A DNA stretch of 64,000 nt from positions 128,001 through 192,000 of the forward strand of contig CAWFJP010000003.1 of assembly GCA_963816145.1 (NCBI GenBank), read 5' to 3'. Positions 1 through 64,000 of this stretch are shown piece after piece (position 1 is the first letter of the stretch; each line of letters opens with the position of its first letter). The notes beneath the pieces are model-generated. The model was not told the origin of the DNA. It ran no database searches and saw only the letters and a list, made by a program, of their open reading frames with translations. This DNA comes from an uncultured delta proteobacterium (GTDB taxonomy: Bacteria > Desulfobacterota > Binatia > UBA9968). The translations under genes were made by a program, and so were the position numbers.

Positions 1-68
1 GGGTTTAATGAAATCCATATTTATTTGTTAGTGGCGTACACTTATCGAAGCCGGAAAGTTTTTGTCTT

Positions 69-3000
69 ATGCAGATTGAAGACTCGTACCCTCTGACGCC
101 AATACAACACGGCATGCTCGTCCATAGCTTGTCGGCGCCGCAATCGGGTGTTTATATCCAGCAGCTCGTTTCCGTGCTTCGCGAGAAATTGAACCTCAGC
201 GCTTTTCAGCGTGCCTGGGAGCAAGTCTTGCGCCGCCATCCGGCTCTGCGGACAAGCTTTTTCTGGGAAAACACGGAGCAACCCGTCCAACGAGTCCATC
301 GAGATGTCGTCCTTCCCTTGCAAAATTTAGATTGGCGAGATCGCGATCTTGATGATCAAGAAAACCAGTTAGAAAGGTTTCTGCAATCGGACCGGCAGCT
401 CGGCTTTCACCTGGATCAAGCCCCGCTGATGCGATTGACGCTGATTCGCTGCGCTCAAACCGAATACCGATTAATTTGGACTTCTCATCACGGTCTATTC
501 GACGGCCGCTCGCGCGTCTTGCTCCTTAACGAAGTCTTCGCGTTCTACGAAGCCATTTGTCGTGGCGACAACTTAAACTTAAGCAATCCGCCGCCCTATC
601 GGTCGTACATCGACTGGCTTCAGAAACAAAACATTTCCAAAGCGGAGACTTTCTGGCGCACGAGGTTGAAAGACCTCAACGCGGGGCAAAGTCTGGCGGA
701 AAATCATCGCCAAGCAACGCCGCAGCCGGCGCAGAGTTATGGGAAGAAGACCGTCCGGCTTTCCAAAACCGATACACGCGCCCTGCGCTCCATGGTCGGA
801 CGGTACCAGTTGACCCCTAACACCTTGTTACAAGGAGCCTGGTCATTGCTCCTAAGCCGCTACAGCGGCGAGGAAGTCGTCGTCTTCGGCGCAACCCGGG
901 CCGGCCGTCACGCGGCGTTCGAAGGGGCCGATTCCGTCGTTGGACTTCTGATCAACACGGTTCCGGTGCCGGTTCATGTGTCACCGAACAGCAGGCTGCT
1001 GCCATTTTTGCAGTCGCTGCGTTCGCAATGGATTGCCATGCGGGATTATGAGCATACGCCACTGGTCAAAATCCATGAATGGAGCCCGCTTTCCCCGGGT
1101 CAACCATTATTCGACAATCTGCTGGTTTTTGAAAATTACCAGCTCAATGCCTTGATGCGCGAGCAAGGCGAGCAGTGGAAAGCCCGCGATTTTCACCTGC
1201 GCGGAACGACCCATTATCCGTTGACGGTTGCCGGCTATCTAGGACCACATTTATCCCTGGAAATCACCTACGATCACCAGCTTTTTGATGATGAAACCAT
1301 CGAGCGGATGCTGGATCACCTGCGCACTCTGCTTGTGGAAATGATCCACCAACCGAACCGCCAGTTAGTGGACATACCGCTTTTAAGTCCGACCGAGAGA
1401 CATCAGCTGTTATGCGAGTGGAACGAGACCAAGACCGACTATCCGAAAGACGAGTGCATCCATGAGCTGTTTGAAATACAGACCGAGAAAACTCCGGACG
1501 CCATCGCGCTTATCTGCGACAACGAGCAGCTCACTTACCGGGAACTCAATAGTCGCGCCAACCGGCTTGCTCACTTCTTGGACAAACTCGGCGTCGGTCC
1601 CGACATGCTGGTCGGCATCTGCATGGAACGCTCCATAGAAATGATCGTCGGGTTACTGGGCATCCTTAAAGCCGGAGGCGCCTATGTTCCGTTTGATCCT
1701 TGCTATCCCGAAGAGCGGCTGGAGTTCATGCTGGGGGACACGCATGTCCACATTGTTCTGACCGATGTCATTGGGCTAGCGAGCCTGCCCGCCACAAGCG
1801 CCCGCGTCGTCTGTCTGGACCGGGACTGGGAAGCGATAGCGAAGGAGCCGGAAGTCAATTCGAGCAGTAGAAGCACTGCCGACAGTTTGGCCTACGTCAT
1901 TTACACCTCCGGCTCGACAGGTTTACCCAAAGGAGTGGAAGTGCGCCATCGAGGCGTTGTGCGTCTGTTGTTCGGCGTTGATTACGTGCAACTTGACAGA
2001 GCGCAGACTATTGTCCAATTGGCGCCGCTCTCCTTCGACGCGGCGACATTCGAAGTTTGGGGCGCATTACTGCATGGCGGCAAGTGTGTTTTGTTCCCAG
2101 AAAAAGTGCCGAGTCCCGGAGAACTCGAAGAATTACTGAAAAAATATCAGGTCACCACGCTCTGGTTGACGGCGGCACTGTTTAACCTGGTGATCAACGA
2201 AGAGCCACAGGCGTTATCCGGTGTGAAGCAGCTACTGGTCGGCGGCGAAGCGCTCTCCGTGCCACATGTTAGAAAGGGACTCGCCGAGTTACCGGGCACG
2301 GAAATCATCAACGGCTACGGGCCGACGGAAAGCACGACGTTTACCTGCTGCTATAGAATCCCGCGTGAACTTGACGAAGGTTTATCTTCTATTCCGATCG
2401 GCCGGCCGATCGGCAACACGCAGGTTTACATTCTCGATCCCTATCTAAACCCCGTGCCCATCGGTGTAGCTGGAGAGCTTCATGTTGGCGGAGACGGTTT
2501 GGCGCGGGGGTATTTGAACCTTTCTGAACTAACGGCTGAGAAGTTTGTTAAGCATCCGTTCAGCAACGATCCGCACGCACGTTTGTATAAGACGGGAGAT
2601 CGGGCGCGGTATCTGCCCGACGGCAACATCGAGTTTTTAGGCCGCATCGACAATCAAGTCAAACTGCGCGGTTATCGCATTGAGCTGGGCGAGATCGAGA
2701 CGGTGCTCAATCAAAACCCAGCGATTCGCGACGCGGTTGTCACTCTCCGGGAAGACAGTCCCGGAGACAAACGCTTGATCGCTCATGTTGTAACACACCA
2801 ACAGTCGAGTCCGACCAACAACGAGCTGAAGAACTATCTTAGAGAGAAGCTACCCGAATACATGGTGCCGTCGGCTTTTTTATTCTTGGAATCACTACCG
2901 CTAACACCGAATGGCAAAGTAGACAGAAAGGCTCTGCCGGGTCCGGATCACAGCCGGCCCGAGCTCGACGTTGCCTTTGCCATCCCTGCCACTCCGGTGG

Positions 3001-6000
3001 AGGAGATACTCGCTAACATCTGGGCCGAGATTCTCAAGCTCGACACGGTCGGCATCCATGACAACTTTTTTCACCTGGGTGGTCATTCCCTTATCGCCAC
3101 TCAGATCGTCTCACGCATAAATCAATCGTTCCAGATCGATTTCCCGTTGCGCAAATTGTTCGAGTCGCCAACCATTGCAGGCTTGGCCGAGCGCATCGAT
3201 CAATCCCTTGGCCAACAACAGGTACCGACTCTTCTCATCCCTGCCGTCCCACGAGCGAAAGATCCGCCGCTCTCCTTTGCGCAGCAGCGGTTGTGGTTCT
3301 TGGACCAGTACGAGCCGAACAGTTCGGTTTACAACATCCCCAGCGCACTGCGTCTCAAAGGATCATTAGACATCGCGGCCCTGGAGCAAAGTCTTAACGA
3401 GATCGTGCGGCGCCATGAATCGCTGCGGACGACCTTTGCGGCGGTTGACGGCGAACCGCTTCAGCTGATCGCGCCGGCACTGAGGATGTCGGTGCCGATA
3501 ACCGATCTGACCCATCATTCCGCAAGCGACCGTGAGCACGAAGCGCAAAGACTGGCGACCGAGCAGGCGCGCGAGCCGTTCGATCTTTCCCAAGGCCCGC
3601 TGCTCAGAGTCCTGCTGCTTTGTCTCGGCCAAGACGATCACGTTTTGGTTTTATCGATGCATCATATCGTATCGGACGGCTGGTCGAGGGGGGTGTTTTA
3701 CCACGAGTTGTCCATGCTCTACCAAGCCTACACCCAGGGCAACCCCTCGCCGCTTTCCGAGTTGCCGATTCAATACGCTGATTTTGCCGTCTGGCAGCGC
3801 CAGTGGCTGCAAGGAGAGGTGTTAGAGGACCAGCTATCCTACTGGAAAAAACAACTTGCCGGGGCCCCGGCTTTGCTCCAACTTCCCACCGATCGGCCGC
3901 GACCGGCAGTGCAGAGTTATCGCGGCGCGGTCCAATCGATAGAACTGTCCCAAGAGCTGGCCCAGGGACTCCAAGCGCTCAGCGCTCGACAAGGGGTGAC
4001 CTTGTTCATGACTCTGTTAGCGGTCTTCCAAACCCTGCTTTACCGCTACACAGGACAAAACGATATCGTTGTCGGCTCGCCGATCGCCAACCGCAACCGG
4101 GCTGAGATCGAGGGGCTGATCGGGTTTTTTGTCAACACCCTGGTCATGCGCACCGATCTCAGCGGTAATCCGACATTCAAAGAGTTGTTGACCCGAGTTC
4201 GCGAGACCGCTCTCGGCGCCTACACGCATCAAGACCTGCCCTTTGAAAAGCTCGTCGAAGAACTCCACCCCCAACGCAGCCTCAGCCAATCGCCGCTGGT
4301 TCAGGTGCTGTTTGTTATGCAAAATACGCCCGACATAGCCGCTACACTTGACGGACTCCGGGTCGTTGCGATGCCGATCGACGCAGAGACCGCAAAGTTT
4401 GATTTGACCTTCAGTTTGGCTGAATCCTCGGAGGGACTCAAAGGTTTTTGGAAATACAGTACGGAGCTGTTTGATAAGACGACGATCGACACAATGATCG
4501 GTCATTTTCACGTCCTGCTCCAGGCGATTGCAGCGGATCCGGATCGACGCATCGGCGAATTGCTCCTGCTGAGCGAGGAAGAGCGGCGGCGTCTCTTGGT
4601 GGAATGGAACGACACCGCGCGAGACTATCCTAAAGATAAGTGTATTCATAAACTCTTCGAGGAGCAGGCCGAACGATCACCGGATGCCATCGCCGTTGTC
4701 TTTGAAGATCAACGGCTGACGTACGAGCAGCTTAACCGCCAAGCCAACCAGTTGGCGCGGCACCTGATGGATTTGGGGGTGGGACCGGAAGTTTTAGTGG
4801 GCATCTACCTGGAGCGATCCCAAGAGATGGCGATCGCGCTCCTGGGCGTACTCAAAGCGGGCGGCGCCTACGTGCCGCTTGATCCGAGCTACCCCAATGA
4901 TCGCCTGGCCGTCATGTTGGAAGATTCTCACTTGGCCGTGGTGCTGACTGACAAGAAGTATTCGGGCCGATTCGGCCACGCCGCGATGGTGTGTTTGGAG
5001 CGGGACCGGGCAAAAATTGCCAGAAGGAATGATACCAATTTCGAAGCCAAAGTCTCGGCAAAAAATCTTGCTTACGTGGTCTACACTTCGGGTTCTACGG
5101 GGAAGCCCAAAGGCGTGGCCGTGGAACACCAGTCGCTGGTGAACTACACCTGGGAGATCGTGCGGCGATTGAAGCCGGCTTCCAACAACAGTTTCGCGAT
5201 GGTTCAACCTCTTACGGTGGACTCTTGCATCACCATGATATTTCCCTCGCTCATAAGTGGCAGCGTGCTCCATGTAGTGTCCAGGGAAAGAGCTCTAAGC
5301 GCTGACGAACTGGGCGACTACTTACAACGCGAATCTATCGACTTTCTCAAGATAGCTCCCTCGCACCTAGGCGCTTTGCAACAGGCCGGTTCCCCACCGC
5401 AGCTGATGCCGCGCCGCTGTCTCATCATCGGCGGCGAGGGTTCGCGATGGGAGTGGGCGCGATCGTTGCAGACACTAGCTCCGAACTGCACCGTTCTCAA
5501 CCATTACGGCCCGACGGAGACGACGGTGGGGGTGCTGATATATCCGATGCGCCCGGCAGATTCGAACCAAGAACATCCGCTCGGCACGCCGCTGGGGCGC
5601 CCGATCGCCAACACGCAGGCTTACGTATTGGATGGCAGTTTGCGGCCGGTTCCCGTTGGGGTGACCGGCGAGTTGTACATCGGTGGCGACAGTTTGGCGC
5701 GCGGCTATCTCAATCAGCCAAAGCTGACTCGGGAAAGATTTATTGCTGATCCATTCAGTGAAGATCCGGCCGCGCGGCTGTATAAGACCGGTGATGTTGT
5801 GCGCTACCTTTCGGACGGCAATATCGAATTTCTCGGACGCATCGACGATCAGATTAAGATTCGCGGCTTTCGCGTCGAGCCGGCCGAGGTCGAGGCCGTG
5901 TTGCTAAAGCATCCGCAAGTCGCACAGGCGGTGGTCGCGCCAGGGGATACGACCGAGGCTCAAACCTTGATCGCTTACGTGGTTCCCGCGGCGGATCGAC

Positions 6001-9000
6001 AACCGAGTCTTTCCGACTTACGCGACTTTGTGAAAACCAAGTTGCCAGAGTATATGGTTCCGTCGAACTTTCTGTTGTTGGATGCTTTGCCACGCACCGC
6101 GCATGGCAAGGTCGATCGAAAGTCGCTGCCGCCCCTGGATCGGAGCCGGAGGGCGCCGGAAGCAAGCGATGTAGTCCGCCGGAAAGCCACAGAAGAGTTG
6201 CTGGCAAGCATCTGGACCGAGCTGCTCAACCTAGACGAGGTCGGCATCCAGGATAACTTCTTTGACTTGGGAGGCCATTCGCTTTTGGCCATGCAGCTTA
6301 TTTCTCGGATTCGCGATGTTTTTCGGATCGAACTTTCTCTACGCAGTTTGTTCGAGGCCCCAACGGTCGTCGGACTAGCCAGGCGCATCGAATTGGCAAA
6401 ACAACAAAGCTCGATGTTTAAAGCTTTGCCGATAACGCCCGAGGCTATCGATAATCATTGTCCTCTATCCTTTTCTCAGGAACGGTTTTGGTTCTTCGAA
6501 CAATTGGCGCCCAACAACTCAGCCAACCATTTGACCCATGGATTTCGCCTCACCGGTCCTTTGAATATCGAGGCTCTGGAGCGATCTTTCGCAGAAATCG
6601 TGCGCAGGCATGAGACCCTACGCACGACGTTTCAGCTGAGAAACGGCAAGCCGGTACAGACAATCGCGGGGCATTGGTCCTTCCGGATATCGATTGCAGA
6701 TTTATCAAAGGAACCGCCCGACGATTTGGACAGGGAAATTCAACGACTTTTTGAAGCTGAGCAGAGGCAAGGTTTCGATCTAACGGCGGATCTCATGCTG
6801 CGGGCCACACTGCTGCGACTGAGCCTCAATGATCATGTGCTGTTTTTTAGCAGACATCACATTGCCTGGGATCACTGGTGCCTTGAGCTGTTTTACCGGG
6901 AACTTTCCAATCTGTATCGCGCTTTCTCTAACGGCAAACCATCTCCGCTTCCGCAGCTGCCAATTCAATACAGACACCATGCGCTATGGCAACGAAAGGC
7001 CTTTGAGGAAGGCGAGTTCGAGCGTCATCTGGTTTATTGGAGGCGGCAATTGAGCGGGACGCCGCCCGGTTTGAATTTGCCGCACGACTATCCACGAAAG
7101 CCGCTGGGAAAACGCCGCGGCAGCCGGAAACGCCTGGTTCTGCCTAAATCCCTATCTGGAGGGCTGAGGGCACTTAGCCGCGAGCGCGGTGTGACGTTGT
7201 TTATGACCTTCCTGGCAGCTTTTCAGACACTACTTCACAGATTGACAGGTGAGAATGACATCGTGGTCGGAACTCCGGTTGCGGGAAGAGACCGCTCCGA
7301 GATCGAAGGCCTTATCGGTTTGTTTTTAAATACCCTCGCCCTTCGCACCGATTTTTCAGACGATCCAAACTTCCTCGAGCTTTTGCGGAGGGTTCGCGAG
7401 GTTGCGCTTGGAGCCTATGATCACCAAGAACTCCCGTTTGAGAAATTAATAGAAGAACTGCAACCGCAACGAGATCTGACCCAAACGCCGATTTTCCAGC
7501 TGTTCATCAACATGTACAACTTCAATGAAGCCGGCGTCGAGCTTGACCGGTTGACTGTAACGCCGATGAGACCGGTTGAACAAGGGCCACAGTTCGATAT
7601 CGAGTTTTTCGTTAGGGAACATGACGATGGCACGCATTGCATCTTTCTCTACGACCTAGATCTGTTCGACGCCGCCACGATCGATCGGATGCTGGGGCAT
7701 TTTCAGATTCTGCTCGAGGGGATTGTGAGGGATCCCGATCGGCGCGTTAGCGAATTGCCTTTGCTCACAGACGCCGAGAAGCAGCAACTGTTGATTGAGT
7801 GGAACGACCCCAGGGTCAACTACCCAAAGAACCAGTGCATCCACCAGTTGTTTGAACAACAGGTCGAGAAGACTCCAGACACCGTCGCGATAGTCTTTGA
7901 CGACCAGCAAGTCACTTACGGGGAAGTTAACAACCGTGCCAACCAGCTGGCGCACTACTTACATAATCTCGGCGTCGGCCCTGAAGTGCTGGTTGGCATC
8001 TGTGTGGAACGTTCTTTTGAGATGATCGTCGGGATTTTAGCGATCCTCAAAGCCGGGGGCGCCTATGTGCCACTGGATCCGTCTTATCCTAAGGAGCGAC
8101 TGGCCTTTATCCTCGAGGATAGCCGGGCAGCGGTGCTGATCAGCCAAAGCTCGCTGATCGCGGGACTGCCGGTTCACAACGCAACGGTTCTTTGTTTGGA
8201 TCAAGACTGGGGAGAAATTTCGACCCAGAGCCAAGACAATCCGCCGCCTTTAACCACCCCCGACAATCTCGCCTATGTCATTTACACTTCCGGATCGACC
8301 GGAACACCTAAAGGGGCGCTGATCCCCCATCATAATGTCGTGCGACTCTTTCGCGCCACCGACTCCTGGTTTCACTTTGGCCCGGATGATGTCTGGACGC
8401 TGTTTCATTCCTATGCCTTTGACTTCTCCGTCTGGGAGCTTTGGGGTGCCCTTGTTCATGGTGGACGGCTGGTCATCGTGCCCTTTGACGTGAGTCGATC
8501 GCCGCGGGAGTTCTACGAGCTGTTATGCCGGGAGCAAGTCACGGTTCTCAACCAGACCCCCTCGGCGTTCCGACAGCTCGTGCAAGCGGAAGAGTCCATT
8601 ACCGACACTAGCCGGCTCGGACTTCGTCTGGTGATTTTCGGCGGTGAAGCGCTGGACTTTCAGAGTCTCAGGCCATGGTTCGAGCGCCATGGCGATCAAA
8701 GGCCCCGGCTCATCAACATGTACGGGATCACGGAGACCACCGTCCATGTGACCTACCGGGAGATCAAGGAAGCGGACCTGAGTGTCGGCGGGTCTAGCCT
8801 GATCGGTGCGCCGATCCCGGACCTGGAACTTTACGTTCTCGATTCCCATCGCAACCTGGTACCGATCGGCTTACCCGGAGAGCTTTATGTCGGCGGGGCC
8901 GGTCTAGCCAGGGGGTATCTGAATCGGAGCGGGCTCACCGCGGAGCGATTTGTCGGTCATCCTTTCGATGATGGTGAAGGGCGAAGGCTGTATCGGTCCG

Positions 9001-12000
9001 GGGATCTTGTTCGGCGGCGCGCCGACGGGGACATCGAGTACTTGGGCCGCATCGACAACCAGGTCAAGATCCGCGGCCATCGCATCGAATTGGGTGAAAT
9101 CGAAACTGTGATCGCCCAACATCCTGAGGTGCGCGAGAGCGTGGTCTTGGCCCGCGAGGATGTAGCAGGGGATAAGCGATTAGTGGCTTACCTCGTAGCG
9201 CGGCAGGACCTCAGTCCCGGCAACGCGGAGCTTCGCAAATTTATCAAGCAGCGACTGCCTGAATACATGATCCCCTCCGCTTTGGTGCTGCTGGATGAAT
9301 TGCCATTGACAGCAAATGGCAAAGTCGACCGCAAGGCCCTGCCGGCACCGGAGCAAGTCAGATCGAACTCAGGAGCGATCTATAGCGCGCCTCGGACTCC
9401 AGCGGAAGAATTGCTCGCCGGTATCTGGGCCGAGATTCTCAAGCTCGACAAGGTCGGCATCCATGACAACTTTTTCCACCTGGGTGGCCATTCCCTGATA
9501 GCCACTCAGGTCGTCTCGCGCATCAATAAAGCGTTCCAGATCGATTTCCCTTTGCGCCGATTGTTCGAATCGCCAACCATTGCCAGCCTCGCCGACTCGG
9601 TCCAGGCTAGTATGGAAATCGAGAAAGACTCACGCACAGTTCGATCCATCGTGCCGGTTCCGCGCAGCAACCACACCCCGCTCTCTTTCGCTCAAGAGCG
9701 TTTATGGTTCTTGGACCGTCTCGATTCCGGTCGCCCAACCTATAACATCCCGGCAGCGTTCCGCTTGGCCGGCGATCTCAACCTCAACGCTCTGGAACAA
9801 AGCCTCAATGAACTCGTGCGCCGCCACGAAGCTCTGCGCACGGTCTTTGCCACCGTCAATGGCAATCCAGTGCAAAAGATCTTGCGGTCGTTGGTTTTTT
9901 CGCTGACTCCCATCGACCTGAGCGAGCTTCCAGAACACGAACGCGAACCGGCTCTACAATCCTTGCTCAAAGAAGAAGCCGAGCGGCCCTTCGATCTTAG
10001 CCGTGGGCCGCTGATACGGTCTCGGCTTTGGCGTTTCGCCCCGCACGACCACGTGCTCGCCTTGAACATGCACCAAATCGTTTCCGACGGTTGGTCCATG
10101 GGCGTGCTCTACCGCGAGCTCTCGGCACTTTATCGAGCCTGCTGCGCGGGAGTGCGTAATCCCCTGCCCGAGCTCCCGATCCAATACGCGGATTATGCCC
10201 TCTGGCAGCGCGATTGTTTCCAAGGCGAAAAACTCGACGAGCAAGTTTGCTACTGGAGAAAGCAACTCGACGGTCTTTCGACCCTACAGCTCCGCACCGA
10301 TCATGCCCGTCCGGCCATGCAAACTTACCGGGGATCGAGCCAATCCATAGAGCTTTCGCCGCAACTTTCCCAGGCGCTTAAGGGCCTGAGCCAGCGCGAC
10401 GGCGTAACCCTGTTCATGACCCTGCTGGCGGCCTTTCAAACCTTGCTCTGCCGCCACTGCGGCCAGCAAGATATTGCCGTGGGCACTCCCATCGCTGGCC
10501 GTGCCCGTCAGGAGAGCGAGGGACTGATCGGTTTTTTCGTCAACACCCTGGTCCTGCGCGCCGATCTTTCCAACAACCCGACCTTCAAGGAACTACTGGG
10601 GCAAGTCCGCGAAACGACTCTGGAAGCCCATACTCATCAAGACCTGCCGTTTGAGAAGCTCGTCGAGGAACTCCATCCTGAGCGCAACCCCAGCATCTCG
10701 CCATTGTTCCAGGTCTTTTTCGAACTCCAGAACGCCGGCGATCCCTCCTTGGACCTTGGAGGACTCAGCGCGATTCCGATTCACACCTCTAGCAGCACCG
10801 CAAAGTTTGACCTCTCGCTTACCCTAACCGATCGGCAGGGTGATCTACGAGCCTCGCTCAACTACAATACCGATCTATTCGATGCCTCCACGATTGCGCG
10901 TATGCTCGCTCATTTTCAGACGTTGCTCGAAGGCATCGTCGCTAACCCGGACCAACGGGTCAGCGAACTGCCGATTTTGACCGAAGCCGAAAAGCACCAA
11001 CTGTTAGTCGAGTGGAACAACACCCAGTCCGATTACCCCAAAGACATATGCATTCACCAGATGTTTGAGGAGCAGGTGGAGAAATCTCCTGATGCAATCG
11101 CTGTGGTCTTCAAAGACCAGCAGCTCACCTACCGGGAACTCAATTGCCGCACGAACCAACTCGCGCGTTACTTACAAAAGCTCGGCGTCGGACCCGATGT
11201 GCTCGTCGGCATCTACGTTGAACGGTCCATAGAAATGATCGTCGGGGTGCTAGGGATTCTCAAAGCAGGCGGCGCCTACCTGCCAATCGACCCCGACTAT
11301 CCACGCGAACGGATTGAATTCATGCTTGAAGATAGCCGTGCTGCTTTTTTGTTGACTCAAGCGCAGATCGATGTACTCGAGCCAACCTTTGCCGGCGTTC
11401 GCATTGCTATTGACCAGGACTGGCAAGAGATCGCGCGTGAGAGCATAACCAATGTCGGCCAACAACTTGACCCTAAAAACCTCGCCTATGTGATCTACAC
11501 CTCGGGTTCAACCGGAAAACCCAAGGGAGTCATGATTCAACATAGCAGTGTGGTTAATTTGCTGGCTTCGATGGCGCGCCAACCCGGCTTGAGCGAAACG
11601 GACATCCTACTTGCGGTCACTACGTTCTCCTTCGATATCGCCGGACTGGAAATGTACTTGCCGCTAACCGTAGGCGCGCGCATAGTAGTGGCGCGCCGAG
11701 ATGTCGCCACCGATGCTTTGAGACTGGCACAGCTATTGTCAGACTGTGGCGCGACGGCAATGCAGGCAACCCCCGCAACTTGGCGCATGCTTTTGGCAGG
11801 TGGTTGGCAAGGCAGTCGAGAATTGAAAATCCTCTGCGGCGGTGAAGCGCTTGCTGACGACTTGGCCATGCAGCTCGTGCAACGCTGCGCTTCGCTCTGG
11901 AATATGTATGGTCCCACGGAAACTACCATCTATTCGGCCATCCAGAGAGTGGCGACGAATGTCAGCAGAGTTACTTTGGGGCGGCCCATCGCCAATACCC

Positions 12001-12998
12001 AGCTTTATATTCTTGACGGCAACCTTCAGCCCGTACCCATTGGAGTGTCAGGAGAGATCTATATTGGTGGAGACGGCTTAGCCCGGGGTTATTTAGGCCG
12101 TCCTGAACTGACCAGAGAAAAATTCATAGCCAATCCATTCAGTGTCGATACTACAAGCCGCCTCTATAAGACCGGCGATCTAGCTCGCTACTTGCCTGAC
12201 GGTAACATCGAATTTTTGGGACGAATGGACCATCAGGTGAAACTCCGCGGTTATCGCATCGAACTCGGTGAGATCGAGGCGGTGCTTGGACAACATCCCG
12301 CGATCCGGCAGGCGGCTGTGCTCGCACGGGAAGTTGATCCTGAAGATCGTGCGGTTTCGCCCGGAACCGACACGCGGCTGGTGGCGTACGTGGTCGCTCG
12401 ACCAGAAATTTCGACGAATGAACTAAGAAGCTTTGTGAAACGGAAATTACCGGAATTCATGGTGCCATCGGCGTTCGTAATGCTCGAAAGTCTACCGCTC
12501 ACCCCCAACGGCAAGCTAGACAGAAAAGCCCTGCCGGCAGCGGATCAGGGTAGACCGGATCTAGAAGTAGGCTACATCGCCCCTCGTACAGCTACGGAGG
12601 CGTTGTTGGCCGGGGTTGCGGCCGGGGTTCTGAAGCTGGACCGGGTCGGCATCCATGACAACTTCTTTGACTTGGGCGGTCATTCGCTGCTCGCCACCCA
12701 GCTTATCTCCCGCATATGGGAAACCTGCCAGGCCGAGATCCCCTTGCGCTTCCTGTTCGAGAGCCCAACCATCGCAGGCTTGGCCGAGCGCATCGATCAA
12801 GTTCGTGGTCATGGAGAGAGAAGACATGCCCGCCTAAAGTTTTCTACCGACCCGCGAGGAGAGAGTTCCGCTCTCCTTTGCGCAGCAGCGGTTGTGGTTC
12901 TTGGACCAGTACGAGCCGAACAGTTCGGTTTACAACATCCCCAGCGCACTGCGTCTCAAAGGATCATTAGACATCGCGGCCCTGGAGCAAAGTCTTAA
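69..12998 (+). CDS. Multimodular NRPS, (C-A-T)x4; predicted Val-Asp-Thr-Gly; reading frame shifts near 12840 into module 5
   Basis: Four C domains (HHGLFDG, HHIVSDG, HHIAWDH, HQIVSDG), four A domains (YTSGSTG, YG(P/I)TE, Y(K/R)(T/S)GD, (N/H)GK(V/L)DR) and four T domains (FFxLGGHSL). Hand-read specificity codes: DAFWLGGTFK, DSTKIGHVGK, DFWNIGMVHK, DILQLGMIYK. The last ~50 aa are out-of-frame C-domain sequence. Confidence 0.96.
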   Translation: MQIEDSYPLTPIQHGMLVHSLSAPQSGVYIQQLVSVLREKLNLSAFQRAWEQVLRRHPALRTSFFWENTEQPVQRVHRDVVLPLQNLDWRDRDLDDQENQLERFLQSDRQLGFHLDQAPLMRLTLIRCAQTEYRLIWTSHHGLFDGRSRVLLLNEVFAFYEAICRGDNLNLSNPPPYRSYIDWLQKQNISKAETFWRTRLKDLNAGQSLAENHRQATPQPAQSYGKKTVRLSKTDTRALRSMVGRYQLTPNTLLQGAWSLLLSRYSGEEVVVFGATRAGRHAAFEGADSVVGLLINTVPVPVHVSPNSRLLPFLQSLRSQWIAMRDYEHTPLVKIHEWSPLSPGQPLFDNLLVFENYQLNALMREQGEQWKARDFHLRGTTHYPLTVAGYLGPHLSLEITYDHQLFDDETIERMLDHLRTLLVEMIHQPNRQLVDIPLLSPTERHQLLCEWNETKTDYPKDECIHELFEIQTEKTPDAIALICDNEQLTYRELNSRANRLAHFLDKLGVGPDMLVGICMERSIEMIVGLLGILKAGGAYVPFDPCYPEERLEFMLGDTHVHIVLTDVIGLASLPATSARVVCLDRDWEAIAKEPEVNSSSRSTADSLAYVIYTSGSTGLPKGVEVRHRGVVRLLFGVDYVQLDRAQTIVQLAPLSFDAATFEVWGALLHGGKCVLFPEKVPSPGELEELLKKYQVTTLWLTAALFNLVINEEPQALSGVKQLLVGGEALSVPHVRKGLAELPGTEIINGYGPTESTTFTCCYRIPRELDEGLSSIPIGRPIGNTQVYILDPYLNPVPIGVAGELHVGGDGLARGYLNLSELTAEKFVKHPFSNDPHARLYKTGDRARYLPDGNIEFLGRIDNQVKLRGYRIELGEIETVLNQNPAIRDAVVTLREDSPGDKRLIAHVVTHQQSSPTNNELKNYLREKLPEYMVPSAFLFLESLPLTPNGKVDRKALPGPDHSRPELDVAFAIPATPVEEILANIWAEILKLDTVGIHDNFFHLGGHSLIATQIVSRINQSFQIDFPLRKLFESPTIAGLAERIDQSLGQQQVPTLLIPAVPRAKDPPLSFAQQRLWFLDQYEPNSSVYNIPSALRLKGSLDIAALEQSLNEIVRRHESLRTTFAAVDGEPLQLIAPALRMSVPITDLTHHSASDREHEAQRLATEQAREPFDLSQGPLLRVLLLCLGQDDHVLVLSMHHIVSDGWSRGVFYHELSMLYQAYTQGNPSPLSELPIQYADFAVWQRQWLQGEVLEDQLSYWKKQLAGAPALLQLPTDRPRPAVQSYRGAVQSIELSQELAQGLQALSARQGVTLFMTLLAVFQTLLYRYTGQNDIVVGSPIANRNRAEIEGLIGFFVNTLVMRTDLSGNPTFKELLTRVRETALGAYTHQDLPFEKLVEELHPQRSLSQSPLVQVLFVMQNTPDIAATLDGLRVVAMPIDAETAKFDLTFSLAESSEGLKGFWKYSTELFDKTTIDTMIGHFHVLLQAIAADPDRRIGELLLLSEEERRRLLVEWNDTARDYPKDKCIHKLFEEQAERSPDAIAVVFEDQRLTYEQLNRQANQLARHLMDLGVGPEVLVGIYLERSQEMAIALLGVLKAGGAYVPLDPSYPNDRLAVMLEDSHLAVVLTDKKYSGRFGHAAMVCLERDRAKIARRNDTNFEAKVSAKNLAYVVYTSGSTGKPKGVAVEHQSLVNYTWEIVRRLKPASNNSFAMVQPLTVDSCITMIFPSLISGSVLHVVSRERALSADELGDYLQRESIDFLKIAPSHLGALQQAGSPPQLMPRRCLIIGGEGSRWEWARSLQTLAPNCTVLNHYGPTETTVGVLIYPMRPADSNQEHPLGTPLGRPIANTQAYVLDGSLRPVPVGVTGELYIGGDSLARGYLNQPKLTRERFIADPFSEDPAARLYKTGDVVRYLSDGNIEFLGRIDDQIKIRGFRVEPAEVEAVLLKHPQVAQAVVAPGDTTEAQTLIAYVVPAADRQPSLSDLRDFVKTKLPEYMVPSNFLLLDALPRTAHGKVDRKSLPPLDRSRRAPEASDVVRRKATEELLASIWTELLNLDEVGIQDNFFDLGGHSLLAMQLISRIRDVFRIELSLRSLFEAPTVVGLARRIELAKQQSSMFKALPITPEAIDNHCPLSFSQERFWFFEQLAPNNSANHLTHGFRLTGPLNIEALERSFAEIVRRHETLRTTFQLRNGKPVQTIAGHWSFRISIADLSKEPPDDLDREIQRLFEAEQRQGFDLTADLMLRATLLRLSLNDHVLFFSRHHIAWDHWCLELFYRELSNLYRAFSNGKPSPLPQLPIQYRHHALWQRKAFEEGEFERHLVYWRRQLSGTPPGLNLPHDYPRKPLGKRRGSRKRLVLPKSLSGGLRALSRERGVTLFMTFLAAFQTLLHRLTGENDIVVGTPVAGRDRSEIEGLIGLFLNTLALRTDFSDDPNFLELLRRVREVALGAYDHQELPFEKLIEELQPQRDLTQTPIFQLFINMYNFNEAGVELDRLTVTPMRPVEQGPQFDIEFFVREHDDGTHCIFLYDLDLFDAATIDRMLGHFQILLEGIVRDPDRRVSELPLLTDAEKQQLLIEWNDPRVNYPKNQCIHQLFEQQVEKTPDTVAIVFDDQQVTYGEVNNRANQLAHYLHNLGVGPEVLVGICVERSFEMIVGILAILKAGGAYVPLDPSYPKERLAFILEDSRAAVLISQSSLIAGLPVHNATVLCLDQDWGEISTQSQDNPPPLTTPDNLAYVIYTSGSTGTPKGALIPHHNVVRLFRATDSWFHFGPDDVWTLFHSYAFDFSVWELWGALVHGGRLVIVPFDVSRSPREFYELLCREQVTVLNQTPSAFRQLVQAEESITDTSRLGLRLVIFGGEALDFQSLRPWFERHGDQRPRLINMYGITETTVHVTYREIKEADLSVGGSSLIGAPIPDLELYVLDSHRNLVPIGLPGELYVGGAGLARGYLNRSGLTAERFVGHPFDDGEGRRLYRSGDLVRRRADGDIEYLGRIDNQVKIRGHRIELGEIETVIAQHPEVRESVVLAREDVAGDKRLVAYLVARQDLSPGNAELRKFIKQRLPEYMIPSALVLLDELPLTANGKVDRKALPAPEQVRSNSGAIYSAPRTPAEELLAGIWAEILKLDKVGIHDNFFHLGGHSLIATQVVSRINKAFQIDFPLRRLFESPTIASLADSVQASMEIEKDSRTVRSIVPVPRSNHTPLSFAQERLWFLDRLDSGRPTYNIPAAFRLAGDLNLNALEQSLNELVRRHEALRTVFATVNGNPVQKILRSLVFSLTPIDLSELPEHEREPALQSLLKEEAERPFDLSRGPLIRSRLWRFAPHDHVLALNMHQIVSDGWSMGVLYRELSALYRACCAGVRNPLPELPIQYADYALWQRDCFQGEKLDEQVCYWRKQLDGLSTLQLRTDHARPAMQTYRGSSQSIELSPQLSQALKGLSQRDGVTLFMTLLAAFQTLLCRHCGQQDIAVGTPIAGRARQESEGLIGFFVNTLVLRADLSNNPTFKELLGQVRETTLEAHTHQDLPFEKLVEELHPERNPSISPLFQVFFELQNAGDPSLDLGGLSAIPIHTSSSTAKFDLSLTLTDRQGDLRASLNYNTDLFDASTIARMLAHFQTLLEGIVANPDQRVSELPILTEAEKHQLLVEWNNTQSDYPKDICIHQMFEEQVEKSPDAIAVVFKDQQLTYRELNCRTNQLARYLQKLGVGPDVLVGIYVERSIEMIVGVLGILKAGGAYLPIDPDYPRERIEFMLEDSRAAFLLTQAQIDVLEPTFAGVRIAIDQDWQEIARESITNVGQQLDPKNLAYVIYTSGSTGKPKGVMIQHSSVVNLLASMARQPGLSETDILLAVTTFSFDIAGLEMYLPLTVGARIVVARRDVATDALRLAQLLSDCGATAMQATPATWRMLLAGGWQGSRELKILCGGEALADDLAMQLVQRCASLWNMYGPTETTIYSAIQRVATNVSRVTLGRPIANTQLYILDGNLQPVPIGVSGEIYIGGDGLARGYLGRPELTREKFIANPFSVDTTSRLYKTGDLARYLPDGNIEFLGRMDHQVKLRGYRIELGEIEAVLGQHPAIRQAAVLAREVDPEDRAVSPGTDTRLVAYVVARPEISTNELRSFVKRKLPEFMVPSAFVMLESLPLTPNGKLDRKALPAADQGRPDLEVGYIAPRTATEALLAGVAAGVLKLDRVGIHDNFFDLGGHSLLATQLISRIWETCQAEIPLRFLFESPTIAGLAERIDQVRGHGERRHARLKFSTDPRGESSALLCAAAVVVLGPVRAEQFGLQHPQRTASQRIIRHRGPGAKS
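3267..4312 (+). repeat. Near-identical ~1.05-kb C-domain repeat, copy 1 (module 2)
   Basis: Matches 12868-13913 at offset 9601. I saw one mismatch in the first ~790 bp and scattered mismatches after that. Confidence 0.95.
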
Positions 12999-15900
12999 CG
13001 AGATCGTGCGGCGCCATGAATCGCTGCGGACGACCTTTGCAGCGGTTGACGGCGAACCGCTTCAGCTGATCGCGCCGGCACTGAGGATGTCGGTGCCGAT
13101 AACCGATCTGACCCATCATTCCGCAAGCGACCGTGAGCACGAAGCGCAAAGACTGGCGACCGAGCAGGCGCGCGAGCCGTTCGATCTTTCCCAAGGCCCG
13201 CTGCTCAGAGTCCTGCTGCTTTGTCTCGGCCAAGACGATCACGTTTTGGTTTTATCGATGCATCATATCGTATCGGACGGCTGGTCGAGGGGGGTGTTTT
13301 ACCACGAGTTGTCCATGCTCTACCAAGCCTACACCCAGGGCAACCCCTCGCCGCTTTCCGAGTTGCCGATTCAATACGCTGATTTTGCCGTCTGGCAGCG
13401 CCAGTGGCTGCAAGGAGAGGTGTTAGAGGACCAGCTATCCTACTGGAAAAAACAACTTGCCGGGGCCCCGGCTTTGCTCCAACTTCCCACCGATCGGCCG
13501 CGACCGGCAGTGCAGAGTTATCGCGGCGCGGTCCAATCGATAGAACTGTCCCAAGAGCTGGCCCAGGGACTCCAAGCGCTCAGCGCTCGACAAGGGGTGA
13601 CCTTGTTCATGACTCTGTTAGCGGTCTTCCAAACCCTGCTTTACCGCTACACAGGACAAAACGACATCGTTGTCGGCTCGCCGATCGCCAACCGCAACCG
13701 GGCTGAGATAGAGGGGCTGATCGGGTTTTTTGTCAACACCCTGGTACTGCGCACCGATCTCAGCGGTAATCCGACATTCAAAGAGTTGTTAACCCGAGTG
13801 AGAGAGACGGCTCTCGGCGCCTACACGCATCAGGACCTGCCCTTTGAAAAGCTCGTCGAAGAACTCCACCCCCAACGCAGCCTCGGGCGGTCGCCGCTGG
13901 TTCAGGTGCTGTTCAACTTTCTTGAAACACAAAACGACCGGCTGTCCCTTCCCGGTTTAGATGCATCGCCGTTCGGAGCCATTGCCATACCCTCTAAATT
14001 CGACTTAACGCTGTACGCCGTCCCGAAGTCGGAGCGGCTCACTTTGACAGTCAGTTACAATGTTGATCTGTTTGACGACACAACCATTAGCCGCATGCTC
14101 GGGCACCTTTGCTCGCTTCTGGCGGCTGTCACAGCGGACTCCGATCGTCGTTTGTCGGAACTGCCACTTTTGACCGACGACGAAAGGCGCCAATTGCTGG
14201 TGGAGTGGAGCGGCTCGGAACCTCACACACCCGAACATCGCTGTATCCAGCACCTCTTTGAAGCTCAGGTTCAGCGAACCCCGGATGCCATCGCGCTCAC
14301 CGACGAGCACCTTAGCTTGACCTACTCCGAGCTCGATGGACGGGCTAATCAGTTTGCCCGTTACCTCAGAACGCGCGGCGTGGCATCGGAAGACTTGATC
14401 CCGATCTTTATGGAGCGCGGCTGCGATATGGTGATCGCGGTGCTAGGGATTCTCAAAGCCGGCGCCGCCTACGTGCCGCTGGATTTTGACTATCCCAGGA
14501 TGCGCCTTGCCTACATGCTGGGAGACACGCGGGCGACTCTGCTGGTAACCAGTGCGCCGTGTCTCAACCGACTACCGGAGTACAAGGGAGAAATCATTTG
14601 CTTTGATCGGGATCGGCACCTCTTTGAGAAAGAATCTGCTGGCAATCCTAGTTGGGCGACGAGTGCCGCCGATCTTTGCTATGTGTATTACACGTCGGGC
14701 TCCACGGGAACGCCTAAAGGAGTCCTCACATCGCACAGAGGACTCGCGCGCTACTGTGATTTTCTCGCCGACGCTTACAATCTCAATAGTACAGATAGCG
14801 TCCTGCAGCTGGCGTCCTTTTCTTTCGACGCTTCGGTCCGCGACATGATCGCTCCGTTGACGGTCGGGGCGCGGGTCGTGCTGGTGAACCAACAGGGAGC
14901 CAAAGACCCGACGGTGCTGATCTCCAAGATCAAGCAAGAACGGATAACTTGTCTGCTCAGCACGGTGCCGCCGATGCTCAACGAGCTGGCCGAAACCATG
15001 CTAGCTGAGGTCAGCCCGAGACACGACAGCCTCCGTCTCATCCTGGTGGGAGGCGAGGCTCTGCGCGGGTCTTTATGCCGCAAGGTTCATGAGGTTTTTG
15101 GAGAAAATACTTTGTTGGTTAATCAGTACGGTCCGACCGAATGCACAATGACCTCGAGCTATCATCCGATCTCGTTGGCCGACCACCAGCACCCGACCGC
15201 GCCGATCGGTCGACCGATTCCGCATACGCAGCTTTATGTATTGGATGACGACTTCAACCCAACGCCCGTGGGAATAGAAGGCGAGCTATACATAGGCGGC
15301 GAAGGGTTAACCCTAGGGTATCTCAATCGTCCCGATCTAACTGCTGAAGGATTTATTCCCCATCCCTATAGCAACAAGCCGGGGGAGCGGCTGTACAGAA
15401 CCGGAGACGTTGTTCGGTATCGCTCCGACGGCATTTTCGATTTCGTCGGTCGCCGTGATGGGCAGGTCAAAATCCGCAGCATCCGCATCGAGCTGGGAGA
15501 GATCGAGTCGGTGCTCGGCCAACATCCGAAAGTACGTGAAGCCGTCGTTCTAGCACCAGAGGATAGCACCGGAGAGAAGCAGTTGGTCGCTTACGTTGTA
15601 GCGCAACAGGAAGCCGCACCCACCGATTCGAAGTTACGCGACTTTCTCAAACAGCGGTTGCCCGAACACATGGTACCCGCGTTTTTCGTGTTCCGTCCTG
15701 CTCTACCGCGTAGCCCCAACGGCAAGGTGGACCGTAAGGCGCTTCCTGCCCCGGACTTTAAACGCCGTGAAACCAATGCCACCTTCGCGGCGCCGCGTAG
15801 TGTCTTTGAAATCAAACTCGTAAAACTCGCCGCCGAGATCTTGAAAATAGATAAGGTCGGCATTCACGACAACTTGTTCGACCTGGGCCTACACTCCTTG

Positions 15901-17316
15901 TCCGCCACACAGCTAGTATCCCGCGTGCGCACCAAGCTGGGCAGAAAACTGCCACTGCGGCATATTTTTGAGGCGCCGACGATCGCCGGGCTCGCTAGGT
16001 TGATCGAGACACTCGCCGATGAGAACAACCCTGAGCCGATCGCGAGCGGCCAGAAAGCCGAAACGGAATTGATCCCTAAACGTATCCCGAACAAGACCCT
16101 GTCTTCTCAACGGGTCAATGGCGACGCCAGGCCGCTATCGATCGAACGACGATCGCTGCTGTCGCTTCTGTCCGCCGGAAAGATCCAGCCCGTCGATGCC
16201 GCCGCGTTGAGTTATTTGTCGGAGGACTTTTTCCAGCACATGGGGTTGTCGCCCGATGCGGCTCTTTATGACTGGTTCGACGAACTACCCTGCGTGTTCG
16301 GCATCAATGAAACCCACCTGGGCCGGATAGCCAATATCGGGTTGCCTCGGCTGCGCTCCCGCCTATACGACGATCAATCGGATCTCGTCAGCTTGATTCT
16401 CGACGCCTTGGAAATATCCCATCGCATCGGGGCACGTGTTGTTTCCTTGACCGGCTTGCTGCCCTCGGCAACCAACTACGGGCAGGCTGTCGCGGAGGTC
16501 ATTTCCGCAAACGATCGCTATCCTCTCGTCACCACCGGTCATGCGACGACTGTGTCCACCGTCGTCATGACCATCGAAAGGATTTTGCGCGAAGCGGGCA
16601 AAATCCTGGCGGAGGAAAAGGTCGCATTCCTCGGGCTGGGATCCATTGGTTACACCACGCTTCGCCTCATGCTTCACAGCCTGCCCCATCCAAAGTCGAT
16701 TACGCTTTGTGATATTTATAGCAAGCTCGATCACCTAAAAAGCATTCGCGACGACCTGATTCATGACTTGCAATTCGCCGGCTCCATTCGGATAGTCGAG
16801 TCCAAAGGAGAAGTGCCTCGGGAAGTTTACGCCGCCGGCCTCATTGTCGGAGCCACCAATGTGCCCGATGTGCTGAATATCGAACAGATCAGACCAGGAA
16901 CCGTGATCGTCGACGACTCGGGTCCGCATTGCTTCAATCCCGATGAGGCTGTGCAGCGCTTTAAAGCCGACGAGGATATTCTATTCACTGCCGGCGGCGT
17001 TCTTCGGCTCCCGGAACCTTTCCAGCGCACTCTGTATTTGCCTCAACGGGTGCAGGAACAGATGCCGCCAGCTGTCCTCGATGCCATATCCAGATACAAT
17101 CCGGTCAATCTCGGCGGCTGCGTGCTTTCAGGGCTGCTCACGGCGCGTTATGAACATTTGACGCCGACGATCGGCGTGGTCGATGACGCGTCTTCAAAGT
17201 CGCACTATCAAGTGCTCCAGGGATTAGGCTATCAGGCGGCTGCCCTGCAGTGCCGCGGCTATACTCTGCCCGAAGAGTCCGTGCGAAAATTTCGAAAACG
17301 ATTCGGTTATGTATGA
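12838..17316 (+). CDS. NRPS module 5 (C-A-T) plus C-terminal acyl-ACP-reductase-like Rossmann domain; probably the frameshifted continuation of 69..12998
   Basis: The frame opens after TAA at 12835-12837 and reads SFLPTREERVPLSFAQQRLWFL (C1 motif), so the listed TTG start at 12892 falls inside the C domain. Motifs: HHIVSDG, YTSGSTG, QYGPTE, LFDLGLHSL, then TTGH, GLGSIG, VDDSGPH and GGC. Confidence 0.9.
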   Translation, partial: SFLPTREERVPLSFAQQRLWFLDQYEPNSSVYNIPSALRLKGSLDIAALEQSLNEIVRRHESLRTTFAAVDGEPLQLIAPALRMSVPITDLTHHSASDREHEAQRLATEQAREPFDLSQGPLLRVLLLCLGQDDHVLVLSMHHIVSDGWSRGVFYHELSMLYQAYTQGNPSPLSELPIQYADFAVWQRQWLQGEVLEDQLSYWKKQLAGAPALLQLPTDRPRPAVQSYRGAVQSIELSQELAQGLQALSARQGVTLFMTLLAVFQTLLYRYTGQNDIVVGSPIANRNRAEIEGLIGFFVNTLVLRTDLSGNPTFKELLTRVRETALGAYTHQDLPFEKLVEELHPQRSLGRSPLVQVLFNFLETQNDRLSLPGLDASPFGAIAIPSKFDLTLYAVPKSERLTLTVSYNVDLFDDTTISRMLGHLCSLLAAVTADSDRRLSELPLLTDDERRQLLVEWSGSEPHTPEHRCIQHLFEAQVQRTPDAIALTDEHLSLTYSELDGRANQFARYLRTRGVASEDLIPIFMERGCDMVIAVLGILKAGAAYVPLDFDYPRMRLAYMLGDTRATLLVTSAPCLNRLPEYKGEIICFDRDRHLFEKESAGNPSWATSAADLCYVYYTSGSTGTPKGVLTSHRGLARYCDFLADAYNLNSTDSVLQLASFSFDASVRDMIAPLTVGARVVLVNQQGAKDPTVLISKIKQERITCLLSTVPPMLNELAETMLAEVSPRHDSLRLILVGGEALRGSLCRKVHEVFGENTLLVNQYGPTECTMTSSYHPISLADHQHPTAPIGRPIPHTQLYVLDDDFNPTPVGIEGELYIGGEGLTLGYLNRPDLTAEGFIPHPYSNKPGERLYRTGDVVRYRSDGIFDFVGRRDGQVKIRSIRIELGEIESVLGQHPKVREAVVLAPEDSTGEKQLVAYVVAQQEAAPTDSKLRDFLKQRLPEHMVPAFFVFRPALPRSPNGKVDRKALPAPDFKRRETNATFAAPRSVFEIKLVKLAAEILKIDKVGIHDNLFDLGLHSLSATQLVSRVRTKLGRKLPLRHIFEAPTIAGLARLIETLADENNPEPIASGQKAETELIPKRIPNKTLSSQRVNGDARPLSIERRSLLSLLSAGKIQPVDAAALSYLSEDFFQHMGLSPDAALYDWFDELPCVFGINETHLGRIANIGLPRLRSRLYDDQSDLVSLILDALEISHRIGARVVSLTGLLPSATNYGQAVAEVISANDRYPLVTTGHATTVSTVVMTIERILREAGKILAEEKVAFLGLGSIGYTTLRLMLHSLPHPKSITLCDIYSKLDHLKSIRDDLIHDLQFAGSIRIVESKGEVPREVYAAGLIVGATNVPDVLNIEQIRPGTVIVDDSGPHCFNPDEAVQRFKADEDILFTAGGVLRLPEPFQRTLYLPQRVQEQMPPAVLDAISRYNPVNLGGCVLSGLLTARYEHLTPTIGVVDDASSKSHYQVLQGLGYQAAALQCRGYTLPEESVRKFRKRFGYV
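12868..13913 (+). repeat. Near-identical ~1.05-kb C-domain repeat, copy 2 (module 5)
   Basis: Direct repeat of 3267-4312; the ORF track shows nearly identical shadow ORFs in both copies. Confidence 0.95.
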
Positions 17317-17345
17317 ACTCCGCCGCTATCCGTGGATGAATCCAA

Positions 17346-19217
17346 GTGATGTTTACGCACCAACTTTTTGAAGCCCAGGCCAGAGAGACGCCGGACAATG
17401 TCGCGCTGGTTTATGGCGAGGATTCACTTACCTATCGCGAACTCGATTGCCGTGCCAATCAACTGGCGCGCCGCCTGCGCTCACTCGGGGTGGTTCCAGA
17501 GGTGCCAGTGGGCATCTGCATGGAGCGTTCCGTGGAATTGGTGATTGCGGTCCTGGCGCTGCTCAAAGCCGGCGGCGCCTATGTCCCGCTGGACCCGTCG
17601 AATCCCCAAGAGCGTCTATCTTTTATCGTTAATGAAACTCGGCCCAAAGTGCTGCTCGCTCAAGAACGGCTGTTGCAATGTCTTCCCGAAGTTGACGCAA
17701 AATCAATCTGCTTGGATACCGATTGGAGCACAGTATCCGCCGAAAGCGTCGATCCTGTTGAAAATTTAACTAACAGCGAAAACCTGGGCTTTCTGATCTA
17801 CACTTCGGGTTCCACCGGAGAACCCAAAGCGGTAATGCTGCCCCATCGCCCGCGTGATCCGCGCACTTCCCATGAGCAAAAGCTTTACCAAATGACCGCC
17901 AAGGACCGCCATATCCTAAAAAGTTCGATTAGTTTTACGCTGATACTTCGCGAACTTTTCTGGCCGCTTTTGACTGGCGCTCGTTTAATCATCAGTCCAC
18001 CGGGCACGGAAACCGATATGGACTATCTGCTTCAACTCATCGCGAAACACCAGATTAGTATTATCACGCTGACTCCTTCCACGCTTCGAGCCGTCCTATC
18101 CCAGAATGGGCTTGAGCGCTGCGATAGCCTGCGACACATCGTCTGTTTCGGCGAGCCTTTGACCGCGGATCTGCAATCGCTCTATTTTGCCAAACTGTCG
18201 GCGGAATTGAGTCTCTACTACGGCACCACAGAGGCTCCGAGCGCTACCTACCGCAAATGCCAACCGTTCGAATCGCAAACGATTACGGAAATGGGGCAAA
18301 CACTACCGGGCGTGCAATTGCGCTTGCTCAACGAATCTCTGGAGAGTGTTCCGGACGGAACCTGCGGTGAAATCTATCTGGGAGGGAAACTGGCCCGCGG
18401 CTATTTCAAACGTCCAGACCTGACGGCAGAAAAATTCATTCCTCATCCTTTCAGTCAGGAGCCAGGTGCACGCCTTTATAAAACCGGCGATCTCGGTCGC
18501 CTTTTGCCCGGCAATAGCATCGAATTCGTCGGTCGCGTGGATGATCTGGTCAAGGTCCGAGGTTTCCGCGTCGAGTTGGGGGAAATCGCCAAAACCATTC
18601 GTCAACATCCCGAGATTAATGATGCTGTGGTCGTCGCCCTTGATGCCGATTCCGATCGCAGCCGGATCGTGGCCTATGCCGTGCTCAAACCGAGATCGAC
18701 CATCGGCGCCACCGATCTTCGCTCGTTTATGCGATTAAAGTTGCCCGACTACATGGTCCCTGCGAGATTTATTTTCTTAGACGGTTTGCCGGTATCGCGT
18801 AATGGTAAGATTGACCGTAAAGCACTTCCTATTCCTGGACGGTCGAGGCCGGAGCTGAATACGCCGCTCATCAGCCATAGAACGCCTCTTGAAAAAGATC
18901 TGGCGCGAATTTGGTGCGACGTTCTTGAGCTGGATCAGATCGGCATACATGACAATTTTATTGATTTGGGAGGGGATTCGTTGGCGGCCACACGAATCAT
19001 ATCCCGGGTAATTGCCAACTTTCAGATAGAAATTCCTCTTCGGGCCTTGTTCCAATCACCAACCGTCGCTGAAATGGCGTGCGTCATTTCTCAACACGAA
19101 GTTAATAAACTGGAGCAACACGATCTGACAAAAATCCTTGACGAACTGGAGTGTCTCGGAGAAGAAGAGGCGCGTCGCTTGGCAAATAAAGTAACTTTAA
19201 AGCCGGCGAAAAAATGA
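17346..19217 (+). CDS. Stand-alone NRPS A-T didomain with atypical specificity pocket and C-terminal docking-like helix
   Basis: YTSGSTGEPK, YYGTTE, YKTGD, NGKIDR; T domain FIDLGGDSL. The A4 motif reads SFTL rather than SFDx. Acidic C-terminal tail ILDELECLGEEEARRL. Confidence 0.92.
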   Translation: MMFTHQLFEAQARETPDNVALVYGEDSLTYRELDCRANQLARRLRSLGVVPEVPVGICMERSVELVIAVLALLKAGGAYVPLDPSNPQERLSFIVNETRPKVLLAQERLLQCLPEVDAKSICLDTDWSTVSAESVDPVENLTNSENLGFLIYTSGSTGEPKAVMLPHRPRDPRTSHEQKLYQMTAKDRHILKSSISFTLILRELFWPLLTGARLIISPPGTETDMDYLLQLIAKHQISIITLTPSTLRAVLSQNGLERCDSLRHIVCFGEPLTADLQSLYFAKLSAELSLYYGTTEAPSATYRKCQPFESQTITEMGQTLPGVQLRLLNESLESVPDGTCGEIYLGGKLARGYFKRPDLTAEKFIPHPFSQEPGARLYKTGDLGRLLPGNSIEFVGRVDDLVKVRGFRVELGEIAKTIRQHPEINDAVVVALDADSDRSRIVAYAVLKPRSTIGATDLRSFMRLKLPDYMVPARFIFLDGLPVSRNGKIDRKALPIPGRSRPELNTPLISHRTPLEKDLARIWCDVLELDQIGIHDNFIDLGGDSLAATRIISRVIANFQIEIPLRALFQSPTVAEMACVISQHEVNKLEQHDLTKILDELECLGEEEARRLANKVTLKPAKK

Positions 19218-19397
19218 ACAACTGCAGGGGATTCCAACTGGACACCCCTCCGCAAATGTTTATGCCCATCATCCCATCACAGCCCAAACCGCACGGTTTT
19301 TTGTCAGTTGGTCATGACTCGTGTCAAGCCCGGAATTAGCTTCAGCGAGCATGGGTTTTAGGGAAACAAAAGTTAACCGTTATTTCCACTTGTAGAG

Positions 19398-19626
19398 GTG
19401 ATTGCGACGGTTTACTTAGAACTAGTTCGGCAGGCGGTACCCGCCGAGCTTCGAGAGATCGCAAAATTAATACGCGATGAAAATCGGCTTTTGACATTAG
19501 ATTAAGTGGCGCAGCGATTATCGGTCTCTAAGGATCGGGTCTAGCGGTAGGGGAAACAGATCAACTTTCACGAGAAAATTGGCTCCGAAACTGGTTCGCT
19601 TTTCTGAAGGCGCTGATGTTCGTTGA
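19398..19626 (+). pseudogene. Degraded excisionase-like HTH DNA-binding protein
   Basis: Manual translation: LELVRQAVPAELREI...RLLTLD*VAQRLSVSKDRV*R*, then a frameshift to FTRKLAPKLVRFSEG. This fits the MerR/Xis-type HTH pattern, with three stops. Confidence 0.65.
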
Positions 19627-19889
19627 CAGTGCACCGACAGTTCCTTAGTGGAACTGGCGCGGTTCACGCTATTCGGCATCGAACTTGAGGCGGAGGCCGT
19701 CGCTGCGTTGTTATGGCGGGAACTAGCTAAGCTGGTGGTTATTGTGTCCCAGCGGGAACTCCATGGGCATGCAGCGGGATATTGAGCGGCGGGAAAACAA
19801 GCCGGCGTATCGCCGTTAGAAGGCTTACGCTCGGCCTTGCATCAGCGCGGGATTTAGCGATATGAGTGCGACAGGAGAAAGGAGGTCCT

Positions 19890-20156
19890 ATGCCCGCATA
19901 CGACATTACAGCGCGTTGCCAGGATTGCGGCCGCGATCACCCGGTTCTCTTGAGGTTGCACATCGAAGAGGGTCCTGACCGCAAGCAAAGCATTACTGAT
20001 TCTTTTCGCGGGCGTTCGGTTCCTCCACAAGTTAAGGCCATTCGATGGCACACTGCGCTCTGTCCCATAACGGGTAGAAAATTCCCGTTGGAAAATGATA
20101 GCGAAGTGTTTTTAGTGCCGCCAGAGGTATTCAGGCGCGAGTCCGCCGGTCACTGA
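19890..20156 (+). CDS. Small hypothetical protein, possible Zn-binding
   Basis: AGGAGG RBS before ATG 19890; CQDC...H and CPITG motifs. Confidence 0.6.
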   Translation: MPAYDITARCQDCGRDHPVLLRLHIEEGPDRKQSITDSFRGRSVPPQVKAIRWHTALCPITGRKFPLENDSEVFLVPPEVFRRESAGH

Positions 20157-20549
20157 AATCGTGACTGAATCTCAACTTTGCTTCCTGTGCAGCCTTTCCC
20201 GCCCGGGCATCCACCCGCCAATCATGATGCTCCGCTAAGCCAGTGTAAATGCTTGTATCAAATTGAACATCCGGCCGCTGAATCACGATTCCAGTGGGCG
20301 CGAAAGTGAAGTCGCCAAATCGCAAACCGTGGGCAGTTCAAAGATCAGAGTGAGCGGCAGATCCACCCGATAACAACGAAGGGGACCAGCGGATTCGGAA
20401 CACAGGATCCTTCCACCCTGACTTATTCACGTTGCTGTTAGACCCTGTCAGATTCACATTGCTATGACACTCCGGTCCAATTCCTGTTGAAAGAAAACCC
20501 CGCTCTGTGCAATACATGGTGGCCCAATACATGTGCATGGGGCCACCAT

Positions 20550-21551
20550 ATGACTGTAAATGAGATCAAAAATAGGTCGAGAGAAATCGAATTCGGAGTC
20601 CTTCTCCATACACGGCATTTGATTCGCAACGACGGACTAGCGCCTTCGTTTAAGACCATGTGGGAAGAGGCCGCACTTGCTGAAAAGCTCGGCATGGATC
20701 ACGTGTGGATTGGCGATAGCGTGACCGTATTAGACAGGGCGAGGGGTGACTGTCTAACCCTGATGGCTTCCCTTGCGATGAAAACAACCCGCCTCAAAAT
20801 TGGCACTGTGCCTCTTCTTCCCGCCATGCGTCCCCCGGTATTGCTAGCTCACACTCTCGCGACGCTCGACGTGATCTCACAGGGCCGTGTTCTAATTGGC
20901 GCCAGTGTCGCTCCGTCACTCCCCTACATACAGCATCAGTTCGAAGCATGCGGCGTTCCGTATTCCGAAAAGGCCGGTCGACTTAGCGAATCGATCCAAA
21001 TCATGAAGCGGTTATGGACAGAAAAAACGGTAAGCTTCGAAGGCAAATATCACAAGCTCCAGGATGTCGGCATATTACCCCATCCCATTCAACAGCCGAG
21101 TATCCCAGTGTGGGTGACAGCGGACCGTAGCGAAAACGCTTTCAAGCGCGTCGCGCGCTTGGCCGACGGTTGGTTCACGTCGGGTTCTCGCCCAGTGGAG
21201 AAATTTGCGATAAACCGGAATAAAATTCAGGCTTACGCGGAAACCTATGGCAGACGAAATTGGGATTTGCCATCGGGTATTTATGCCACGTTCAATCTGG
21301 ATACAAACCGGGAAAAGGCCATAGAAGAGGGATGGAAGTGGGCGATGGATTTTTTTCTTCAACCGAAGGCGAATTTGGATCATCTCTTTACTATCTTTGG
21401 AACACCGGATGACTGTGTCCAACTTCTCCAGACGTATGTTGATGCGGGGCTTACGGTAATCGTTGCCCGTTTGGCTTCCTCTGATGTTGAAAGGCAAATG
21501 CGACTGTTGATTGAGGAGGTAAAGCCTCGGCTGAGACCCCGAGTTGTATAG
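20550..21551 (+). CDS. LLM-class (luciferase-like) flavin-dependent oxidoreductase
   Basis: AEKLGMDHVWIGD, LATLDVISQGR, FEGKYH, RVARLADGW, IFGTPDDC. ATG 20550 is preferred over the TTG at 20487. Confidence 0.9.
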   Translation: MTVNEIKNRSREIEFGVLLHTRHLIRNDGLAPSFKTMWEEAALAEKLGMDHVWIGDSVTVLDRARGDCLTLMASLAMKTTRLKIGTVPLLPAMRPPVLLAHTLATLDVISQGRVLIGASVAPSLPYIQHQFEACGVPYSEKAGRLSESIQIMKRLWTEKTVSFEGKYHKLQDVGILPHPIQQPSIPVWVTADRSENAFKRVARLADGWFTSGSRPVEKFAINRNKIQAYAETYGRRNWDLPSGIYATFNLDTNREKAIEEGWKWAMDFFLQPKANLDHLFTIFGTPDDCVQLLQTYVDAGLTVIVARLASSDVERQMRLLIEEVKPRLRPRVV

Positions 21552-21698
21552 TTCGGCGCTCGTCACGAAGGAACGCAGAGCGATCGTTGGAAGCTGTTCA
21601 TGGAAAGCGCGGTGGCTGGGTAGTCTACGCCCATCGACCGGCTCGAAAAATGAGATTGTCCTGAAATACAATTTCTCAGAATAAAAAAGGAGTGAGCT

Positions 21699-22553
21699 AT
21701 GAGTAAATCAACCCCTAGCGTTATCCGAATCGATCACGGCGTTATTCCGACCAACGATTTAGGAAAGTCGCTGTCTTTTTTTACCGATGTCCTGGGTGCT
21801 CGCTTTAATGCTCTCGTAAATGTCAACCTGCGTGGGCTTAATCGTGAAGTTCCGGAGATTGCGTTCTTTACGTTAGCAAACCACCGAGGATTCGGTCTTT
21901 CGCTCGAAGATCAACCCATTCCGCCACCGATTCGCCCCTTAGAAGGACCTGTATGGGGATTCGAGGTCGACGACCGCGGTTTGGCAGGTGTAATCGCGGC
22001 TTTAGACCATCGTAAAGTCGCTTACGAGGGACCCGTAGAATATGCCAAGCCCAGTCCGATTGCCGCGTCCCTCTTCATACGAGATGTCCATGATTTCAAC
22101 TACGAGTTTTCGGTGCGGCGTGACGGACAAAAGAGCACTGACCCCGGTCAGGGAGACTTGGGACTTCGTCGCATCAACCATGTCCGACTCGAGGTCACGG
22201 ATTTACCGCTTGCTGAGCGTTGGTACCTGGATACGCTGGGTTTGGGTCGAATCGACCCGGTACCAGGGGATCGCCAAGCATCACTGGTGGTAGCGGAGAC
22301 GGAGCAGATCTTTATCCTTCATGAAGTGTCGCAGATGACGCAACGAAGCCACTACTGCCGTGGCCCCCACGTAGATGTCAAGGTTCCTATTGGGTCATTC
22401 GAGCCGTTCGTCTCGAACTTAACCAACGTTGAGAAATACTGGAGTCCGTTCGGCAACCGCATCCCGTGGCATGAGCCAAATATGCAGACGGTCTATTTCT
22501 ACGATCCATTCGGCAATCGTCTGCAGGTGAGCGAAAATAGACCGCATCATTGA
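21699..22553 (+). CDS. Two-domain VOC (glyoxalase/extradiol dioxygenase fold) protein
   Basis: RIDHG..TNDL..SLSFFTDVLG; RINHVRLEVTDL...WYLDTLG; YFYDPFGNRLQ. GGAG RBS. Confidence 0.85.
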   Translation: MSKSTPSVIRIDHGVIPTNDLGKSLSFFTDVLGARFNALVNVNLRGLNREVPEIAFFTLANHRGFGLSLEDQPIPPPIRPLEGPVWGFEVDDRGLAGVIAALDHRKVAYEGPVEYAKPSPIAASLFIRDVHDFNYEFSVRRDGQKSTDPGQGDLGLRRINHVRLEVTDLPLAERWYLDTLGLGRIDPVPGDRQASLVVAETEQIFILHEVSQMTQRSHYCRGPHVDVKVPIGSFEPFVSNLTNVEKYWSPFGNRIPWHEPNMQTVYFYDPFGNRLQVSENRPHH

Positions 22554-22786
22554 AACGGCGCGAACATTGCCGCTATGCCGCCGGCTGTTGGCGAACGCTG
22601 ATCACGGTGATAATCGCTGAAGTCGTCGGTTTAACAATGGGGCTAGTTGTTCAAGTTTCCAGTTCAGCGCCAAGCACGATTAACTCCTCGCTCTCGTCGG
22701 TGCTGAAAAGATTTGCAGGTGGTTAGCTGTTGCCTATCGTGTGGCCCCATGGAGCCTTTGCGGGAAGACTAAAAAGGAGAAGAACT

Positions 22787-23899
22787 ATGATTAGCAGTCC
22801 GATCTCCGACATGATGCTCGGAGTCAAAAACATGATTGAGGCGGCGGATATCCGGACCGGAGACCAAGTGTTACTTTTGGCAGACCGTCGAAGCGACCCC
22901 ATGAGTATCGAAGCTCTCACTGCAGGGCTCAAAATGCACGGTGCCATCCCGATGTCGTTGATGACTGAGCCGATTTCCCGCTACGGGCATGTTCCCGACG
23001 CGGTGCTACAAGCCATGCATGCTTCGGACGTCGCTATTTGGGTTTGGCCAGTTTTCATCACCTTCACCCCAAATCATCGAGCGATGGGCCGCCAGCGCGA
23101 AGAAAGCGGCACCCAGCTCAAGGAGCGACGGCTAAAACCGTACTTCGTTTACTTCGAGGGCACTCCCGGTCTCTTGGCGCGCGATTATGCGAAATTTCCT
23201 AACAAGGTTATGTGGAAGTTGGCTGAGAAAGTACGTGAGGTCGTGGCCTCCGGACGGGTGGTTAGAGTCGAAGACGATCTGGGTTCTAAATTGACCGCTA
23301 CCTACGACGGCAAACGCCTTTATGGCATGCAGTTTCGCGCCGGCGATCCACCGGGCCGCTGCCATTTTCCGTGGGGTCGTTGCGGTGTTTTCAACGGCGA
23401 CGGAAACGCAGATGGAGAAATATATTTAAGTTGCGTCCAAGGTGTGGCCGGCATGCTGGCCGAGCCAATGCACTGGAAGGTCAAGGACAGCTGGGTGGTG
23501 GAAGTTGATGGTGGGGGAGAGGTCGGAGAGGAATGCCGCAGACTCTTTGAACAGGTTCCGGGTTCAAATCGTTTGATCGAAATTATGTTTGGCTATCACC
23601 CTAAGGCTTCGATCGCCCACGGGATCGATGATCCGATGCACTGGGAACTCATTAGCAAGATGCCTTGGGCTGGCCTAGGTACCGAACGGAAACACCCGAA
23701 CTTTCGACATGTGGACGGCTCGGTCATGAACGCTCGCCTTTACATCGATGATCGGCTCGTTGTTGACAAGTACGGGATGCTCGATCGGTCACTGCTGCAC
23801 CATCCTGAGGTGTTAGATGTGGCTAGCCAATTCGGCGACCCCTATCAGGTGCTTGCGCCGGTATCACACGAAGCCCACGGGTCGAACACATCATGGTAG
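22787..23899 (+). CDS. M29 aminopeptidase-fold protein (NicX 2,5-dihydroxypyridine dioxygenase-like)
   Basis: GDQVLLLAD N-terminus; ADGEIYL; EIMFGYHPKA; C-terminal HVDG..NARLYIDDRLVV. AAGGAG RBS before ATG 22787. Confidence 0.6.
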   Translation: MISSPISDMMLGVKNMIEAADIRTGDQVLLLADRRSDPMSIEALTAGLKMHGAIPMSLMTEPISRYGHVPDAVLQAMHASDVAIWVWPVFITFTPNHRAMGRQREESGTQLKERRLKPYFVYFEGTPGLLARDYAKFPNKVMWKLAEKVREVVASGRVVRVEDDLGSKLTATYDGKRLYGMQFRAGDPPGRCHFPWGRCGVFNGDGNADGEIYLSCVQGVAGMLAEPMHWKVKDSWVVEVDGGGEVGEECRRLFEQVPGSNRLIEIMFGYHPKASIAHGIDDPMHWELISKMPWAGLGTERKHPNFRHVDGSVMNARLYIDDRLVVDKYGMLDRSLLHHPEVLDVASQFGDPYQVLAPVSHEAHGSNTSW

Positions 23900-24216
23900 C
23901 GCAAAACTTTCATGCTAAGCGGTTTGAAAACTTTCTCTCGTGAACAACATAACACGCATTGCCTCAGCCCCCAGTTAGAAGTCGCCCAATAAAGATATCA
24001 CGCAACTGTCAAAGGGTATTTAAAATGATTCCAGAGTTCACAGAGAGATCTTACCGAACGGAGGCCACATTTCTTTGAAGCAACTGTGACTACTTGTAGT
24101 GGCCCTCGCTCGACGCTGATTTTAGGCGGTGCAGAACCGGTCGCGTGAACGGTGCTTCGACAAAAGGCGGAGCGTCGTACTAAACGAACTGCAAATCAAC
24201 AAACAAGGAATAACGC

Positions 24217-25203
24217 ATGCGTAAATTTCGATGGAGCGCCATTCTCAGAGTTGCTGCTGCATTGTTAATTATTACATGGATTAGCTCCGCCCGTGCCGAA
24301 GAAGTGAGCGTGTCTTACGCTACCTTCACTGCGTCCTACATGGACCATTTGGTTGCTTTCGAAAGAGGCTACTTCACCGAAGAGGGATTGACTCTGAATA
24401 GGATTACGGCGGGCGGCGGAATTGCAACCCAAACTCTTGTCGCCAACAAATTGGATTTCAGCTCCTCTGGCAGTTCGGCGATGAGTGCTGCCATCCGCGG
24501 CGGACCTGTCAAGGTTGTTTATACCAACCTTTCACGACCCGCGTATAAACTGGTGACGAACAAACCCGAAATTCGGACAATGCAGGACCTGATCGGTAGA
24601 AAGATTGCGATTAACACCCATGGAGACACCGGCCACCTCGCAACGCTTTTGCTGCTAAGAAAACACCACATTAATCCTAAATCCGTTTTGTTCATCGCAG
24701 TGCGCAGTAACGATGCAAAGCTTCCCGCGTTTCTCGCAGGTGCCGTCGATGCCGCGCCACTGACTGCCGGGGAAATCACCAAGATAGGCCCGGACAAAGG
24801 GCGAATTTTTGCTGATTTTCGCACGGAGATACAGATGGTGTACACCGGTGTGGCGGTTTCCAACCGGTTTCTCGCCGAAAGACCGATGACTGTGGAACGC
24901 TTTATGCGCGGGCTGGCCAAAGGGCGCGAATTTGCGAGACGTTTCAAAGAACCAACGGTTGCCATTATCGCTAAACGTAATCCGCTGCCGGTGGAAGCCT
25001 TGTCGCTCGATTATGACATCGCGCTGGGAAGCATGACCGAGGAGGGATGGATTAGTGATGAAACGCTTAACGAAGAAGTAAAGACCCGTGCTGAGTTGGT
25101 TAATGCTACCAAAGTTCCGGATGTGGGGACTATTTTCGACTATGCCCCGATCAAAAAGGCATATGCAGACTTGAAGAAAGAGGGGTGGAAGCCGACGCGG
25201 TGA
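24217..25203 (+). CDS. ABC transporter substrate-binding protein, SsuA/THI5-like
   Basis: Signal peptide; ERGYFTEEGL; DLIGRKIAIN; AGAVDAAPL. Confidence 0.88.
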   Translation: MRKFRWSAILRVAAALLIITWISSARAEEVSVSYATFTASYMDHLVAFERGYFTEEGLTLNRITAGGGIATQTLVANKLDFSSSGSSAMSAAIRGGPVKVVYTNLSRPAYKLVTNKPEIRTMQDLIGRKIAINTHGDTGHLATLLLLRKHHINPKSVLFIAVRSNDAKLPAFLAGAVDAAPLTAGEITKIGPDKGRIFADFRTEIQMVYTGVAVSNRFLAERPMTVERFMRGLAKGREFARRFKEPTVAIIAKRNPLPVEALSLDYDIALGSMTEEGWISDETLNEEVKTRAELVNATKVPDVGTIFDYAPIKKAYADLKKEGWKPTR

Positions 25204-25285
25204 CCCCATCAGCAATTCCGTCCAATGCCGGCCGCGTCGCCAGCGGTCTTTTCGTAATCAATAGCTATTTGTTCACACGTCAATC

Positions 25286-25312
25286 TAGCGTCTTCGACGG
25301 GATTTGAAGCCG
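25286..25312 (-). repeat. Degenerate copy of tRNA-Glu 3' end (att scar)
   Basis: tagcgtcttcgacgggatttgaagccg versus tggcgtccccgacgggatttgaacccg at 26841-26867 (23/27 identical). Confidence 0.75.
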
Positions 25313-25464
25313 AATATGAGAACCGGGACGATGGTGACTAACTGGACAAAGTCGAATGGAAGGAGGGCCGATAGATCTGGAGGCTACAGGCTCAGACCAG
25401 GGCAAGAGTGAGGAAGTGACGTTAGGTCTCGCTGTAGAGCAAAAATCCTTAAGTTCAATGCTGT

Positions 25465-25536
25465 GGGCCGGCGCGTCCCTGGGCCTCAGCCGTCGGGCAC
25501 GGGCAATGAGGCCCACCAGATCTCACCACGTCTCAT
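25465..25536 (-). pseudogene. Truncated MazF/PemK toxin remnant
   Basis: Manual translation MRRGEIWWASLPVPDG*GPGTRRP is a typical PemK N-terminus with an internal stop. It overlaps the end of the upstream antitoxin. Confidence 0.75.
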
Positions 25537-25759
25537 CAGAAAGCGTTTCCGCCTGAGCTTTCTCGATGGCGGGATCGACCGCGGACGAATGGCGGCTATA
25601 GACTTGATTGAGATATTTCGTGATCGACTTTGGATCGTGCGAGGTTACGTAAGAGGCTAGTGCCTCGGCATAAAGGCGGCTGCGGGGTTTCTTGAGCTTT
25701 CTGGCCAGACTCTCGGCGCTCTTAAAGATCGGATCAGGAATGGAGACGGCAACTTTCAT
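25523..25759 (-). CDS. RHH antitoxin (MazE/ChpI-like)
   Basis: MKVAVSIPDPIF..AESLARKLKKPRSRLYAEAL; ends ETW; lies directly upstream of the MazF remnant. Confidence 0.85.
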   Translation of the reverse strand: MKVAVSIPDPIFKSAESLARKLKKPRSRLYAEALASYVTSHDPKSITKYLNQVYSRHSSAVDPAIEKAQAETLSDETW

Positions 25760-25899
25760 GGGTTGATGGTATCACCACGAAATTAACCTGCCAAGGCGAA
25801 TGGTTCTGGGAATGGATGGATCGCGTGAAGGTGAAAAGGTAGTGGGTCACGGTCCCGGGGGACCGCCTTCGGTCACTGCGGGATCCCTTCACGGGACTG

Positions 25900-26175
25900 T
25901 TAGCGCCAGTCCTGTGCACCGTGGTAGAAGTGCAGGACTTCGACAGTTTCGCCTTTCACCCTGTAAACCACAATGTATGGAAGCGGTGATAATACCAGCT
26001 CTCTTGTGCCGCTACGGTGGCCGGGCCTGCCCCGATTGGGCATGGTTTGGAGCGAACGGACGTGTTCGTAGATGGCCCGGACCGTCGACTCAGCAAATTG
26101 AGGATAATGCTTTTGGAGGTAATGGTTGATGTTCGTTAAGTCATCCGCGGCGGGAACAGTCCAGCGAATACGCAT
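25900..26175 (-). CDS. Type II toxin, RelE/ParE family
   Basis: MRIRWTVPAADDL...GRPG..GTRELV..LPYIVVYRV...EVLHFYHGAQDW. Confidence 0.92.
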   Translation of the reverse strand: MRIRWTVPAADDLTNINHYLQKHYPQFAESTVRAIYEHVRSLQTMPNRGRPGHRSGTRELVLSPLPYIVVYRVKGETVEVLHFYHGAQDWR

Positions 26176-26399
26176 CAGATTTTGAACATCGCCTCAAGCC
26201 GGGCATCCATTTCCTCTTCTTCGATAAACTCGCCACGCTCTGCCGCGTCGATGCCTTTCTGTACCGCGGCAAGAAAACGGGATTCCTCCTCCAGATAACG
26301 GGCAACGACACGTGTCGCCAATTCATCGGGTATCGTCCCGGACTTTTGGGCCAGCTGCGTAAGCTGGGCTTGCTGCTCACGTGTAAGGTGCAGTTCCAT
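26175..26399 (-). CDS. Cognate antitoxin (CopG-like)
   Basis: 74 aa, FLAAVQKGIDAAERGEFIEEEEM; TGATG coupling to the toxin. Confidence 0.88.
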   Translation of the reverse strand: MELHLTREQQAQLTQLAQKSGTIPDELATRVVARYLEEESRFLAAVQKGIDAAERGEFIEEEEMDARLEAMFKI

Positions 26400-26840
26400 G
26401 AGGTTAGCTTAAGCAAAAACCAGAAATCTTGCAACGTGAGCAAGTCCGAACCTTTTTGATCGGCGTCGAATTCAAATCGGCGCGTCTCTGCCATGAGAGA
26501 CCGGCACAAACCGGCGCCAATGACGAAACCGGACGAACGGCGGGCGTATGGCGGCGCGATGGTTCCTACTCACCGTTTCGATATTGGAGCGGCGTTCTAA
26601 AGTCACTGGACTTCCGGTTGATTTTCAAATCCAGCACCAGACTCATGCAAATGAGCAGCATAAAGGACCGCGCCATTGCATCGGCTTTCGGATAGCGAAG
26701 GAATCACCCACGCCTTTGTTCTCTTGTTGGGCGTGACAAATCCTCACGTGGGCCTACAATAGCACACCGGCCATTTTGGGTACTCGTAATTTACTAGTAA
26801 AGTTGCAGTCTAAGATGCTGTTCTTCGCAAGGAATTTATT

Positions 26841-26918
26841 TGGCGTCCCCGACGGGATTTGAACCCGTGTTATCGGCGTGAAAGGCCGGTGTCCTGGGCC
26901 GAGCTAGACGACGGGGAC
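26841..26918 (-). tRNA. tRNA-Glu (UUC)
   Basis: Reverse complement GTCCCCG...CCTTTCACG...GGTTCAAATCC CGTCGGGGAC GCCA: cloverleaf, TTC anticodon, encoded CCA. Confidence 0.97.
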
Positions 26919-26920
26919 GT

Positions 26921-26959
26921 AATGGTGAGCCGTGCTGGATTCGAACCAGCGACCCTCTG
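26921..26959 (-). repeat. Duplicated 3' half of tRNA-Lys (att core)
   Basis: 39 bp identical to 29572-29610; the match breaks down in the anticodon loop (ttcaaaag vs cttaaaag). Confidence 0.95.
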
Positions 26960-27094
26960 TTCAAAAGTGCGAGCAGTAGGGAAGTTAAGACCGACACCTT
27001 ACTAGACTACATAGGTTTTTCAACCCTTTCCGCAGTAAAAAACAACCCGCAGCGAAACCCTTTCGGCGACAGTTCACGGACAAAAGACGGACAA

Positions 27095-27376
27095 TTAGAT
27101 ATCCAGAAACTTCTTGTCAATTGCCCTACGAAGAATCTTTTCCGTATAACTTTTTCGAAAATGGAAGGTCGTTTGGCTTTCCCATCGCCACCGCTTCTCT
27201 TTCTTTTCCTTACGAAAATAACCGAAGCGTATCATAGGCTCTTTTGCACCTGGCCAAAGGACTCTTTCGATCACCATAAGGTAATTTCCGCCCTTGCCGG
27301 AACTTCCGGTTTTCGAGTCGAGGGCGCGCTGTCTAAGGCGGGCGATTTCCCATCCATGGTCATCAAGGCAGCGCAA
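27095..27376 (-). CDS. Small basic hypothetical protein
   Basis: Protein-like composition (IRFGYFRK..WRWESQTT); start uncertain. Confidence 0.5.
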   Translation of the reverse strand: MRCLDDHGWEIARLRQRALDSKTGSSGKGGNYLMVIERVLWPGAKEPMIRFGYFRKEKKEKRWRWESQTTFHFRKSYTEKILRRAIDKKFLDI

Positions 27377-27666
27377 GAAGGTGGCGAGGTTCTTCCTCTG
27401 CGTTTCCCGCGCCGCTTGGCCAGGCGGGCGCGTGGTGTTTCCTCCGAAACGGACCTCCGTCTTTAGCTAGTGAAAATATTCGACGAGACCAAGAAGGCGA
27501 ATCGTGAGTACAAAATCTCAGCACGAGCAACGGGATGTTATCCGTAAGGCGAGGTGGCAGCGCAAAGAAGAAATACACGAGGCCAAAACTGCACGAGCGA
27601 TTTGAATGTGAACGCCAAAGGCAAGCCGTAGGCGCAATCCTTCGAACGAAGTAATTCGATGGGTTT

Positions 27667-27879
27667 TCATTCGAGCATCTCGACCGCCATCGCAATGACA
27701 GTGACAATGACCAGCCCTAAAATTATGCCCATGATCCAGTCCAACGTATAACTTTTTCCTGGAAGTAGACGTTGTGATGGGGATCCCTTGTTCGTAGACC
27801 TGCAGATTATGGCGACCAGTATTGGAATCCCGAGTATCGAAATAACGAGACCAATTACGTCGAGCATTCTGTCTTGCAT
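27667..27879 (-). CDS. Small two-TM membrane protein
   Basis: Two hydrophobic segments; GAGG RBS upstream. Confidence 0.55.
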   Translation of the reverse strand: MQDRMLDVIGLVISILGIPILVAIICRSTNKGSPSQRLLPGKSYTLDWIMGIILGLVIVTVIAMAVEMLE

Positions 27880-27958
27880 ACAACTTCCTCTTTCGCGCCT
27901 AGCCGACCCCCCGCTAGAAGATCACCAAGATCTGCTATAGGGTGGCGTTAATATCTAT

Positions 27959-28001
27959 TTCTACGTTATAAATAGCATTATAATATATTTATAACGTAGA
28001 A
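27959..28001. promoter_or_regulatory. Perfect AT-rich inverted repeat (16-bp arms), candidate operator
   Basis: ttctacgttataaata-N11-tatttataacgtagaa, 17 bp upstream of ATG 28019 and between divergent genes. Confidence 0.6.
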
Positions 28002-28018
28002 TAAGGGGCTGATACAAC

Positions 28019-28519
28019 ATGAAAAAGGGGCGTCCTCCGAAATTTAAAGAACCGCGCCGTCCAATCACAGTGACTCTTCCTGAAAAGACTCTCGCGCAGC
28101 TCGCGGCTATCGACCCTGATCGTGCCCAGGCAATCGTAAAGGCAACCAACGCGGCGGTGGCGCCTGACGCGAAGGAGCGCAAGCCGGTTGAACTCATCGA
28201 GATCATGCCAGGGCTTGCCATTATTGTCGTTGGACCTAGCCGATATCTTCCAAAGATTACATGGCTTCGCTTGGTCGAGTTGGCGCCGTTACGTTTTCTC
28301 CTAACCATTCCCTCAGGCACTGCAGTCGATTCCGTCGAGTTAGCGGTTATCGATCTGCTCCAAAACCTGAAACCGAACGAGGAGTGGGAAAAATCCATAC
28401 TGGAGGCGCTCAGAGACTTGATGCGTCACTTGCGGCTCAATGGTAAACTGTCTAAGGGAGAAATCCTGTTCGTCGACACGAACCCAATCAATAACATAAA
28501 ACAGAGAAGTCGAGCTTGA
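28019..28519 (+). CDS. Hypothetical protein, putative DNA-binding (GRP AT-hook-like plus RHH-like N-terminus)
   Basis: MKKGRPPKFKEPRRPITVTLPEKTLAQLAAID; 166-aa ORF. Confidence 0.75.
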   Translation: MKKGRPPKFKEPRRPITVTLPEKTLAQLAAIDPDRAQAIVKATNAAVAPDAKERKPVELIEIMPGLAIIVVGPSRYLPKITWLRLVELAPLRFLLTIPSGTAVDSVELAVIDLLQNLKPNEEWEKSILEALRDLMRHLRLNGKLSKGEILFVDTNPINNIKQRSRA

Positions 28520-28629
28520 GTTGTTGACTCCAACGTGGCGCACAAACGAAAAAGACGTCCATATTCTCGCGGACGCCTCTTTGCTCTCGTGCATTCCCGT
28601 GGAGACGGAAAACTGCAAGTAAGACTTCA

Positions 28630-29061
28630 ACTTTGTCCTGCCCGTGAAGTCAAGGTTTTTTTTGGGTCGCGGCGCTCCGAATCGCCCGCTGATTTCGTCC
28701 GATAGCCTCGACTTAGGACTGCCCGAGCGCACGTTGGCCTTGAATCTGTCGAACTCCTCGACGCCCTTGTAGGTCTCGACGAGACGTTTCTGCTCCTGGG
28801 TGAACGGCACCTTACTTTTCGCGAGGGAAGCGCATCTTCTTGTAGACGGCGTTGCCTTACCCATCGGTGGCACGCGGAAAGTTGTTGTGGGGGGGGGGCG
28901 GCGACTATCCGTGCAGAAGTTGGCGCACATGCGGGCTGTTTCCTGAGCACAAATAGTCTGCGACACTGTTGCCACGCGCACCCGTTGAGGTCCATCAGGT
29001 GCCCCCCACTGCCGCCTCCGCCAAGGCCAGCATTGTCACACGGGATAATGTTCCAGGCCAT
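28630..29061 (-). pseudogene. Probable frameshifted gene remnant of unknown family
   Basis: GGAGGT RBS and ATG at 29061. Protein-like segments switch frames around a G10 run at 28889-28898, e.g. HNNFPRATDG*GNAVYKKMRFP and KVPFTQEQKRLVETYKGVEEFDRFKAN. Confidence 0.35.
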
Positions 29062-29244
29062 TGTGTACGGATTTACCTCCTAGCCCGCCCGCTTTCCGGC
29101 GGGTCGAAACTTAAATTCAATCCTCCATCTTTTCGGCGGAAGATTCTCGTCGACTGTTCCTATAGGGTGTTCCCGCGATGGATATCCTAAATACTCGCGC
29201 GCGGAGCCGCCGGCCTTCGAGCGTTCATTCTTAAAGAGCCGGCG

Positions 29245-29451
29245 AAGGGCAAGAAAAAGCGCCAGCGGAATAAATACGCCGGGCTCGTCACTCACGACTT
29301 ACCGCACTGCGCTGCGCGCAACTTGTCGCGCGCCGGCGTCTGCGAGCAAATCATCAAGTCAGTCACGGGGCACAAGACGCCGAGCATGTTCCGGCGCTAC
29401 CGCATGATCGACGAAAAGCAGATTCGCGAGGCGCTGGAGAAAACTCACTAA
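29245..29451 (+). pseudogene. Tyrosine integrase C-terminal remnant
   Basis: KYAGLVTHDLPHCAARNLSRAGVCEQIIKSVTGHKTPSMFRRY: box II with HxxR changed to HDLP, while GH and the catalytic Tyr are retained. The N-terminus is missing. Confidence 0.88.
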
Positions 29452-29573
29452 CACTTAAGCGAAAAACTCGCGGCCAACACGGGGCGAATATGAGAACACG
29501 GACTAAACACGGACAATCGTCCGAATCGCTATCTGAGTCGGTGCGGCAACTGCTTGAAAAATTTGGGGTTGAA

Positions 29574-29649
29574 TGGTGAGCCGTGCTGGATTCGAACCAG
29601 CGACCCTCTGCTTAAAAGGCAGATGCTCTACCGCCTGAGCTAACGGCTC
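29574..29649 (-). tRNA. tRNA-Lys (UUU)
   Basis: Reverse complement GAGCCGTTAGCTCAGGCGGTAGAGCATCTGCCTTTTAAGCAGAGGGTCGCTGGTTCGAATCCAGCACGGCTCACCA. Confidence 0.97.
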
Positions 29650-29751
29650 GTCGCTGGCGGAAAAATCGAACTTCTTTCTTAACGGGATTATTGCCCTAAG
29701 TCAAACAACGACAGTAATTTCGTCGGCTTAAGCCGGGCAGACTTAGAAGTT

Positions 29752-30585
29752 TCATTTTTGTTTTGGGTCGAGGATATCGCGCAAACCGTTGCCCAACGTG
29801 TTGAAGCTCAAGATCGTAAAAAAAATCGCCGCGGCGGGGAAGGCGATCATGTGCGGATAGCTGCGCATGGCGCGGTAGCCGTCTTGGGACAGCGTGCCCC
29901 AACTTGTGCCCCAACTGCTGTAAGGATCGTTGATGCCGATGCCGATGAAGCTTAGCGTCGATTCCGCCAAGATCGCCGATGGGATACTAAAAGTCAGGGT
30001 GACGATGATCGGACCAACGATGTTTGGCATGATATGCCGAAGCAGAATTCGTCCTCTTGAAGCGCCTAATGCGCGCGCGCTTTCGACAAACAATAATTCT
30101 TTTGTCTGCAATACCTGGCCGCGGGCGATGCGCGCGAAGCGCACCCAGGACACCAGGCCGAGGGCGATCAGGAGGCCGCCGATGTTTCGGCCGAACAGTA
30201 ACGATAGCAAAATGAAGATCAACATGTCCGGCAGGCCGTAGAAAATGTCGACGATGCGCATCATCAGATGATCGCAATTGCCGCCTTTGAATCCGGCCAA
30301 GAGGCCATAGGTCGTGCCCAACAGCAGTGAGATGAACGCGGTACCGAGGCCCACGGCAAGTGAAACCCTTGCGCCATAGAGAACCCGGGTGAACAAGTCG
30401 CGCCCGAGACCGTCGGTGCCCATCCAATGGCTGGCGCTCGGGGTTTGCAGCATCTGCTTTTCTTCCAGACCGCCAAGGCCGTAGGGGGCGATCCACGGCG
30501 CCAGACAGGCGGCGACAAACACAAGGCCGACGAAGAGCGCGCTGAGGGAGATGATGAGATCGAACGGTTTTTGTTCGGCGTTCAT
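29752..30585 (-). CDS. oppC: Oligopeptide ABC permease OppC
   Basis: HWMGTDGLGRDLFTRVLYGARVSL; EAA loop FVESARALGAS. ATG 30585. Confidence 0.92.
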   Translation of the reverse strand: MNAEQKPFDLIISLSALFVGLVFVAACLAPWIAPYGLGGLEEKQMLQTPSASHWMGTDGLGRDLFTRVLYGARVSLAVGLGTAFISLLLGTTYGLLAGFKGGNCDHLMMRIVDIFYGLPDMLIFILLSLLFGRNIGGLLIALGLVSWVRFARIARGQVLQTKELLFVESARALGASRGRILLRHIMPNIVGPIIVTLTFSIPSAILAESTLSFIGIGINDPYSSWGTSWGTLSQDGYRAMRSYPHMIAFPAAAIFFTILSFNTLGNGLRDILDPKQK

Positions 30586-30590
30586 AGAAA

Positions 30591-31508
30591 CTATTCGACA
30601 CGGATGCGCGGGTCGACGAAGCTGTAAAGCAGATCGACGACCAGGTTGGCGCACACCAATAGCGTTGTGTAGACCAGCGTGACGCCCATGATGAGTGGAT
30701 AGTCGCGATCGGTGACGGCGGTGATAAAGAAACGACCCATGCCGGGAATGGCGAAGACGTATTCGACGACGAATGAACCGGTCAGTAGCGCCGCTACCAG
30801 GGGACCCATGACGGTCAAGACCGGAATCAGCGAATGCAGCAGCGCGTGCTTGGCGATCACCACGGACTCTTTCAAACCCTTGGCCCGCGCGGTTCGGACA
30901 AAATCTTCCCCCATGGTTTCAATCAAGGTCGAGCGCAACAGCGATGCCAGGAACGCCGTCGGCGCCGCCCCTAAGGTGATCATTGGCAGCACTATGCTCG
31001 ACCAGTCGTCCCAACGGCCGATCTGTAGCCAGCCCAGTTGCAGCGCCACCGCCCAGATCAAGAGCGCGCCCAAGACGAAGTTGGGCAGCGAAATGCCCAG
31101 CGCCGCGAGCGACATACACAAACGATCGATGATGGAGTTGCGATAATAAGCGGCGAGAAGGCCGGCGGGAAACGCGACGAACAAAGCGAACAAGATCGCC
31201 AAGCCGCCGAGGACGATGGAGGTCGGCAGCGTGTCGGCAATGATTTCCGTGACGCCGCGATCGAGATATTTATAAGACGGCCCCAAATCGCCCTGAGCGA
31301 TGGAGCCTAAGTAGCGCAGGTACTGCTGCCAAACCGGTTCGTCGAGATGATATTTGGCTTCGAGGTTGGCGATCACTTCCGGCGGCAGCTTCCGGTCGCT
31401 ATCGAAAGGGCCGCCGGGGGCGATGCGCAGCAAAAGAAACGTCAGCGTGGCGACAACCCAGAGGACCAGCAGACCATGCAGACATCGTTTCAACAACAAG
31501 CGTAGCAT
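30591..31508 (-). CDS. oppB: Oligopeptide ABC permease OppB
   Basis: APGGPFD; GDLGPSYKY; DFVRTARAKGL; FAIPGMGR; RDYPLIMG. Confidence 0.93.
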   Translation of the reverse strand: MLRLLLKRCLHGLLVLWVVATLTFLLLRIAPGGPFDSDRKLPPEVIANLEAKYHLDEPVWQQYLRYLGSIAQGDLGPSYKYLDRGVTEIIADTLPTSIVLGGLAILFALFVAFPAGLLAAYYRNSIIDRLCMSLAALGISLPNFVLGALLIWAVALQLGWLQIGRWDDWSSIVLPMITLGAAPTAFLASLLRSTLIETMGEDFVRTARAKGLKESVVIAKHALLHSLIPVLTVMGPLVAALLTGSFVVEYVFAIPGMGRFFITAVTDRDYPLIMGVTLVYTTLLVCANLVVDLLYSFVDPRIRVE

Positions 31509-31526
31509 GGGAAAAAAGATTCTATC

Positions 31527-31597
31527 TCACCACGAAGGCACGAAGGTCACGAAGTTCGGAATATTAATTGTCCGAAACCTTCGTGTCTTCGTGGTGA
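31527..31597. repeat. Intergenic palindrome, CACCAC(G/A)-type family
   Basis: tcaccacgaaggcacgaagg...ccttcgtgtcttcgtggtga. Related copies at 33066-33142, 53243-53307 and 56486-56560. Confidence 0.8.
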
Positions 31598-31612
31598 AAG
31601 GGAATTTCGTCA

Positions 31613-32980
31613 TCACGCCGTAATTGTCGCGGAGTACTCCTCAAGCTTCTTTTCCAGCCAACGCGTGTTCACATTGCCGCTGCGGTAATCGTCGTCGGCG
31701 ATGACGACTTTCAGGAATGGAATCAACGTATCGATGCCTTCGACGTGAAAGTTATCCAAAGCGCGATTGGTTTCGTCGGCCGATTCCTCGCGGCTCTTGC
31801 CGTGAACGATGAGCTTCGCCAAGAGCGAGTCGTAATACGGCGGCACGAAGTAGCCCGAATAGCAGTGGGTGTCGAGTCGAATGCCCGGACCTGTTGGACC
31901 TTGCCAGCTCGATATCAAACCAGGGCAGGGGCGAAAGCCATGCTGCGGTGATTCGGCGGTGATGCGGCACTCGATGGCGTGGCCGTTGAAGCTAATATCG
32001 GATTGTTTGAAGGTCAGCGGCTCGCCGCGGGCGATGCGCAACTGCTGCGCGACCAGATCGACGCCGGTGATCATCTCGGTCACCGGATGTTCGACTTGGA
32101 TGCGCGTGTTCATTTCGAGAAAGTAAAAGGCGCGGGTGTCGTTGTCATAAATGAACTCGATGGTGCCGGCGCTCTGGTAGCCGATAGTGCGCGCCAGGGT
32201 CGCCGCAGCGTTGCAGATCTGCGCGCGCACTTCCACGGGCACGGCATAGGCCGGTGCTTCTTCGACGATCTTCTGATGGCGCCGTTGCAGCGAGCAATCG
32301 CGCTCGCCTAAATGGATCACGTTGCCATGCTGGTCGCCAAGAATTTGCACCTCGATGTGACGCGCGTTGCCGACATAGTGTTCCATGTACAGCGTGTCGT
32401 TGCCGAACGCAGCGCGCGCCTCCGCAGCCGCTGTGCGAAAGGTGTCTTCGATCTCCTGCTCGTTCCACACGAGCTTAATGCCGCGGCCGCCGCCGCCGGC
32501 CGAAGCTTTGAGCAGCAGCGGATAACCAATCTCTTTGGCGAACAGCGCGGCTTCATGGGGGTTGCGCGCATGATCCGAACCCGGCACCAGCGGGACGCCG
32601 GCGCCGCGGGCGATCTTACGAGATTCGAGCTTGTCGCCCATCATCGTGATGTTGTCGGCGCTGGGTCCGACGAAGGTAATTTTATTATCGACGCAAGCCT
32701 GGGCAAGCGCCGCCCGCTCTGACAGAAAGCCGTAGCCGGGGTGGAGCGCGTCGCAGCCGGTTCCGTGCGCTGCCGCAATGACGTTCTCGACTTTGAGGTA
32801 GCTATCGGCGGAGCGGGCCGGACCGATGCAGACGGAGCGATTGGCCATCTTCGCCGCCATGCTTTCGCGATCGGCGTCCGACACCGCAGCGACGGTTTCG
32901 ATTCCTAGACTTTGGCAGGCACGAATCACGCGCACCGCGATCTCGCCGCGGTTGGCGACCAACACTCGGGTAACACTCAT
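31613..32980 (-). CDS. accC: Biotin carboxylase
   Basis: VLVANRGEIAVR; HPGYGFLSE; GGGGRG; ERDCSLQRRHQK; EMNTRIQVEHPVTE; YDSLLAK. Confidence 0.93.
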   Translation of the reverse strand: MSVTRVLVANRGEIAVRVIRACQSLGIETVAAVSDADRESMAAKMANRSVCIGPARSADSYLKVENVIAAAHGTGCDALHPGYGFLSERAALAQACVDNKITFVGPSADNITMMGDKLESRKIARGAGVPLVPGSDHARNPHEAALFAKEIGYPLLLKASAGGGGRGIKLVWNEQEIEDTFRTAAAEARAAFGNDTLYMEHYVGNARHIEVQILGDQHGNVIHLGERDCSLQRRHQKIVEEAPAYAVPVEVRAQICNAAATLARTIGYQSAGTIEFIYDNDTRAFYFLEMNTRIQVEHPVTEMITGVDLVAQQLRIARGEPLTFKQSDISFNGHAIECRITAESPQHGFRPCPGLISSWQGPTGPGIRLDTHCYSGYFVPPYYDSLLAKLIVHGKSREESADETNRALDNFHVEGIDTLIPFLKVVIADDDYRSGNVNTRWLEKKLEEYSATITA

Positions 32981-33065
32981 GAATACTCCGGAATGGAAAT
33001 GGCGATAGGCCAGGTCTATTTTAACGGGTCTTCAGACTTTTCTGTGAAGCGCGGCTCGGAGATTG

Positions 33066-33142
33066 CACCGCCGAGGCGCGGAGTAAAGCGCTTTTGCTTA
33101 AAACATTCTCCGAACCCGGCAAACTCTGTGCCTCTGTGGTGA
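33066..33142. repeat. Intergenic palindrome, same family as 31527-31597
   Basis: caccgccgaggcgcggag...ctctgtgcctctgtggtga. Confidence 0.7.
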
Positions 33143-33211
33143 ATCCTTCTTCACGGGAAACCAAGACCAACCATTTTAACAAACGCAATCCGTCCCCAGA
33201 TAATTTGAAGC

Positions 33212-33688
33212 TTACGGTTTGACGATAAACAGGGGCTGGCCGAATTCGACGAAGCCACCGTTGGCCGCGACCACTTCGACGATGGTGCCTTTTACGCCGG
33301 CACGAACGCTATTGAAGACCTTCATCACTTCGATCAAGCCGCAGGTGGTATCTTCCGTGACTTGCTGGCCGACCTGAACAAAGGGCGGGGCGCCGGGCTC
33401 GGGTGCGACGTAAAAAGTTCCCAGCAGCGGCGCCGTGACCGCTAAATGGCCGGCGGGAATCGCCGCGGCTTTTGGCGCGGCGGGTGCCGGAGCGGGCTTA
33501 GGCGCCGCTGCCGGGGCGGCTGCGGGTGCCACGCCGATGGCGACGGGTTGCGCGCTAGTACCAAGGGGAATCGGATCGCCTTTGCTGACGGTGATTTTTA
33601 GTTCGCCGACTTCGAGCTGAAAGTAGTCGAAATTCGATTCATCGATCAATTTCAAGATATGTAAGACATCGTCTTCGCTCAGTTCCAT
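33212..33688 (-). CDS. accB: Biotin carboxyl carrier protein
   Basis: Ala/Pro linker; APLLGTFY; biotinylation motif EVMKVF; VEFGQPLF. Confidence 0.92.
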   Translation of the reverse strand: MELSEDDVLHILKLIDESNFDYFQLEVGELKITVSKGDPIPLGTSAQPVAIGVAPAAAPAAAPKPAPAPAAPKAAAIPAGHLAVTAPLLGTFYVAPEPGAPPFVQVGQQVTEDTTCGLIEVMKVFNSVRAGVKGTIVEVVAANGGFVEFGQPLFIVKP

Positions 33689-33802
33689 GACTTCTACCTT
33701 TCTCTCTGTTGTTTGCGATCAAGCAAGGGTTGCAAGAAGCACTTCCCGGCACCTAACATGAAATTTCCCCGGATGGCAAATTGTCCGGCGGATATTGCCG
33801 GT

Positions 33803-35407
33803 CTATCGGCCTCCGTTCGCTGCCGGTTTTACGTTTCGTAAATCCATGCGCGCCATTGAGTTGTATTCCAAACCGGTGAACTTGGGACTCAGCATGGTCG
33901 CTTCGGCTTTCCAAAATAGCGGCGCGATGGCGGCATCGGTCTCGGTAAGCAAACGCTGCGCTTCGTCGTAGAGTTGCGTGCGTTTGGCGCCATCGGACTC
34001 GCTGGCCGCCAGGTCGAGCAGTCGATCATACTTGGGATTTTTCCAGCGGCCGTGGTTATTGCCGCTGTTGGAGGTAAACAGCTTCATGAAGTTGTCGGGG
34101 TCTGGGTAGTCGGCGCCCCAGCCGGCGCGGTGCACCGCAAAGGGGTCTGTCTGAAGCTTTTTGAGATAGACTTTCCATTCCTGGTTTTCGATCTTGACCA
34201 CGACGTTCAAGGTCTTTTGCCACATCGCCTGAATCGCTTCCGCAACCAGCTTGTGGTCCTCTTGGGTGTTATAGCCGAGGACGATAGGCGGCAAGCCTTT
34301 GCCGTCGGGATAGCCAGCCTCGGCCAAAAGCCGGCGCGCTGCTTCAGGATTGTAGGATAAGCCGATCTTTGGATTATGTGCCAGCATGCCCGGCGGAATC
34401 CATGAAGTTGCCGGAGTATTACCGCCTTGAAGGATTTGGGGGAAAATCTCCCGATCGATGGCGAGGGAGAAAGCCCGGCGCAGTTTCGGGTTGTCGAAGG
34501 GTTTGCGGTCGACAGCGAAGCCGTAATACTCGCCGCGCAATTGCGGCACCAGTTTATACTCGGGCAGTTTGGCCAGACGCGGCTTGTCGAGAGTCGGAAT
34601 GCTGTGGCTCTCGTCCATGAAATCCAAATTTCCCTGCTCGTACATGGTCAGCGCGGTGGTCTTCTCATTGATCATGTACATGGTGACTTTGTCGATCGCC
34701 GGTTTGCCGCGGAAATACTTAGCGTTGGCGCGCAGCTCGATCTCGTTTTGCTGTTTCCATGAAGCCAGGGTAAACGGCCCGTTGGTGACGATATTACCCG
34801 GTTGGGTCCAACGGTTGTCATGCTTTTCGATAATATCCTGGCGCTGCGGATAGGTGACTTCAAAAGTCGTGATGGCGAGAAAATAAGCCGCCGGATGGCT
34901 GAGCGTGACGATCAGAGTTTGGTCGTCTTCGGCTTTGACGCCCACCTGTGACGGGTCTTTGAGCTTGCCTTGGGCGTAATCGGCGGCGTTGACGATATCG
35001 AACAGGATGTAGGCGTATTGCGAGGCAGTCTTCGGATCGAGCAACCGTTTCCATGAATACTCGAAATCCTGGGCGCGCACTTTCTTGCCGTCAGTCCATT
35101 GAACATCATCGCGCAGCCTGAAAACAATTTTTTTACCACCGTCGGATACTTCCCAGGACTTGGCGATCACCGGCGCAGGCTTCAAGTCCTTGTCGAACTC
35201 GGTGAGGCCGACCATAAGATTAGCAATCACGTTGAACGAAACATGATCGGTGGCGATGGACCAGTCGAGACTTGGCGGCTCGGTGCCGAGATTGACTCGG
35301 ATTTGGCTGTCGGAGCCGCTCTGGTTGGCGGATTTGCAGCCGGCCAGCGCCACGAAAGTAACTACAAAAAGGGCGAGGAATCGATGGCGACGAGTGAGGT
35401 GATTCAT
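33803..35407 (-). CDS. oppA: Oligopeptide ABC substrate-binding lipoprotein OppA
   Basis: Lipobox LAGC; EPPSLD; WTDG; NGPF; GWGADYPDP. Confidence 0.93.
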   Translation of the reverse strand: MNHLTRRHRFLALFVVTFVALAGCKSANQSGSDSQIRVNLGTEPPSLDWSIATDHVSFNVIANLMVGLTEFDKDLKPAPVIAKSWEVSDGGKKIVFRLRDDVQWTDGKKVRAQDFEYSWKRLLDPKTASQYAYILFDIVNAADYAQGKLKDPSQVGVKAEDDQTLIVTLSHPAAYFLAITTFEVTYPQRQDIIEKHDNRWTQPGNIVTNGPFTLASWKQQNEIELRANAKYFRGKPAIDKVTMYMINEKTTALTMYEQGNLDFMDESHSIPTLDKPRLAKLPEYKLVPQLRGEYYGFAVDRKPFDNPKLRRAFSLAIDREIFPQILQGGNTPATSWIPPGMLAHNPKIGLSYNPEAARRLLAEAGYPDGKGLPPIVLGYNTQEDHKLVAEAIQAMWQKTLNVVVKIENQEWKVYLKKLQTDPFAVHRAGWGADYPDPDNFMKLFTSNSGNNHGRWKNPKYDRLLDLAASESDGAKRTQLYDEAQRLLTETDAAIAPLFWKAEATMLSPKFTGLEYNSMARMDLRNVKPAANGGR

Positions 35408-35479
35408 TCTTGCTTGTCGTTGGTTTAGCGGCTATTAGTAGCGCAGTCAGTCGACTCCTTCAAGAAAGCGCAGGGTTTT

Positions 35480-36511
35480 ATGGACGCCAAAGAACTTCTC
35501 ATGAGCAGCCTTGTGATCGAAGGCCACCGCGACGTTTACGAACAGATCTATCGCAAATCCGTCGGCGAAGAGTCGCCGATCCGCGACGCCGTCGCGCCGC
35601 GCTTGATCCGCGACGGCATCAACATGACGGTTTACGCCATCTCCGGCGATTCTTATTCGCATTCACAGAACACCGGCCGCTACCTGGAAACCGCCCTTGA
35701 ACAGATCGATCAATTTCTCGAAGAAGCGCCGCGCTCCGAAGGCATGATCCAAATGGTCAAGACCCGCGGCGACCTGCCGGAAAAGCCGCAGCCCGGCAGC
35801 GTGAAGTTTATGCTTCACTTCGAAGGCTGCATGCCGCTGCGCGGTAGCATCGAGAACTTGCGTAATTTCTATCGCCTGGGATTACGCTCGATTCAGCCGG
35901 TGTGGAACTTTCGCAACGAATTGGGCGACGGCGTATGGGAAAACCGCACCGGCGGCGGCTTGACCAATTTCGGCGTGCAGGTCATCAAAGAAGCCAATCG
36001 TCTGGGCATGGTGGTCGACCTCTCACATATGAACCGCGAAGGTTTCTTTCAGACCCTCGATGCCGCGACCGCACCCCTGCTAGTCAGCCACGCCAACGCC
36101 TGCGGCATGCTCAAGAATCCGCGCAATCTCGACGACGAGCAGATCAAAGCCATTGCCAAGCAAGGCGGATTGGTGGGCATTCTCGCTTTGCCCGAACGAG
36201 TCGGCGAAGGCCAGGTCGGCATCGAAGACATGCTTAAGCACATGGACTACATCATCACCCTGGTCGGCGTCGAGCATCTAGCGCTGGGCATGGACTTCGT
36301 CAAATACGACGGCCCGCGCACGCTCAAAGACCGCCATCATCCGCTGCACAAAGATCCGCTGATCAAAGGATTCGAGGAGATCGAAGATCTGCCCAATCTC
36401 ATCAACGGGCTGCAACAGCATGGCTACAAGGACGACGACATCCGCAAGATCCTCGGCGGTAATTATTTGCGGGTATTAAAAACCATCTTGCCAGAGCAGT
36501 CGGTGATCTGA
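35480..36511 (+). CDS. Membrane dipeptidase family (M19) protein
   Basis: EGHRD; HFEG; VVDLSH; VSHANA; RNLDDEQIKAIA; LGMDF; ILGGNYLRV. Confidence 0.9.
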   Translation: MDAKELLMSSLVIEGHRDVYEQIYRKSVGEESPIRDAVAPRLIRDGINMTVYAISGDSYSHSQNTGRYLETALEQIDQFLEEAPRSEGMIQMVKTRGDLPEKPQPGSVKFMLHFEGCMPLRGSIENLRNFYRLGLRSIQPVWNFRNELGDGVWENRTGGGLTNFGVQVIKEANRLGMVVDLSHMNREGFFQTLDAATAPLLVSHANACGMLKNPRNLDDEQIKAIAKQGGLVGILALPERVGEGQVGIEDMLKHMDYIITLVGVEHLALGMDFVKYDGPRTLKDRHHPLHKDPLIKGFEEIEDLPNLINGLQQHGYKDDDIRKILGGNYLRVLKTILPEQSVI

Positions 36512-36690
36512 AATCCTGTCGCGAATAAGGTATGGCGTTGCTGTTCGCACTTCGCGGCCCTCTCCGAAAACTTCTTTCCTCCGCCGCGACGGGGGAGGAC
36601 AAAGAGCCTGCCCCGGACTGGATCCGGGGTGGGGGTGCCCATCATGTCAATTTTAAGCGTAGCACCCCCATCCTGACCTTCCCCCGTCGG

Positions 36691-36820
36691 AGGCTGTGTC
36701 GTAATGCGCAAACGCCCCACATCTGTCATCCCGAGCGCAGCGAGGGATCTCGTGTTTTCAGCCACATACGAAGAAGAGATTTCTCGGCTTCACCTCGAAA
36801 TGACAGTTGCGACACAGTCT
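36691..36820. mobile_element. 130-bp MITE-like insertion with terminal inverted repeats
   Basis: TIRs aggctgtgtcgtaa / ttgcgacacagtct (12/14). gtcg flanks both sides. It interrupts a ccttccccc..ggggaaagg palindrome and contains a TGTCAT..ATGACA palindrome. Confidence 0.6.
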
Positions 36821-36869
36821 GTCGAGGGGAAAGGAACTCGGAACAGCGCTCGCTTCCCGGAAGATTATC

Positions 36870-39131
36870 ATGACCGTCGGCGCCGCCACTCCACGCGTCG
36901 ACGGCATCGAGAAAGTTACCGGCGCCGCGAAATTTACTGGCGACCTGCGGTTCCCAGATCTTCTCGACGCCAAGGTGCTGCGCAGTCCGCTGGCGCACGC
37001 GAGAGTCGTTGCCATCGACACCCGCAAAGCAGCGGCGCTGCCTGGCGTCGTTGCCATTCTCACCCGCGAAGACCTCCAAGACATCGATCCTTATTATGGT
37101 AATTGTCTGCGGGATCGCGCGGTGGTCGCGACCGATAAAGTGCGCTTCGTCGGCGAACCGGTGGCGGTGGTCGCTGCGGACAGCGGTTTGATCGCCGAAG
37201 CAGCACTGGCGCTGATCGACGTCGAGTATCAGGAGCTGCCCGCCGTCGGCGATATCGATGCGGCGCGGGCCGAGGGCGCGCCGCTTTTGCACGAGAGCCA
37301 GTCCGGCGCCGGCGAGTTTCACGATGTCGCCGGTGTCGGCGAAACCTTCGGCGGTAATATCTGCCATCGCGAACGCTTTACCAAAGGCGATCCCGATCAA
37401 GCTTTCGCCGCCGCCGATGAAATCGTCGACGAAACCTTCACCTTCCCGATGATCTATCAGTACGCCATGGAGCCACATAGCGTGGTGGCGCGGGTGACGG
37501 CGGAAAGTATCACCTTGTGGAGTTCGTCGGCCCATCCGTTCCTGGTCCGCTCCGAGCTGGCGCATATGTTCGGCTATCCGCACGCCAAGGTCGAGGTGAT
37601 CGTCCCCTATGTCGGCGGCGCCTACGGCAGTAAGTCCTATTTCAAAATCGAACCTCTTGCCGTTGCCATCGCCCGGAAAACCGCCGGTCGTCCCGTGCGG
37701 ATAGTTCAGAGCGTGACCGAATCGATGCTGACCACGCGGCGCCATTCGGCGCGTATGCGTATCAAGACCGGGGTCAAGCGTGATGGCACTCTGATCGCCC
37801 GCGAAGCCGAGGTCTTGATGGACACCGGCGCCTATGCCGACAACGGGCCACGGGTGGCAAAACGGGTGATCAGCCGCATGCTCGGGCCGTACAAGCTCGA
37901 TCATTGTAAAATTGACGTTGTGGCGTTTTACACCAACACCGTGCCCGCGGGCTCTATGCGTTCCATCGGCGGCCCGCAATCGATTTGGGCGTTGGAATCG
38001 CATATGGATACGATCGCGAATCGCCTGGGTATCGATCCGCTGGAATATCGCATGCGTCTCTTGCTCAAGCGCGGCGAAGTGCTGAAGCCTGGCGCCACGG
38101 CGATCGACGCAGATCTGCGCCAGGGCACACAAGCGGCGGTCGCGCCGCTTAATTGGAAAGACCGCATCCGGGATAAGACAAGTGGCGTTGGCGTCGCCGT
38201 TGGCGTATCAGACTCAGAAGCCATGCCGGTCTCGGTCGCTCTCATCCGTTTACTTGCCGACGGCAGCGTGATCGTTCTCGCCGGCACCACCGAAGTGGGG
38301 CAGGGCGCGCGGACGATATTGAGCCAGATCGTCGCTGAAGAATTATCGATCCCAATCGACCGCATCAGTATGCGGGGTACCGACACCCTAACCACGCCCT
38401 TCGACCGCTCCACCGGCGCCAGCCGCTCGACAACCGTAATGGGGAGCGCCGTCAAAGCCGCCGCCGAGGACTTGCGCAAACAGTTGCTTCAGGCCGCAGC
38501 CGAAGCGTTCGACACAAGCACCAACGCGATCACGTTACGCGACGGCCAAGTTTGTTGCGGCGATCAAGAACTTAGCTACGCCCAAGTGGTCAGCAAGTTC
38601 TTCGGCATGCCCGGCGGTGAATTGATCGGCCGCGGCTACATGCGGCCTGATGGCGCGCTGGGTAAGACTTTTCCTTTATTCTGGGAGACCGGCATGGGCT
38701 CGGCCGAAATTGGGGTTGACTTAGAAACTGGGGCGATCACAATCCACAGTTATGTAACGGTTGCGGACGTTGGCGTGGCGATCAATCCGATGCAAGCTGA
38801 AGGACAGGACGAAGGCGCGACGATCCAGGGACTGGGCAACACGCTCTTCGAATCCCTCGAGTACGACAACGGCCAGCCGGTGAATGCCACACTGGTCGAC
38901 TACCGCGTGCCGCGCTTCACCGACCTGCCGGAGTATTTCGAATCAGTTTTGATCGAGAACCGCGACGGCCCCGGCCCCTACGGCGCCAAGGGCATGGGCG
39001 AATCCGGCATTGTTTCGATCGCTCCGGCTGTCGGCAATGCGCTCTTCGCCGCCTCAGGCGTGCGCATTCGCGATTTGCCGCTGACGCCGGAGCGGGTCTG
39101 GCGCGCGTTGAAGGAATCGCAGTCAAGTTAA
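36870..39131 (+). CDS. Xanthine dehydrogenase / CoxL-family molybdopterin-binding subunit
   Basis: PRVDGIEKVTG; YVGGAYGSK; MRSIGGPQ; EVGQG; GPGPYGAKGMGE; RDLPLTPERV. No FAD or FeS subunits adjacent. Confidence 0.92.
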   Translation: MTVGAATPRVDGIEKVTGAAKFTGDLRFPDLLDAKVLRSPLAHARVVAIDTRKAAALPGVVAILTREDLQDIDPYYGNCLRDRAVVATDKVRFVGEPVAVVAADSGLIAEAALALIDVEYQELPAVGDIDAARAEGAPLLHESQSGAGEFHDVAGVGETFGGNICHRERFTKGDPDQAFAAADEIVDETFTFPMIYQYAMEPHSVVARVTAESITLWSSSAHPFLVRSELAHMFGYPHAKVEVIVPYVGGAYGSKSYFKIEPLAVAIARKTAGRPVRIVQSVTESMLTTRRHSARMRIKTGVKRDGTLIAREAEVLMDTGAYADNGPRVAKRVISRMLGPYKLDHCKIDVVAFYTNTVPAGSMRSIGGPQSIWALESHMDTIANRLGIDPLEYRMRLLLKRGEVLKPGATAIDADLRQGTQAAVAPLNWKDRIRDKTSGVGVAVGVSDSEAMPVSVALIRLLADGSVIVLAGTTEVGQGARTILSQIVAEELSIPIDRISMRGTDTLTTPFDRSTGASRSTTVMGSAVKAAAEDLRKQLLQAAAEAFDTSTNAITLRDGQVCCGDQELSYAQVVSKFFGMPGGELIGRGYMRPDGALGKTFPLFWETGMGSAEIGVDLETGAITIHSYVTVADVGVAINPMQAEGQDEGATIQGLGNTLFESLEYDNGQPVNATLVDYRVPRFTDLPEYFESVLIENRDGPGPYGAKGMGESGIVSIAPAVGNALFAASGVRIRDLPLTPERVWRALKESQSS

Positions 39132-39188
39132 CCACACAGATTGTTTTTACGACAAAGAAGTTCTTTAACCGATCTAAGGAGAGATGCC

Positions 39189-40136
39189 ATGAAACAGTTG
39201 AAGCGCTTATTTCTGCTCTGGTTACTGTTGTATGCATCGCCGGGCGTGAGTGATGCGCGCATTACCATCGGCCTGTCGTCGGTGAATATCGCGTTTCTGC
39301 CGGTCTACGTGGCCCAGGAGAAAGGATTTTTTAAAGACGAAGGTCTCGATGTTCAGTTCGTCATGTTCAACGCCGGCTCGACCAATCTGCAGTCGCTCAT
39401 GGGCGGCGACATCCAGATGATGGGCAGCGCTTTCGTCGAAACCTTAGGGGGTCGTTCTGCCGGGTTCGATATCAAGAATTTCTGGGGCATCTGCAACTTG
39501 ATGCCCTTCGAGCTTTACTCGAACACCAACTTTCGCTCGATGAAAGAAGCCAAAGGCAAACGCTTCGCGATCAGCCGCTTCGGCTCGCTGACGGACTTTT
39601 TGACCCGGGCGACTCTGCAACATCATGGCGTCGACCCGAAGGATGTGACGATTCTGCAAATTGGCAGCACCCCGGCGCGCTTTGCCGCACTGTCCGCCGG
39701 CGCGGTCGACGCATCGGTGGTCTGGTTTCCGGTCACCGAGATCGCCAAAGGGCAGGGCTTTCGCAAGCTCTTCGATCTGAAAGAAATGTTTCCGGAATGG
39801 CCCTACGAGACTTTTGCCGCGCGCGAATCTTGGCTATCCAAGGAGCGCGCCGACGTCATTAAATTCCTGCGCGCCTATCAACGCGGCGTGAAGCACACCT
39901 GGGACAATAAAGACGACGCCGTGCGGGCGATGCGCAAGTACGTCAAGATCGACCCCGCCTTTGCGCCGGCGGGCTATGATGAATACCGCGATTCATTTCC
40001 GCTCAACGGTCAGATCGCCGAAAAGGTGATTCCTGTGGTGATAGATGAAGAGTTTCGCACCGGCAGATTGAAACGCAAACTCACGGTCGACGAGATGGTT
40101 GATCGCACGTTCATCAAGTTGCTCGGGGGCAAGTAG
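39189..40136 (+). CDS. ABC substrate-binding protein, SsuA/THI5-like
   Basis: AAGGAG RBS; signal peptide; EKGFFKDEGL; KGKRFAISRFGS; ARFAALSAGAVDA. Confidence 0.9.
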   Translation: MKQLKRLFLLWLLLYASPGVSDARITIGLSSVNIAFLPVYVAQEKGFFKDEGLDVQFVMFNAGSTNLQSLMGGDIQMMGSAFVETLGGRSAGFDIKNFWGICNLMPFELYSNTNFRSMKEAKGKRFAISRFGSLTDFLTRATLQHHGVDPKDVTILQIGSTPARFAALSAGAVDASVVWFPVTEIAKGQGFRKLFDLKEMFPEWPYETFAARESWLSKERADVIKFLRAYQRGVKHTWDNKDDAVRAMRKYVKIDPAFAPAGYDEYRDSFPLNGQIAEKVIPVVIDEEFRTGRLKRKLTVDEMVDRTFIKLLGGK

Positions 40137-40237
40137 GGCGCCGCGATGTTCTACACACGCAAACCTTACACGGCGCACGAGCGTGGACGATAGGCGGCGA
40201 ATGTCCTTAGACCGTCGGTGACTCGCTAGCGATTCCA

Positions 40238-40918
40238 ATGGAGTTGATCCTCGCAGCGTTCATCGGACTGATCGCGGCCCTTGTTTTGTATCGCTACCTG
40301 AGGCAGCGCAACGCCACGCCCCAGCAGCGCGTCGCTGTCATGCTGCGGCAGTTCGACGCATTGGCCAGAGATGGCCTTTCGGAGCGCGAAGCACTGCTGC
40401 GTATCTTGCTTAGCCGATCGGATTGGCAGAAATTGCCGGTGGATTTTCTCGGCGAATTGATCGGTCGTTTGGCGAGCAAAGAAGCGGTCTTGCGGTTTGT
40501 TGCGCTAGCGGAAGATTGTGGTTACACCAAGGACCAACTCCCAGCCATCGTCAATCACTCGCCGCCGGACGACCAGATGGAGCGGTTGGCCTGTATGCTG
40601 TCTCGCTTCGGTTATCAGCTGCAATCGGATCAACGGTTCAAGGAGGCGGAGTTCGTCCAGAAGCTCGCCTTGGCGCTAGGCCCTGATTGTTACTTCACCA
40701 ACCTTCCGCTGGCTACGACTTATCATAGGACCGGGCGCTGTACGGAGGCGCGCCCTTTATTCGAGCGAGGTATCGCCCTGCTCCACACTGCCGGTGAGAC
40801 GGCTTCCGCTTCAGGGCGGTTCACTTTCGCGGATTGTTTCGGAGATGGCGTCGAGGCAACCCGGTTGCGTGCTTTGTGGTTGATGATGTATGACCAGTGC
40901 GTTAAGTCGACGACGTAG
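40238..40918 (+). CDS. Membrane-anchored TPR-like hypothetical protein
   Basis: N-terminal TM segment; C-terminal ALALGP..NLPLATTYHRTGRCTEARPLFERG. Confidence 0.7.
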   Translation: MELILAAFIGLIAALVLYRYLRQRNATPQQRVAVMLRQFDALARDGLSEREALLRILLSRSDWQKLPVDFLGELIGRLASKEAVLRFVALAEDCGYTKDQLPAIVNHSPPDDQMERLACMLSRFGYQLQSDQRFKEAEFVQKLALALGPDCYFTNLPLATTYHRTGRCTEARPLFERGIALLHTAGETASASGRFTFADCFGDGVEATRLRALWLMMYDQCVKSTT

Positions 40919-41149
40919 AGAAGATCAGGGCTGCTGTGAACCGCCTGCGAGCAATTCATATCGAACGCGTCTGGGTGACTGTCTCTCTCGGGGATGGGCG
41001 AAATCCCTCGCCCCCTTGACCGTGCTCAGGGCGGGCTTCAAGACAAGGTTTGTCATGCCGGTCCTTCGATAGCACTCAGGATAAACTCCGCCCGGCATCG
41101 ATCTTCGCGCGCTGCTTTCCAAAGCCGTTGTGATTGAAAATTAGGCGAG

Positions 41150-41188
41150 CGCCCAATTATTCAGCATACTCTGCAAATTATATAGGCA
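41150..41188 (+). promoter_or_regulatory. Tandem NtrC-like enhancer sites
   Basis: cgc-N11-gca (41150-41166) and tgc-N11-gca (41172-41188), AT-rich cores, centres 22 bp apart. Confidence 0.6.
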
Positions 41189-41260
41189 TAAAGTCTTTCA
41201 TCGCCTGTTGAATCCCATTGATTCAAGGGGGTTAAGTTATTTCTCCGGCGATTCATGTCG

Positions 41261-41276
41261 CGGCATGGGTGTTGCT
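41261..41276 (+). promoter_or_regulatory. Sigma-54 (-24/-12) promoter for the urea operon
   Basis: CGGCATGGGTGTTGCT, with GG and GC exactly 12 nt apart, upstream of nitrogen-regulated genes. Confidence 0.7.
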
Positions 41277-41672
41277 AAAGTCTTACAACCAAGTTTGGAA
41301 AGCCACATGGACTCGCCCTTGAGGTAACAAACGATCAACATTGCCGGGAGCAGCGAATCCGCAGAGGAGGATTGCTAACTTCGTTTCTGGAGTAGTGGAA
41401 CGGGCTGGGCGCTTGTCCTGTGATCTTTTCTACAAGCTCAATTTGATCGCAAATCCACCGCTCATAAGGGCGGATTGAATATTTCATCTTTGGCCGCAAC
41501 GTGAAACTGCAGCGCAAATGCAGCTTTAGTGACAACTCGAATTTTCGCGGCTACGCGAAGGCCTGCTATGCCCATGTTTAAGACTCCAACCGCGGTTACT
41601 GTTCTTGGGGTGCGAAAATGGCGGGATTCAATAAATCGATTATTGACGGTTAACTAATCAGGGAGGAGCTTC

Positions 41673-43001
41673 ATGATGGAGTCATTTAGAGAAATTAATT
41701 GCAAGGGTAGGTCAGGCCACCGCACCTTTTTGAAGCAGCTGGGCGCCCTCATGGGAATCGCCGCGATGCTTATCGCACCGGTGCCGGTCATGGCGCAAAG
41801 CAAGGATACGATCAAAATCGGCGTACTGCACTCGCTCAGCGGCACTATGGCGATCAGCGAGACGGTGCTCAAAGACGTCGTGTTGATGGCGATCGAAGAG
41901 ATCAATGCCAAAGGCGGTGTGCTCGGGAAAAAACTTGAGCCGGTGGTGGTTGATCCGGCATCCAATTGGCCGCTGTTCGCCGAGAAGGCGCGCCAGCTGA
42001 TCACCCAAGACAAGGTCGCGGTTGTCTTTGGCTGCTGGACCTCGGTATCGCGTAAGAGCGTCCTGCCGGTGTTCGAGGAGTTGAATAGTTTGCTGTTCTA
42101 CCCGGTGCAATATGAAGGCGAAGAGCTTTCGAAAAATGTTTTTTATACCGGCGCGGCGCCAAACCAGCAGGCGATCCCGGCGGTCGAGTATCTAATGTCG
42201 AAAGACGGCGGCGGCGCTAAACGCTTCGTTTTGCTCGGCACCGACTATGTCTATCCGCGCACGACAAATAAGATTCTCCGAGCATTTCTTAAATCGAAGA
42301 ACATTCCCGATTCCGACATCATGGAGGAGTACACGCCGTTCGGCCACACCGACTATCAGACTATCATAGGCAAAATCAAAAAGTTTGCCGCCGAGGGTAA
42401 AAAGACCGCGGTGATCTCGACCATCAACGGCGACTCGAACGTGCCATTCTATAAAGAGCTGGGCAATCAAGGGTTGAAGGCGAAAGACGTCCCCGTGGTA
42501 GCGTTCTCGGTCGGTGAAGAAGAGCTGCGCGGCGTCGATACCAAGCCGCTGGTGGGTCATCTAGCGGCATGGAATTATTTCATGTCACTGAAGAATCCGA
42601 CCAACGAAGAGTTCATTAAAAAATGGACAGCGTATGCCAAGGCGAAAAATCTTCCCGGCCACAAGGATAAGCCGCTGACCAACGATCCGATGGAAGCCAG
42701 CTATATTGGCGTCTACATGTGGAAACAGGCGGTGGAAAAGGCGAAATCGACTGACCCGGACAAAGTTATCGCCGCGATGGCCGGACAGACATTTAAGGCA
42801 CCGTCGGGCTTCATCGCCAAGATGGATGAGAAGAACCATCACCTGCATAAACCGGTGTTCGTCGCGGAAATTAAGGCGGATGGGCAGTTTACCGTGGTCT
42901 GGAAAACCCCAGGGCCGGTGAAGGCGAAACCCTGGAGTCCTTATATTGCCGGCAATGACAAAAAGAAGGATGAGCCGGAAATGGTAGCCGCGAAAAAGTG
43001 A
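41673..43001 (+). CDS. urtA: Urea ABC substrate-binding protein
   Basis: IKIGVLHSLSGTMAISE; FGCWTSVSRKSVLP; YPVQYEGEE; GTDYVYPR. Confidence 0.96.
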   Translation: MMESFREINCKGRSGHRTFLKQLGALMGIAAMLIAPVPVMAQSKDTIKIGVLHSLSGTMAISETVLKDVVLMAIEEINAKGGVLGKKLEPVVVDPASNWPLFAEKARQLITQDKVAVVFGCWTSVSRKSVLPVFEELNSLLFYPVQYEGEELSKNVFYTGAAPNQQAIPAVEYLMSKDGGGAKRFVLLGTDYVYPRTTNKILRAFLKSKNIPDSDIMEEYTPFGHTDYQTIIGKIKKFAAEGKKTAVISTINGDSNVPFYKELGNQGLKAKDVPVVAFSVGEEELRGVDTKPLVGHLAAWNYFMSLKNPTNEEFIKKWTAYAKAKNLPGHKDKPLTNDPMEASYIGVYMWKQAVEKAKSTDPDKVIAAMAGQTFKAPSGFIAKMDEKNHHLHKPVFVAEIKADGQFTVVWKTPGPVKAKPWSPYIAGNDKKKDEPEMVAAKK

Positions 43002-43055
43002 CCGCATCGGTTGCGGCGTCGGCGATGAGATCGTACCGCCGGCGCCGCAGCGAGT

Positions 43056-44714
43056 TTGATTGTCAGTGAATTACTGCGCTACGTTGTTAGTATGATCAGT
43101 CATGCCCTGTGGCAATGGAGCCGCGTAGCCATCGTTTTCTTTTGCCTGTTCTCATCTACGTTTCCGGCGAATGCCCTCGACCCAGTCCTCGCCAAGCAGC
43201 TCGCCGCCGAAGACAGCGATGCCAAATTGGAAGCAATTAACAGTATCGCTGCCTCGGGTGACGCTGCGGCCATTCCTCTATTGAAGGCCATGCAGGACGA
43301 TGCATTGCAATTATTTGGCGAGCGCTTAGTTATAGTCGCCGGAAGTTCGGCAAAAGATGCGCTCACCGGCGAAGCGGTTGACGCGCCAGCCGAAAAGCTA
43401 ACGGCGATCGTAGTCAATAACCGGGTGCGCGGGGTGCTCGATGCCGCCCTGGCGGCGCTTAAACTTGTTTCCCCGCAGCGCGAGGAGCGGCTCGCAGCGG
43501 CGAAAATTGTCGCCAGCGATCCCGATAGCGCGATGTTGCCGTTGATCAAAACGGCACTGGCCAAGGAAAGCGATGCGGAACTCAAGACGCTGCTGGAGCT
43601 GGCGCAGGCGCTGATCGAGATCAAGAGCGAGGACGCGACGGCGCGGCGTGCCGCCGCCAAAGTGTTGGGAGAGAGCAAGAGTTCCCAGGCCAAGCAGATT
43701 CTCACCGCGTTGATGCAAACGAACTCCGACGGCAGTTTCACTGAGAACGATGCCGGCGTGCGCGCCGAAGCTCAAAAGGGCATTAAAGCGATTGAGCAAA
43801 GCTTTATCGTGCCGCAAATTTTAGGTGTATTGTTCAGCGGTCTGAGTCTCGGCAGTGTGTTGCTTTTGGCGGCGCTGGGGCTGGCCATCACCTTTGGCCT
43901 GATGGGCATCATTAACATGGCCCATGGCGAGATGCTGATGCTCGGCGCCTATACCACTTATGTCACGCAGACTCTGTTTCGTGCTTATTTGCCGCAATCT
44001 TTGGATTGGTATTTGATCGCCGCGATTCCCGCGGCATTTGTGGTCGCCGCTCTGGTCGGAGTGGCGCTCGAACGCAGTGTCATTCGCTTTCTCTACGGCC
44101 GGCCATTGGAGACCCTGCTCACTACCTGGGGCATCAGCCTGATTTTAATTCAGTTCGTCCGCACACTGTTTGGCGCGCAAAACGTCGAGGTCGCCAACCC
44201 GTCTTGGATGTCCGGCGGCTTCAACCTCGGCGCCGATATCGTGCTGCCGTACAACCGCATCGCGATTATTTTTTTCGCCGCTTTCGTGGTGTTTTTAATG
44301 TGGCTTTTTCTTGCCCGCACACGGCTCGGGCTATACGTGCGCGCCGTGACCCAGAACCGCACCATGGCCGATTGCATGGGCATCCCGACACCGCGGGTGG
44401 ACTGGCTCACTTTCGGTCTCGGGTCAGGTATCGCGGGCTTGGGCGGTGTGGCGCTGTCACAGATCGGCAACGTCGGACCCGACCTGGGCCAGAGCTATAT
44501 CGTCGATTCGTTCATGGTCGTGGTGTTGGGCGGCGTCGGTCAGCTGGCCGGCACCATCATCGCCGCGGTTGGTTTGGGAGAGATCAATAAATTTCTCGAA
44601 CCCTTCGCGGGCGCGGTGCTCGGCAAGATTTTCGTGTTGATCCTGATCATTTTGTTTATCCAAAAGCGGCCCCAGGGGATGTTCGCGCTCAAGGGGCGCA
44701 TGGCGGAGAATTAG
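43056..44714 (+). CDS. urtB: Urea ABC permease with N-terminal HEAT-like domain (start may be 43092)
   Basis: GLAITFGLMGIINMAHGE; RPLETLLTTWG; IVDSFMVVVLGGVG. Confidence 0.94.
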   Translation: MIVSELLRYVVSMISHALWQWSRVAIVFFCLFSSTFPANALDPVLAKQLAAEDSDAKLEAINSIAASGDAAAIPLLKAMQDDALQLFGERLVIVAGSSAKDALTGEAVDAPAEKLTAIVVNNRVRGVLDAALAALKLVSPQREERLAAAKIVASDPDSAMLPLIKTALAKESDAELKTLLELAQALIEIKSEDATARRAAAKVLGESKSSQAKQILTALMQTNSDGSFTENDAGVRAEAQKGIKAIEQSFIVPQILGVLFSGLSLGSVLLLAALGLAITFGLMGIINMAHGEMLMLGAYTTYVTQTLFRAYLPQSLDWYLIAAIPAAFVVAALVGVALERSVIRFLYGRPLETLLTTWGISLILIQFVRTLFGAQNVEVANPSWMSGGFNLGADIVLPYNRIAIIFFAAFVVFLMWLFLARTRLGLYVRAVTQNRTMADCMGIPTPRVDWLTFGLGSGIAGLGGVALSQIGNVGPDLGQSYIVDSFMVVVLGGVGQLAGTIIAAVGLGEINKFLEPFAGAVLGKIFVLILIILFIQKRPQGMFALKGRMAEN

Positions 44715-44715
44715 C

Positions 44716-45804
44716 ATGGCCTGGGCTTCCGGGATCGCTAGACTTTACGATCGGCGCGGCTGGCTATGGCTGGCGTTGTTTGCCGGGGTAGTTTTGCTTG
44801 TCATTCCGCTGTTGCGCTTAGCCGTGCCGCCGGCCAGCGCGTTGCATGTTTCCGATTACTACGTGCTCTTGATTGGCAAAATCATGTGCTTCGCAATGAT
44901 GGCGCTGGCACTCGATTTGATTTGGGGTTATGCCGGGATACTTTCCCTCGGTCATGGCCTTTTTTTCGCCTTGGGCGGCTATTCCATGGGCATGTATCTC
45001 ATGCGCGAGATCGGCAACGAAGGCCAGTACCGTAGTTACTTGCCGGACTTCATGGTGTTTCTCGATTGGAAGACGTTCCCGTGGTACTGGGCCGGCAGCG
45101 AATATTTTGTCGTGGCCTTGGTGAAAATCATCCTGGTGCCGGCGCTGCTCGCTTTCACCTTCGGTTGGTTCGCGTTTCGCTCGCGCATTAAGGGCGTCTA
45201 TTTCTCGATCATTACCCAGGCGCTCACCTTCGCGTTCATGTTGCTGTTTTTTCGTAACGACACCGGTTTTGGCGGCAACAACGGCTTCACCGACTTCAAA
45301 CGAATTCTCGGCTTCTCGTTGGCCCATCCGGCCACCCGCATGAGCGTGTTTATGATCACCGGGTTCCTGCTCATCCTGACTTTGGTGCTCTGCCGCTACA
45401 TCGTCACGTCTAAATTCGGTCGCGTCCTAACGGCGATTCGCGACGCAGAATCGCGCACGATGTTTTCCGGTTACAACACGCGGGACTACAAACTGTTTGT
45501 CTGGACTTTGTCGGCGATATTGTGCGGCATCGCCGGCGCTCTCTACGTGCCCCAGGTGGGCATCATCAATCCCAGCGAAATGTCGCCGGCGAACTCGATC
45601 GAGATCGCTATCTGGGTCGCCGTCGGCGGACGGGGTACGCTGATCGGCGCCCTGGCCGGCGCCGGTATCGTCAACGGCGCCAAGAGTTATTTTACCATGG
45701 CCTGGCCGGCGTTCTGGCTCTACTTTCTTGGCGGTTTGTTCGTCGTGGTCACGGTATTTTTACCGAAGGGACTCTTGGGCTGGCGCCGGAGCGAAACTAA
45801 GTAA
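44716..45804 (+). CDS. urtC: Urea ABC permease
   Basis: WGYAGILSLGH; LPDFMVFLDW; IKGVYFSIITQA; VAVGGRGTL. Confidence 0.95.
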   Translation: MAWASGIARLYDRRGWLWLALFAGVVLLVIPLLRLAVPPASALHVSDYYVLLIGKIMCFAMMALALDLIWGYAGILSLGHGLFFALGGYSMGMYLMREIGNEGQYRSYLPDFMVFLDWKTFPWYWAGSEYFVVALVKIILVPALLAFTFGWFAFRSRIKGVYFSIITQALTFAFMLLFFRNDTGFGGNNGFTDFKRILGFSLAHPATRMSVFMITGFLLILTLVLCRYIVTSKFGRVLTAIRDAESRTMFSGYNTRDYKLFVWTLSAILCGIAGALYVPQVGIINPSEMSPANSIEIAIWVAVGGRGTLIGALAGAGIVNGAKSYFTMAWPAFWLYFLGGLFVVVTVFLPKGLLGWRRSETK

Positions 45805-46625
45805 TGCCCGCAATGGCAGAAATTAGCAGCGGCACCGAGGAGATCGAGCAGGCGCCGCTCAAAGTGGACAAAAACATCGACCTTTCGCACGGTGTGATTC
45901 TCTACGTCGACGGCGTTACGGTTAGTTTCGACGGCTTTCGCGCGCTCAACGATCTGTCGCTGGCCATCGATGCGGGAGAACTGCGCTGCGTAATCGGTCC
46001 CAATGGCGCCGGTAAAACCACCATGATGGATGTCATTACTGGTAAAACCCGGCCCGACTCCGGCACGGTTTTTCTCGGCCAGAACGTCGACCTCACCACC
46101 TTGCCCGAGTACGAGATCGCCCGCTTGGGTGTCGGCCGCAAGTTTCAAAAGCCCTCGGTTTTTGAAAATCACAGCGTCTTTGAAAATCTCGAGCTGGCAG
46201 TGAAAGGCCCAAAAGGAGTGTGGGATACGCTGTTTCACCGGCGCGATTCCGCCGAGGAAGATCGCATCGAAGCCATGCTCAAACAAATCAATCTCAAAGA
46301 GCGCATGCGCCAGCCGGCCGGGCTTTTGTCCCACGGGCAGAAGCAGTGGTTGGAAATCGGTATGTTGTTGATGCAAGAGCCGCAGGTGCTCTTGCTCGAC
46401 GAGCCCGCCGCGGGTATGAGCGACGAAGAGACCGAGCGCACGGCGGAACTGTTTTTATCATTGGAGGGGAAGCATTCCTTGATCGTCGTGGAGCATGACA
46501 TGGCCTTTGTCGCCTCACTGGCGCGCAAGGTTACCGTGCTCCATGAGGGCAGCGTGTTGGTCGAAGGCTCTATGGCGGCGGTGCAAAACGACGAACGGGT
46601 CATCGAAGTTTATTTGGGGCGCTAA
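45804..46625 (+). CDS. urtD: Urea ABC ATPase
   Basis: GPNGAGKT; GRKFQKP; LSHGQKQWLEIGM. Confidence 0.95.
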   Translation: MPAMAEISSGTEEIEQAPLKVDKNIDLSHGVILYVDGVTVSFDGFRALNDLSLAIDAGELRCVIGPNGAGKTTMMDVITGKTRPDSGTVFLGQNVDLTTLPEYEIARLGVGRKFQKPSVFENHSVFENLELAVKGPKGVWDTLFHRRDSAEEDRIEAMLKQINLKERMRQPAGLLSHGQKQWLEIGMLLMQEPQVLLLDEPAAGMSDEETERTAELFLSLEGKHSLIVVEHDMAFVASLARKVTVLHEGSVLVEGSMAAVQNDERVIEVYLGR

Positions 46626-46627
46626 TC

Positions 46628-47377
46628 ATGTTGCGGGTCGAAGGCTTAAATCATTACTACGGCGGCAGCCACACGTTGAACGACGTCTCGATTGAAGTCG
46701 GCGCCGGAACCTGCACGGCGGTGCTCGGCCGCAACGGCGTCGGTAAAAGCACCTTGCTCAAGTCGGTGATGGGAGTCGAGCGCGTGCGCTCGGGCCGGAT
46801 TGTCCTGGACGGCCAAGACATTACCCACGCCGCGCCCTACGCGCGCGCCCGCCTCGGGCTTGGCTACGTGCCCCAGGGCCGAGAAATTTTCCCCTGGCTC
46901 ACGGTGGAGGAAAACTTGCTCACTGGATTGGCCGGGCAAAAAGCCCGCGCTATCGATCCGGAAATTTTCGATATGTTTCCGGTGCTCAAAGATATGCTTC
47001 GGCGCCGCGGCGGCGATCTCTCGGGCGGACAGCAGCAACAATTGGCGATTGGCCGGGCGCTACTGACGAAACCCAAGTTGCTGATTCTTGACGAGCCCAC
47101 CGAGGGGATTCAGCCATCGATCATCCAGCAAATCCAGAAAGTGCTGCATCGGGTCAAAAGCGCAAAGCGGGAATCGCCGGATCTCGAAGCGATCAAAGCC
47201 GCGGTACGGCGCATCAAAGAGGAAGGCCGCATCGCCATTCTGTTAGTGGAGCAATATTTGGACTTCGCTCGGGAGATTTGTGACTACTATTGCGTGCTCG
47301 ACCGCGGCGCCATCATCATGGAAGGGGATCGCGAGCGCTTGCTTGGTGATGACGTGAAACGCTGGTTGAGCGTGTAA
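46628..47377 (+). CDS. urtE: Urea ABC ATPase
   Basis: GRNGVGKS; YVPQGREIF; LSGGQQQQ; LDEPTEGIQPSII. Confidence 0.95.
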   Translation: MLRVEGLNHYYGGSHTLNDVSIEVGAGTCTAVLGRNGVGKSTLLKSVMGVERVRSGRIVLDGQDITHAAPYARARLGLGYVPQGREIFPWLTVEENLLTGLAGQKARAIDPEIFDMFPVLKDMLRRRGGDLSGGQQQQLAIGRALLTKPKLLILDEPTEGIQPSIIQQIQKVLHRVKSAKRESPDLEAIKAAVRRIKEEGRIAILLVEQYLDFAREICDYYCVLDRGAIIMEGDRERLLGDDVKRWLSV

Positions 47378-47483
47378 GAGGCGCGGTAGGCAGTGACATT
47401 CCGACAAAGAAGTTTTGCCAAAGGGTTTTCCAACGAAGTTCTCGACGCTGTCGCTGGAAGCGGCAAGAGAGTCGCAGGCGGTT

Positions 47484-47957
47484 ATGGATGAACAGTTCGC
47501 CGAGGTCATGACAGGGTTTCCCATATTGCAGGGCTTCACTTCCCAGGGCGCTCAACGGTTGCTGGAGCGCGGTGAAGTCCGTGTATGTTCGATGGGTGAA
47601 GTTTTGTTCAAGGAAGGTGATCCGCCGGCATTCGTGGCGCTCGTGCTTGGCGGTAAAGTGCAGGTCTTTGTCGAACGCGAGGGTGGCGATATGATCCTTA
47701 CCGACGTCGGGCCGGGCACGATCCTCGGCGAATTGGCCGTGCTCTGCAATATCCCACGGGCGGCTTCAGTGCGGGCGAGCGAAGCCGCAACAGTGCTGCA
47801 ATGGAACGCCGCGGCTTTTCGCAATTTACTGTTGCGTTATCCTTTGTTGTCGGAGCGGATATTCAAGGAGGCCCTGCGCACTCTCGTTGAGAAAGAACGC
47901 GCGCTGATCGATTCTGTCGTTCGATTGGCCCACAGCAGTGACGAAGCAAGTGCATAG
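47484..47957 (+). CDS. Cyclic-nucleotide-binding domain protein
   Basis: LFKEGD..VLGGKVQV..GPGTILGELAVL..PRAASVRA. No HTH is evident. Confidence 0.85.
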   Translation: MDEQFAEVMTGFPILQGFTSQGAQRLLERGEVRVCSMGEVLFKEGDPPAFVALVLGGKVQVFVEREGGDMILTDVGPGTILGELAVLCNIPRAASVRASEAATVLQWNAAAFRNLLLRYPLLSERIFKEALRTLVEKERALIDSVVRLAHSSDEASA

Positions 47958-48118
47958 GCAATGACCTGCGCGGGGTACTTCCGGAATAACCCTCCGGTCC
48001 CGAACAAGTTCCCTGGCAGCAGTCAACAGTGAGCGGCCAATCACGCCGTAAAGTCCATCGTCGATGCTTTTTGAATATTGATCAAAATTACTCGGAAAGT
48101 CTGTTATTAGTATGACCG

Positions 48119-48961
48119 ATGCTCTCTATCGAATCGGCGCGATTACGATCATGGCGCGCGCATCTCGCGCTTGAGTTTGAGCGGCGCGCGGCACGCACGG
48201 TGCTGGCGGCGCGTCGTCACGAGGGTCCGCTAGTAGTTCAAAAGACGCTCTATCCGGAGGGCGATGGGGTCTGTCACGGCATCGTGGTGCATCCACCGGG
48301 GGGACTGGCCGGCGGCGATGATATCGGATTGAACGCACACCTGGACGTGGATGCCCATGCGCTGCTAACCACGCCCGGTGCCGGCAAGTGGTATCGTTCG
48401 GTGGGTCCGGCGGCGCGGCAATCGATTCAATTCGAAATAGGGCCGGGAGCCTGTCTGGAATGGCTGCCGCAGGAAAATATTGTTTTCAACGGCGCCCATG
48501 CCGAACTGCCCACGGTGGTGCGGCTAGCCAGCGATGGAAGTTATATCGGTTGGGAAATCAGTTGTTTGGGACGAAGCGGTTCGGGAGAAAACTTTGCAAC
48601 GGGTCGCTATCGGGCGCGCACTTTCATCGAACGCGACCACCGGGCGCTGTGGTTAGAAAATGCCTGCCTTGAAGGCGGCGGGGCGGCGCTGCAAGCGGCG
48701 GCCATGCTCGCGGGCCGTCCGGTGGTTGCCACCATGTTAGCGGTATCGGAGAAATTGGATTCTGCTGTGTTGGGTATGTGCCGAAGTGTCCAGCCCGTTA
48801 CCGGCGATGGCGCCGTGACATTGCTGCCCGGTATCATCGTCGGCCGCTATTTGGGCGGGTCGAGCGAGGCGGCGAAAAAATATTTTATCAAAATATGGCA
48901 TCTTGTGCGTCCGGTGGTGGCCGGGCGCGAGGCGGTGGAGCCGCGCATTTGGCAAACTTAA
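48119..48961 (+). CDS. ureD: Urease accessory protein UreD
   Basis: HEGPLVVQK; [10 protein letters not shown]; [11 protein letters not shown]; EWLPQE; PRIWQT. Confidence 0.95.
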
Positions 48962-48974
48962 GCGGAGCGAAAAA

Positions 48975-49277
48975 ATGGAATTGACTCCCAGAGAAAAAGA
49001 TAAGCTGCTGATATTCACTGCGGCGCTGCTTGCGGAGCGGCGTAAAGCGCGCGGTTTGAAGCTCAATTATCCCGAAGCCGTCGCGTTCATAAGCGCGGCG
49101 ATTATGGAAGGCGCCCGCGATGGCCGCAGCGTTGCCGACTTGATGGGCTGGGGCGCGACCTTGTTGACGCGCGAGGAGGTCATGGAAGGCGTGGCGGAAA
49201 TGATACCTGAGATCCAGGTCGAAGCGACGTTTCCGGATGGGACGAAGCTGGTGACCGTGCATCAGCCGATTGTCTAA
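48975..49277 (+). CDS. ureA: Urease gamma subunit
   Basis: [12 protein letters not shown]...LNYPE...[15 protein letters not shown]. Confidence 0.97.
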
Positions 49278-49288
49278 CAGGCAGAGGA

Positions 49289-49324
49289 GTTCCAATCGTT
49301 CAAGCCGTTCAATTCGTTCAAAAC
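49289..49324 (+). repeat. Four tandem 9-bp units (GTTC(A/C)ANNC)
   Basis: gttccaatc gttcaagcc gttcaattc gttcaaaac between ureA and ureB. Confidence 0.75.
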
Positions 49325-49337
49325 GTCAGGAGAGCTA

Positions 49338-49646
49338 ATGATTCCGGGTGAAATGAGAATTGCCGATGGCGAGATCGAACTGAATCTTGGGCGCAAGACT
49401 TTGACCCTCGAAGTCGTAAACAGCGGCGACCGGCCGATTCAGGTCGGTTCGCACTACCATTTTTTTGAAACTAACGAGGCGCTGAAATTCGAGCGCAAGA
49501 TCACCCATGGTTTCCGATTGAACATTGCGGCCGGAACGGCGGTACGCTTCGAGCCCGGACAGACCCGGACGGTGGAGCTTGTGGCGATTGCCGGGGCCAG
49601 AAAAATTTTCGGCTTCAACGGCAAAGTGATGGGAGCGGTGCGATGA
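49338..49646 (+). CDS. ureB: Urease beta subunit
   Basis: MIPGE; [15 protein letters not shown]; GTAVRFEPG. Confidence 0.97.
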
Positions 49647-51340
49647 AAATTACTCGTCACGCTTACGCTGAGATGTTCGGGCCGACGGTGGGCGATCGCC
49701 TGCGTCTGGCCGACACCGAGTTGTGGGTCGAGGTCGAAAAAGATTTCACGATCTATGGCGAAGAAGTCAAATTCGGCGGCGGCAAAGTGATCCGCGACGG
49801 CATGGGTCAAAGCCAGTTGGGCTGGGCGAAGGTGGCCGATACGGTCATCACCAACGCGTTGATCATCGACCACTGGGGGATTGTCAAAGCCGATATCGGC
49901 ATCAAGAACGGGCGCATCTGGAAAATCGGCAAAGCCGGCAATCCCGACATTCAGCCCGGCGTCACCATTCCCATCGGCGCCGCCACCGAGATCATCGCCG
50001 GCGAGGGCAAGATCGTCACCGCCGGCGCCATCGATTCGCATATTCATTTTATCTGCCCGCAGCAGATCGACGACGCTTTGATGTCGGGCGTCACCACCAT
50101 GCTCGGCGGCGGCACCGGTCCGGCCACCGGCACCTATGCGACGACTTGCACGCCGGGTCCCTGGCATATCCAATCGATGATCGCCGCGGCCGAGGCGTTT
50201 CCGATGAATCTCGGTTTCTTCGGCAAGGGCAATGCGAGCTTGCCTCAGCCGCTCATCGAACAGGTCAAAGCCGGCGCCATCGGCTTGAAACTGCACGAAG
50301 ATTGGGGCACGACGCCGGCGGCAATCGATAATTGTCTGACGGTGGCGGACAAGCTCGACGTGCAAGTGGCGATTCACACCGACACTTTGAACGAATCGGG
50401 ATTCGTCGAGGCGACCATCAAGGCCTTTAAAGGCCGCACTATTCACACCTTTCACACCGAAGGCGCCGGCGGCGGTCATGCGCCGGATATCATAAAGGTC
50501 TGCGGCGAGCCCAACGTCTTGCCGTCGTCGACCAATCCGACGCGGCCCTACACGGTCAATACCATCGCCGAGCACCTCGATATGCTGATGGTCTGCCACC
50601 ATCTCGACCCGAGCATCGCCGAGGACATGGCCTTCGCCGAGTCCCGCATCCGCAAGGAAACCATCGCCGCCGAGGACATTCTCCACGATCTCGGAGCGTT
50701 TTCGATGATGTCGTCGGACTCCCAGGCGATGGGCCGGGTCGGCGAGGTGATCATTCGCACGTGGCAAACGGCGCATAAAATGAAAGTGCAGCGCGGTGCT
50801 TTAAAGGGCGACCCGGCGGCGAACGACAACCGGCGCGTCAAACGTTACATCGCCAAGTACACGATCAATCCTGCGATTACCCATGGCATGGCGCACCTAA
50901 TCGGCTCGGTCGAAGCAGGCAAGCTCGCCGATCTGGTGCTGTGGAAACCGGCATTTTTCGGCGTCAAGCCGGCGCTGATTCTCAAAAGCGGCATGATCGC
51001 GGCGGCGGCCATGGGCGATCCCAACGCGTCGATCCCGACGCCCCAGCCGGTGCATTACCGGCCGATGTTCGGCGCCTTCGGCAAGGGGCTAAATAGCTCG
51101 GTGATTTTTGTATCAAAAGCGGGGCTAAAAAATCCGGCGCTGCAAAGACTCAAATTGTCGAAGCCCTTGGTGGCGGTGAAAAATAGCCGACGGGTTAAAA
51201 AGCAAGACATGATTCACAATCACTATCAGCCCAAGATCGATGTCGACCCGGAGACCTACGAAGTTCGCGCCGACGGCGAACTGCTGGTCTGCGAGCCGGC
51301 GCAAGAGTTGCCGATGGCGCAACGTTACTTTCTATTCTGA
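49643..51340 (+). CDS. ureC: Urease alpha subunit
   Basis: [10 protein letters not shown]; GLKLHEDWG; HTDTLNESG; HTEGAGGGH; MVCHHL; SSDSQAMGR. Confidence 0.98.
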
Positions 51341-51846
51341 TGCGCGAAATCTGCGACAGAAGCGAGTCGAAAACCGGCGAGCCGATTGAAGAGCAACTTG
51401 AACTCTGTTTCGAGCTGCGCCAGAAACGCCAGTTTCGCTGCACGCTGCGATCTGGTAACGCAGCGATCGTCCGCTTGCCGCGCGGGCCGATATTGCGCGG
51501 CGGCGATGTGCTCCGGGCCACCGACGGCACGCGCGTCGAAATCATTGCCGCGCCGGAAAAACTTCTACAAATCGAGTCTAACGATAGGGACGGCCTGGCG
51601 CGTCTGGCATATCATCTGGGCAATCGCCATGTTGCGGTAGAAGTCGGCGATGGTTGTCTGCGCATCGCCGAGGATTCAGTGCTCGAAAATATGCTCGTTG
51701 GACTAGGTGCGAAGGTGCAGCGGTTGGTCGCCCCGTTTGAACCCGAGGCAGGCGCCTATGCAAGCGGCCATCGTCATGGCGAAGAGCCGAGCCAAGCCGG
51801 CCGCATTCATCAATACGCTCCAAAACCAGTTGCGAGCGATCAATGA
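51340..51846 (+). CDS. ureE: Urease accessory protein UreE
   Basis: [11 protein letters not shown]; AYHLGNRH; PFEPEAGAY. Confidence 0.95.
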
Positions 51847-52532
51847 GTATTGATAACGTTCGCGACCTAGTCCGCTTGCTGCAGCTCGCCAGTCCGGCGT
51901 TGCCGATCGGCGCCTTTAGCTACTCCCAAGGGCTCGAAGCTGCGGTCGAAGCCGGGATCGTTCATGATCGCAAATCAGCATGCGATTGGATCAACGATCT
52001 GCTTACCTATACGTTAGCTACCACCGAAGCGCCAGTTTTACTGCGCTTGATCGAAGCTTGGCGGGCACATGATTATGCTGCGGCAAATAGATGGAACGAT
52101 TTGTTTCTTGCCAGCCGCGAGACCGCCGAACTGCGCGCCGAGACTGCGCAAATGGGATTCTCCCTGGCGCGGCTGTTCAATGATTTGCCGGATATCGACC
52201 GAGACGCGCTCAGATCGATGAACGAGTTTAACCAAGTCAGCTTTCCGGCTGCTTTCGCTTGTGCCTGTGCGGCATGGCGGTTGGCGCCGGCGGAAGCGCT
52301 TTCAGCCTATCTCTGGTCTTGGGCGGAGAATCAGGTGACGGCGGCACTCAAGACCGTGCCCCTCGGACAAACCGACGGCCAACGGATGCTGTTCGCGATC
52401 GGCGGCCGTCTCCCGGCCATCGTTGAGCGGGCGGCGACACTCGGCGACGACGAAATCGGTAGCTTCGCGCCGCGCCTGGCGATCTTGTCGAGCCGCCACG
52501 AGACGCAATATTCGCGGCTGTTCCGGTCGTAA
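51843..52532 (+). CDS. ureF: Urease accessory protein UreF
   Basis: [20 protein letters not shown]; VPLGQTDGQ; [11 protein letters not shown]. Confidence 0.96.
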
Positions 52533-52540
52533 GAAAATCT

Positions 52541-53155
52541 ATGGACACTTTACAACCTCTCTCGGTTGGCATCGGCGGTCCCGTCGGCTCGGGCAAAACC
52601 GCGCTTACCTTGGCGCTCTGCCGCGCCCTGCGCGATCGTTACAACCTCGCTGTGGTCACCAACGATATTTACACCGAGGAAGACGCTCAATTCCTGGTGC
52701 GCAACCAAGCGCTACCGCCCGAGCGCATCCTCGGCGTCGAAACCGGCGGCTGCCCGCACACCGCGATCCGCGAGGACGCGTCGATCAATCTCGAAGCGGT
52801 CGATCGGCTGTGCCGCCGCTTCCCTGATCTCGATTTAGTTTTTATCGAATCGGGCGGAGACAATCTGGCGGCAAGCTTCAGTCCAGAATTGGCCGATGTG
52901 ACGATCTATGTCATCGACGTCGCCGCCGGCGACAAGATTCCCCGCAAAGGCGGGCCGGGCATCGCCAAGAGCGATCTGTTGGTCATCAACAAAATCGATC
53001 TCGCGCCGCTGGTCGGCGCATCTCTCGAAGTGATGGAGCGAGACGCAAAAAAAATGCGTGGCAACAAGCCGTTAGTGTTTACCAATCTAAAAACCGGCGA
53101 GGGATTCAGCGGCGTGCTCATGTTCTTGGAAGGGCAGGGAGTGGCAAGGGGCTGA
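52541..53155 (+). CDS. ureG: Urease accessory GTPase UreG
   Basis: GGPVGSGKT; TGGCPH; ESGGDNL; NKIDL. Confidence 0.97.
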
Positions 53156-53242
53156 CACGGATATATCAATTGTTCGCGAAAATCTGAGACGCGGGAATCC
53201 GCTGTTGGGGGCGTATGGCATGCGCCCTTCCCGTAGAATTTC

Positions 53243-53307
53243 CACCACCGAGATCACAGAGACCACTGAGGTTCTGAAAAACCTTGTCTCCGCGCCGTCT
53301 GCGGTGA
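53243..53307. repeat. Intergenic palindrome, CACCAC-type family
   Basis: caccaccgagatcacagagaccactgag...ctccgcgccgtctgcggtga between convergent genes. Confidence 0.65.
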
Positions 53308-53316
53308 ATCTTCCTG

Positions 53317-54270
53317 CTACTTGATTAACCCCGCCTTCTTGGCGATCTGTTCCACCACGCGGTGCTCCTCGCGGATATCGGCGATGAGTTTATCCGGCGC
53401 TTCGTAGTCGGCGACCATGCCGAGATTGCCCAAGCGCGCGGCGACGGCGGGATCCTTGATGACTTTCTCAAGAGCGACGATCAAAGTCTTCGACACTTCC
53501 GCCGGCACGCCGGCCGGCGCGAAAAACGCCGACCAGACGCCCAGGAGATTTTGTTTGTAGCCCAACTGGGCCAGGGTGGGGATCTGCGGGAATTCGGGCA
53601 TCTTGCTCGATGCGATAATGCCACGCATGGTGCCGGCCTTGAGATGTTCGGCGACGACCCCTTGAGCCGCGGCGGCGCCTTCGATGTGGCCGCCCAATGC
53701 CGCGGTCACCGCCGGGCCGGCGCCTTTGAACGGGATCATGGTCATATCGGCAGGGCTGATCGAGTTGACGATCTCAACGGTGAAATGGCCGACCGAACCG
53801 GGGCCCACGGTGCCAATGCGAATACCGCCGGGATTTTTCTTGCCGTATTCGATCATCTCGGCGAAGTTCTTGAACGGCGCATCTTTGTGCACCGCCAGGA
53901 TGATCGGCGTGCGCGCGGCCATGCCCAGCGGCGTGAGATCTTTGTAGGGATCGTAGGGCACGGCTTCCGGCGTGAGCACGCGGTTGAACACCATCGAGGC
54001 GTTGTTGGTGATCAGGATGGTATAGCCGTCTTTCGGCGCCTTCACGGCGCTATCGGTGCCGATAGTGCCGCCGGCGCCAGGCCGATTCACCGCCACCACC
54101 GGGACTTTGAGCAACTTGGACAGCCCTTCGCCGATGGTCCGGCCGGCGACATCGGTGGCATCGCCCGGGGCCAGCGGGACAATCAAGGTGATCGGCTGTT
54201 TGGGATAACCCTGTGCGTGTATGCCAACGGGCAATAGACATAAAAACAAGCTCCAGACGATACGTAGCAT
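53317..54270 (-). CDS. Tripartite tricarboxylate transporter substrate-binding protein (Bug/TctC)
   Basis: YPKQPITLIVPLAPGDATD; NRPGAGG; DGYTIL; IPFKGAGP; PQIPTLAQLGY. Confidence 0.93.
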   Translation of the reverse strand: MLRIVWSLFLCLLPVGIHAQGYPKQPITLIVPLAPGDATDVAGRTIGEGLSKLLKVPVVAVNRPGAGGTIGTDSAVKAPKDGYTILITNNASMVFNRVLTPEAVPYDPYKDLTPLGMAARTPIILAVHKDAPFKNFAEMIEYGKKNPGGIRIGTVGPGSVGHFTVEIVNSISPADMTMIPFKGAGPAVTAALGGHIEGAAAAQGVVAEHLKAGTMRGIIASSKMPEFPQIPTLAQLGYKQNLLGVWSAFFAPAGVPAEVSKTLIVALEKVIKDPAVAARLGNLGMVADYEAPDKLIADIREEHRVVEQIAKKAGLIK

Positions 54271-54282
54271 AGTTCCGATCCC

Positions 54283-55314
54283 CTATCGCGGCGGTTCGCC
54301 GCTCCAAACTTCTCTGAGAAAACCGCTCTTGTCCAAGTCGTCGGCAAATCGATTATCGATTATCTCGGCGGCTTTGCGGCGCACGTTGGTGCCCTGTTCG
54401 CGGGCGACCTCGATGACTCCACCGACGCTGCTTTCCGGTACCGTCAGGCGCCGATTAACCAGCAGCTTGGCATAGGCGTCGTAGGCCGATTGCAACGCAT
54501 CGCCATCGTTGAGCTTGAGGGCTTTGCCGACGGCAGCCTTGGCTTTGTCGGGATTTTTCTCAACGAACGCAATCGACTCAGCGAGGACAGCGGCCCACTT
54601 CTGCGCCCAGAGCGGACGGTCGCGCAAGGTCTTGGCGTTAGTGTGTAGCGAACTGTAGACCGCCGGCAAAGCGAGATCGTTCAGACGGTAGATCAAGTTG
54701 AAGCCGTCGCGGCGGCCACGCGCGTCGAGGGGCGGCGTGACCAAGGCCGCTTCAGCGAGGCCGGCGCGCATGGCGTTAAAAGGTTCCACCTGGCCGGTGC
54801 CGCCGACGGTAAGGATCTTCACCTCGTTTTCCGTCAGGCTGAATTTTTTGAGCAGCGCCCGCGCCAGCCGGAAGGTTAAATCCCCGGCCCGGGTCACCGC
54901 GATACTTTTTCCTTTCAGATCTTCGACACGCTTAATGTCTTTGCGCGCCAACATGACCCAAGGGAGTCCGACCAGTGGAGCGGCGATGAGCTTGGCATCG
55001 CTGCCGGAGGCCATGCCGGGAATCGTCGCATCGGCGGCGCAATAGAGAAATTGAATTTCGTCCGCGGCGAGAGCTGCCAAGGCAACGCCGCTGCCGCGGA
55101 TCGAAACGAACTCGACCTTCATGCCGTACTTGTCGAATAATCCGTTGTCGAGGGCGGCGTACAGATGAATAAATCCACCGGTGATTGCGCAAGTAGCGAC
55201 CCGCACCGTCACCGGCGCCTCTCCGGGCTTCGCCAAATAGGGATTGGCGTACGCGGCGGCGTGTGGCCAACAAAAATGAATCACGAGGATCACTGCGCCA
55301 GTCAGGCTTTTCAT
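54283..55314 (-). CDS. ABC substrate-binding protein, SsuA/THI5-like
   Basis: GLFDKYGM; DLKGKSIAVTRAG; DNRFADDLDKSGF. Confidence 0.88.
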   Translation of the reverse strand: MKSLTGAVILVIHFCWPHAAAYANPYLAKPGEAPVTVRVATCAITGGFIHLYAALDNGLFDKYGMKVEFVSIRGSGVALAALAADEIQFLYCAADATIPGMASGSDAKLIAAPLVGLPWVMLARKDIKRVEDLKGKSIAVTRAGDLTFRLARALLKKFSLTENEVKILTVGGTGQVEPFNAMRAGLAEAALVTPPLDARGRRDGFNLIYRLNDLALPAVYSSLHTNAKTLRDRPLWAQKWAAVLAESIAFVEKNPDKAKAAVGKALKLNDGDALQSAYDAYAKLLVNRRLTVPESSVGGVIEVAREQGTNVRRKAAEIIDNRFADDLDKSGFLREVWSGEPPR

Positions 55315-55451
55315 GAGACGATGACCGCTTCGAGACTTTGCGAATACATCCGCTTGCCGGTCAAAGTCAAGTTCGAATTCTTTTCTTGTATTCGGCCGGC
55401 TCGGCCCATGTACTATTACTCTTTCGATTCGCGAACGCGGGAGGATTGTCC

Positions 55452-56429
55452 ATGAAACGGATTGTCACGGCGCTCTTAATATTCTCATATAGTGCGATTG
55501 TGTTGAGCAGCGTTAGCCATGCGCAAAGCTTCAAAGTCGGCATGACCTCAAAAACGCTTTTCTACTTGCCGTTCTACGTCGGTCAAAAGCATGGATTTTA
55601 CTCCCAGGAGAATGTCAAAGTTGAGCTAGTACTGATTGGCCGCACTGATGTACAACTGCAGGCGCTGCTCAGCGGCGAGATCAATTTCGGCACCCTCAAT
55701 GCCGACAGCGTCATCGCCGTCGCTGAGAAAGGCGCCATACTCAAGGTCATCGCCGGCGTCGACAACGCCGCGCCATACTTTCTTATCGGCGCCAAGCACC
55801 TGAAAAAGGTCGAAGACTTAAAGGGAGCGCGGCTCGGGGTCGCGAGTTTGCGCGGCGGCGCGACCTCGATCCTGCTCGAATACCTCAAGAGCAAAGGGCT
55901 GTTCTTTCCGCGGGATTTTATCTTGACGGTGATCTCCGGCGGCACCGTGAGTCGACTGACCGCGTTGGAAACCGGCGCCATCGCCGGAGCGGTATTGGGG
56001 TTTCCCTATTCGGACATCGCCGCCGATCAGGGATTCTCGCGCTTGGGCGACACCATGGAGGTGATTTCCACCTATCAATTCAACGGCCTTACGGTGAATC
56101 CCGCCTGGGCGGAGAAAAATCGCGCCGGCGTGGTTCGCTTCTTGAAAGCGCATATCCGCTCGCTGCGTTGGATTCACGAGCATCCGGACCAAGCGGCCGA
56201 TCTATTCACCGCCGAGATGGGCATCAAGCCGCCTTATGCGCGGCGCGGCGTCGATTATTTTACCAAGAACAAGGTGTTTCCCATCGATGGCTCGGTGACC
56301 GTTGAAGGACTGAAAGCCAATATCGACATCCAATTCAAAGACGGCGTGCTCAAGGAACCGTTACCGACGCCAGAACGGTACGCGGACCAGAGCTATGTGC
56401 GCCAAGCACAGAAAGAGTTGGGGTTGTAG
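55452..56429 (+). CDS. ABC substrate-binding protein, SsuA/THI5-like
   Basis: GGAGG RBS; signal peptide; DLKGARLGVAS; RLTALETGAI. Confidence 0.88.
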   Translation: MKRIVTALLIFSYSAIVLSSVSHAQSFKVGMTSKTLFYLPFYVGQKHGFYSQENVKVELVLIGRTDVQLQALLSGEINFGTLNADSVIAVAEKGAILKVIAGVDNAAPYFLIGAKHLKKVEDLKGARLGVASLRGGATSILLEYLKSKGLFFPRDFILTVISGGTVSRLTALETGAIAGAVLGFPYSDIAADQGFSRLGDTMEVISTYQFNGLTVNPAWAEKNRAGVVRFLKAHIRSLRWIHEHPDQAADLFTAEMGIKPPYARRGVDYFTKNKVFPIDGSVTVEGLKANIDIQFKDGVLKEPLPTPERYADQSYVRQAQKELGL

Positions 56430-56485
56430 ATTGGAACGTTCGTTGAATGCGCTATTATGGAGCCGCCCGTCAGCAAAACGGTTAC

Positions 56486-56560
56486 CACCACAGAGCGCAC
56501 AGAGACCACAGAGGTTTTAGCAAAAAACTTCTCTAATGAACTCTGTGGGCTCTGTGGTGA
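56486..56560. repeat. Intergenic palindrome, CACCAC-type family
   Basis: caccacagagcgcacagagaccacagag...ctctgtgggctctgtggtga. Confidence 0.8.
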
Positions 56561-56755
56561 GTTATCTTTGGTCTCTCAAGATGAGATCTCTCACATTCGT
56601 TGGTATGACAGGTTATGTGGAAATTTTTGCTAATCTTCGAAGCTGGTCGAAATCGTCCTGAAGCGTTACCCAATTAGGTTTGACGGCGCAAGGTGGTTTT
56701 GTTATCCGAGAAGTATGCTTTATAGTCACTGGCAAATCAGGAGTCATTCATCATC

Positions 56756-57769
56756 ATGTCCAGACGAGTTTTTTCGGCGCTGCTGATCTTTTCAATGGCA
56801 TTGTTATTCTCGGTCGAATTGCCGGCGCAAAGCCGCCCTAAGATCGTCATCGGCCATGCTTCCATGAGCTCGGTGGTTCTGACTCTATGGGCGGCGCAGG
56901 ACAAAGGCTTTTTTGCCAAGAACGGTATCGACGCCCAAATGGTTTTCATCCCAGGTTCGCCGACCTTGATCGCCTCGCTCAATACCGGCGATGTTCATTT
57001 TGGTTTCACCGGAGGGACGGCGACCTTGGGCGCGGCGGTGGCTGGACTCGATGTTAGAGTGATCGCCGCCTTCGCCGACCGCGTGCAGAGTGAACTGGTG
57101 ACCCGGCCAGAGATCAAGACCGCCGCCGATCTCAAGGGTAAGCGCATCGGTGTCACCAGCATCGGCGGCACCGGCTGGATGTCGGCGCTCTTGATCCTCG
57201 AACAGATCGGCATCAATGTCGAGCGCGATAAAATGCAGCTCACCGCCTTCGGCGACCAGCGGGTTATCAGCAACGCCCTCGAAAGCGGCACGATCCAAGG
57301 GGCGGCGCTGGCGGGTATTTTTAGTAAAACACTAGCCAGAAAAGGCTACTGGATTCCCGGCGAGCCGGACAAGATTCCACTCACAGGAACGGGATTGGTA
57401 CTCAAGGCCGATTATCTTCAGAATCACGCGGCCATCGCTAGAAATGTCATGCGCAGCTTGGTCGAAGGCCACGCCTACGTATTGAATCCCGCCAATAAGA
57501 GCAGCTCGATGGAGATTCTGTCCAAACGGCTCGGCATAAAAGATCAGAGCGCTGCCGCAGACGGCTATGAAGATTACGTCAACGGTGTCGTGCGCAAGCC
57601 TTACGTCGGCCTCGACGGATTGAAAAACATTCAACGTTTCATGAAGCTGCGCAATCCCAAGATCGCTGAGCTCAATCTCGAAAAATTGATCGACGAGAGT
57701 ATCATGCGCGAGTTTGAGAAAAGCGGTTTCCTCGATCAGCAATTCGGCGTAAAGTCTGGAGTCAAATAA
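56756..57769 (+). CDS. ABC substrate-binding protein, SsuA/THI5-like
   Basis: DKGFFAKNGID; DLKGKRIGVTSIGG; EKSGFLD. Confidence 0.9.
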   Translation: MSRRVFSALLIFSMALLFSVELPAQSRPKIVIGHASMSSVVLTLWAAQDKGFFAKNGIDAQMVFIPGSPTLIASLNTGDVHFGFTGGTATLGAAVAGLDVRVIAAFADRVQSELVTRPEIKTAADLKGKRIGVTSIGGTGWMSALLILEQIGINVERDKMQLTAFGDQRVISNALESGTIQGAALAGIFSKTLARKGYWIPGEPDKIPLTGTGLVLKADYLQNHAAIARNVMRSLVEGHAYVLNPANKSSSMEILSKRLGIKDQSAAADGYEDYVNGVVRKPYVGLDGLKNIQRFMKLRNPKIAELNLEKLIDESIMREFEKSGFLDQQFGVKSGVK

Positions 57770-57798
57770 TCAGCGAAAGGTTATACGAGGAGGAATTT

Positions 57799-58890
57799 AT
57801 GGCAATTGACGGCATGAAGGTGATCGATCTCGATAGTCATTTGGTTGGCGATTTGGATAGTTGGGATCAAACCATCGAAGCACAATATAAAGATTTCCTA
57901 CCGCGCAAGCTGCCAACCAAGGACAACGAGCGGCGCAAGACTCTGGTCGGCAATCAAATCATGATCGGCTCCGAGCTGGGCCGGCAGAAGGCGGAAAAGA
58001 AAGAGTGGGTGACTCCCGCCGATCTGACACCGGCGGGGCGCGTGCACAACATGGACCTGGACGGTATCGATGTCGCCGTGCTGTCGCCCAACTCGCCTGC
58101 GCTCGATATCCTTTGGTTCGTCGACGACCCGGAACTCGGCGCCGCCTACGCCCGGGCACAGAATAATTACATGAACTGGTACGCCTCGCAGCAAAAAGGC
58201 CGCCTGATGTGGGCCGGTGTGATACCGCTGCAAGATCCCAAGGAGGCGATCAAGGAACTGCATCGCTCACGCGAGTTGGGCAGCAAAGCGCTCAACGTCA
58301 AAGCGACACCGATTCCTGGTAAAGAATGGTCCGACCCGTACTTCGATCCGATTTTCGACGAACTGGAAAAAACCAAAACACCGATCATCTTTCATGACAC
58401 CAAGACCGGCTCCATGGGCCATGACCGATTTGCCGACAACTTCTTTTTTTCCCACATGGTCGGCCGCACCATCGAAAGCATGGTGTGCTTGATGGTTTAT
58501 CTATGCGGCGGTGTCATGGAAAAGCATCCGGACTTGAAAATCATCTGCCTCGAGACCGGCGCATCGCAGATGCCCTGGTGGTTGTCGCGCATGGACGAAC
58601 ATTTCGAGAAGTTGCCGCATCTCGTGCCCTGGCAGAAGCGCAAACCGACCGACATTTTCAATGAAAGCGTCTTTGTCGGCTGCGAACCTTTCGAAGACGG
58701 ATTGTTCGAGTGGGCGGTGGAATATTTAGGCGGCGACCGCTTGGTTCTCGCCACCGATTCGCCCCACTGGGACTCTTCGGTGCCGGGACAGGTGACGGGA
58801 CCGGTGGCCAAGAGCACGAAGATTTCCCCGGACAACAAGCGCAAAGTCCTGGGCGAGAATGCCATCAATCTGCTGGGGCTGGGGCTCTAA
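57799..58890 (+). CDS. Amidohydrolase_2 family protein
   Basis: IDLDSH; MDLDGIDVAVL; LETGAS; ATDSPHWD; KVLGENA. Confidence 0.88.
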   Translation: MAIDGMKVIDLDSHLVGDLDSWDQTIEAQYKDFLPRKLPTKDNERRKTLVGNQIMIGSELGRQKAEKKEWVTPADLTPAGRVHNMDLDGIDVAVLSPNSPALDILWFVDDPELGAAYARAQNNYMNWYASQQKGRLMWAGVIPLQDPKEAIKELHRSRELGSKALNVKATPIPGKEWSDPYFDPIFDELEKTKTPIIFHDTKTGSMGHDRFADNFFFSHMVGRTIESMVCLMVYLCGGVMEKHPDLKIICLETGASQMPWWLSRMDEHFEKLPHLVPWQKRKPTDIFNESVFVGCEPFEDGLFEWAVEYLGGDRLVLATDSPHWDSSVPGQVTGPVAKSTKISPDNKRKVLGENAINLLGLGL

Positions 58891-58947
58891 CCCCGTTCGT
58901 TCATTTTGGCGGGTGGGAGTCCCCAGTCCTAAGGCAAAAATAACTCC

Positions 58948-59027
58948 CGTCATGCCCGTGAATACGGGCTTCCAGGCTTGCTCTGCGATCTCGAAATGCT
59001 GGATTCCCGCGTGCGCGGGAATGACGG
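58948..59027. repeat. CGTC-tagged REP-like palindrome pair
   Basis: cgtcatgcccgtgaatacgggcttcca...tggattcccgcgtgcgcgggaatgacgg. Confidence 0.8.
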
Positions 59028-59042
59028 AATGGGAGGGCCGTC

Positions 59043-60059
59043 ATGTCGCGACTGCTATGGGTTGTGCTGCTCAACGTTGCATTTCTGGCTGTTCACGGCG
59101 AAACGCCGGCAGCGACTCCAAGCGGTAAGAAATTAGTTATCGCTTACGCCGCCATGAACGCCCGGGTCTGCCCCCTCTGGGCGCCGCGGGAACGAGGCTT
59201 CTTCGCCAAGTACGGGTTTGACGCCGAACCGCTTTTCGTCCGCGGTGCGCCGACGTTGGTTGCCGCCATGTCCTCTAACGAGATCGAAGTTGGCTATACC
59301 GGCGGCACGGCCGTCATCGGAGCGGTCGCGTCGGGCTCCGACCTGAAGGTCTTGTCGGCCCTGACCAATCGGGTGACCTATGAACTGGTGGCCCGTCCCA
59401 ATATCAAAACGCCCGAAGATTTGCGCGGCAAAAAATTTGGCGTGCAGGCTATCGGCGGCACGGTGTGGATGGGCGCGATTCTGGCTCTGGAACACTTGGG
59501 TCTCGATCCCGAGCGCGATAAGATCGCGATCATCGCCGCTGGAGATCAGAGCGTACTCGCGCAAGCGGTCGCCCAGGGCACCATCGACGCGACCGTCCTC
59601 GACGGCGTTCAGGCACGGCCACTCGCGAACAAGGGGCTCAACATTCTCGCCGATCTCGGCAAGACCAATTTGCCGATCCTAAGCTCCTCGATTGTCGCGA
59701 GAGAGCCTTATATTCAGAAAAACCCGCAGCTGGTGGAAAATGTTTTGCGCGCTATCATCGAAGGGGCGGCATTTTGCTTGTCGGCGCGGGAGAAACCCAA
59801 TACGCTGAAGATCTTGCAAAAGTATCTGCGCATATCCGAGAAGGATGCCGAGGAAGGCTATCACGATATGGTCATGGGCCTCGACCGTAAACCGTATGCT
59901 AACCCGGCCGGTGCAACTAACGTTATCCGCCTGATGAAGCGCAGCAATCCCAAAGTCGAGAACGTGAAACCCGAGAACTTGATTGACGACCGAATCATGA
60001 AAAAGCTCGACCAGAGCGGCTTTATCGACGAGATAATGGCGAAGTATGGGGTCAAGTGA
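59043..60059 (+). CDS. ABC substrate-binding protein, SsuA/THI5-like
   Basis: RGFFAKYG; DLRGKKFGVQAIGG; LDQSGFID; paralogous to 56756..57769. Confidence 0.9.
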   Translation: MSRLLWVVLLNVAFLAVHGETPAATPSGKKLVIAYAAMNARVCPLWAPRERGFFAKYGFDAEPLFVRGAPTLVAAMSSNEIEVGYTGGTAVIGAVASGSDLKVLSALTNRVTYELVARPNIKTPEDLRGKKFGVQAIGGTVWMGAILALEHLGLDPERDKIAIIAAGDQSVLAQAVAQGTIDATVLDGVQARPLANKGLNILADLGKTNLPILSSSIVAREPYIQKNPQLVENVLRAIIEGAAFCLSAREKPNTLKILQKYLRISEKDAEEGYHDMVMGLDRKPYANPAGATNVIRLMKRSNPKVENVKPENLIDDRIMKKLDQSGFIDEIMAKYGVK

Positions 60060-60154
60060 CGGCCGCGCACGCGGCCGTCATCCCGAACCAAGAGAGGGAT
60101 CTCGTTGTAGTGGCAGAGAGTTGGACTTGTCATTTCTAGCGCAGCGAGAATTCC

Positions 60155-60448
60155 ATGCCGGCGGAGAATTGCTACTACGTCTATCTGCTGACCAATTGGA
60201 ACAACAAAGTGATGTATGTCGGTGTCACCAACGATCTCAGAAGACGGATATACGAACACCAGAACAAATTGCTGAATGGGTTCACGCAGAAATACAACGT
60301 CAACAAGTTAGTTTATTACGAACAAACGAGTGATGTATTTGGCGCCCTTACCCGAGAAAAAGAAATCAAAGAGTGGCGCAGGGAGAAGAAGAATGCGTTG
60401 GTCGTCCAGGCCAACCCCAAGTGGACTGACTTGAGTAAGGCGTTTTAG
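60155..60448 (+). CDS. GIY-YIG nuclease family protein flanked by REP-like palindromes
   Basis: YYVYLL..MYVGVTNDLRRRIYEH..FTQKYNVNKLVYYE..REKEIKEWRREKK..NPKW. Confidence 0.93.
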   Translation: MPAENCYYVYLLTNWNNKVMYVGVTNDLRRRIYEHQNKLLNGFTQKYNVNKLVYYEQTSDVFGALTREKEIKEWRREKKNALVVQANPKWTDLSKAF

Positions 60449-60565
60449 ATTTCTCCCTTCGGTCGAAATGACAGGCTGAGAGCTTCTGTCATCCCGAACG
60501 AAGAGAGGGATCCTTCCAAGTTCAATTCATAGACAATTGCCAAGTTACGCGAAATCGGAGGTTCC

Positions 60566-61675
60566 ATGTACATTGACGGCGATACCCACTATTGGCCGCT
60601 GCGTTTTATCGACAAGGTAAAGCACCCCGGAAAAGGCCACCTCGAAGTGGTCGAGGACAAGGGCGATATGGTGCGCTACGGCGAAGTGGTGCCGGGCAAG
60701 GTGGCGACCTATTACCGCGACGGCAAAAAAGTTCACTCGTTCAAAGAAGGCCGCTGGAGCATCCCGCTGCGCGCCGAGTTCATGAAGAAAGACGGCTTCG
60801 ACAAGCAAGTCTTGATCCCCGACAATCGGCCGCTGATCTACGAGTGCGATGCCGAACTGGGCCGTCAGTTGGCGCGCGCTTATAACGATACGGTCGCCGA
60901 GGACATTCAGGGCGATGATCGTTTCATCGGCTGCGCCTGGATTTATTTGCCGGATATCCAAGAATCCGTGAAGGAGCTGCGCCGCGCGGTCAAAGAGCTT
61001 GGGCTCAAGGCCGTGAAGTTCAACGGCGGTTGGGGCGACGGCGACTTGGACAGCGAAGTCTTGTATCCGCTTTATGAAGCGATCGCCGACTTGGATATTC
61101 CGATCTTACTTCACCCGGCGGCGCGCGTCTATGAGGCGCAGCATAGCCACCCCTGGCTGGTCGGCAGCGAGCGCTTTCAAGGCTACCAGCATTTCCCCAC
61201 CGCTCTGGGCTTTCCACTCACATACATGGTCAGCGCGGCGCGCTTGATCTTCGGCGGCGTGCTCGATCGTTTTCCGACGTTGAAGTTCGGCTTCTTCGAA
61301 GGCGGCATCGGCTGGGTGCCCTGGCTCATGCACACGCTGGACGCGCATATGCCCAACGACGCGACGATTTCCATCTCGGTGCAGCAGTTCTTCGAAGGCA
61401 AGCAGGGCATCAAGAAAAAGCCGAGCCAGTATTTCGATCAGTTCTTCATCGCCTGCGTTTCCTGGGAAACTTACATCGCCGACACCGTCAATGGCTGGCC
61501 CAACCATAACATAATTATTGGCAGCGACTTCGACCACGGCGACGCCGTGGCCACTTGGCCACGCACGGTCGACGTCATCAAGCAGATGAACGCATTGTCG
61601 GCTGCCGACAAGGAAAAAATTCTCGGCGACAACGCCATGAAGATGTTTGGTCTGACTGGCAACGGGGCTCACTAA
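60566..61675 (+). CDS. Amidohydrolase_2 family protein
   Basis: IDGDTH; ARAYND; LLHP; GVLDRFPTLK..EGGIGW; GSDFDHGD; KILGDNA. Confidence 0.9.
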   Translation: MYIDGDTHYWPLRFIDKVKHPGKGHLEVVEDKGDMVRYGEVVPGKVATYYRDGKKVHSFKEGRWSIPLRAEFMKKDGFDKQVLIPDNRPLIYECDAELGRQLARAYNDTVAEDIQGDDRFIGCAWIYLPDIQESVKELRRAVKELGLKAVKFNGGWGDGDLDSEVLYPLYEAIADLDIPILLHPAARVYEAQHSHPWLVGSERFQGYQHFPTALGFPLTYMVSAARLIFGGVLDRFPTLKFGFFEGGIGWVPWLMHTLDAHMPNDATISISVQQFFEGKQGIKKKPSQYFDQFFIACVSWETYIADTVNGWPNHNIIIGSDFDHGDAVATWPRTVDVIKQMNALSAADKEKILGDNAMKMFGLTGNGAH

Positions 61676-61733
61676 AGAGCTGTCGCCTCAGTTCACGACG
61701 AATTCGGCGCTTACCTTCAGGGATACTTCTTGA

Positions 61734-61821
61734 TTTCGTCATTCCGGCGAACGCCGGAATCCAGGTTGATTCTTGTCCAGGAATTCCAAATTGGATGCCG
61801 GTTTTCACCGGCATGACGAAA
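61734..61821. repeat. CGTC-tagged REP-like palindrome pair
   Basis: tttcgtcattccggcgaacgccggaatcca...tggatgccggttttcaccggcatgacgaaa. Confidence 0.85.
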
Positions 61822-61840
61822 TTGTTAGTCTCGTTCTCAG

Positions 61841-62860
61841 CTATTGATACAGCCCCTTGATAAACCCGCTATCCTCCAATGGCTTGATTAAGCTGTTGTC
61901 GATGAACAAGTTGGGATCGGCGGTTTTGGCTTTGGGGAAGTCCTTTGCCATGAATTCGAGGACAGTTCGGGTGCCGATCACGGAAGGGTAGGGGGCAGCT
62001 TCCATGTATTGAGTGGCGAAGAGATTGTAGGAGCGCTCGAGATAAGTCTCTTTTCCCTTTTCGATGCGCATCTTTTTCATGAGGATGCGCATGCTGTCTT
62101 CTTTGTTGCGTTTGAAGTAGGCCACCCCCTCGACGAAACCCTTCATGAAGCGGCTGGCGAGATCGCGGTGGTTTTTCAGGTAGGCACGCGAGGCGACCAA
62201 GACGTTCTGCAAGTATTGAATATCCATCGCCACCGGATCGCCAAGGGTTTTGAAGCCGCTGTCTTCAGCTACAAAAAAAGTTGGGTCTTGCAACACTGCC
62301 GCGTCGATGCCGCCTTTTTGCAGACTGATAAGCATCACCGGCGAGGCGCCGACTTGAATAATCTGCACATCTTCAGGCGCCATATTCCATTTGCGCAGCA
62401 TCAGCAGCAGCGCCAGATGGCCGGAAGAGCCCAACGTCGTGATGCCGACCCGTTTGCCCTTTAAGCCGGCGGGCGTCGTAATCTCCGGCTTGACCATGAC
62501 ACGCTGAATGCCTTTGTTGTTGCCGGCGGCGACCATGACGATATCCGAGCCGCTAAAAACCGCGCTGACCACCGCGCCACCGCCGGTTGAGCCGAACTGC
62601 AAATCGCCGGCGATCACCGCGCTCACCGACCTGGTGGCGCCGCCGCCGATGACGATTGGCTCGCTTTCGATGCCGTATTTCTTGAATATCCCTTTCTCCT
62701 CGGCGATCCACACCGGTGCATTTGCCATGCTGATAGCGGAGAAGCCGACGCGAATTTTGTCCGCAGCGAAAGCGCTTGGTGGCTCGAGCGCGACGGTTAA
62801 TAGCGCAAGGATAAGAATGCCAGCGATGCGAAAACTCAACGAAGATTCCTTGTCAGACAC
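61841..62860 (-). CDS. ABC substrate-binding protein, SsuA/THI5-like
   Basis: GTG 62860 after an AGGAG RBS; EKGIFKKYGI; LKGKRVGITTLGS; LEDSGFIKGLY. Confidence 0.88.
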   Translation of the reverse strand: MSDKESSLSFRIAGILILALLTVALEPPSAFAADKIRVGFSAISMANAPVWIAEEKGIFKKYGIESEPIVIGGGATRSVSAVIAGDLQFGSTGGGAVVSAVFSGSDIVMVAAGNNKGIQRVMVKPEITTPAGLKGKRVGITTLGSSGHLALLLMLRKWNMAPEDVQIIQVGASPVMLISLQKGGIDAAVLQDPTFFVAEDSGFKTLGDPVAMDIQYLQNVLVASRAYLKNHRDLASRFMKGFVEGVAYFKRNKEDSMRILMKKMRIEKGKETYLERSYNLFATQYMEAAPYPSVIGTRTVLEFMAKDFPKAKTADPNLFIDNSLIKPLEDSGFIKGLYQ

Positions 62861-63157
62861 GATGTTGTCTCCTGTCATAATATTTTTGAAGTGATACCTG
62901 CTGGCAGTTAACATTGAGGACGAATCGATGTCAAAAGAATTATCAGAAGATCGATCTTGTCGTTGCAAGGTGCGATGCTGAATCCCTGGAGCTGAATTTT
63001 AGGAAACAACTTTCAGCGCCTATTGAGTAGAAACAATGAGCAGACCTTTACAAGTGGGCGTCTCAATTTTACATGTGCCTGATGTTCGGCAGAGGCGAAT
63101 CATGCTATACAGAAGCGAGGCGGTTTTATACTGACACAATTAATATGCATTCTGTCG

Positions 63158-63886
63158 TTGACTACTACTAAAATCCAAACCCGAAACAATATTGTGCGTC
63201 CTAACAAAGAACAACATCGTACCGAACGCATTGGTTGGCTTCGCGCCGCCGTGTTGGGTGCAAACGATGGCATCGTATCAACCGCGAGCTTAGTCGTTGG
63301 CGTCGCCGCCGCCGATGCCACCCACGCCAGTATCATGGTTGCCGGTGTCGCTGGATTGGTTGCAGGTGCAATGTCGATGGCGGCGGGCGAGTATGTCTCC
63401 GTTAGTTCTCAAGCTGACACTGAAAGCGCAGACCTCGGCCGCGAGCGCAAAGAACTTGCAACTGATGGCGAATCGGAGCTCGCAGAACTCACCGGCATTT
63501 ACATCGCCCGCGGGTTAGACAAATCGCTTGCACGGCAAGTTGCTATACAACTGACAAAACATGATGCCCTCGCCACACACGCCCGGGATGAACTGGGGAT
63601 CTCAGAAACCACGTCCGCGCGTCCGGTTCAGGCAGCGTTTGCGTCTGCCGGTACATTTTCGGTCGGCGCCGCTCTGCCCCTGTTGGCTGCGTTTCTCACG
63701 CCGGTCGGCATGATCGGATTGGTCGTTTCAATCTTGTCCCTTGCATTCTTGGCGCTGCTCGGCGGGATTTCCGCACATGTTGGCGGTGCTCCGGTCGCGA
63801 AGGCCGTAGCGCGCGTGACTTTCTGGGGCGCGCTTGCAATGGCGGCAACAGCCGGAATAGGTAAATTATTTGGCGTTGCTGTATGA
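63158..63886 (+). CDS. VIT1/CCC1 family Fe/Mn transporter (start uncertain)
   Basis: WLRAAVLGANDGIVS; AGAMSMAAGEYVSVSSQ; HARDELG. Confidence 0.93.
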   Translation: MTTTKIQTRNNIVRPNKEQHRTERIGWLRAAVLGANDGIVSTASLVVGVAAADATHASIMVAGVAGLVAGAMSMAAGEYVSVSSQADTESADLGRERKELATDGESELAELTGIYIARGLDKSLARQVAIQLTKHDALATHARDELGISETTSARPVQAAFASAGTFSVGAALPLLAAFLTPVGMIGLVVSILSLAFLALLGGISAHVGGAPVAKAVARVTFWGALAMAATAGIGKLFGVAV

Positions 63887-64000
63887 CGCCCATTCCAACA
63901 AGCGACAGACCGTTGCACGCGGTGCCGCACGCCGCACGGATTGGTTAGATCCAAGCCGTCCGTCGCAGCACGATGACCGCTGACGTTAGCCGTGCGCCGG

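Follow-up and report, generated by a model that had tools for sequence, protein, structure and literature searches.

The non-ribosomal peptide synthetase (NRPS) encoded in the window, the 64,000-nucleotide stretch of DNA analysed here, raises the question of how its product leaves the assembly line. The slot after the last carrier (T) domain, which elsewhere is taken by a type I thioesterase (TE, PF00975) or an SDR-type reductase (PF07993, NAD_binding_4), is occupied by a tail of about 390 residues. An earlier note on this DNA had likened this tail to cyanobacterial acyl-ACP reductase (AAR), proposed the release of a peptide aldehyde or a cyclic imine and named no characterised NRPS terminated this way. 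As judged from its sequence, the tail is a member of a family published in 2024–25, the putative "terminal amidation domain" (TAD), which was described by Rankin et al. (bioRxiv 10.1101/2024.10.28.620694) for CarI of the carmabin pathway of Moorena producens. By analogy with the known members, the likeliest outcome of such a domain after the fifth carrier (T5) of this five-module NRPS would be off-loading as a C-terminal primary amide, to which we assign a probability of roughly 0.6.

Results and Discussion

Modules 1–4 (C-A-T each; Pfam detects C, A and T domains four times each) are encoded at 69–12,998 of the forward strand, in a reading frame that runs into the next ORF if one extra base near 12,856 is discounted. 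This second ORF (12,892–17,316, forward strand, 1474 residues) comprises C5-A5-T5 and the tail. Since its C match begins at Pfam profile position 14, the true N-terminus of C5 lies upstream of the frameshift. The extra base (12,855–12,856, forward strand) puts the two parts of the T4-C5 linker in different frames; alignments with the relatives L001, L005 and L006 exhibit a 1-nt gap at this position in all three cases. Public runs X1, X4 and X6 each provided a single covering contig with one base fewer at 12,855/12,856, and one of these three contigs otherwise differs from the window by 1 mismatch in 124 nt; run X2 gave no cover. The split of the ORF is probably an assembly error. A decaying, non-functional NRPS, in which the TAD would be idle in its host, appears very improbable. 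The frameshift in the assembly, the HQxxxDG in place of HHxxxDG in the C domain of module 4 and the absence of TADs from a sample of 400 further genomes from this phylum would fit such a decay, but the extra base is missing from the public contigs mentioned, the catalytic residues of the TAD are all intact and long intact ORFs occur in relatives, e.g. L038, L043 and L005. Beyond the window, a divergent NRPS (formyl-transferase-A-T-C-A-T-C-A-T) is encoded upstream. It was also considered as the start of the line, which is doubtful because the closest genome, G402, lacks a counterpart.

T5 is located at 15,802–16,017 (forward strand, residues 971–1042; PF00550, E 5.4e-16) and carries its phosphopantetheine serine in LGLHSL (motif start 15,883). 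After a spacer of about 40 residues follows the putative TAD (16,135–17,313, forward strand; 393 residues, ORF residues 1082–1474) and directly after it the stop codon. The start at 16,128 proposed earlier is one base out of frame. In the 12,892 ORF, Pfam places C, A and T domains within residues 1–1046 and none beyond, with neither a TE nor an SDR-type reductase matching after T5; the tail alone gave only a sub-threshold match to THF_DHG_CYH_C (E 0.029). A motif scan of the 432 residues C-terminal to T5 revealed no GxSxG, GxCxG, TGxxGxxG or YxxxK. The description of the tail as free of TE and SDR motifs is thereby borne out, and the motifs picked out in the earlier note were all found in the translation of 12,892–17,316 at the coordinates given for them. 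They start at 16,444 (SLTGLLPS), 16,531 (TTGHATT), 16,618 (KVAFLGLGSIG), 16,843 (IVGATN), 16,906 (IVDDSGPH) and 17,113 (GGCVLSGLL).

A 50%-clustered library contains 959 representative homologues of the domain at E<=1e-3; for 486 representatives the match reaches E<=1e-30. Together with a well-folded model, these numbers place the domain far beyond chance. AlphaFold prediction with a 23-sequence alignment (A1) gave a mean pLDDT of 92.9 for the domain; the model obtained from the single sequence of the 431-residue tail (pLDDT 34) was discarded. In the model, residues 1082–1474 are one well-folded domain, predicted to consist of a macrodomain-like N-terminal lobe and a Rossmann C-terminal lobe with an excursion back into the former, as is characteristic of the TAD fold.

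Structures of the CarI TAD are available (PDB 9E4S, 9E4U, 9E4X, 9E50 and 9E56), and homologues were reported in VatR and HcaD (bioRxiv 10.1101/2024.10.28.620694). A phmmer comparison with the CarI TAD gave E 2.2e-120 over query residues 35–429 and chain residues 20–414, i.e. full-length similarity, although identity is only about 50%. Like the CarI TAD, the domain stands at the C-terminus of a putative terminal module. The alignment shows that all residues found next to NAD and the substrate tunnel in the CarI structures are present. The Thr-Thr-Gly motif (16,531–16,539; T133-T134-G135 of the domain) corresponds to CarI 2042–2044 and is paired by hhalign with TTGN of AAR. The dinucleotide-binding GxGxxG loop, GLGSIG (16,633–16,650; G167–G172), matches CarI 2076–2081. 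Asp193 in LCD (16,711–16,713), after beta-2, is invariant in A1, pairs with LCDVY of the PDB chain and equals CarI Asp2102, the residue responsible in CarI for the choice of NAD(H) instead of NADP(H) or CoA (bioRxiv 10.1101/2024.10.28.620694); the window's domain is predicted to bind NAD(H). The Asp-Asp-Ser-Gly-Pro loop (16,912–16,926; D260–P264) equals CarI 2169–2173, with D261 corresponding to Asp2170 beside the nicotinamide. Cys329 (17,119–17,121; ORF residue 1410), the presumed acyl-enzyme nucleophile, pairs with CarI Cys2238, should correspond to AAR Cys294 and is invariant in the 23 sequences of A1; all these motifs lie on the forward strand. For Cys2238, cross-linking and a dPCoA disulfide were reported (bioRxiv 10.1101/2024.10.28.620694).

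The two systems also differ. CarI originates from a cyanobacterial host, the window from a MAG of soil or wetland origin that is not cyanobacterial; the NRPS of the window is devoid of the MT domain found in the CarI system; and its TAD is followed by a conserved A-T gene without C domain, whereas a term search of the CarI preprint returned no mention of one. Our literature search for "terminal amidation domain" retrieved only the preprint of Rankin et al., and no later functional study on carmabin, vatiamide or hectoramide was found among the papers searched from 2023 on.

The domain and the TAD family share an ancestor with AAR (PDB 6JZQ/6JZU/6JZY; TIGR04058), and the predicted position of the catalytic cysteine between the lobes is that of the AAR fold. 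The relationship is distant: identity is 15–17%, TIGR04058 gave no match in an NCBIfam scan at E<=1, and the hhalign alignment of A1 with an AAR orthologue (88.8% probability, 19% identity) does not reach the Cys, as it ends at AAR residue 275. The window's domain also differs from AAR by its fusion to an NRPS and by the lack of an ADO partner. In addition, the TAD is dimeric, is selective for NAD(H), not NADPH, and carries structural elements beyond those of AAR, namely one more strand and one more helix at the N-terminus and an excursion of 32 residues (bioRxiv 10.1101/2024.10.28.620694). Due to the NAD-selective Asp, an NADPH-dependent reduction of AAR type is disfavoured for the window's domain.

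A further comparison is offered by TamH (tambjamine) and PigE (prodigiosin), Cys-dependent AAR-family enzymes that act on carrier-bound thioesters in secondary metabolism. The TamH reductase is NADH-specific and depends on TamA, an A-ACP didomain, for the delivery of its substrate. In contrast to the domain studied here, the reductase domains of TamH and PigE are fused to an aminotransferase and not to an NRPS carrier; the match of the window's domain to the PigE model is marginal (E 9.8e-7, 27.5 bits vs a cut-off of 850).

An AAR-type reductive release, in which the Cys329 thioester and NADH would yield a peptide aldehyde, possibly followed by imine formation or further processing, has to be weighed against amide formation. 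Fold, Cys and cofactor geometry are those of AAR, and the conversion of carrier thioesters to aldehydes by AAR-family domains was shown for TamH and partly for PigE. The CarI TAD binds NADH slightly tighter than NAD+ (Kd 3.5 uM vs 11.6 uM), and its authors kept a route of reduction, amination and reoxidation possible (bioRxiv 10.1101/2024.10.28.620694). However, the known products of three TAD clusters (carmabin, vatiamide and hectoramide) are C-terminal primary amides, not aldehydes; NAD(H) did not bring about release in vitro; and an invariant Asp, which packs against the nicotinamide and corresponds to a Gly in AAR, was argued to favour NAD+ (bioRxiv 10.1101/2024.10.28.620694). Furthermore, the locus contains no conserved neighbour for amino transfer or aldehyde handling: a luciferase-like monooxygenase (LLM, 20,487–21,551), a VOC/glyoxalase protein (21,699–22,553) and a 389-residue ORF are missing from the relatives, whose downstream sequence was compared over at most 10 kb (L001 and L038, the longest loci). 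Reductive release is consequently rated as rather unlikely. The earlier comparison with AAR thus stands for the Cys/NAD domain itself, while aldehyde release is disfavoured.

For the preferred amide formation, a pathway can be proposed by homology to CarI and AAR. The pentapeptide would be carried through the NAD tunnel as a thioester on the phosphopantetheine arm of T5, the peptide chain would move onto Cys329 and the acyl-enzyme would then be resolved beside bound NAD(H). That the resolution leads to a primary amide is deduced only from the products of the carmabin, vatiamide and hectoramide clusters. As TADs have so far exhibited no activity in vitro, with no release in the presence of ammonia, all 20 amino acids, NAD(H) or metals (bioRxiv 10.1101/2024.10.28.620694), "amidation" is a mere correlation from three related Moorena pathways. 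Some TAD proteins, moreover, carry an additional release domain downstream, namely a TE in P0094 and P0060 and an SDR reductase in P0092, which is hard to reconcile with a self-sufficient release function throughout the family. C-terminal primary amides are likewise formed from NRPSs by the glycine-extension/monooxygenase route of MtaG (myxothiazol), as outlined in the introduction of the preprint (bioRxiv 10.1101/2024.10.28.620694). There the luciferase-like monooxygenase is embedded in an extra module, whereas the LLM of the window is a separate gene. An MtaG-like system made up of the LLM, VOC/glyoxalase and 389-residue genes was rejected, as these have no counterparts in the downstream sequence compared for relatives.

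The neighbour that is conserved is a stand-alone A-T didomain gene (17,346–19,217, forward strand), identified by Pfam, synteny and pocket residues 30 nt past the TAD stop. Its adenylation domain exhibits Thr where the five in-cis A domains have the amino-binding Asp235, and Asp235 is absent in 19 of 19 A-T orthologues. Position 235 and the Stachelhaus positions were assigned by motif anchoring to the reference numbering, which makes Thr235 a probable assignment; putative substrate names for the in-cis A domains follow from this numbering and its codes. The substrate of the A-T protein probably has no alpha-amino group, and a function as aminoacyl nitrogen donor was rejected due to the missing Asp235 in all 19 orthologues. 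The protein might either act as a loading module that supplies the first C domain with an N-terminal cap, or take part in the TAD step.

Loci were surveyed in metagenome contigs and 10 cyanobacterial regions; a single-protein scan of genome contigs gave 2 loci. An orthologous A-T gene follows the TAD in 17/17 evaluable members of one clade (SH-aLRT 82; subclades 97–99). In 14 members it starts 5–82 bp past the TAD stop; in the other 3 it is part of a larger ORF beginning 85–217 bp downstream. Outside the clade, a window-like A-T start within 400 bp was found for 0 of 46 evaluable TADs. The underlying tree is a quick IQ-TREE calculation without the partial TAD matches L001 and L040, both of which also carry the A-T gene. 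To judge from the sequences compared, this conserved partner without C domain is new, although the preprint supplements (neighbourhoods in Figure S9) may already show it. The different context of this clade weakens the amide outcome for the window.

The synteny might point to a second function, in which the TAD would replace a C domain: the peptide would pass from T5 to Cys329 and be joined, with or without a redox step, to the non-alpha-amino acyl unit on the A(Thr235)-T protein, and the product would leave from this last carrier, through the action of a TE in those forms that have one. We consider such a coupling possible, albeit unlikely. Among the best 120 A-T matches 73 are of the Thr235 type; 13 of these bear a C-terminal TE and 7 an N-terminal C domain (L015 is A-T-TE, L033 half-C-A-T-TE). 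A TE marks a terminal module and not a loading module. The second His of HHxxxDG is replaced by Ala, Ser or Arg in 5 of 8 aligned C-A-T forms, and in the lineage of the window the C domain is missing altogether, suggesting that canonical condensation is dispensable. Ten A-T matches, TE and C-A-T forms included, share the size of their longest contig with TAD matches. A precedent is given by the NADH-specific AAR-family reductase of TamH, which works only on the acyl carrier of TamA.

On the other hand, the synteny is inherited within one clade and counts as one observation, not 17. The numbers of C and T domains are just as compatible with a loading role: the window has 5 C and 6 T, the G402 relative 3 C and 4 T, and L038 and L043 have 2 C and 3 T. 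In the latter two, the 3.5–20 kb upstream contain no further loading module. A domains without Asp235 are, moreover, typical of cap-loading modules, and the assignment of Thr235 itself depends on the motif anchoring described. Outside the clade only window-like starts within 400 bp were scored, and A-domain genes starting 36–53 bp after the TAD do occur there in L067/L068 (27% identity) and in L072 (42% identity), whose contig is too short for evaluation. An A-T partner was absent in 5 cyanobacterial loci examined. CarI-type TADs also have none according to the authors' neighbourhood analysis (bioRxiv 10.1101/2024.10.28.620694). Tentatively, and at slightly longer odds than coupling as such, the TAD of this clade may be a C-domain substitute that passes the peptide on Cys329 to a non-alpha-amino acyl unit bound to the adjacent A(Thr235)-T(-TE) module; this unit, or a product that the TAD forms from it with NAD, may have been the "missing component" in the in vitro experiments in which the CarI and VatR TADs stayed silent.

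Conclusion

With off-loading as primary amide as the favoured outcome, the widespread TAD family (959 representative clusters) is a candidate for the formation of C-terminal primary amides on assembly lines without the glycine/monooxygenase route. The window adds a predicted non-cyanobacterial member with all catalytic residues intact. Its recognition would help genome mining to avoid calling such clusters TE-less or aldehyde-releasing. The constant association of one TAD clade with an A-T protein that has no C domain and a pocket without the amino-binding Asp is a comparative clue and provides a concrete partner protein for assays. If coupling to this partner were true, TADs would represent a novel means of making the final bond of a non-ribosomal peptide, and "terminal amidation" would be one outcome of several.

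Results and Discussion

On the plus strand of the window the NRPS is read as a large ORF at 69–12998, encoding modules 1–4 (four C-A-T units), and an ORF at 12892–17316 with one further C-A-T module and a tail of about 430 residues, in which no Pfam family was found. The domain proper comprises residues 1082–1474 of the latter (16135–17313, plus strand). All motifs quoted in the earlier note were located at its coordinates on this strand, namely LGLHSL (15883), SLTGLLPS (16444), TTGHATT (16531), GxGxxG (16633), IVGATN (16843), IVDDSGPH (16906) and the Cys of GGC (17119). The domain itself was recognized correctly; the start proposed at 16128 is out of frame by one base. A motif search of the tail for GxSxG, GxCxG, TGxxGxxG and YxxxK gave no match.

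The split into two ORFs is most likely an assembly error, since at about 12856 the window is one base longer than three aligned relatives (L001, L005 and L006), and one base is likewise missing at 12855/12856 in the public runs X1, X4 and X6 (a single covering contig per run). One of these contigs shows only 1 mismatch to the window in 124 nt. The C domain of the second ORF begins only at Pfam profile position 14 and is preceded in the same frame, behind a TAA, by PLSFAQQR. The actual gene is most likely a five-module NRPS with a putative terminal amidation domain (TAD) at its end. Two other C domains deviate from HHxxxDG: in module 3 His replaces Gly (RHHIAWDH, 6852–6875) and in module 4 Gln replaces the second His (MHQIVSDG, 10068–10091, residues 3334–3341 of the first ORF), which reflects either unusual C domains or base errors.

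The tail matched the PDB entries 9e4s/9e4u and 9e4x/9e50/9e56 over nearly its whole length (E 2.2e-120). With 22 homologues in the alignment the predicted model reached a pLDDT of 92.9 and a pTM of 0.92; prediction without alignment gave a useless model (pLDDT 34). In a Foldseek search against the PDB the top ten chains were all described as ‘TAD from Carmabin Biosynthetic Pathway’ (E down to 1.7e-55, TM by query 0.91–0.95, 48–49 % identity). The cyanobacterial acyl-ACP reductase (AAR) structures 6jzq/6jzy/6jzu/6jzz ranked second with E values of 3.9e-15 to 2.3e-13 and TM scores of 0.64–0.66 by query and 0.72–0.74 by target, followed by amino-acid, formate and phosphoglycerate dehydrogenases (TM ≤0.41). 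The AAR analogy drawn in the earlier note was right. Its statement that no characterised NRPS was known to end in this way has been superseded by the TAD work of 2024–25.

CarI, VatR and HcaD end in a 400-residue domain, and their products, the carmabins, vatiamides E–F and hectoramide B, are primary amides (Rankin et al., bioRxiv 10.1101/2024.10.28.620694); the hectoramide paper likewise regards the domain as putatively ammonolytic (PMC10949194). According to the preprint, the fold combines a macrodomain-like NTD with a Rossmann CTD and resembles AAR, the lobes being 9 % and 17 % identical. Invariant in CarI are TTG 2042–2044, GxGxxG 2076–2081, Asp2102, which points to NAD and not NADP, DDSG-cisPro 2169–2173 and Cys2238 (bioRxiv 10.1101/2024.10.28.620694). 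By the printed PDB sequence alignment and the numbering of the paper (9e4x chain index plus 1904), T133-T134-G135 of the window's TAD correspond to CarI 2042–2044, G167–G172 to 2076–2081, D193 to 2102, D260–P264 to 2169–2173 and C329 to 2238. A single offset suits all five, and these residues are invariant or nearly so in an alignment of 23 TADs (that of the window and 22 homologues). Besides Cys329, C192 (LCD, 16708) and C266 (PHCF, 16930) are also invariant in this alignment. From the PDB match, the fold and the residue mapping it follows that the window's domain belongs to the TAD family, by every sequence and structure criterion tested.

The profile of the 23 TADs matched an AAR orthologue from a cyanobacterial genome with a probability of 88.8 %, pairing TTGH with TTGN, GLGSIG with GATGDIG and VDDSGP with IDGGYP, and the alignment stops before the AAR cysteine. 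An NCBIfam scan of the domain gave no AAR match; its only hit was a weak match to PigE, within the N-terminal part of that model (E 9.8e-7, 27.5 bits). In the literature this part of PigE appears as an AAR-like thioester reductase whose Cys296 corresponds to AAR Cys294 (PMC8341465).

CarI Cys2238 lies 4 Å from nicotinamide C4, with AAR Cys294 as its spatial equivalent; it cross-links to the PCP arm and forms a disulfide with dephospho-CoA, and NADH and the PCP arm compete. [quoted passage not shown] The window's protein possesses the TAD fold, the NAD-cleft residues, the cysteine and the place after T5, the carrier of module 5, which confirms the AAR-like domain first noticed at this position. 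By analogy with CarI and AAR, T5 would bring the peptidyl thioester via the NAD tunnel to Cys329, and the acyl-enzyme would form there beside NAD(H). The acyl chain would then most likely leave by ammonolysis as a primary amide, a step deduced from the three product structures only.

The preprint reports 757 unique TAD homologues found by BLAST in several bacterial phyla, mostly at NRPS C-termini (bioRxiv 10.1101/2024.10.28.620694). Our search of a 50 %-clustered library gave 959 representatives at E≤1e-3. Among the best 150 matches, 142 stop ≤30 residues from the protein C-terminus, and in 113 the TAD is preceded by 300 residues or more. The position after a carrier, for which the earlier note had suggested a survey, is common: a carrier-type Ser motif precedes the TAD by ≤160 residues in 101 of the 125 proteins whose upstream part measures 120 residues or more (crude regular expression, best 150 of 959). 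Named relatives include proteins from Moorena producens JHB and Moorena sp. SIO3A2 (about 50 % identity) and others from Microcoleus, Dolichospermum, Candidatus Binatia and Gemmatimonadota; in two cases the protein is PKS-terminated. Exceptions are T-TAD-TE proteins (P0094, P0060) and P0092, in which an SDR reductase domain (NAD_binding_4) comes after the TAD. These rare fusions are not easily reconciled with release by the TAD alone in every case. Another clade (L067 8713–16131, L073 8612–13555, also L068 and L076) has stand-alone TAD genes of 429–432 aa with a luciferase-like monooxygenase gene upstream of each and, downstream, either a penicillin-amidase gene or an NRPS ORF; the N-terminal part of this ORF resembles a fatty-acyl-AMP ligase (AMP-binding and DIP2-like domain), and Pfam also recognizes PP-binding, C and a second A in it.

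The window's own genome contains one TAD copy, and none was detected at E≤1e-20 in 400 other sampled genomes of its phylum. In the phylum containing a Sericytochromatia MAG, 13 of 401 genomes have a TAD. The GC content of the cluster equals that of the remaining window (0.556 vs. 0.559). Contigs from many soil and wetland metagenome runs contain near-identical stretches.

Starting 30 nt after the TAD stop, a gene for a stand-alone A-T didomain (17346–19217, 623 aa) follows. The authors found no consistently co-occurring partner gene, and a term search of the preprint's main text gave no mention of an A-T-type neighbour (bioRxiv 10.1101/2024.10.28.620694). We compared 93 TAD loci (the window, 2 genome-contig loci, 80 metagenome loci and 10 cyanobacterial regions). 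A full-length A-T orthologue lies 5–82 bp past the TAD stop in 14 loci with full TAD matches, the window included, and likewise in L001 and L040 with partial ones; in L020, L033 and L035 it is part of a larger ORF starting 85–217 bp downstream. When 83 TADs were placed in a quick ML tree, the 14 and the latter 3 loci all fell into one 19-row group (SH-aLRT 82, subclades 97–99), the other two rows having downstream sequence too short to judge. Outside the group, 0 of 46 evaluable TADs scored for a window-like A-T starting within 400 bp. More distantly related A-domain genes start 36–53 bp past the TAD in L067/L068 and in L072, where the downstream sequence is too short to evaluate. Because all cases belong to one clade, the synteny counts as one evolutionary observation. 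Ten A-T matches, TE and C-A-T forms included, share an identical longest-contig size with TAD matches, which is suggestive only.

The 1.27 kb after the A-T gene (19218–20486) have no ORF of at least 100 aa, and in the close relatives L038 and L008 about 3 kb are likewise without ORFs of at least 120 aa. The luciferase-like, VOC and 389-aa genes further downstream are absent from the relatives' downstream sequence compared and probably lie outside the cluster. Beyond the window, a divergent NRPS of 3369 aa is encoded upstream on the minus strand (L084 5484–15593, G000:C3:113484–123593). It consists of an N-terminal formyl-transferase, a half C-like region and A-T-C-A-T-C-A-T with no release domain, and has no counterpart in G402, the closest TAD-bearing genome.

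All 19 A-T orthologues carry Thr at the Asp site of ‘FDxS’, the residue following the conserved Phe in core A4, where each of the window's five in-cis A domains carries Asp. We take this site to be Stachelhaus position 235, where Asp235 of A domains binds the α-amino group of the substrate. With Thr in its place, the A-T probably activates an acid without an α-amino group. Among the best 120 database matches the column holds 73 Thr, 44 Asp, 2 Ser and 1 Phe. The A-T subfamily (the window's gene and orthologues in 18 loci) reads FT(L/V/M/P) for FDxS and YG(A/T)TEAP for YGPTE. The Arg or Lys found at pocket position 239 among the nearer relatives of the window may point to an acidic substrate.

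The A-T could be either a loading module for the NRPS or a module acting after the TAD. As a loading module it would supply an NRPS whose first domain is C in all of the window, G402, L038 and L043, and for which no other loading module was found over 3.5–20 kb upstream. The ratios of C to T domains agree with this (5:6 in the window, 3:4 in G402, 2:3 in L038 and L043), and cap-loading A domains typically lack Asp235. A role after the TAD appears unlikely; it would agree with the domain forms of some relatives, A-T-TE in L015, half-C-A-T-TE in L033 and C-A-T in L020 and L035, a fused TE being a sign of a terminal module and not of a starter. Of the 73 Thr-type proteins, 13 contain a thioesterase and 7 an N-terminal condensation domain. 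Decay or loss of the N-terminal C domains would suit a TAD that does the coupling in their stead: Ala, Ser or Arg replaces the second His of HHxxxDG in L020, L035, P0225, P0237 and P0243, and HH is kept in P0208, P0214 and P0215. A precedent is TamH, an NADH-specific reductase of the AAR family for which the A-ACP didomain TamA provides the only accepted carrier (PMC9594044). The TE of L015 (1530–4250) has GYCFG at the nucleophile site, where GxSxG is expected, and may be a Cys-nucleophile thioesterase; that of L033 has GFSFG.

The window's TAD is a non-cyanobacterial addition to a known family whose amidation function is putative, with a clade-specific neighbour that is worth testing.
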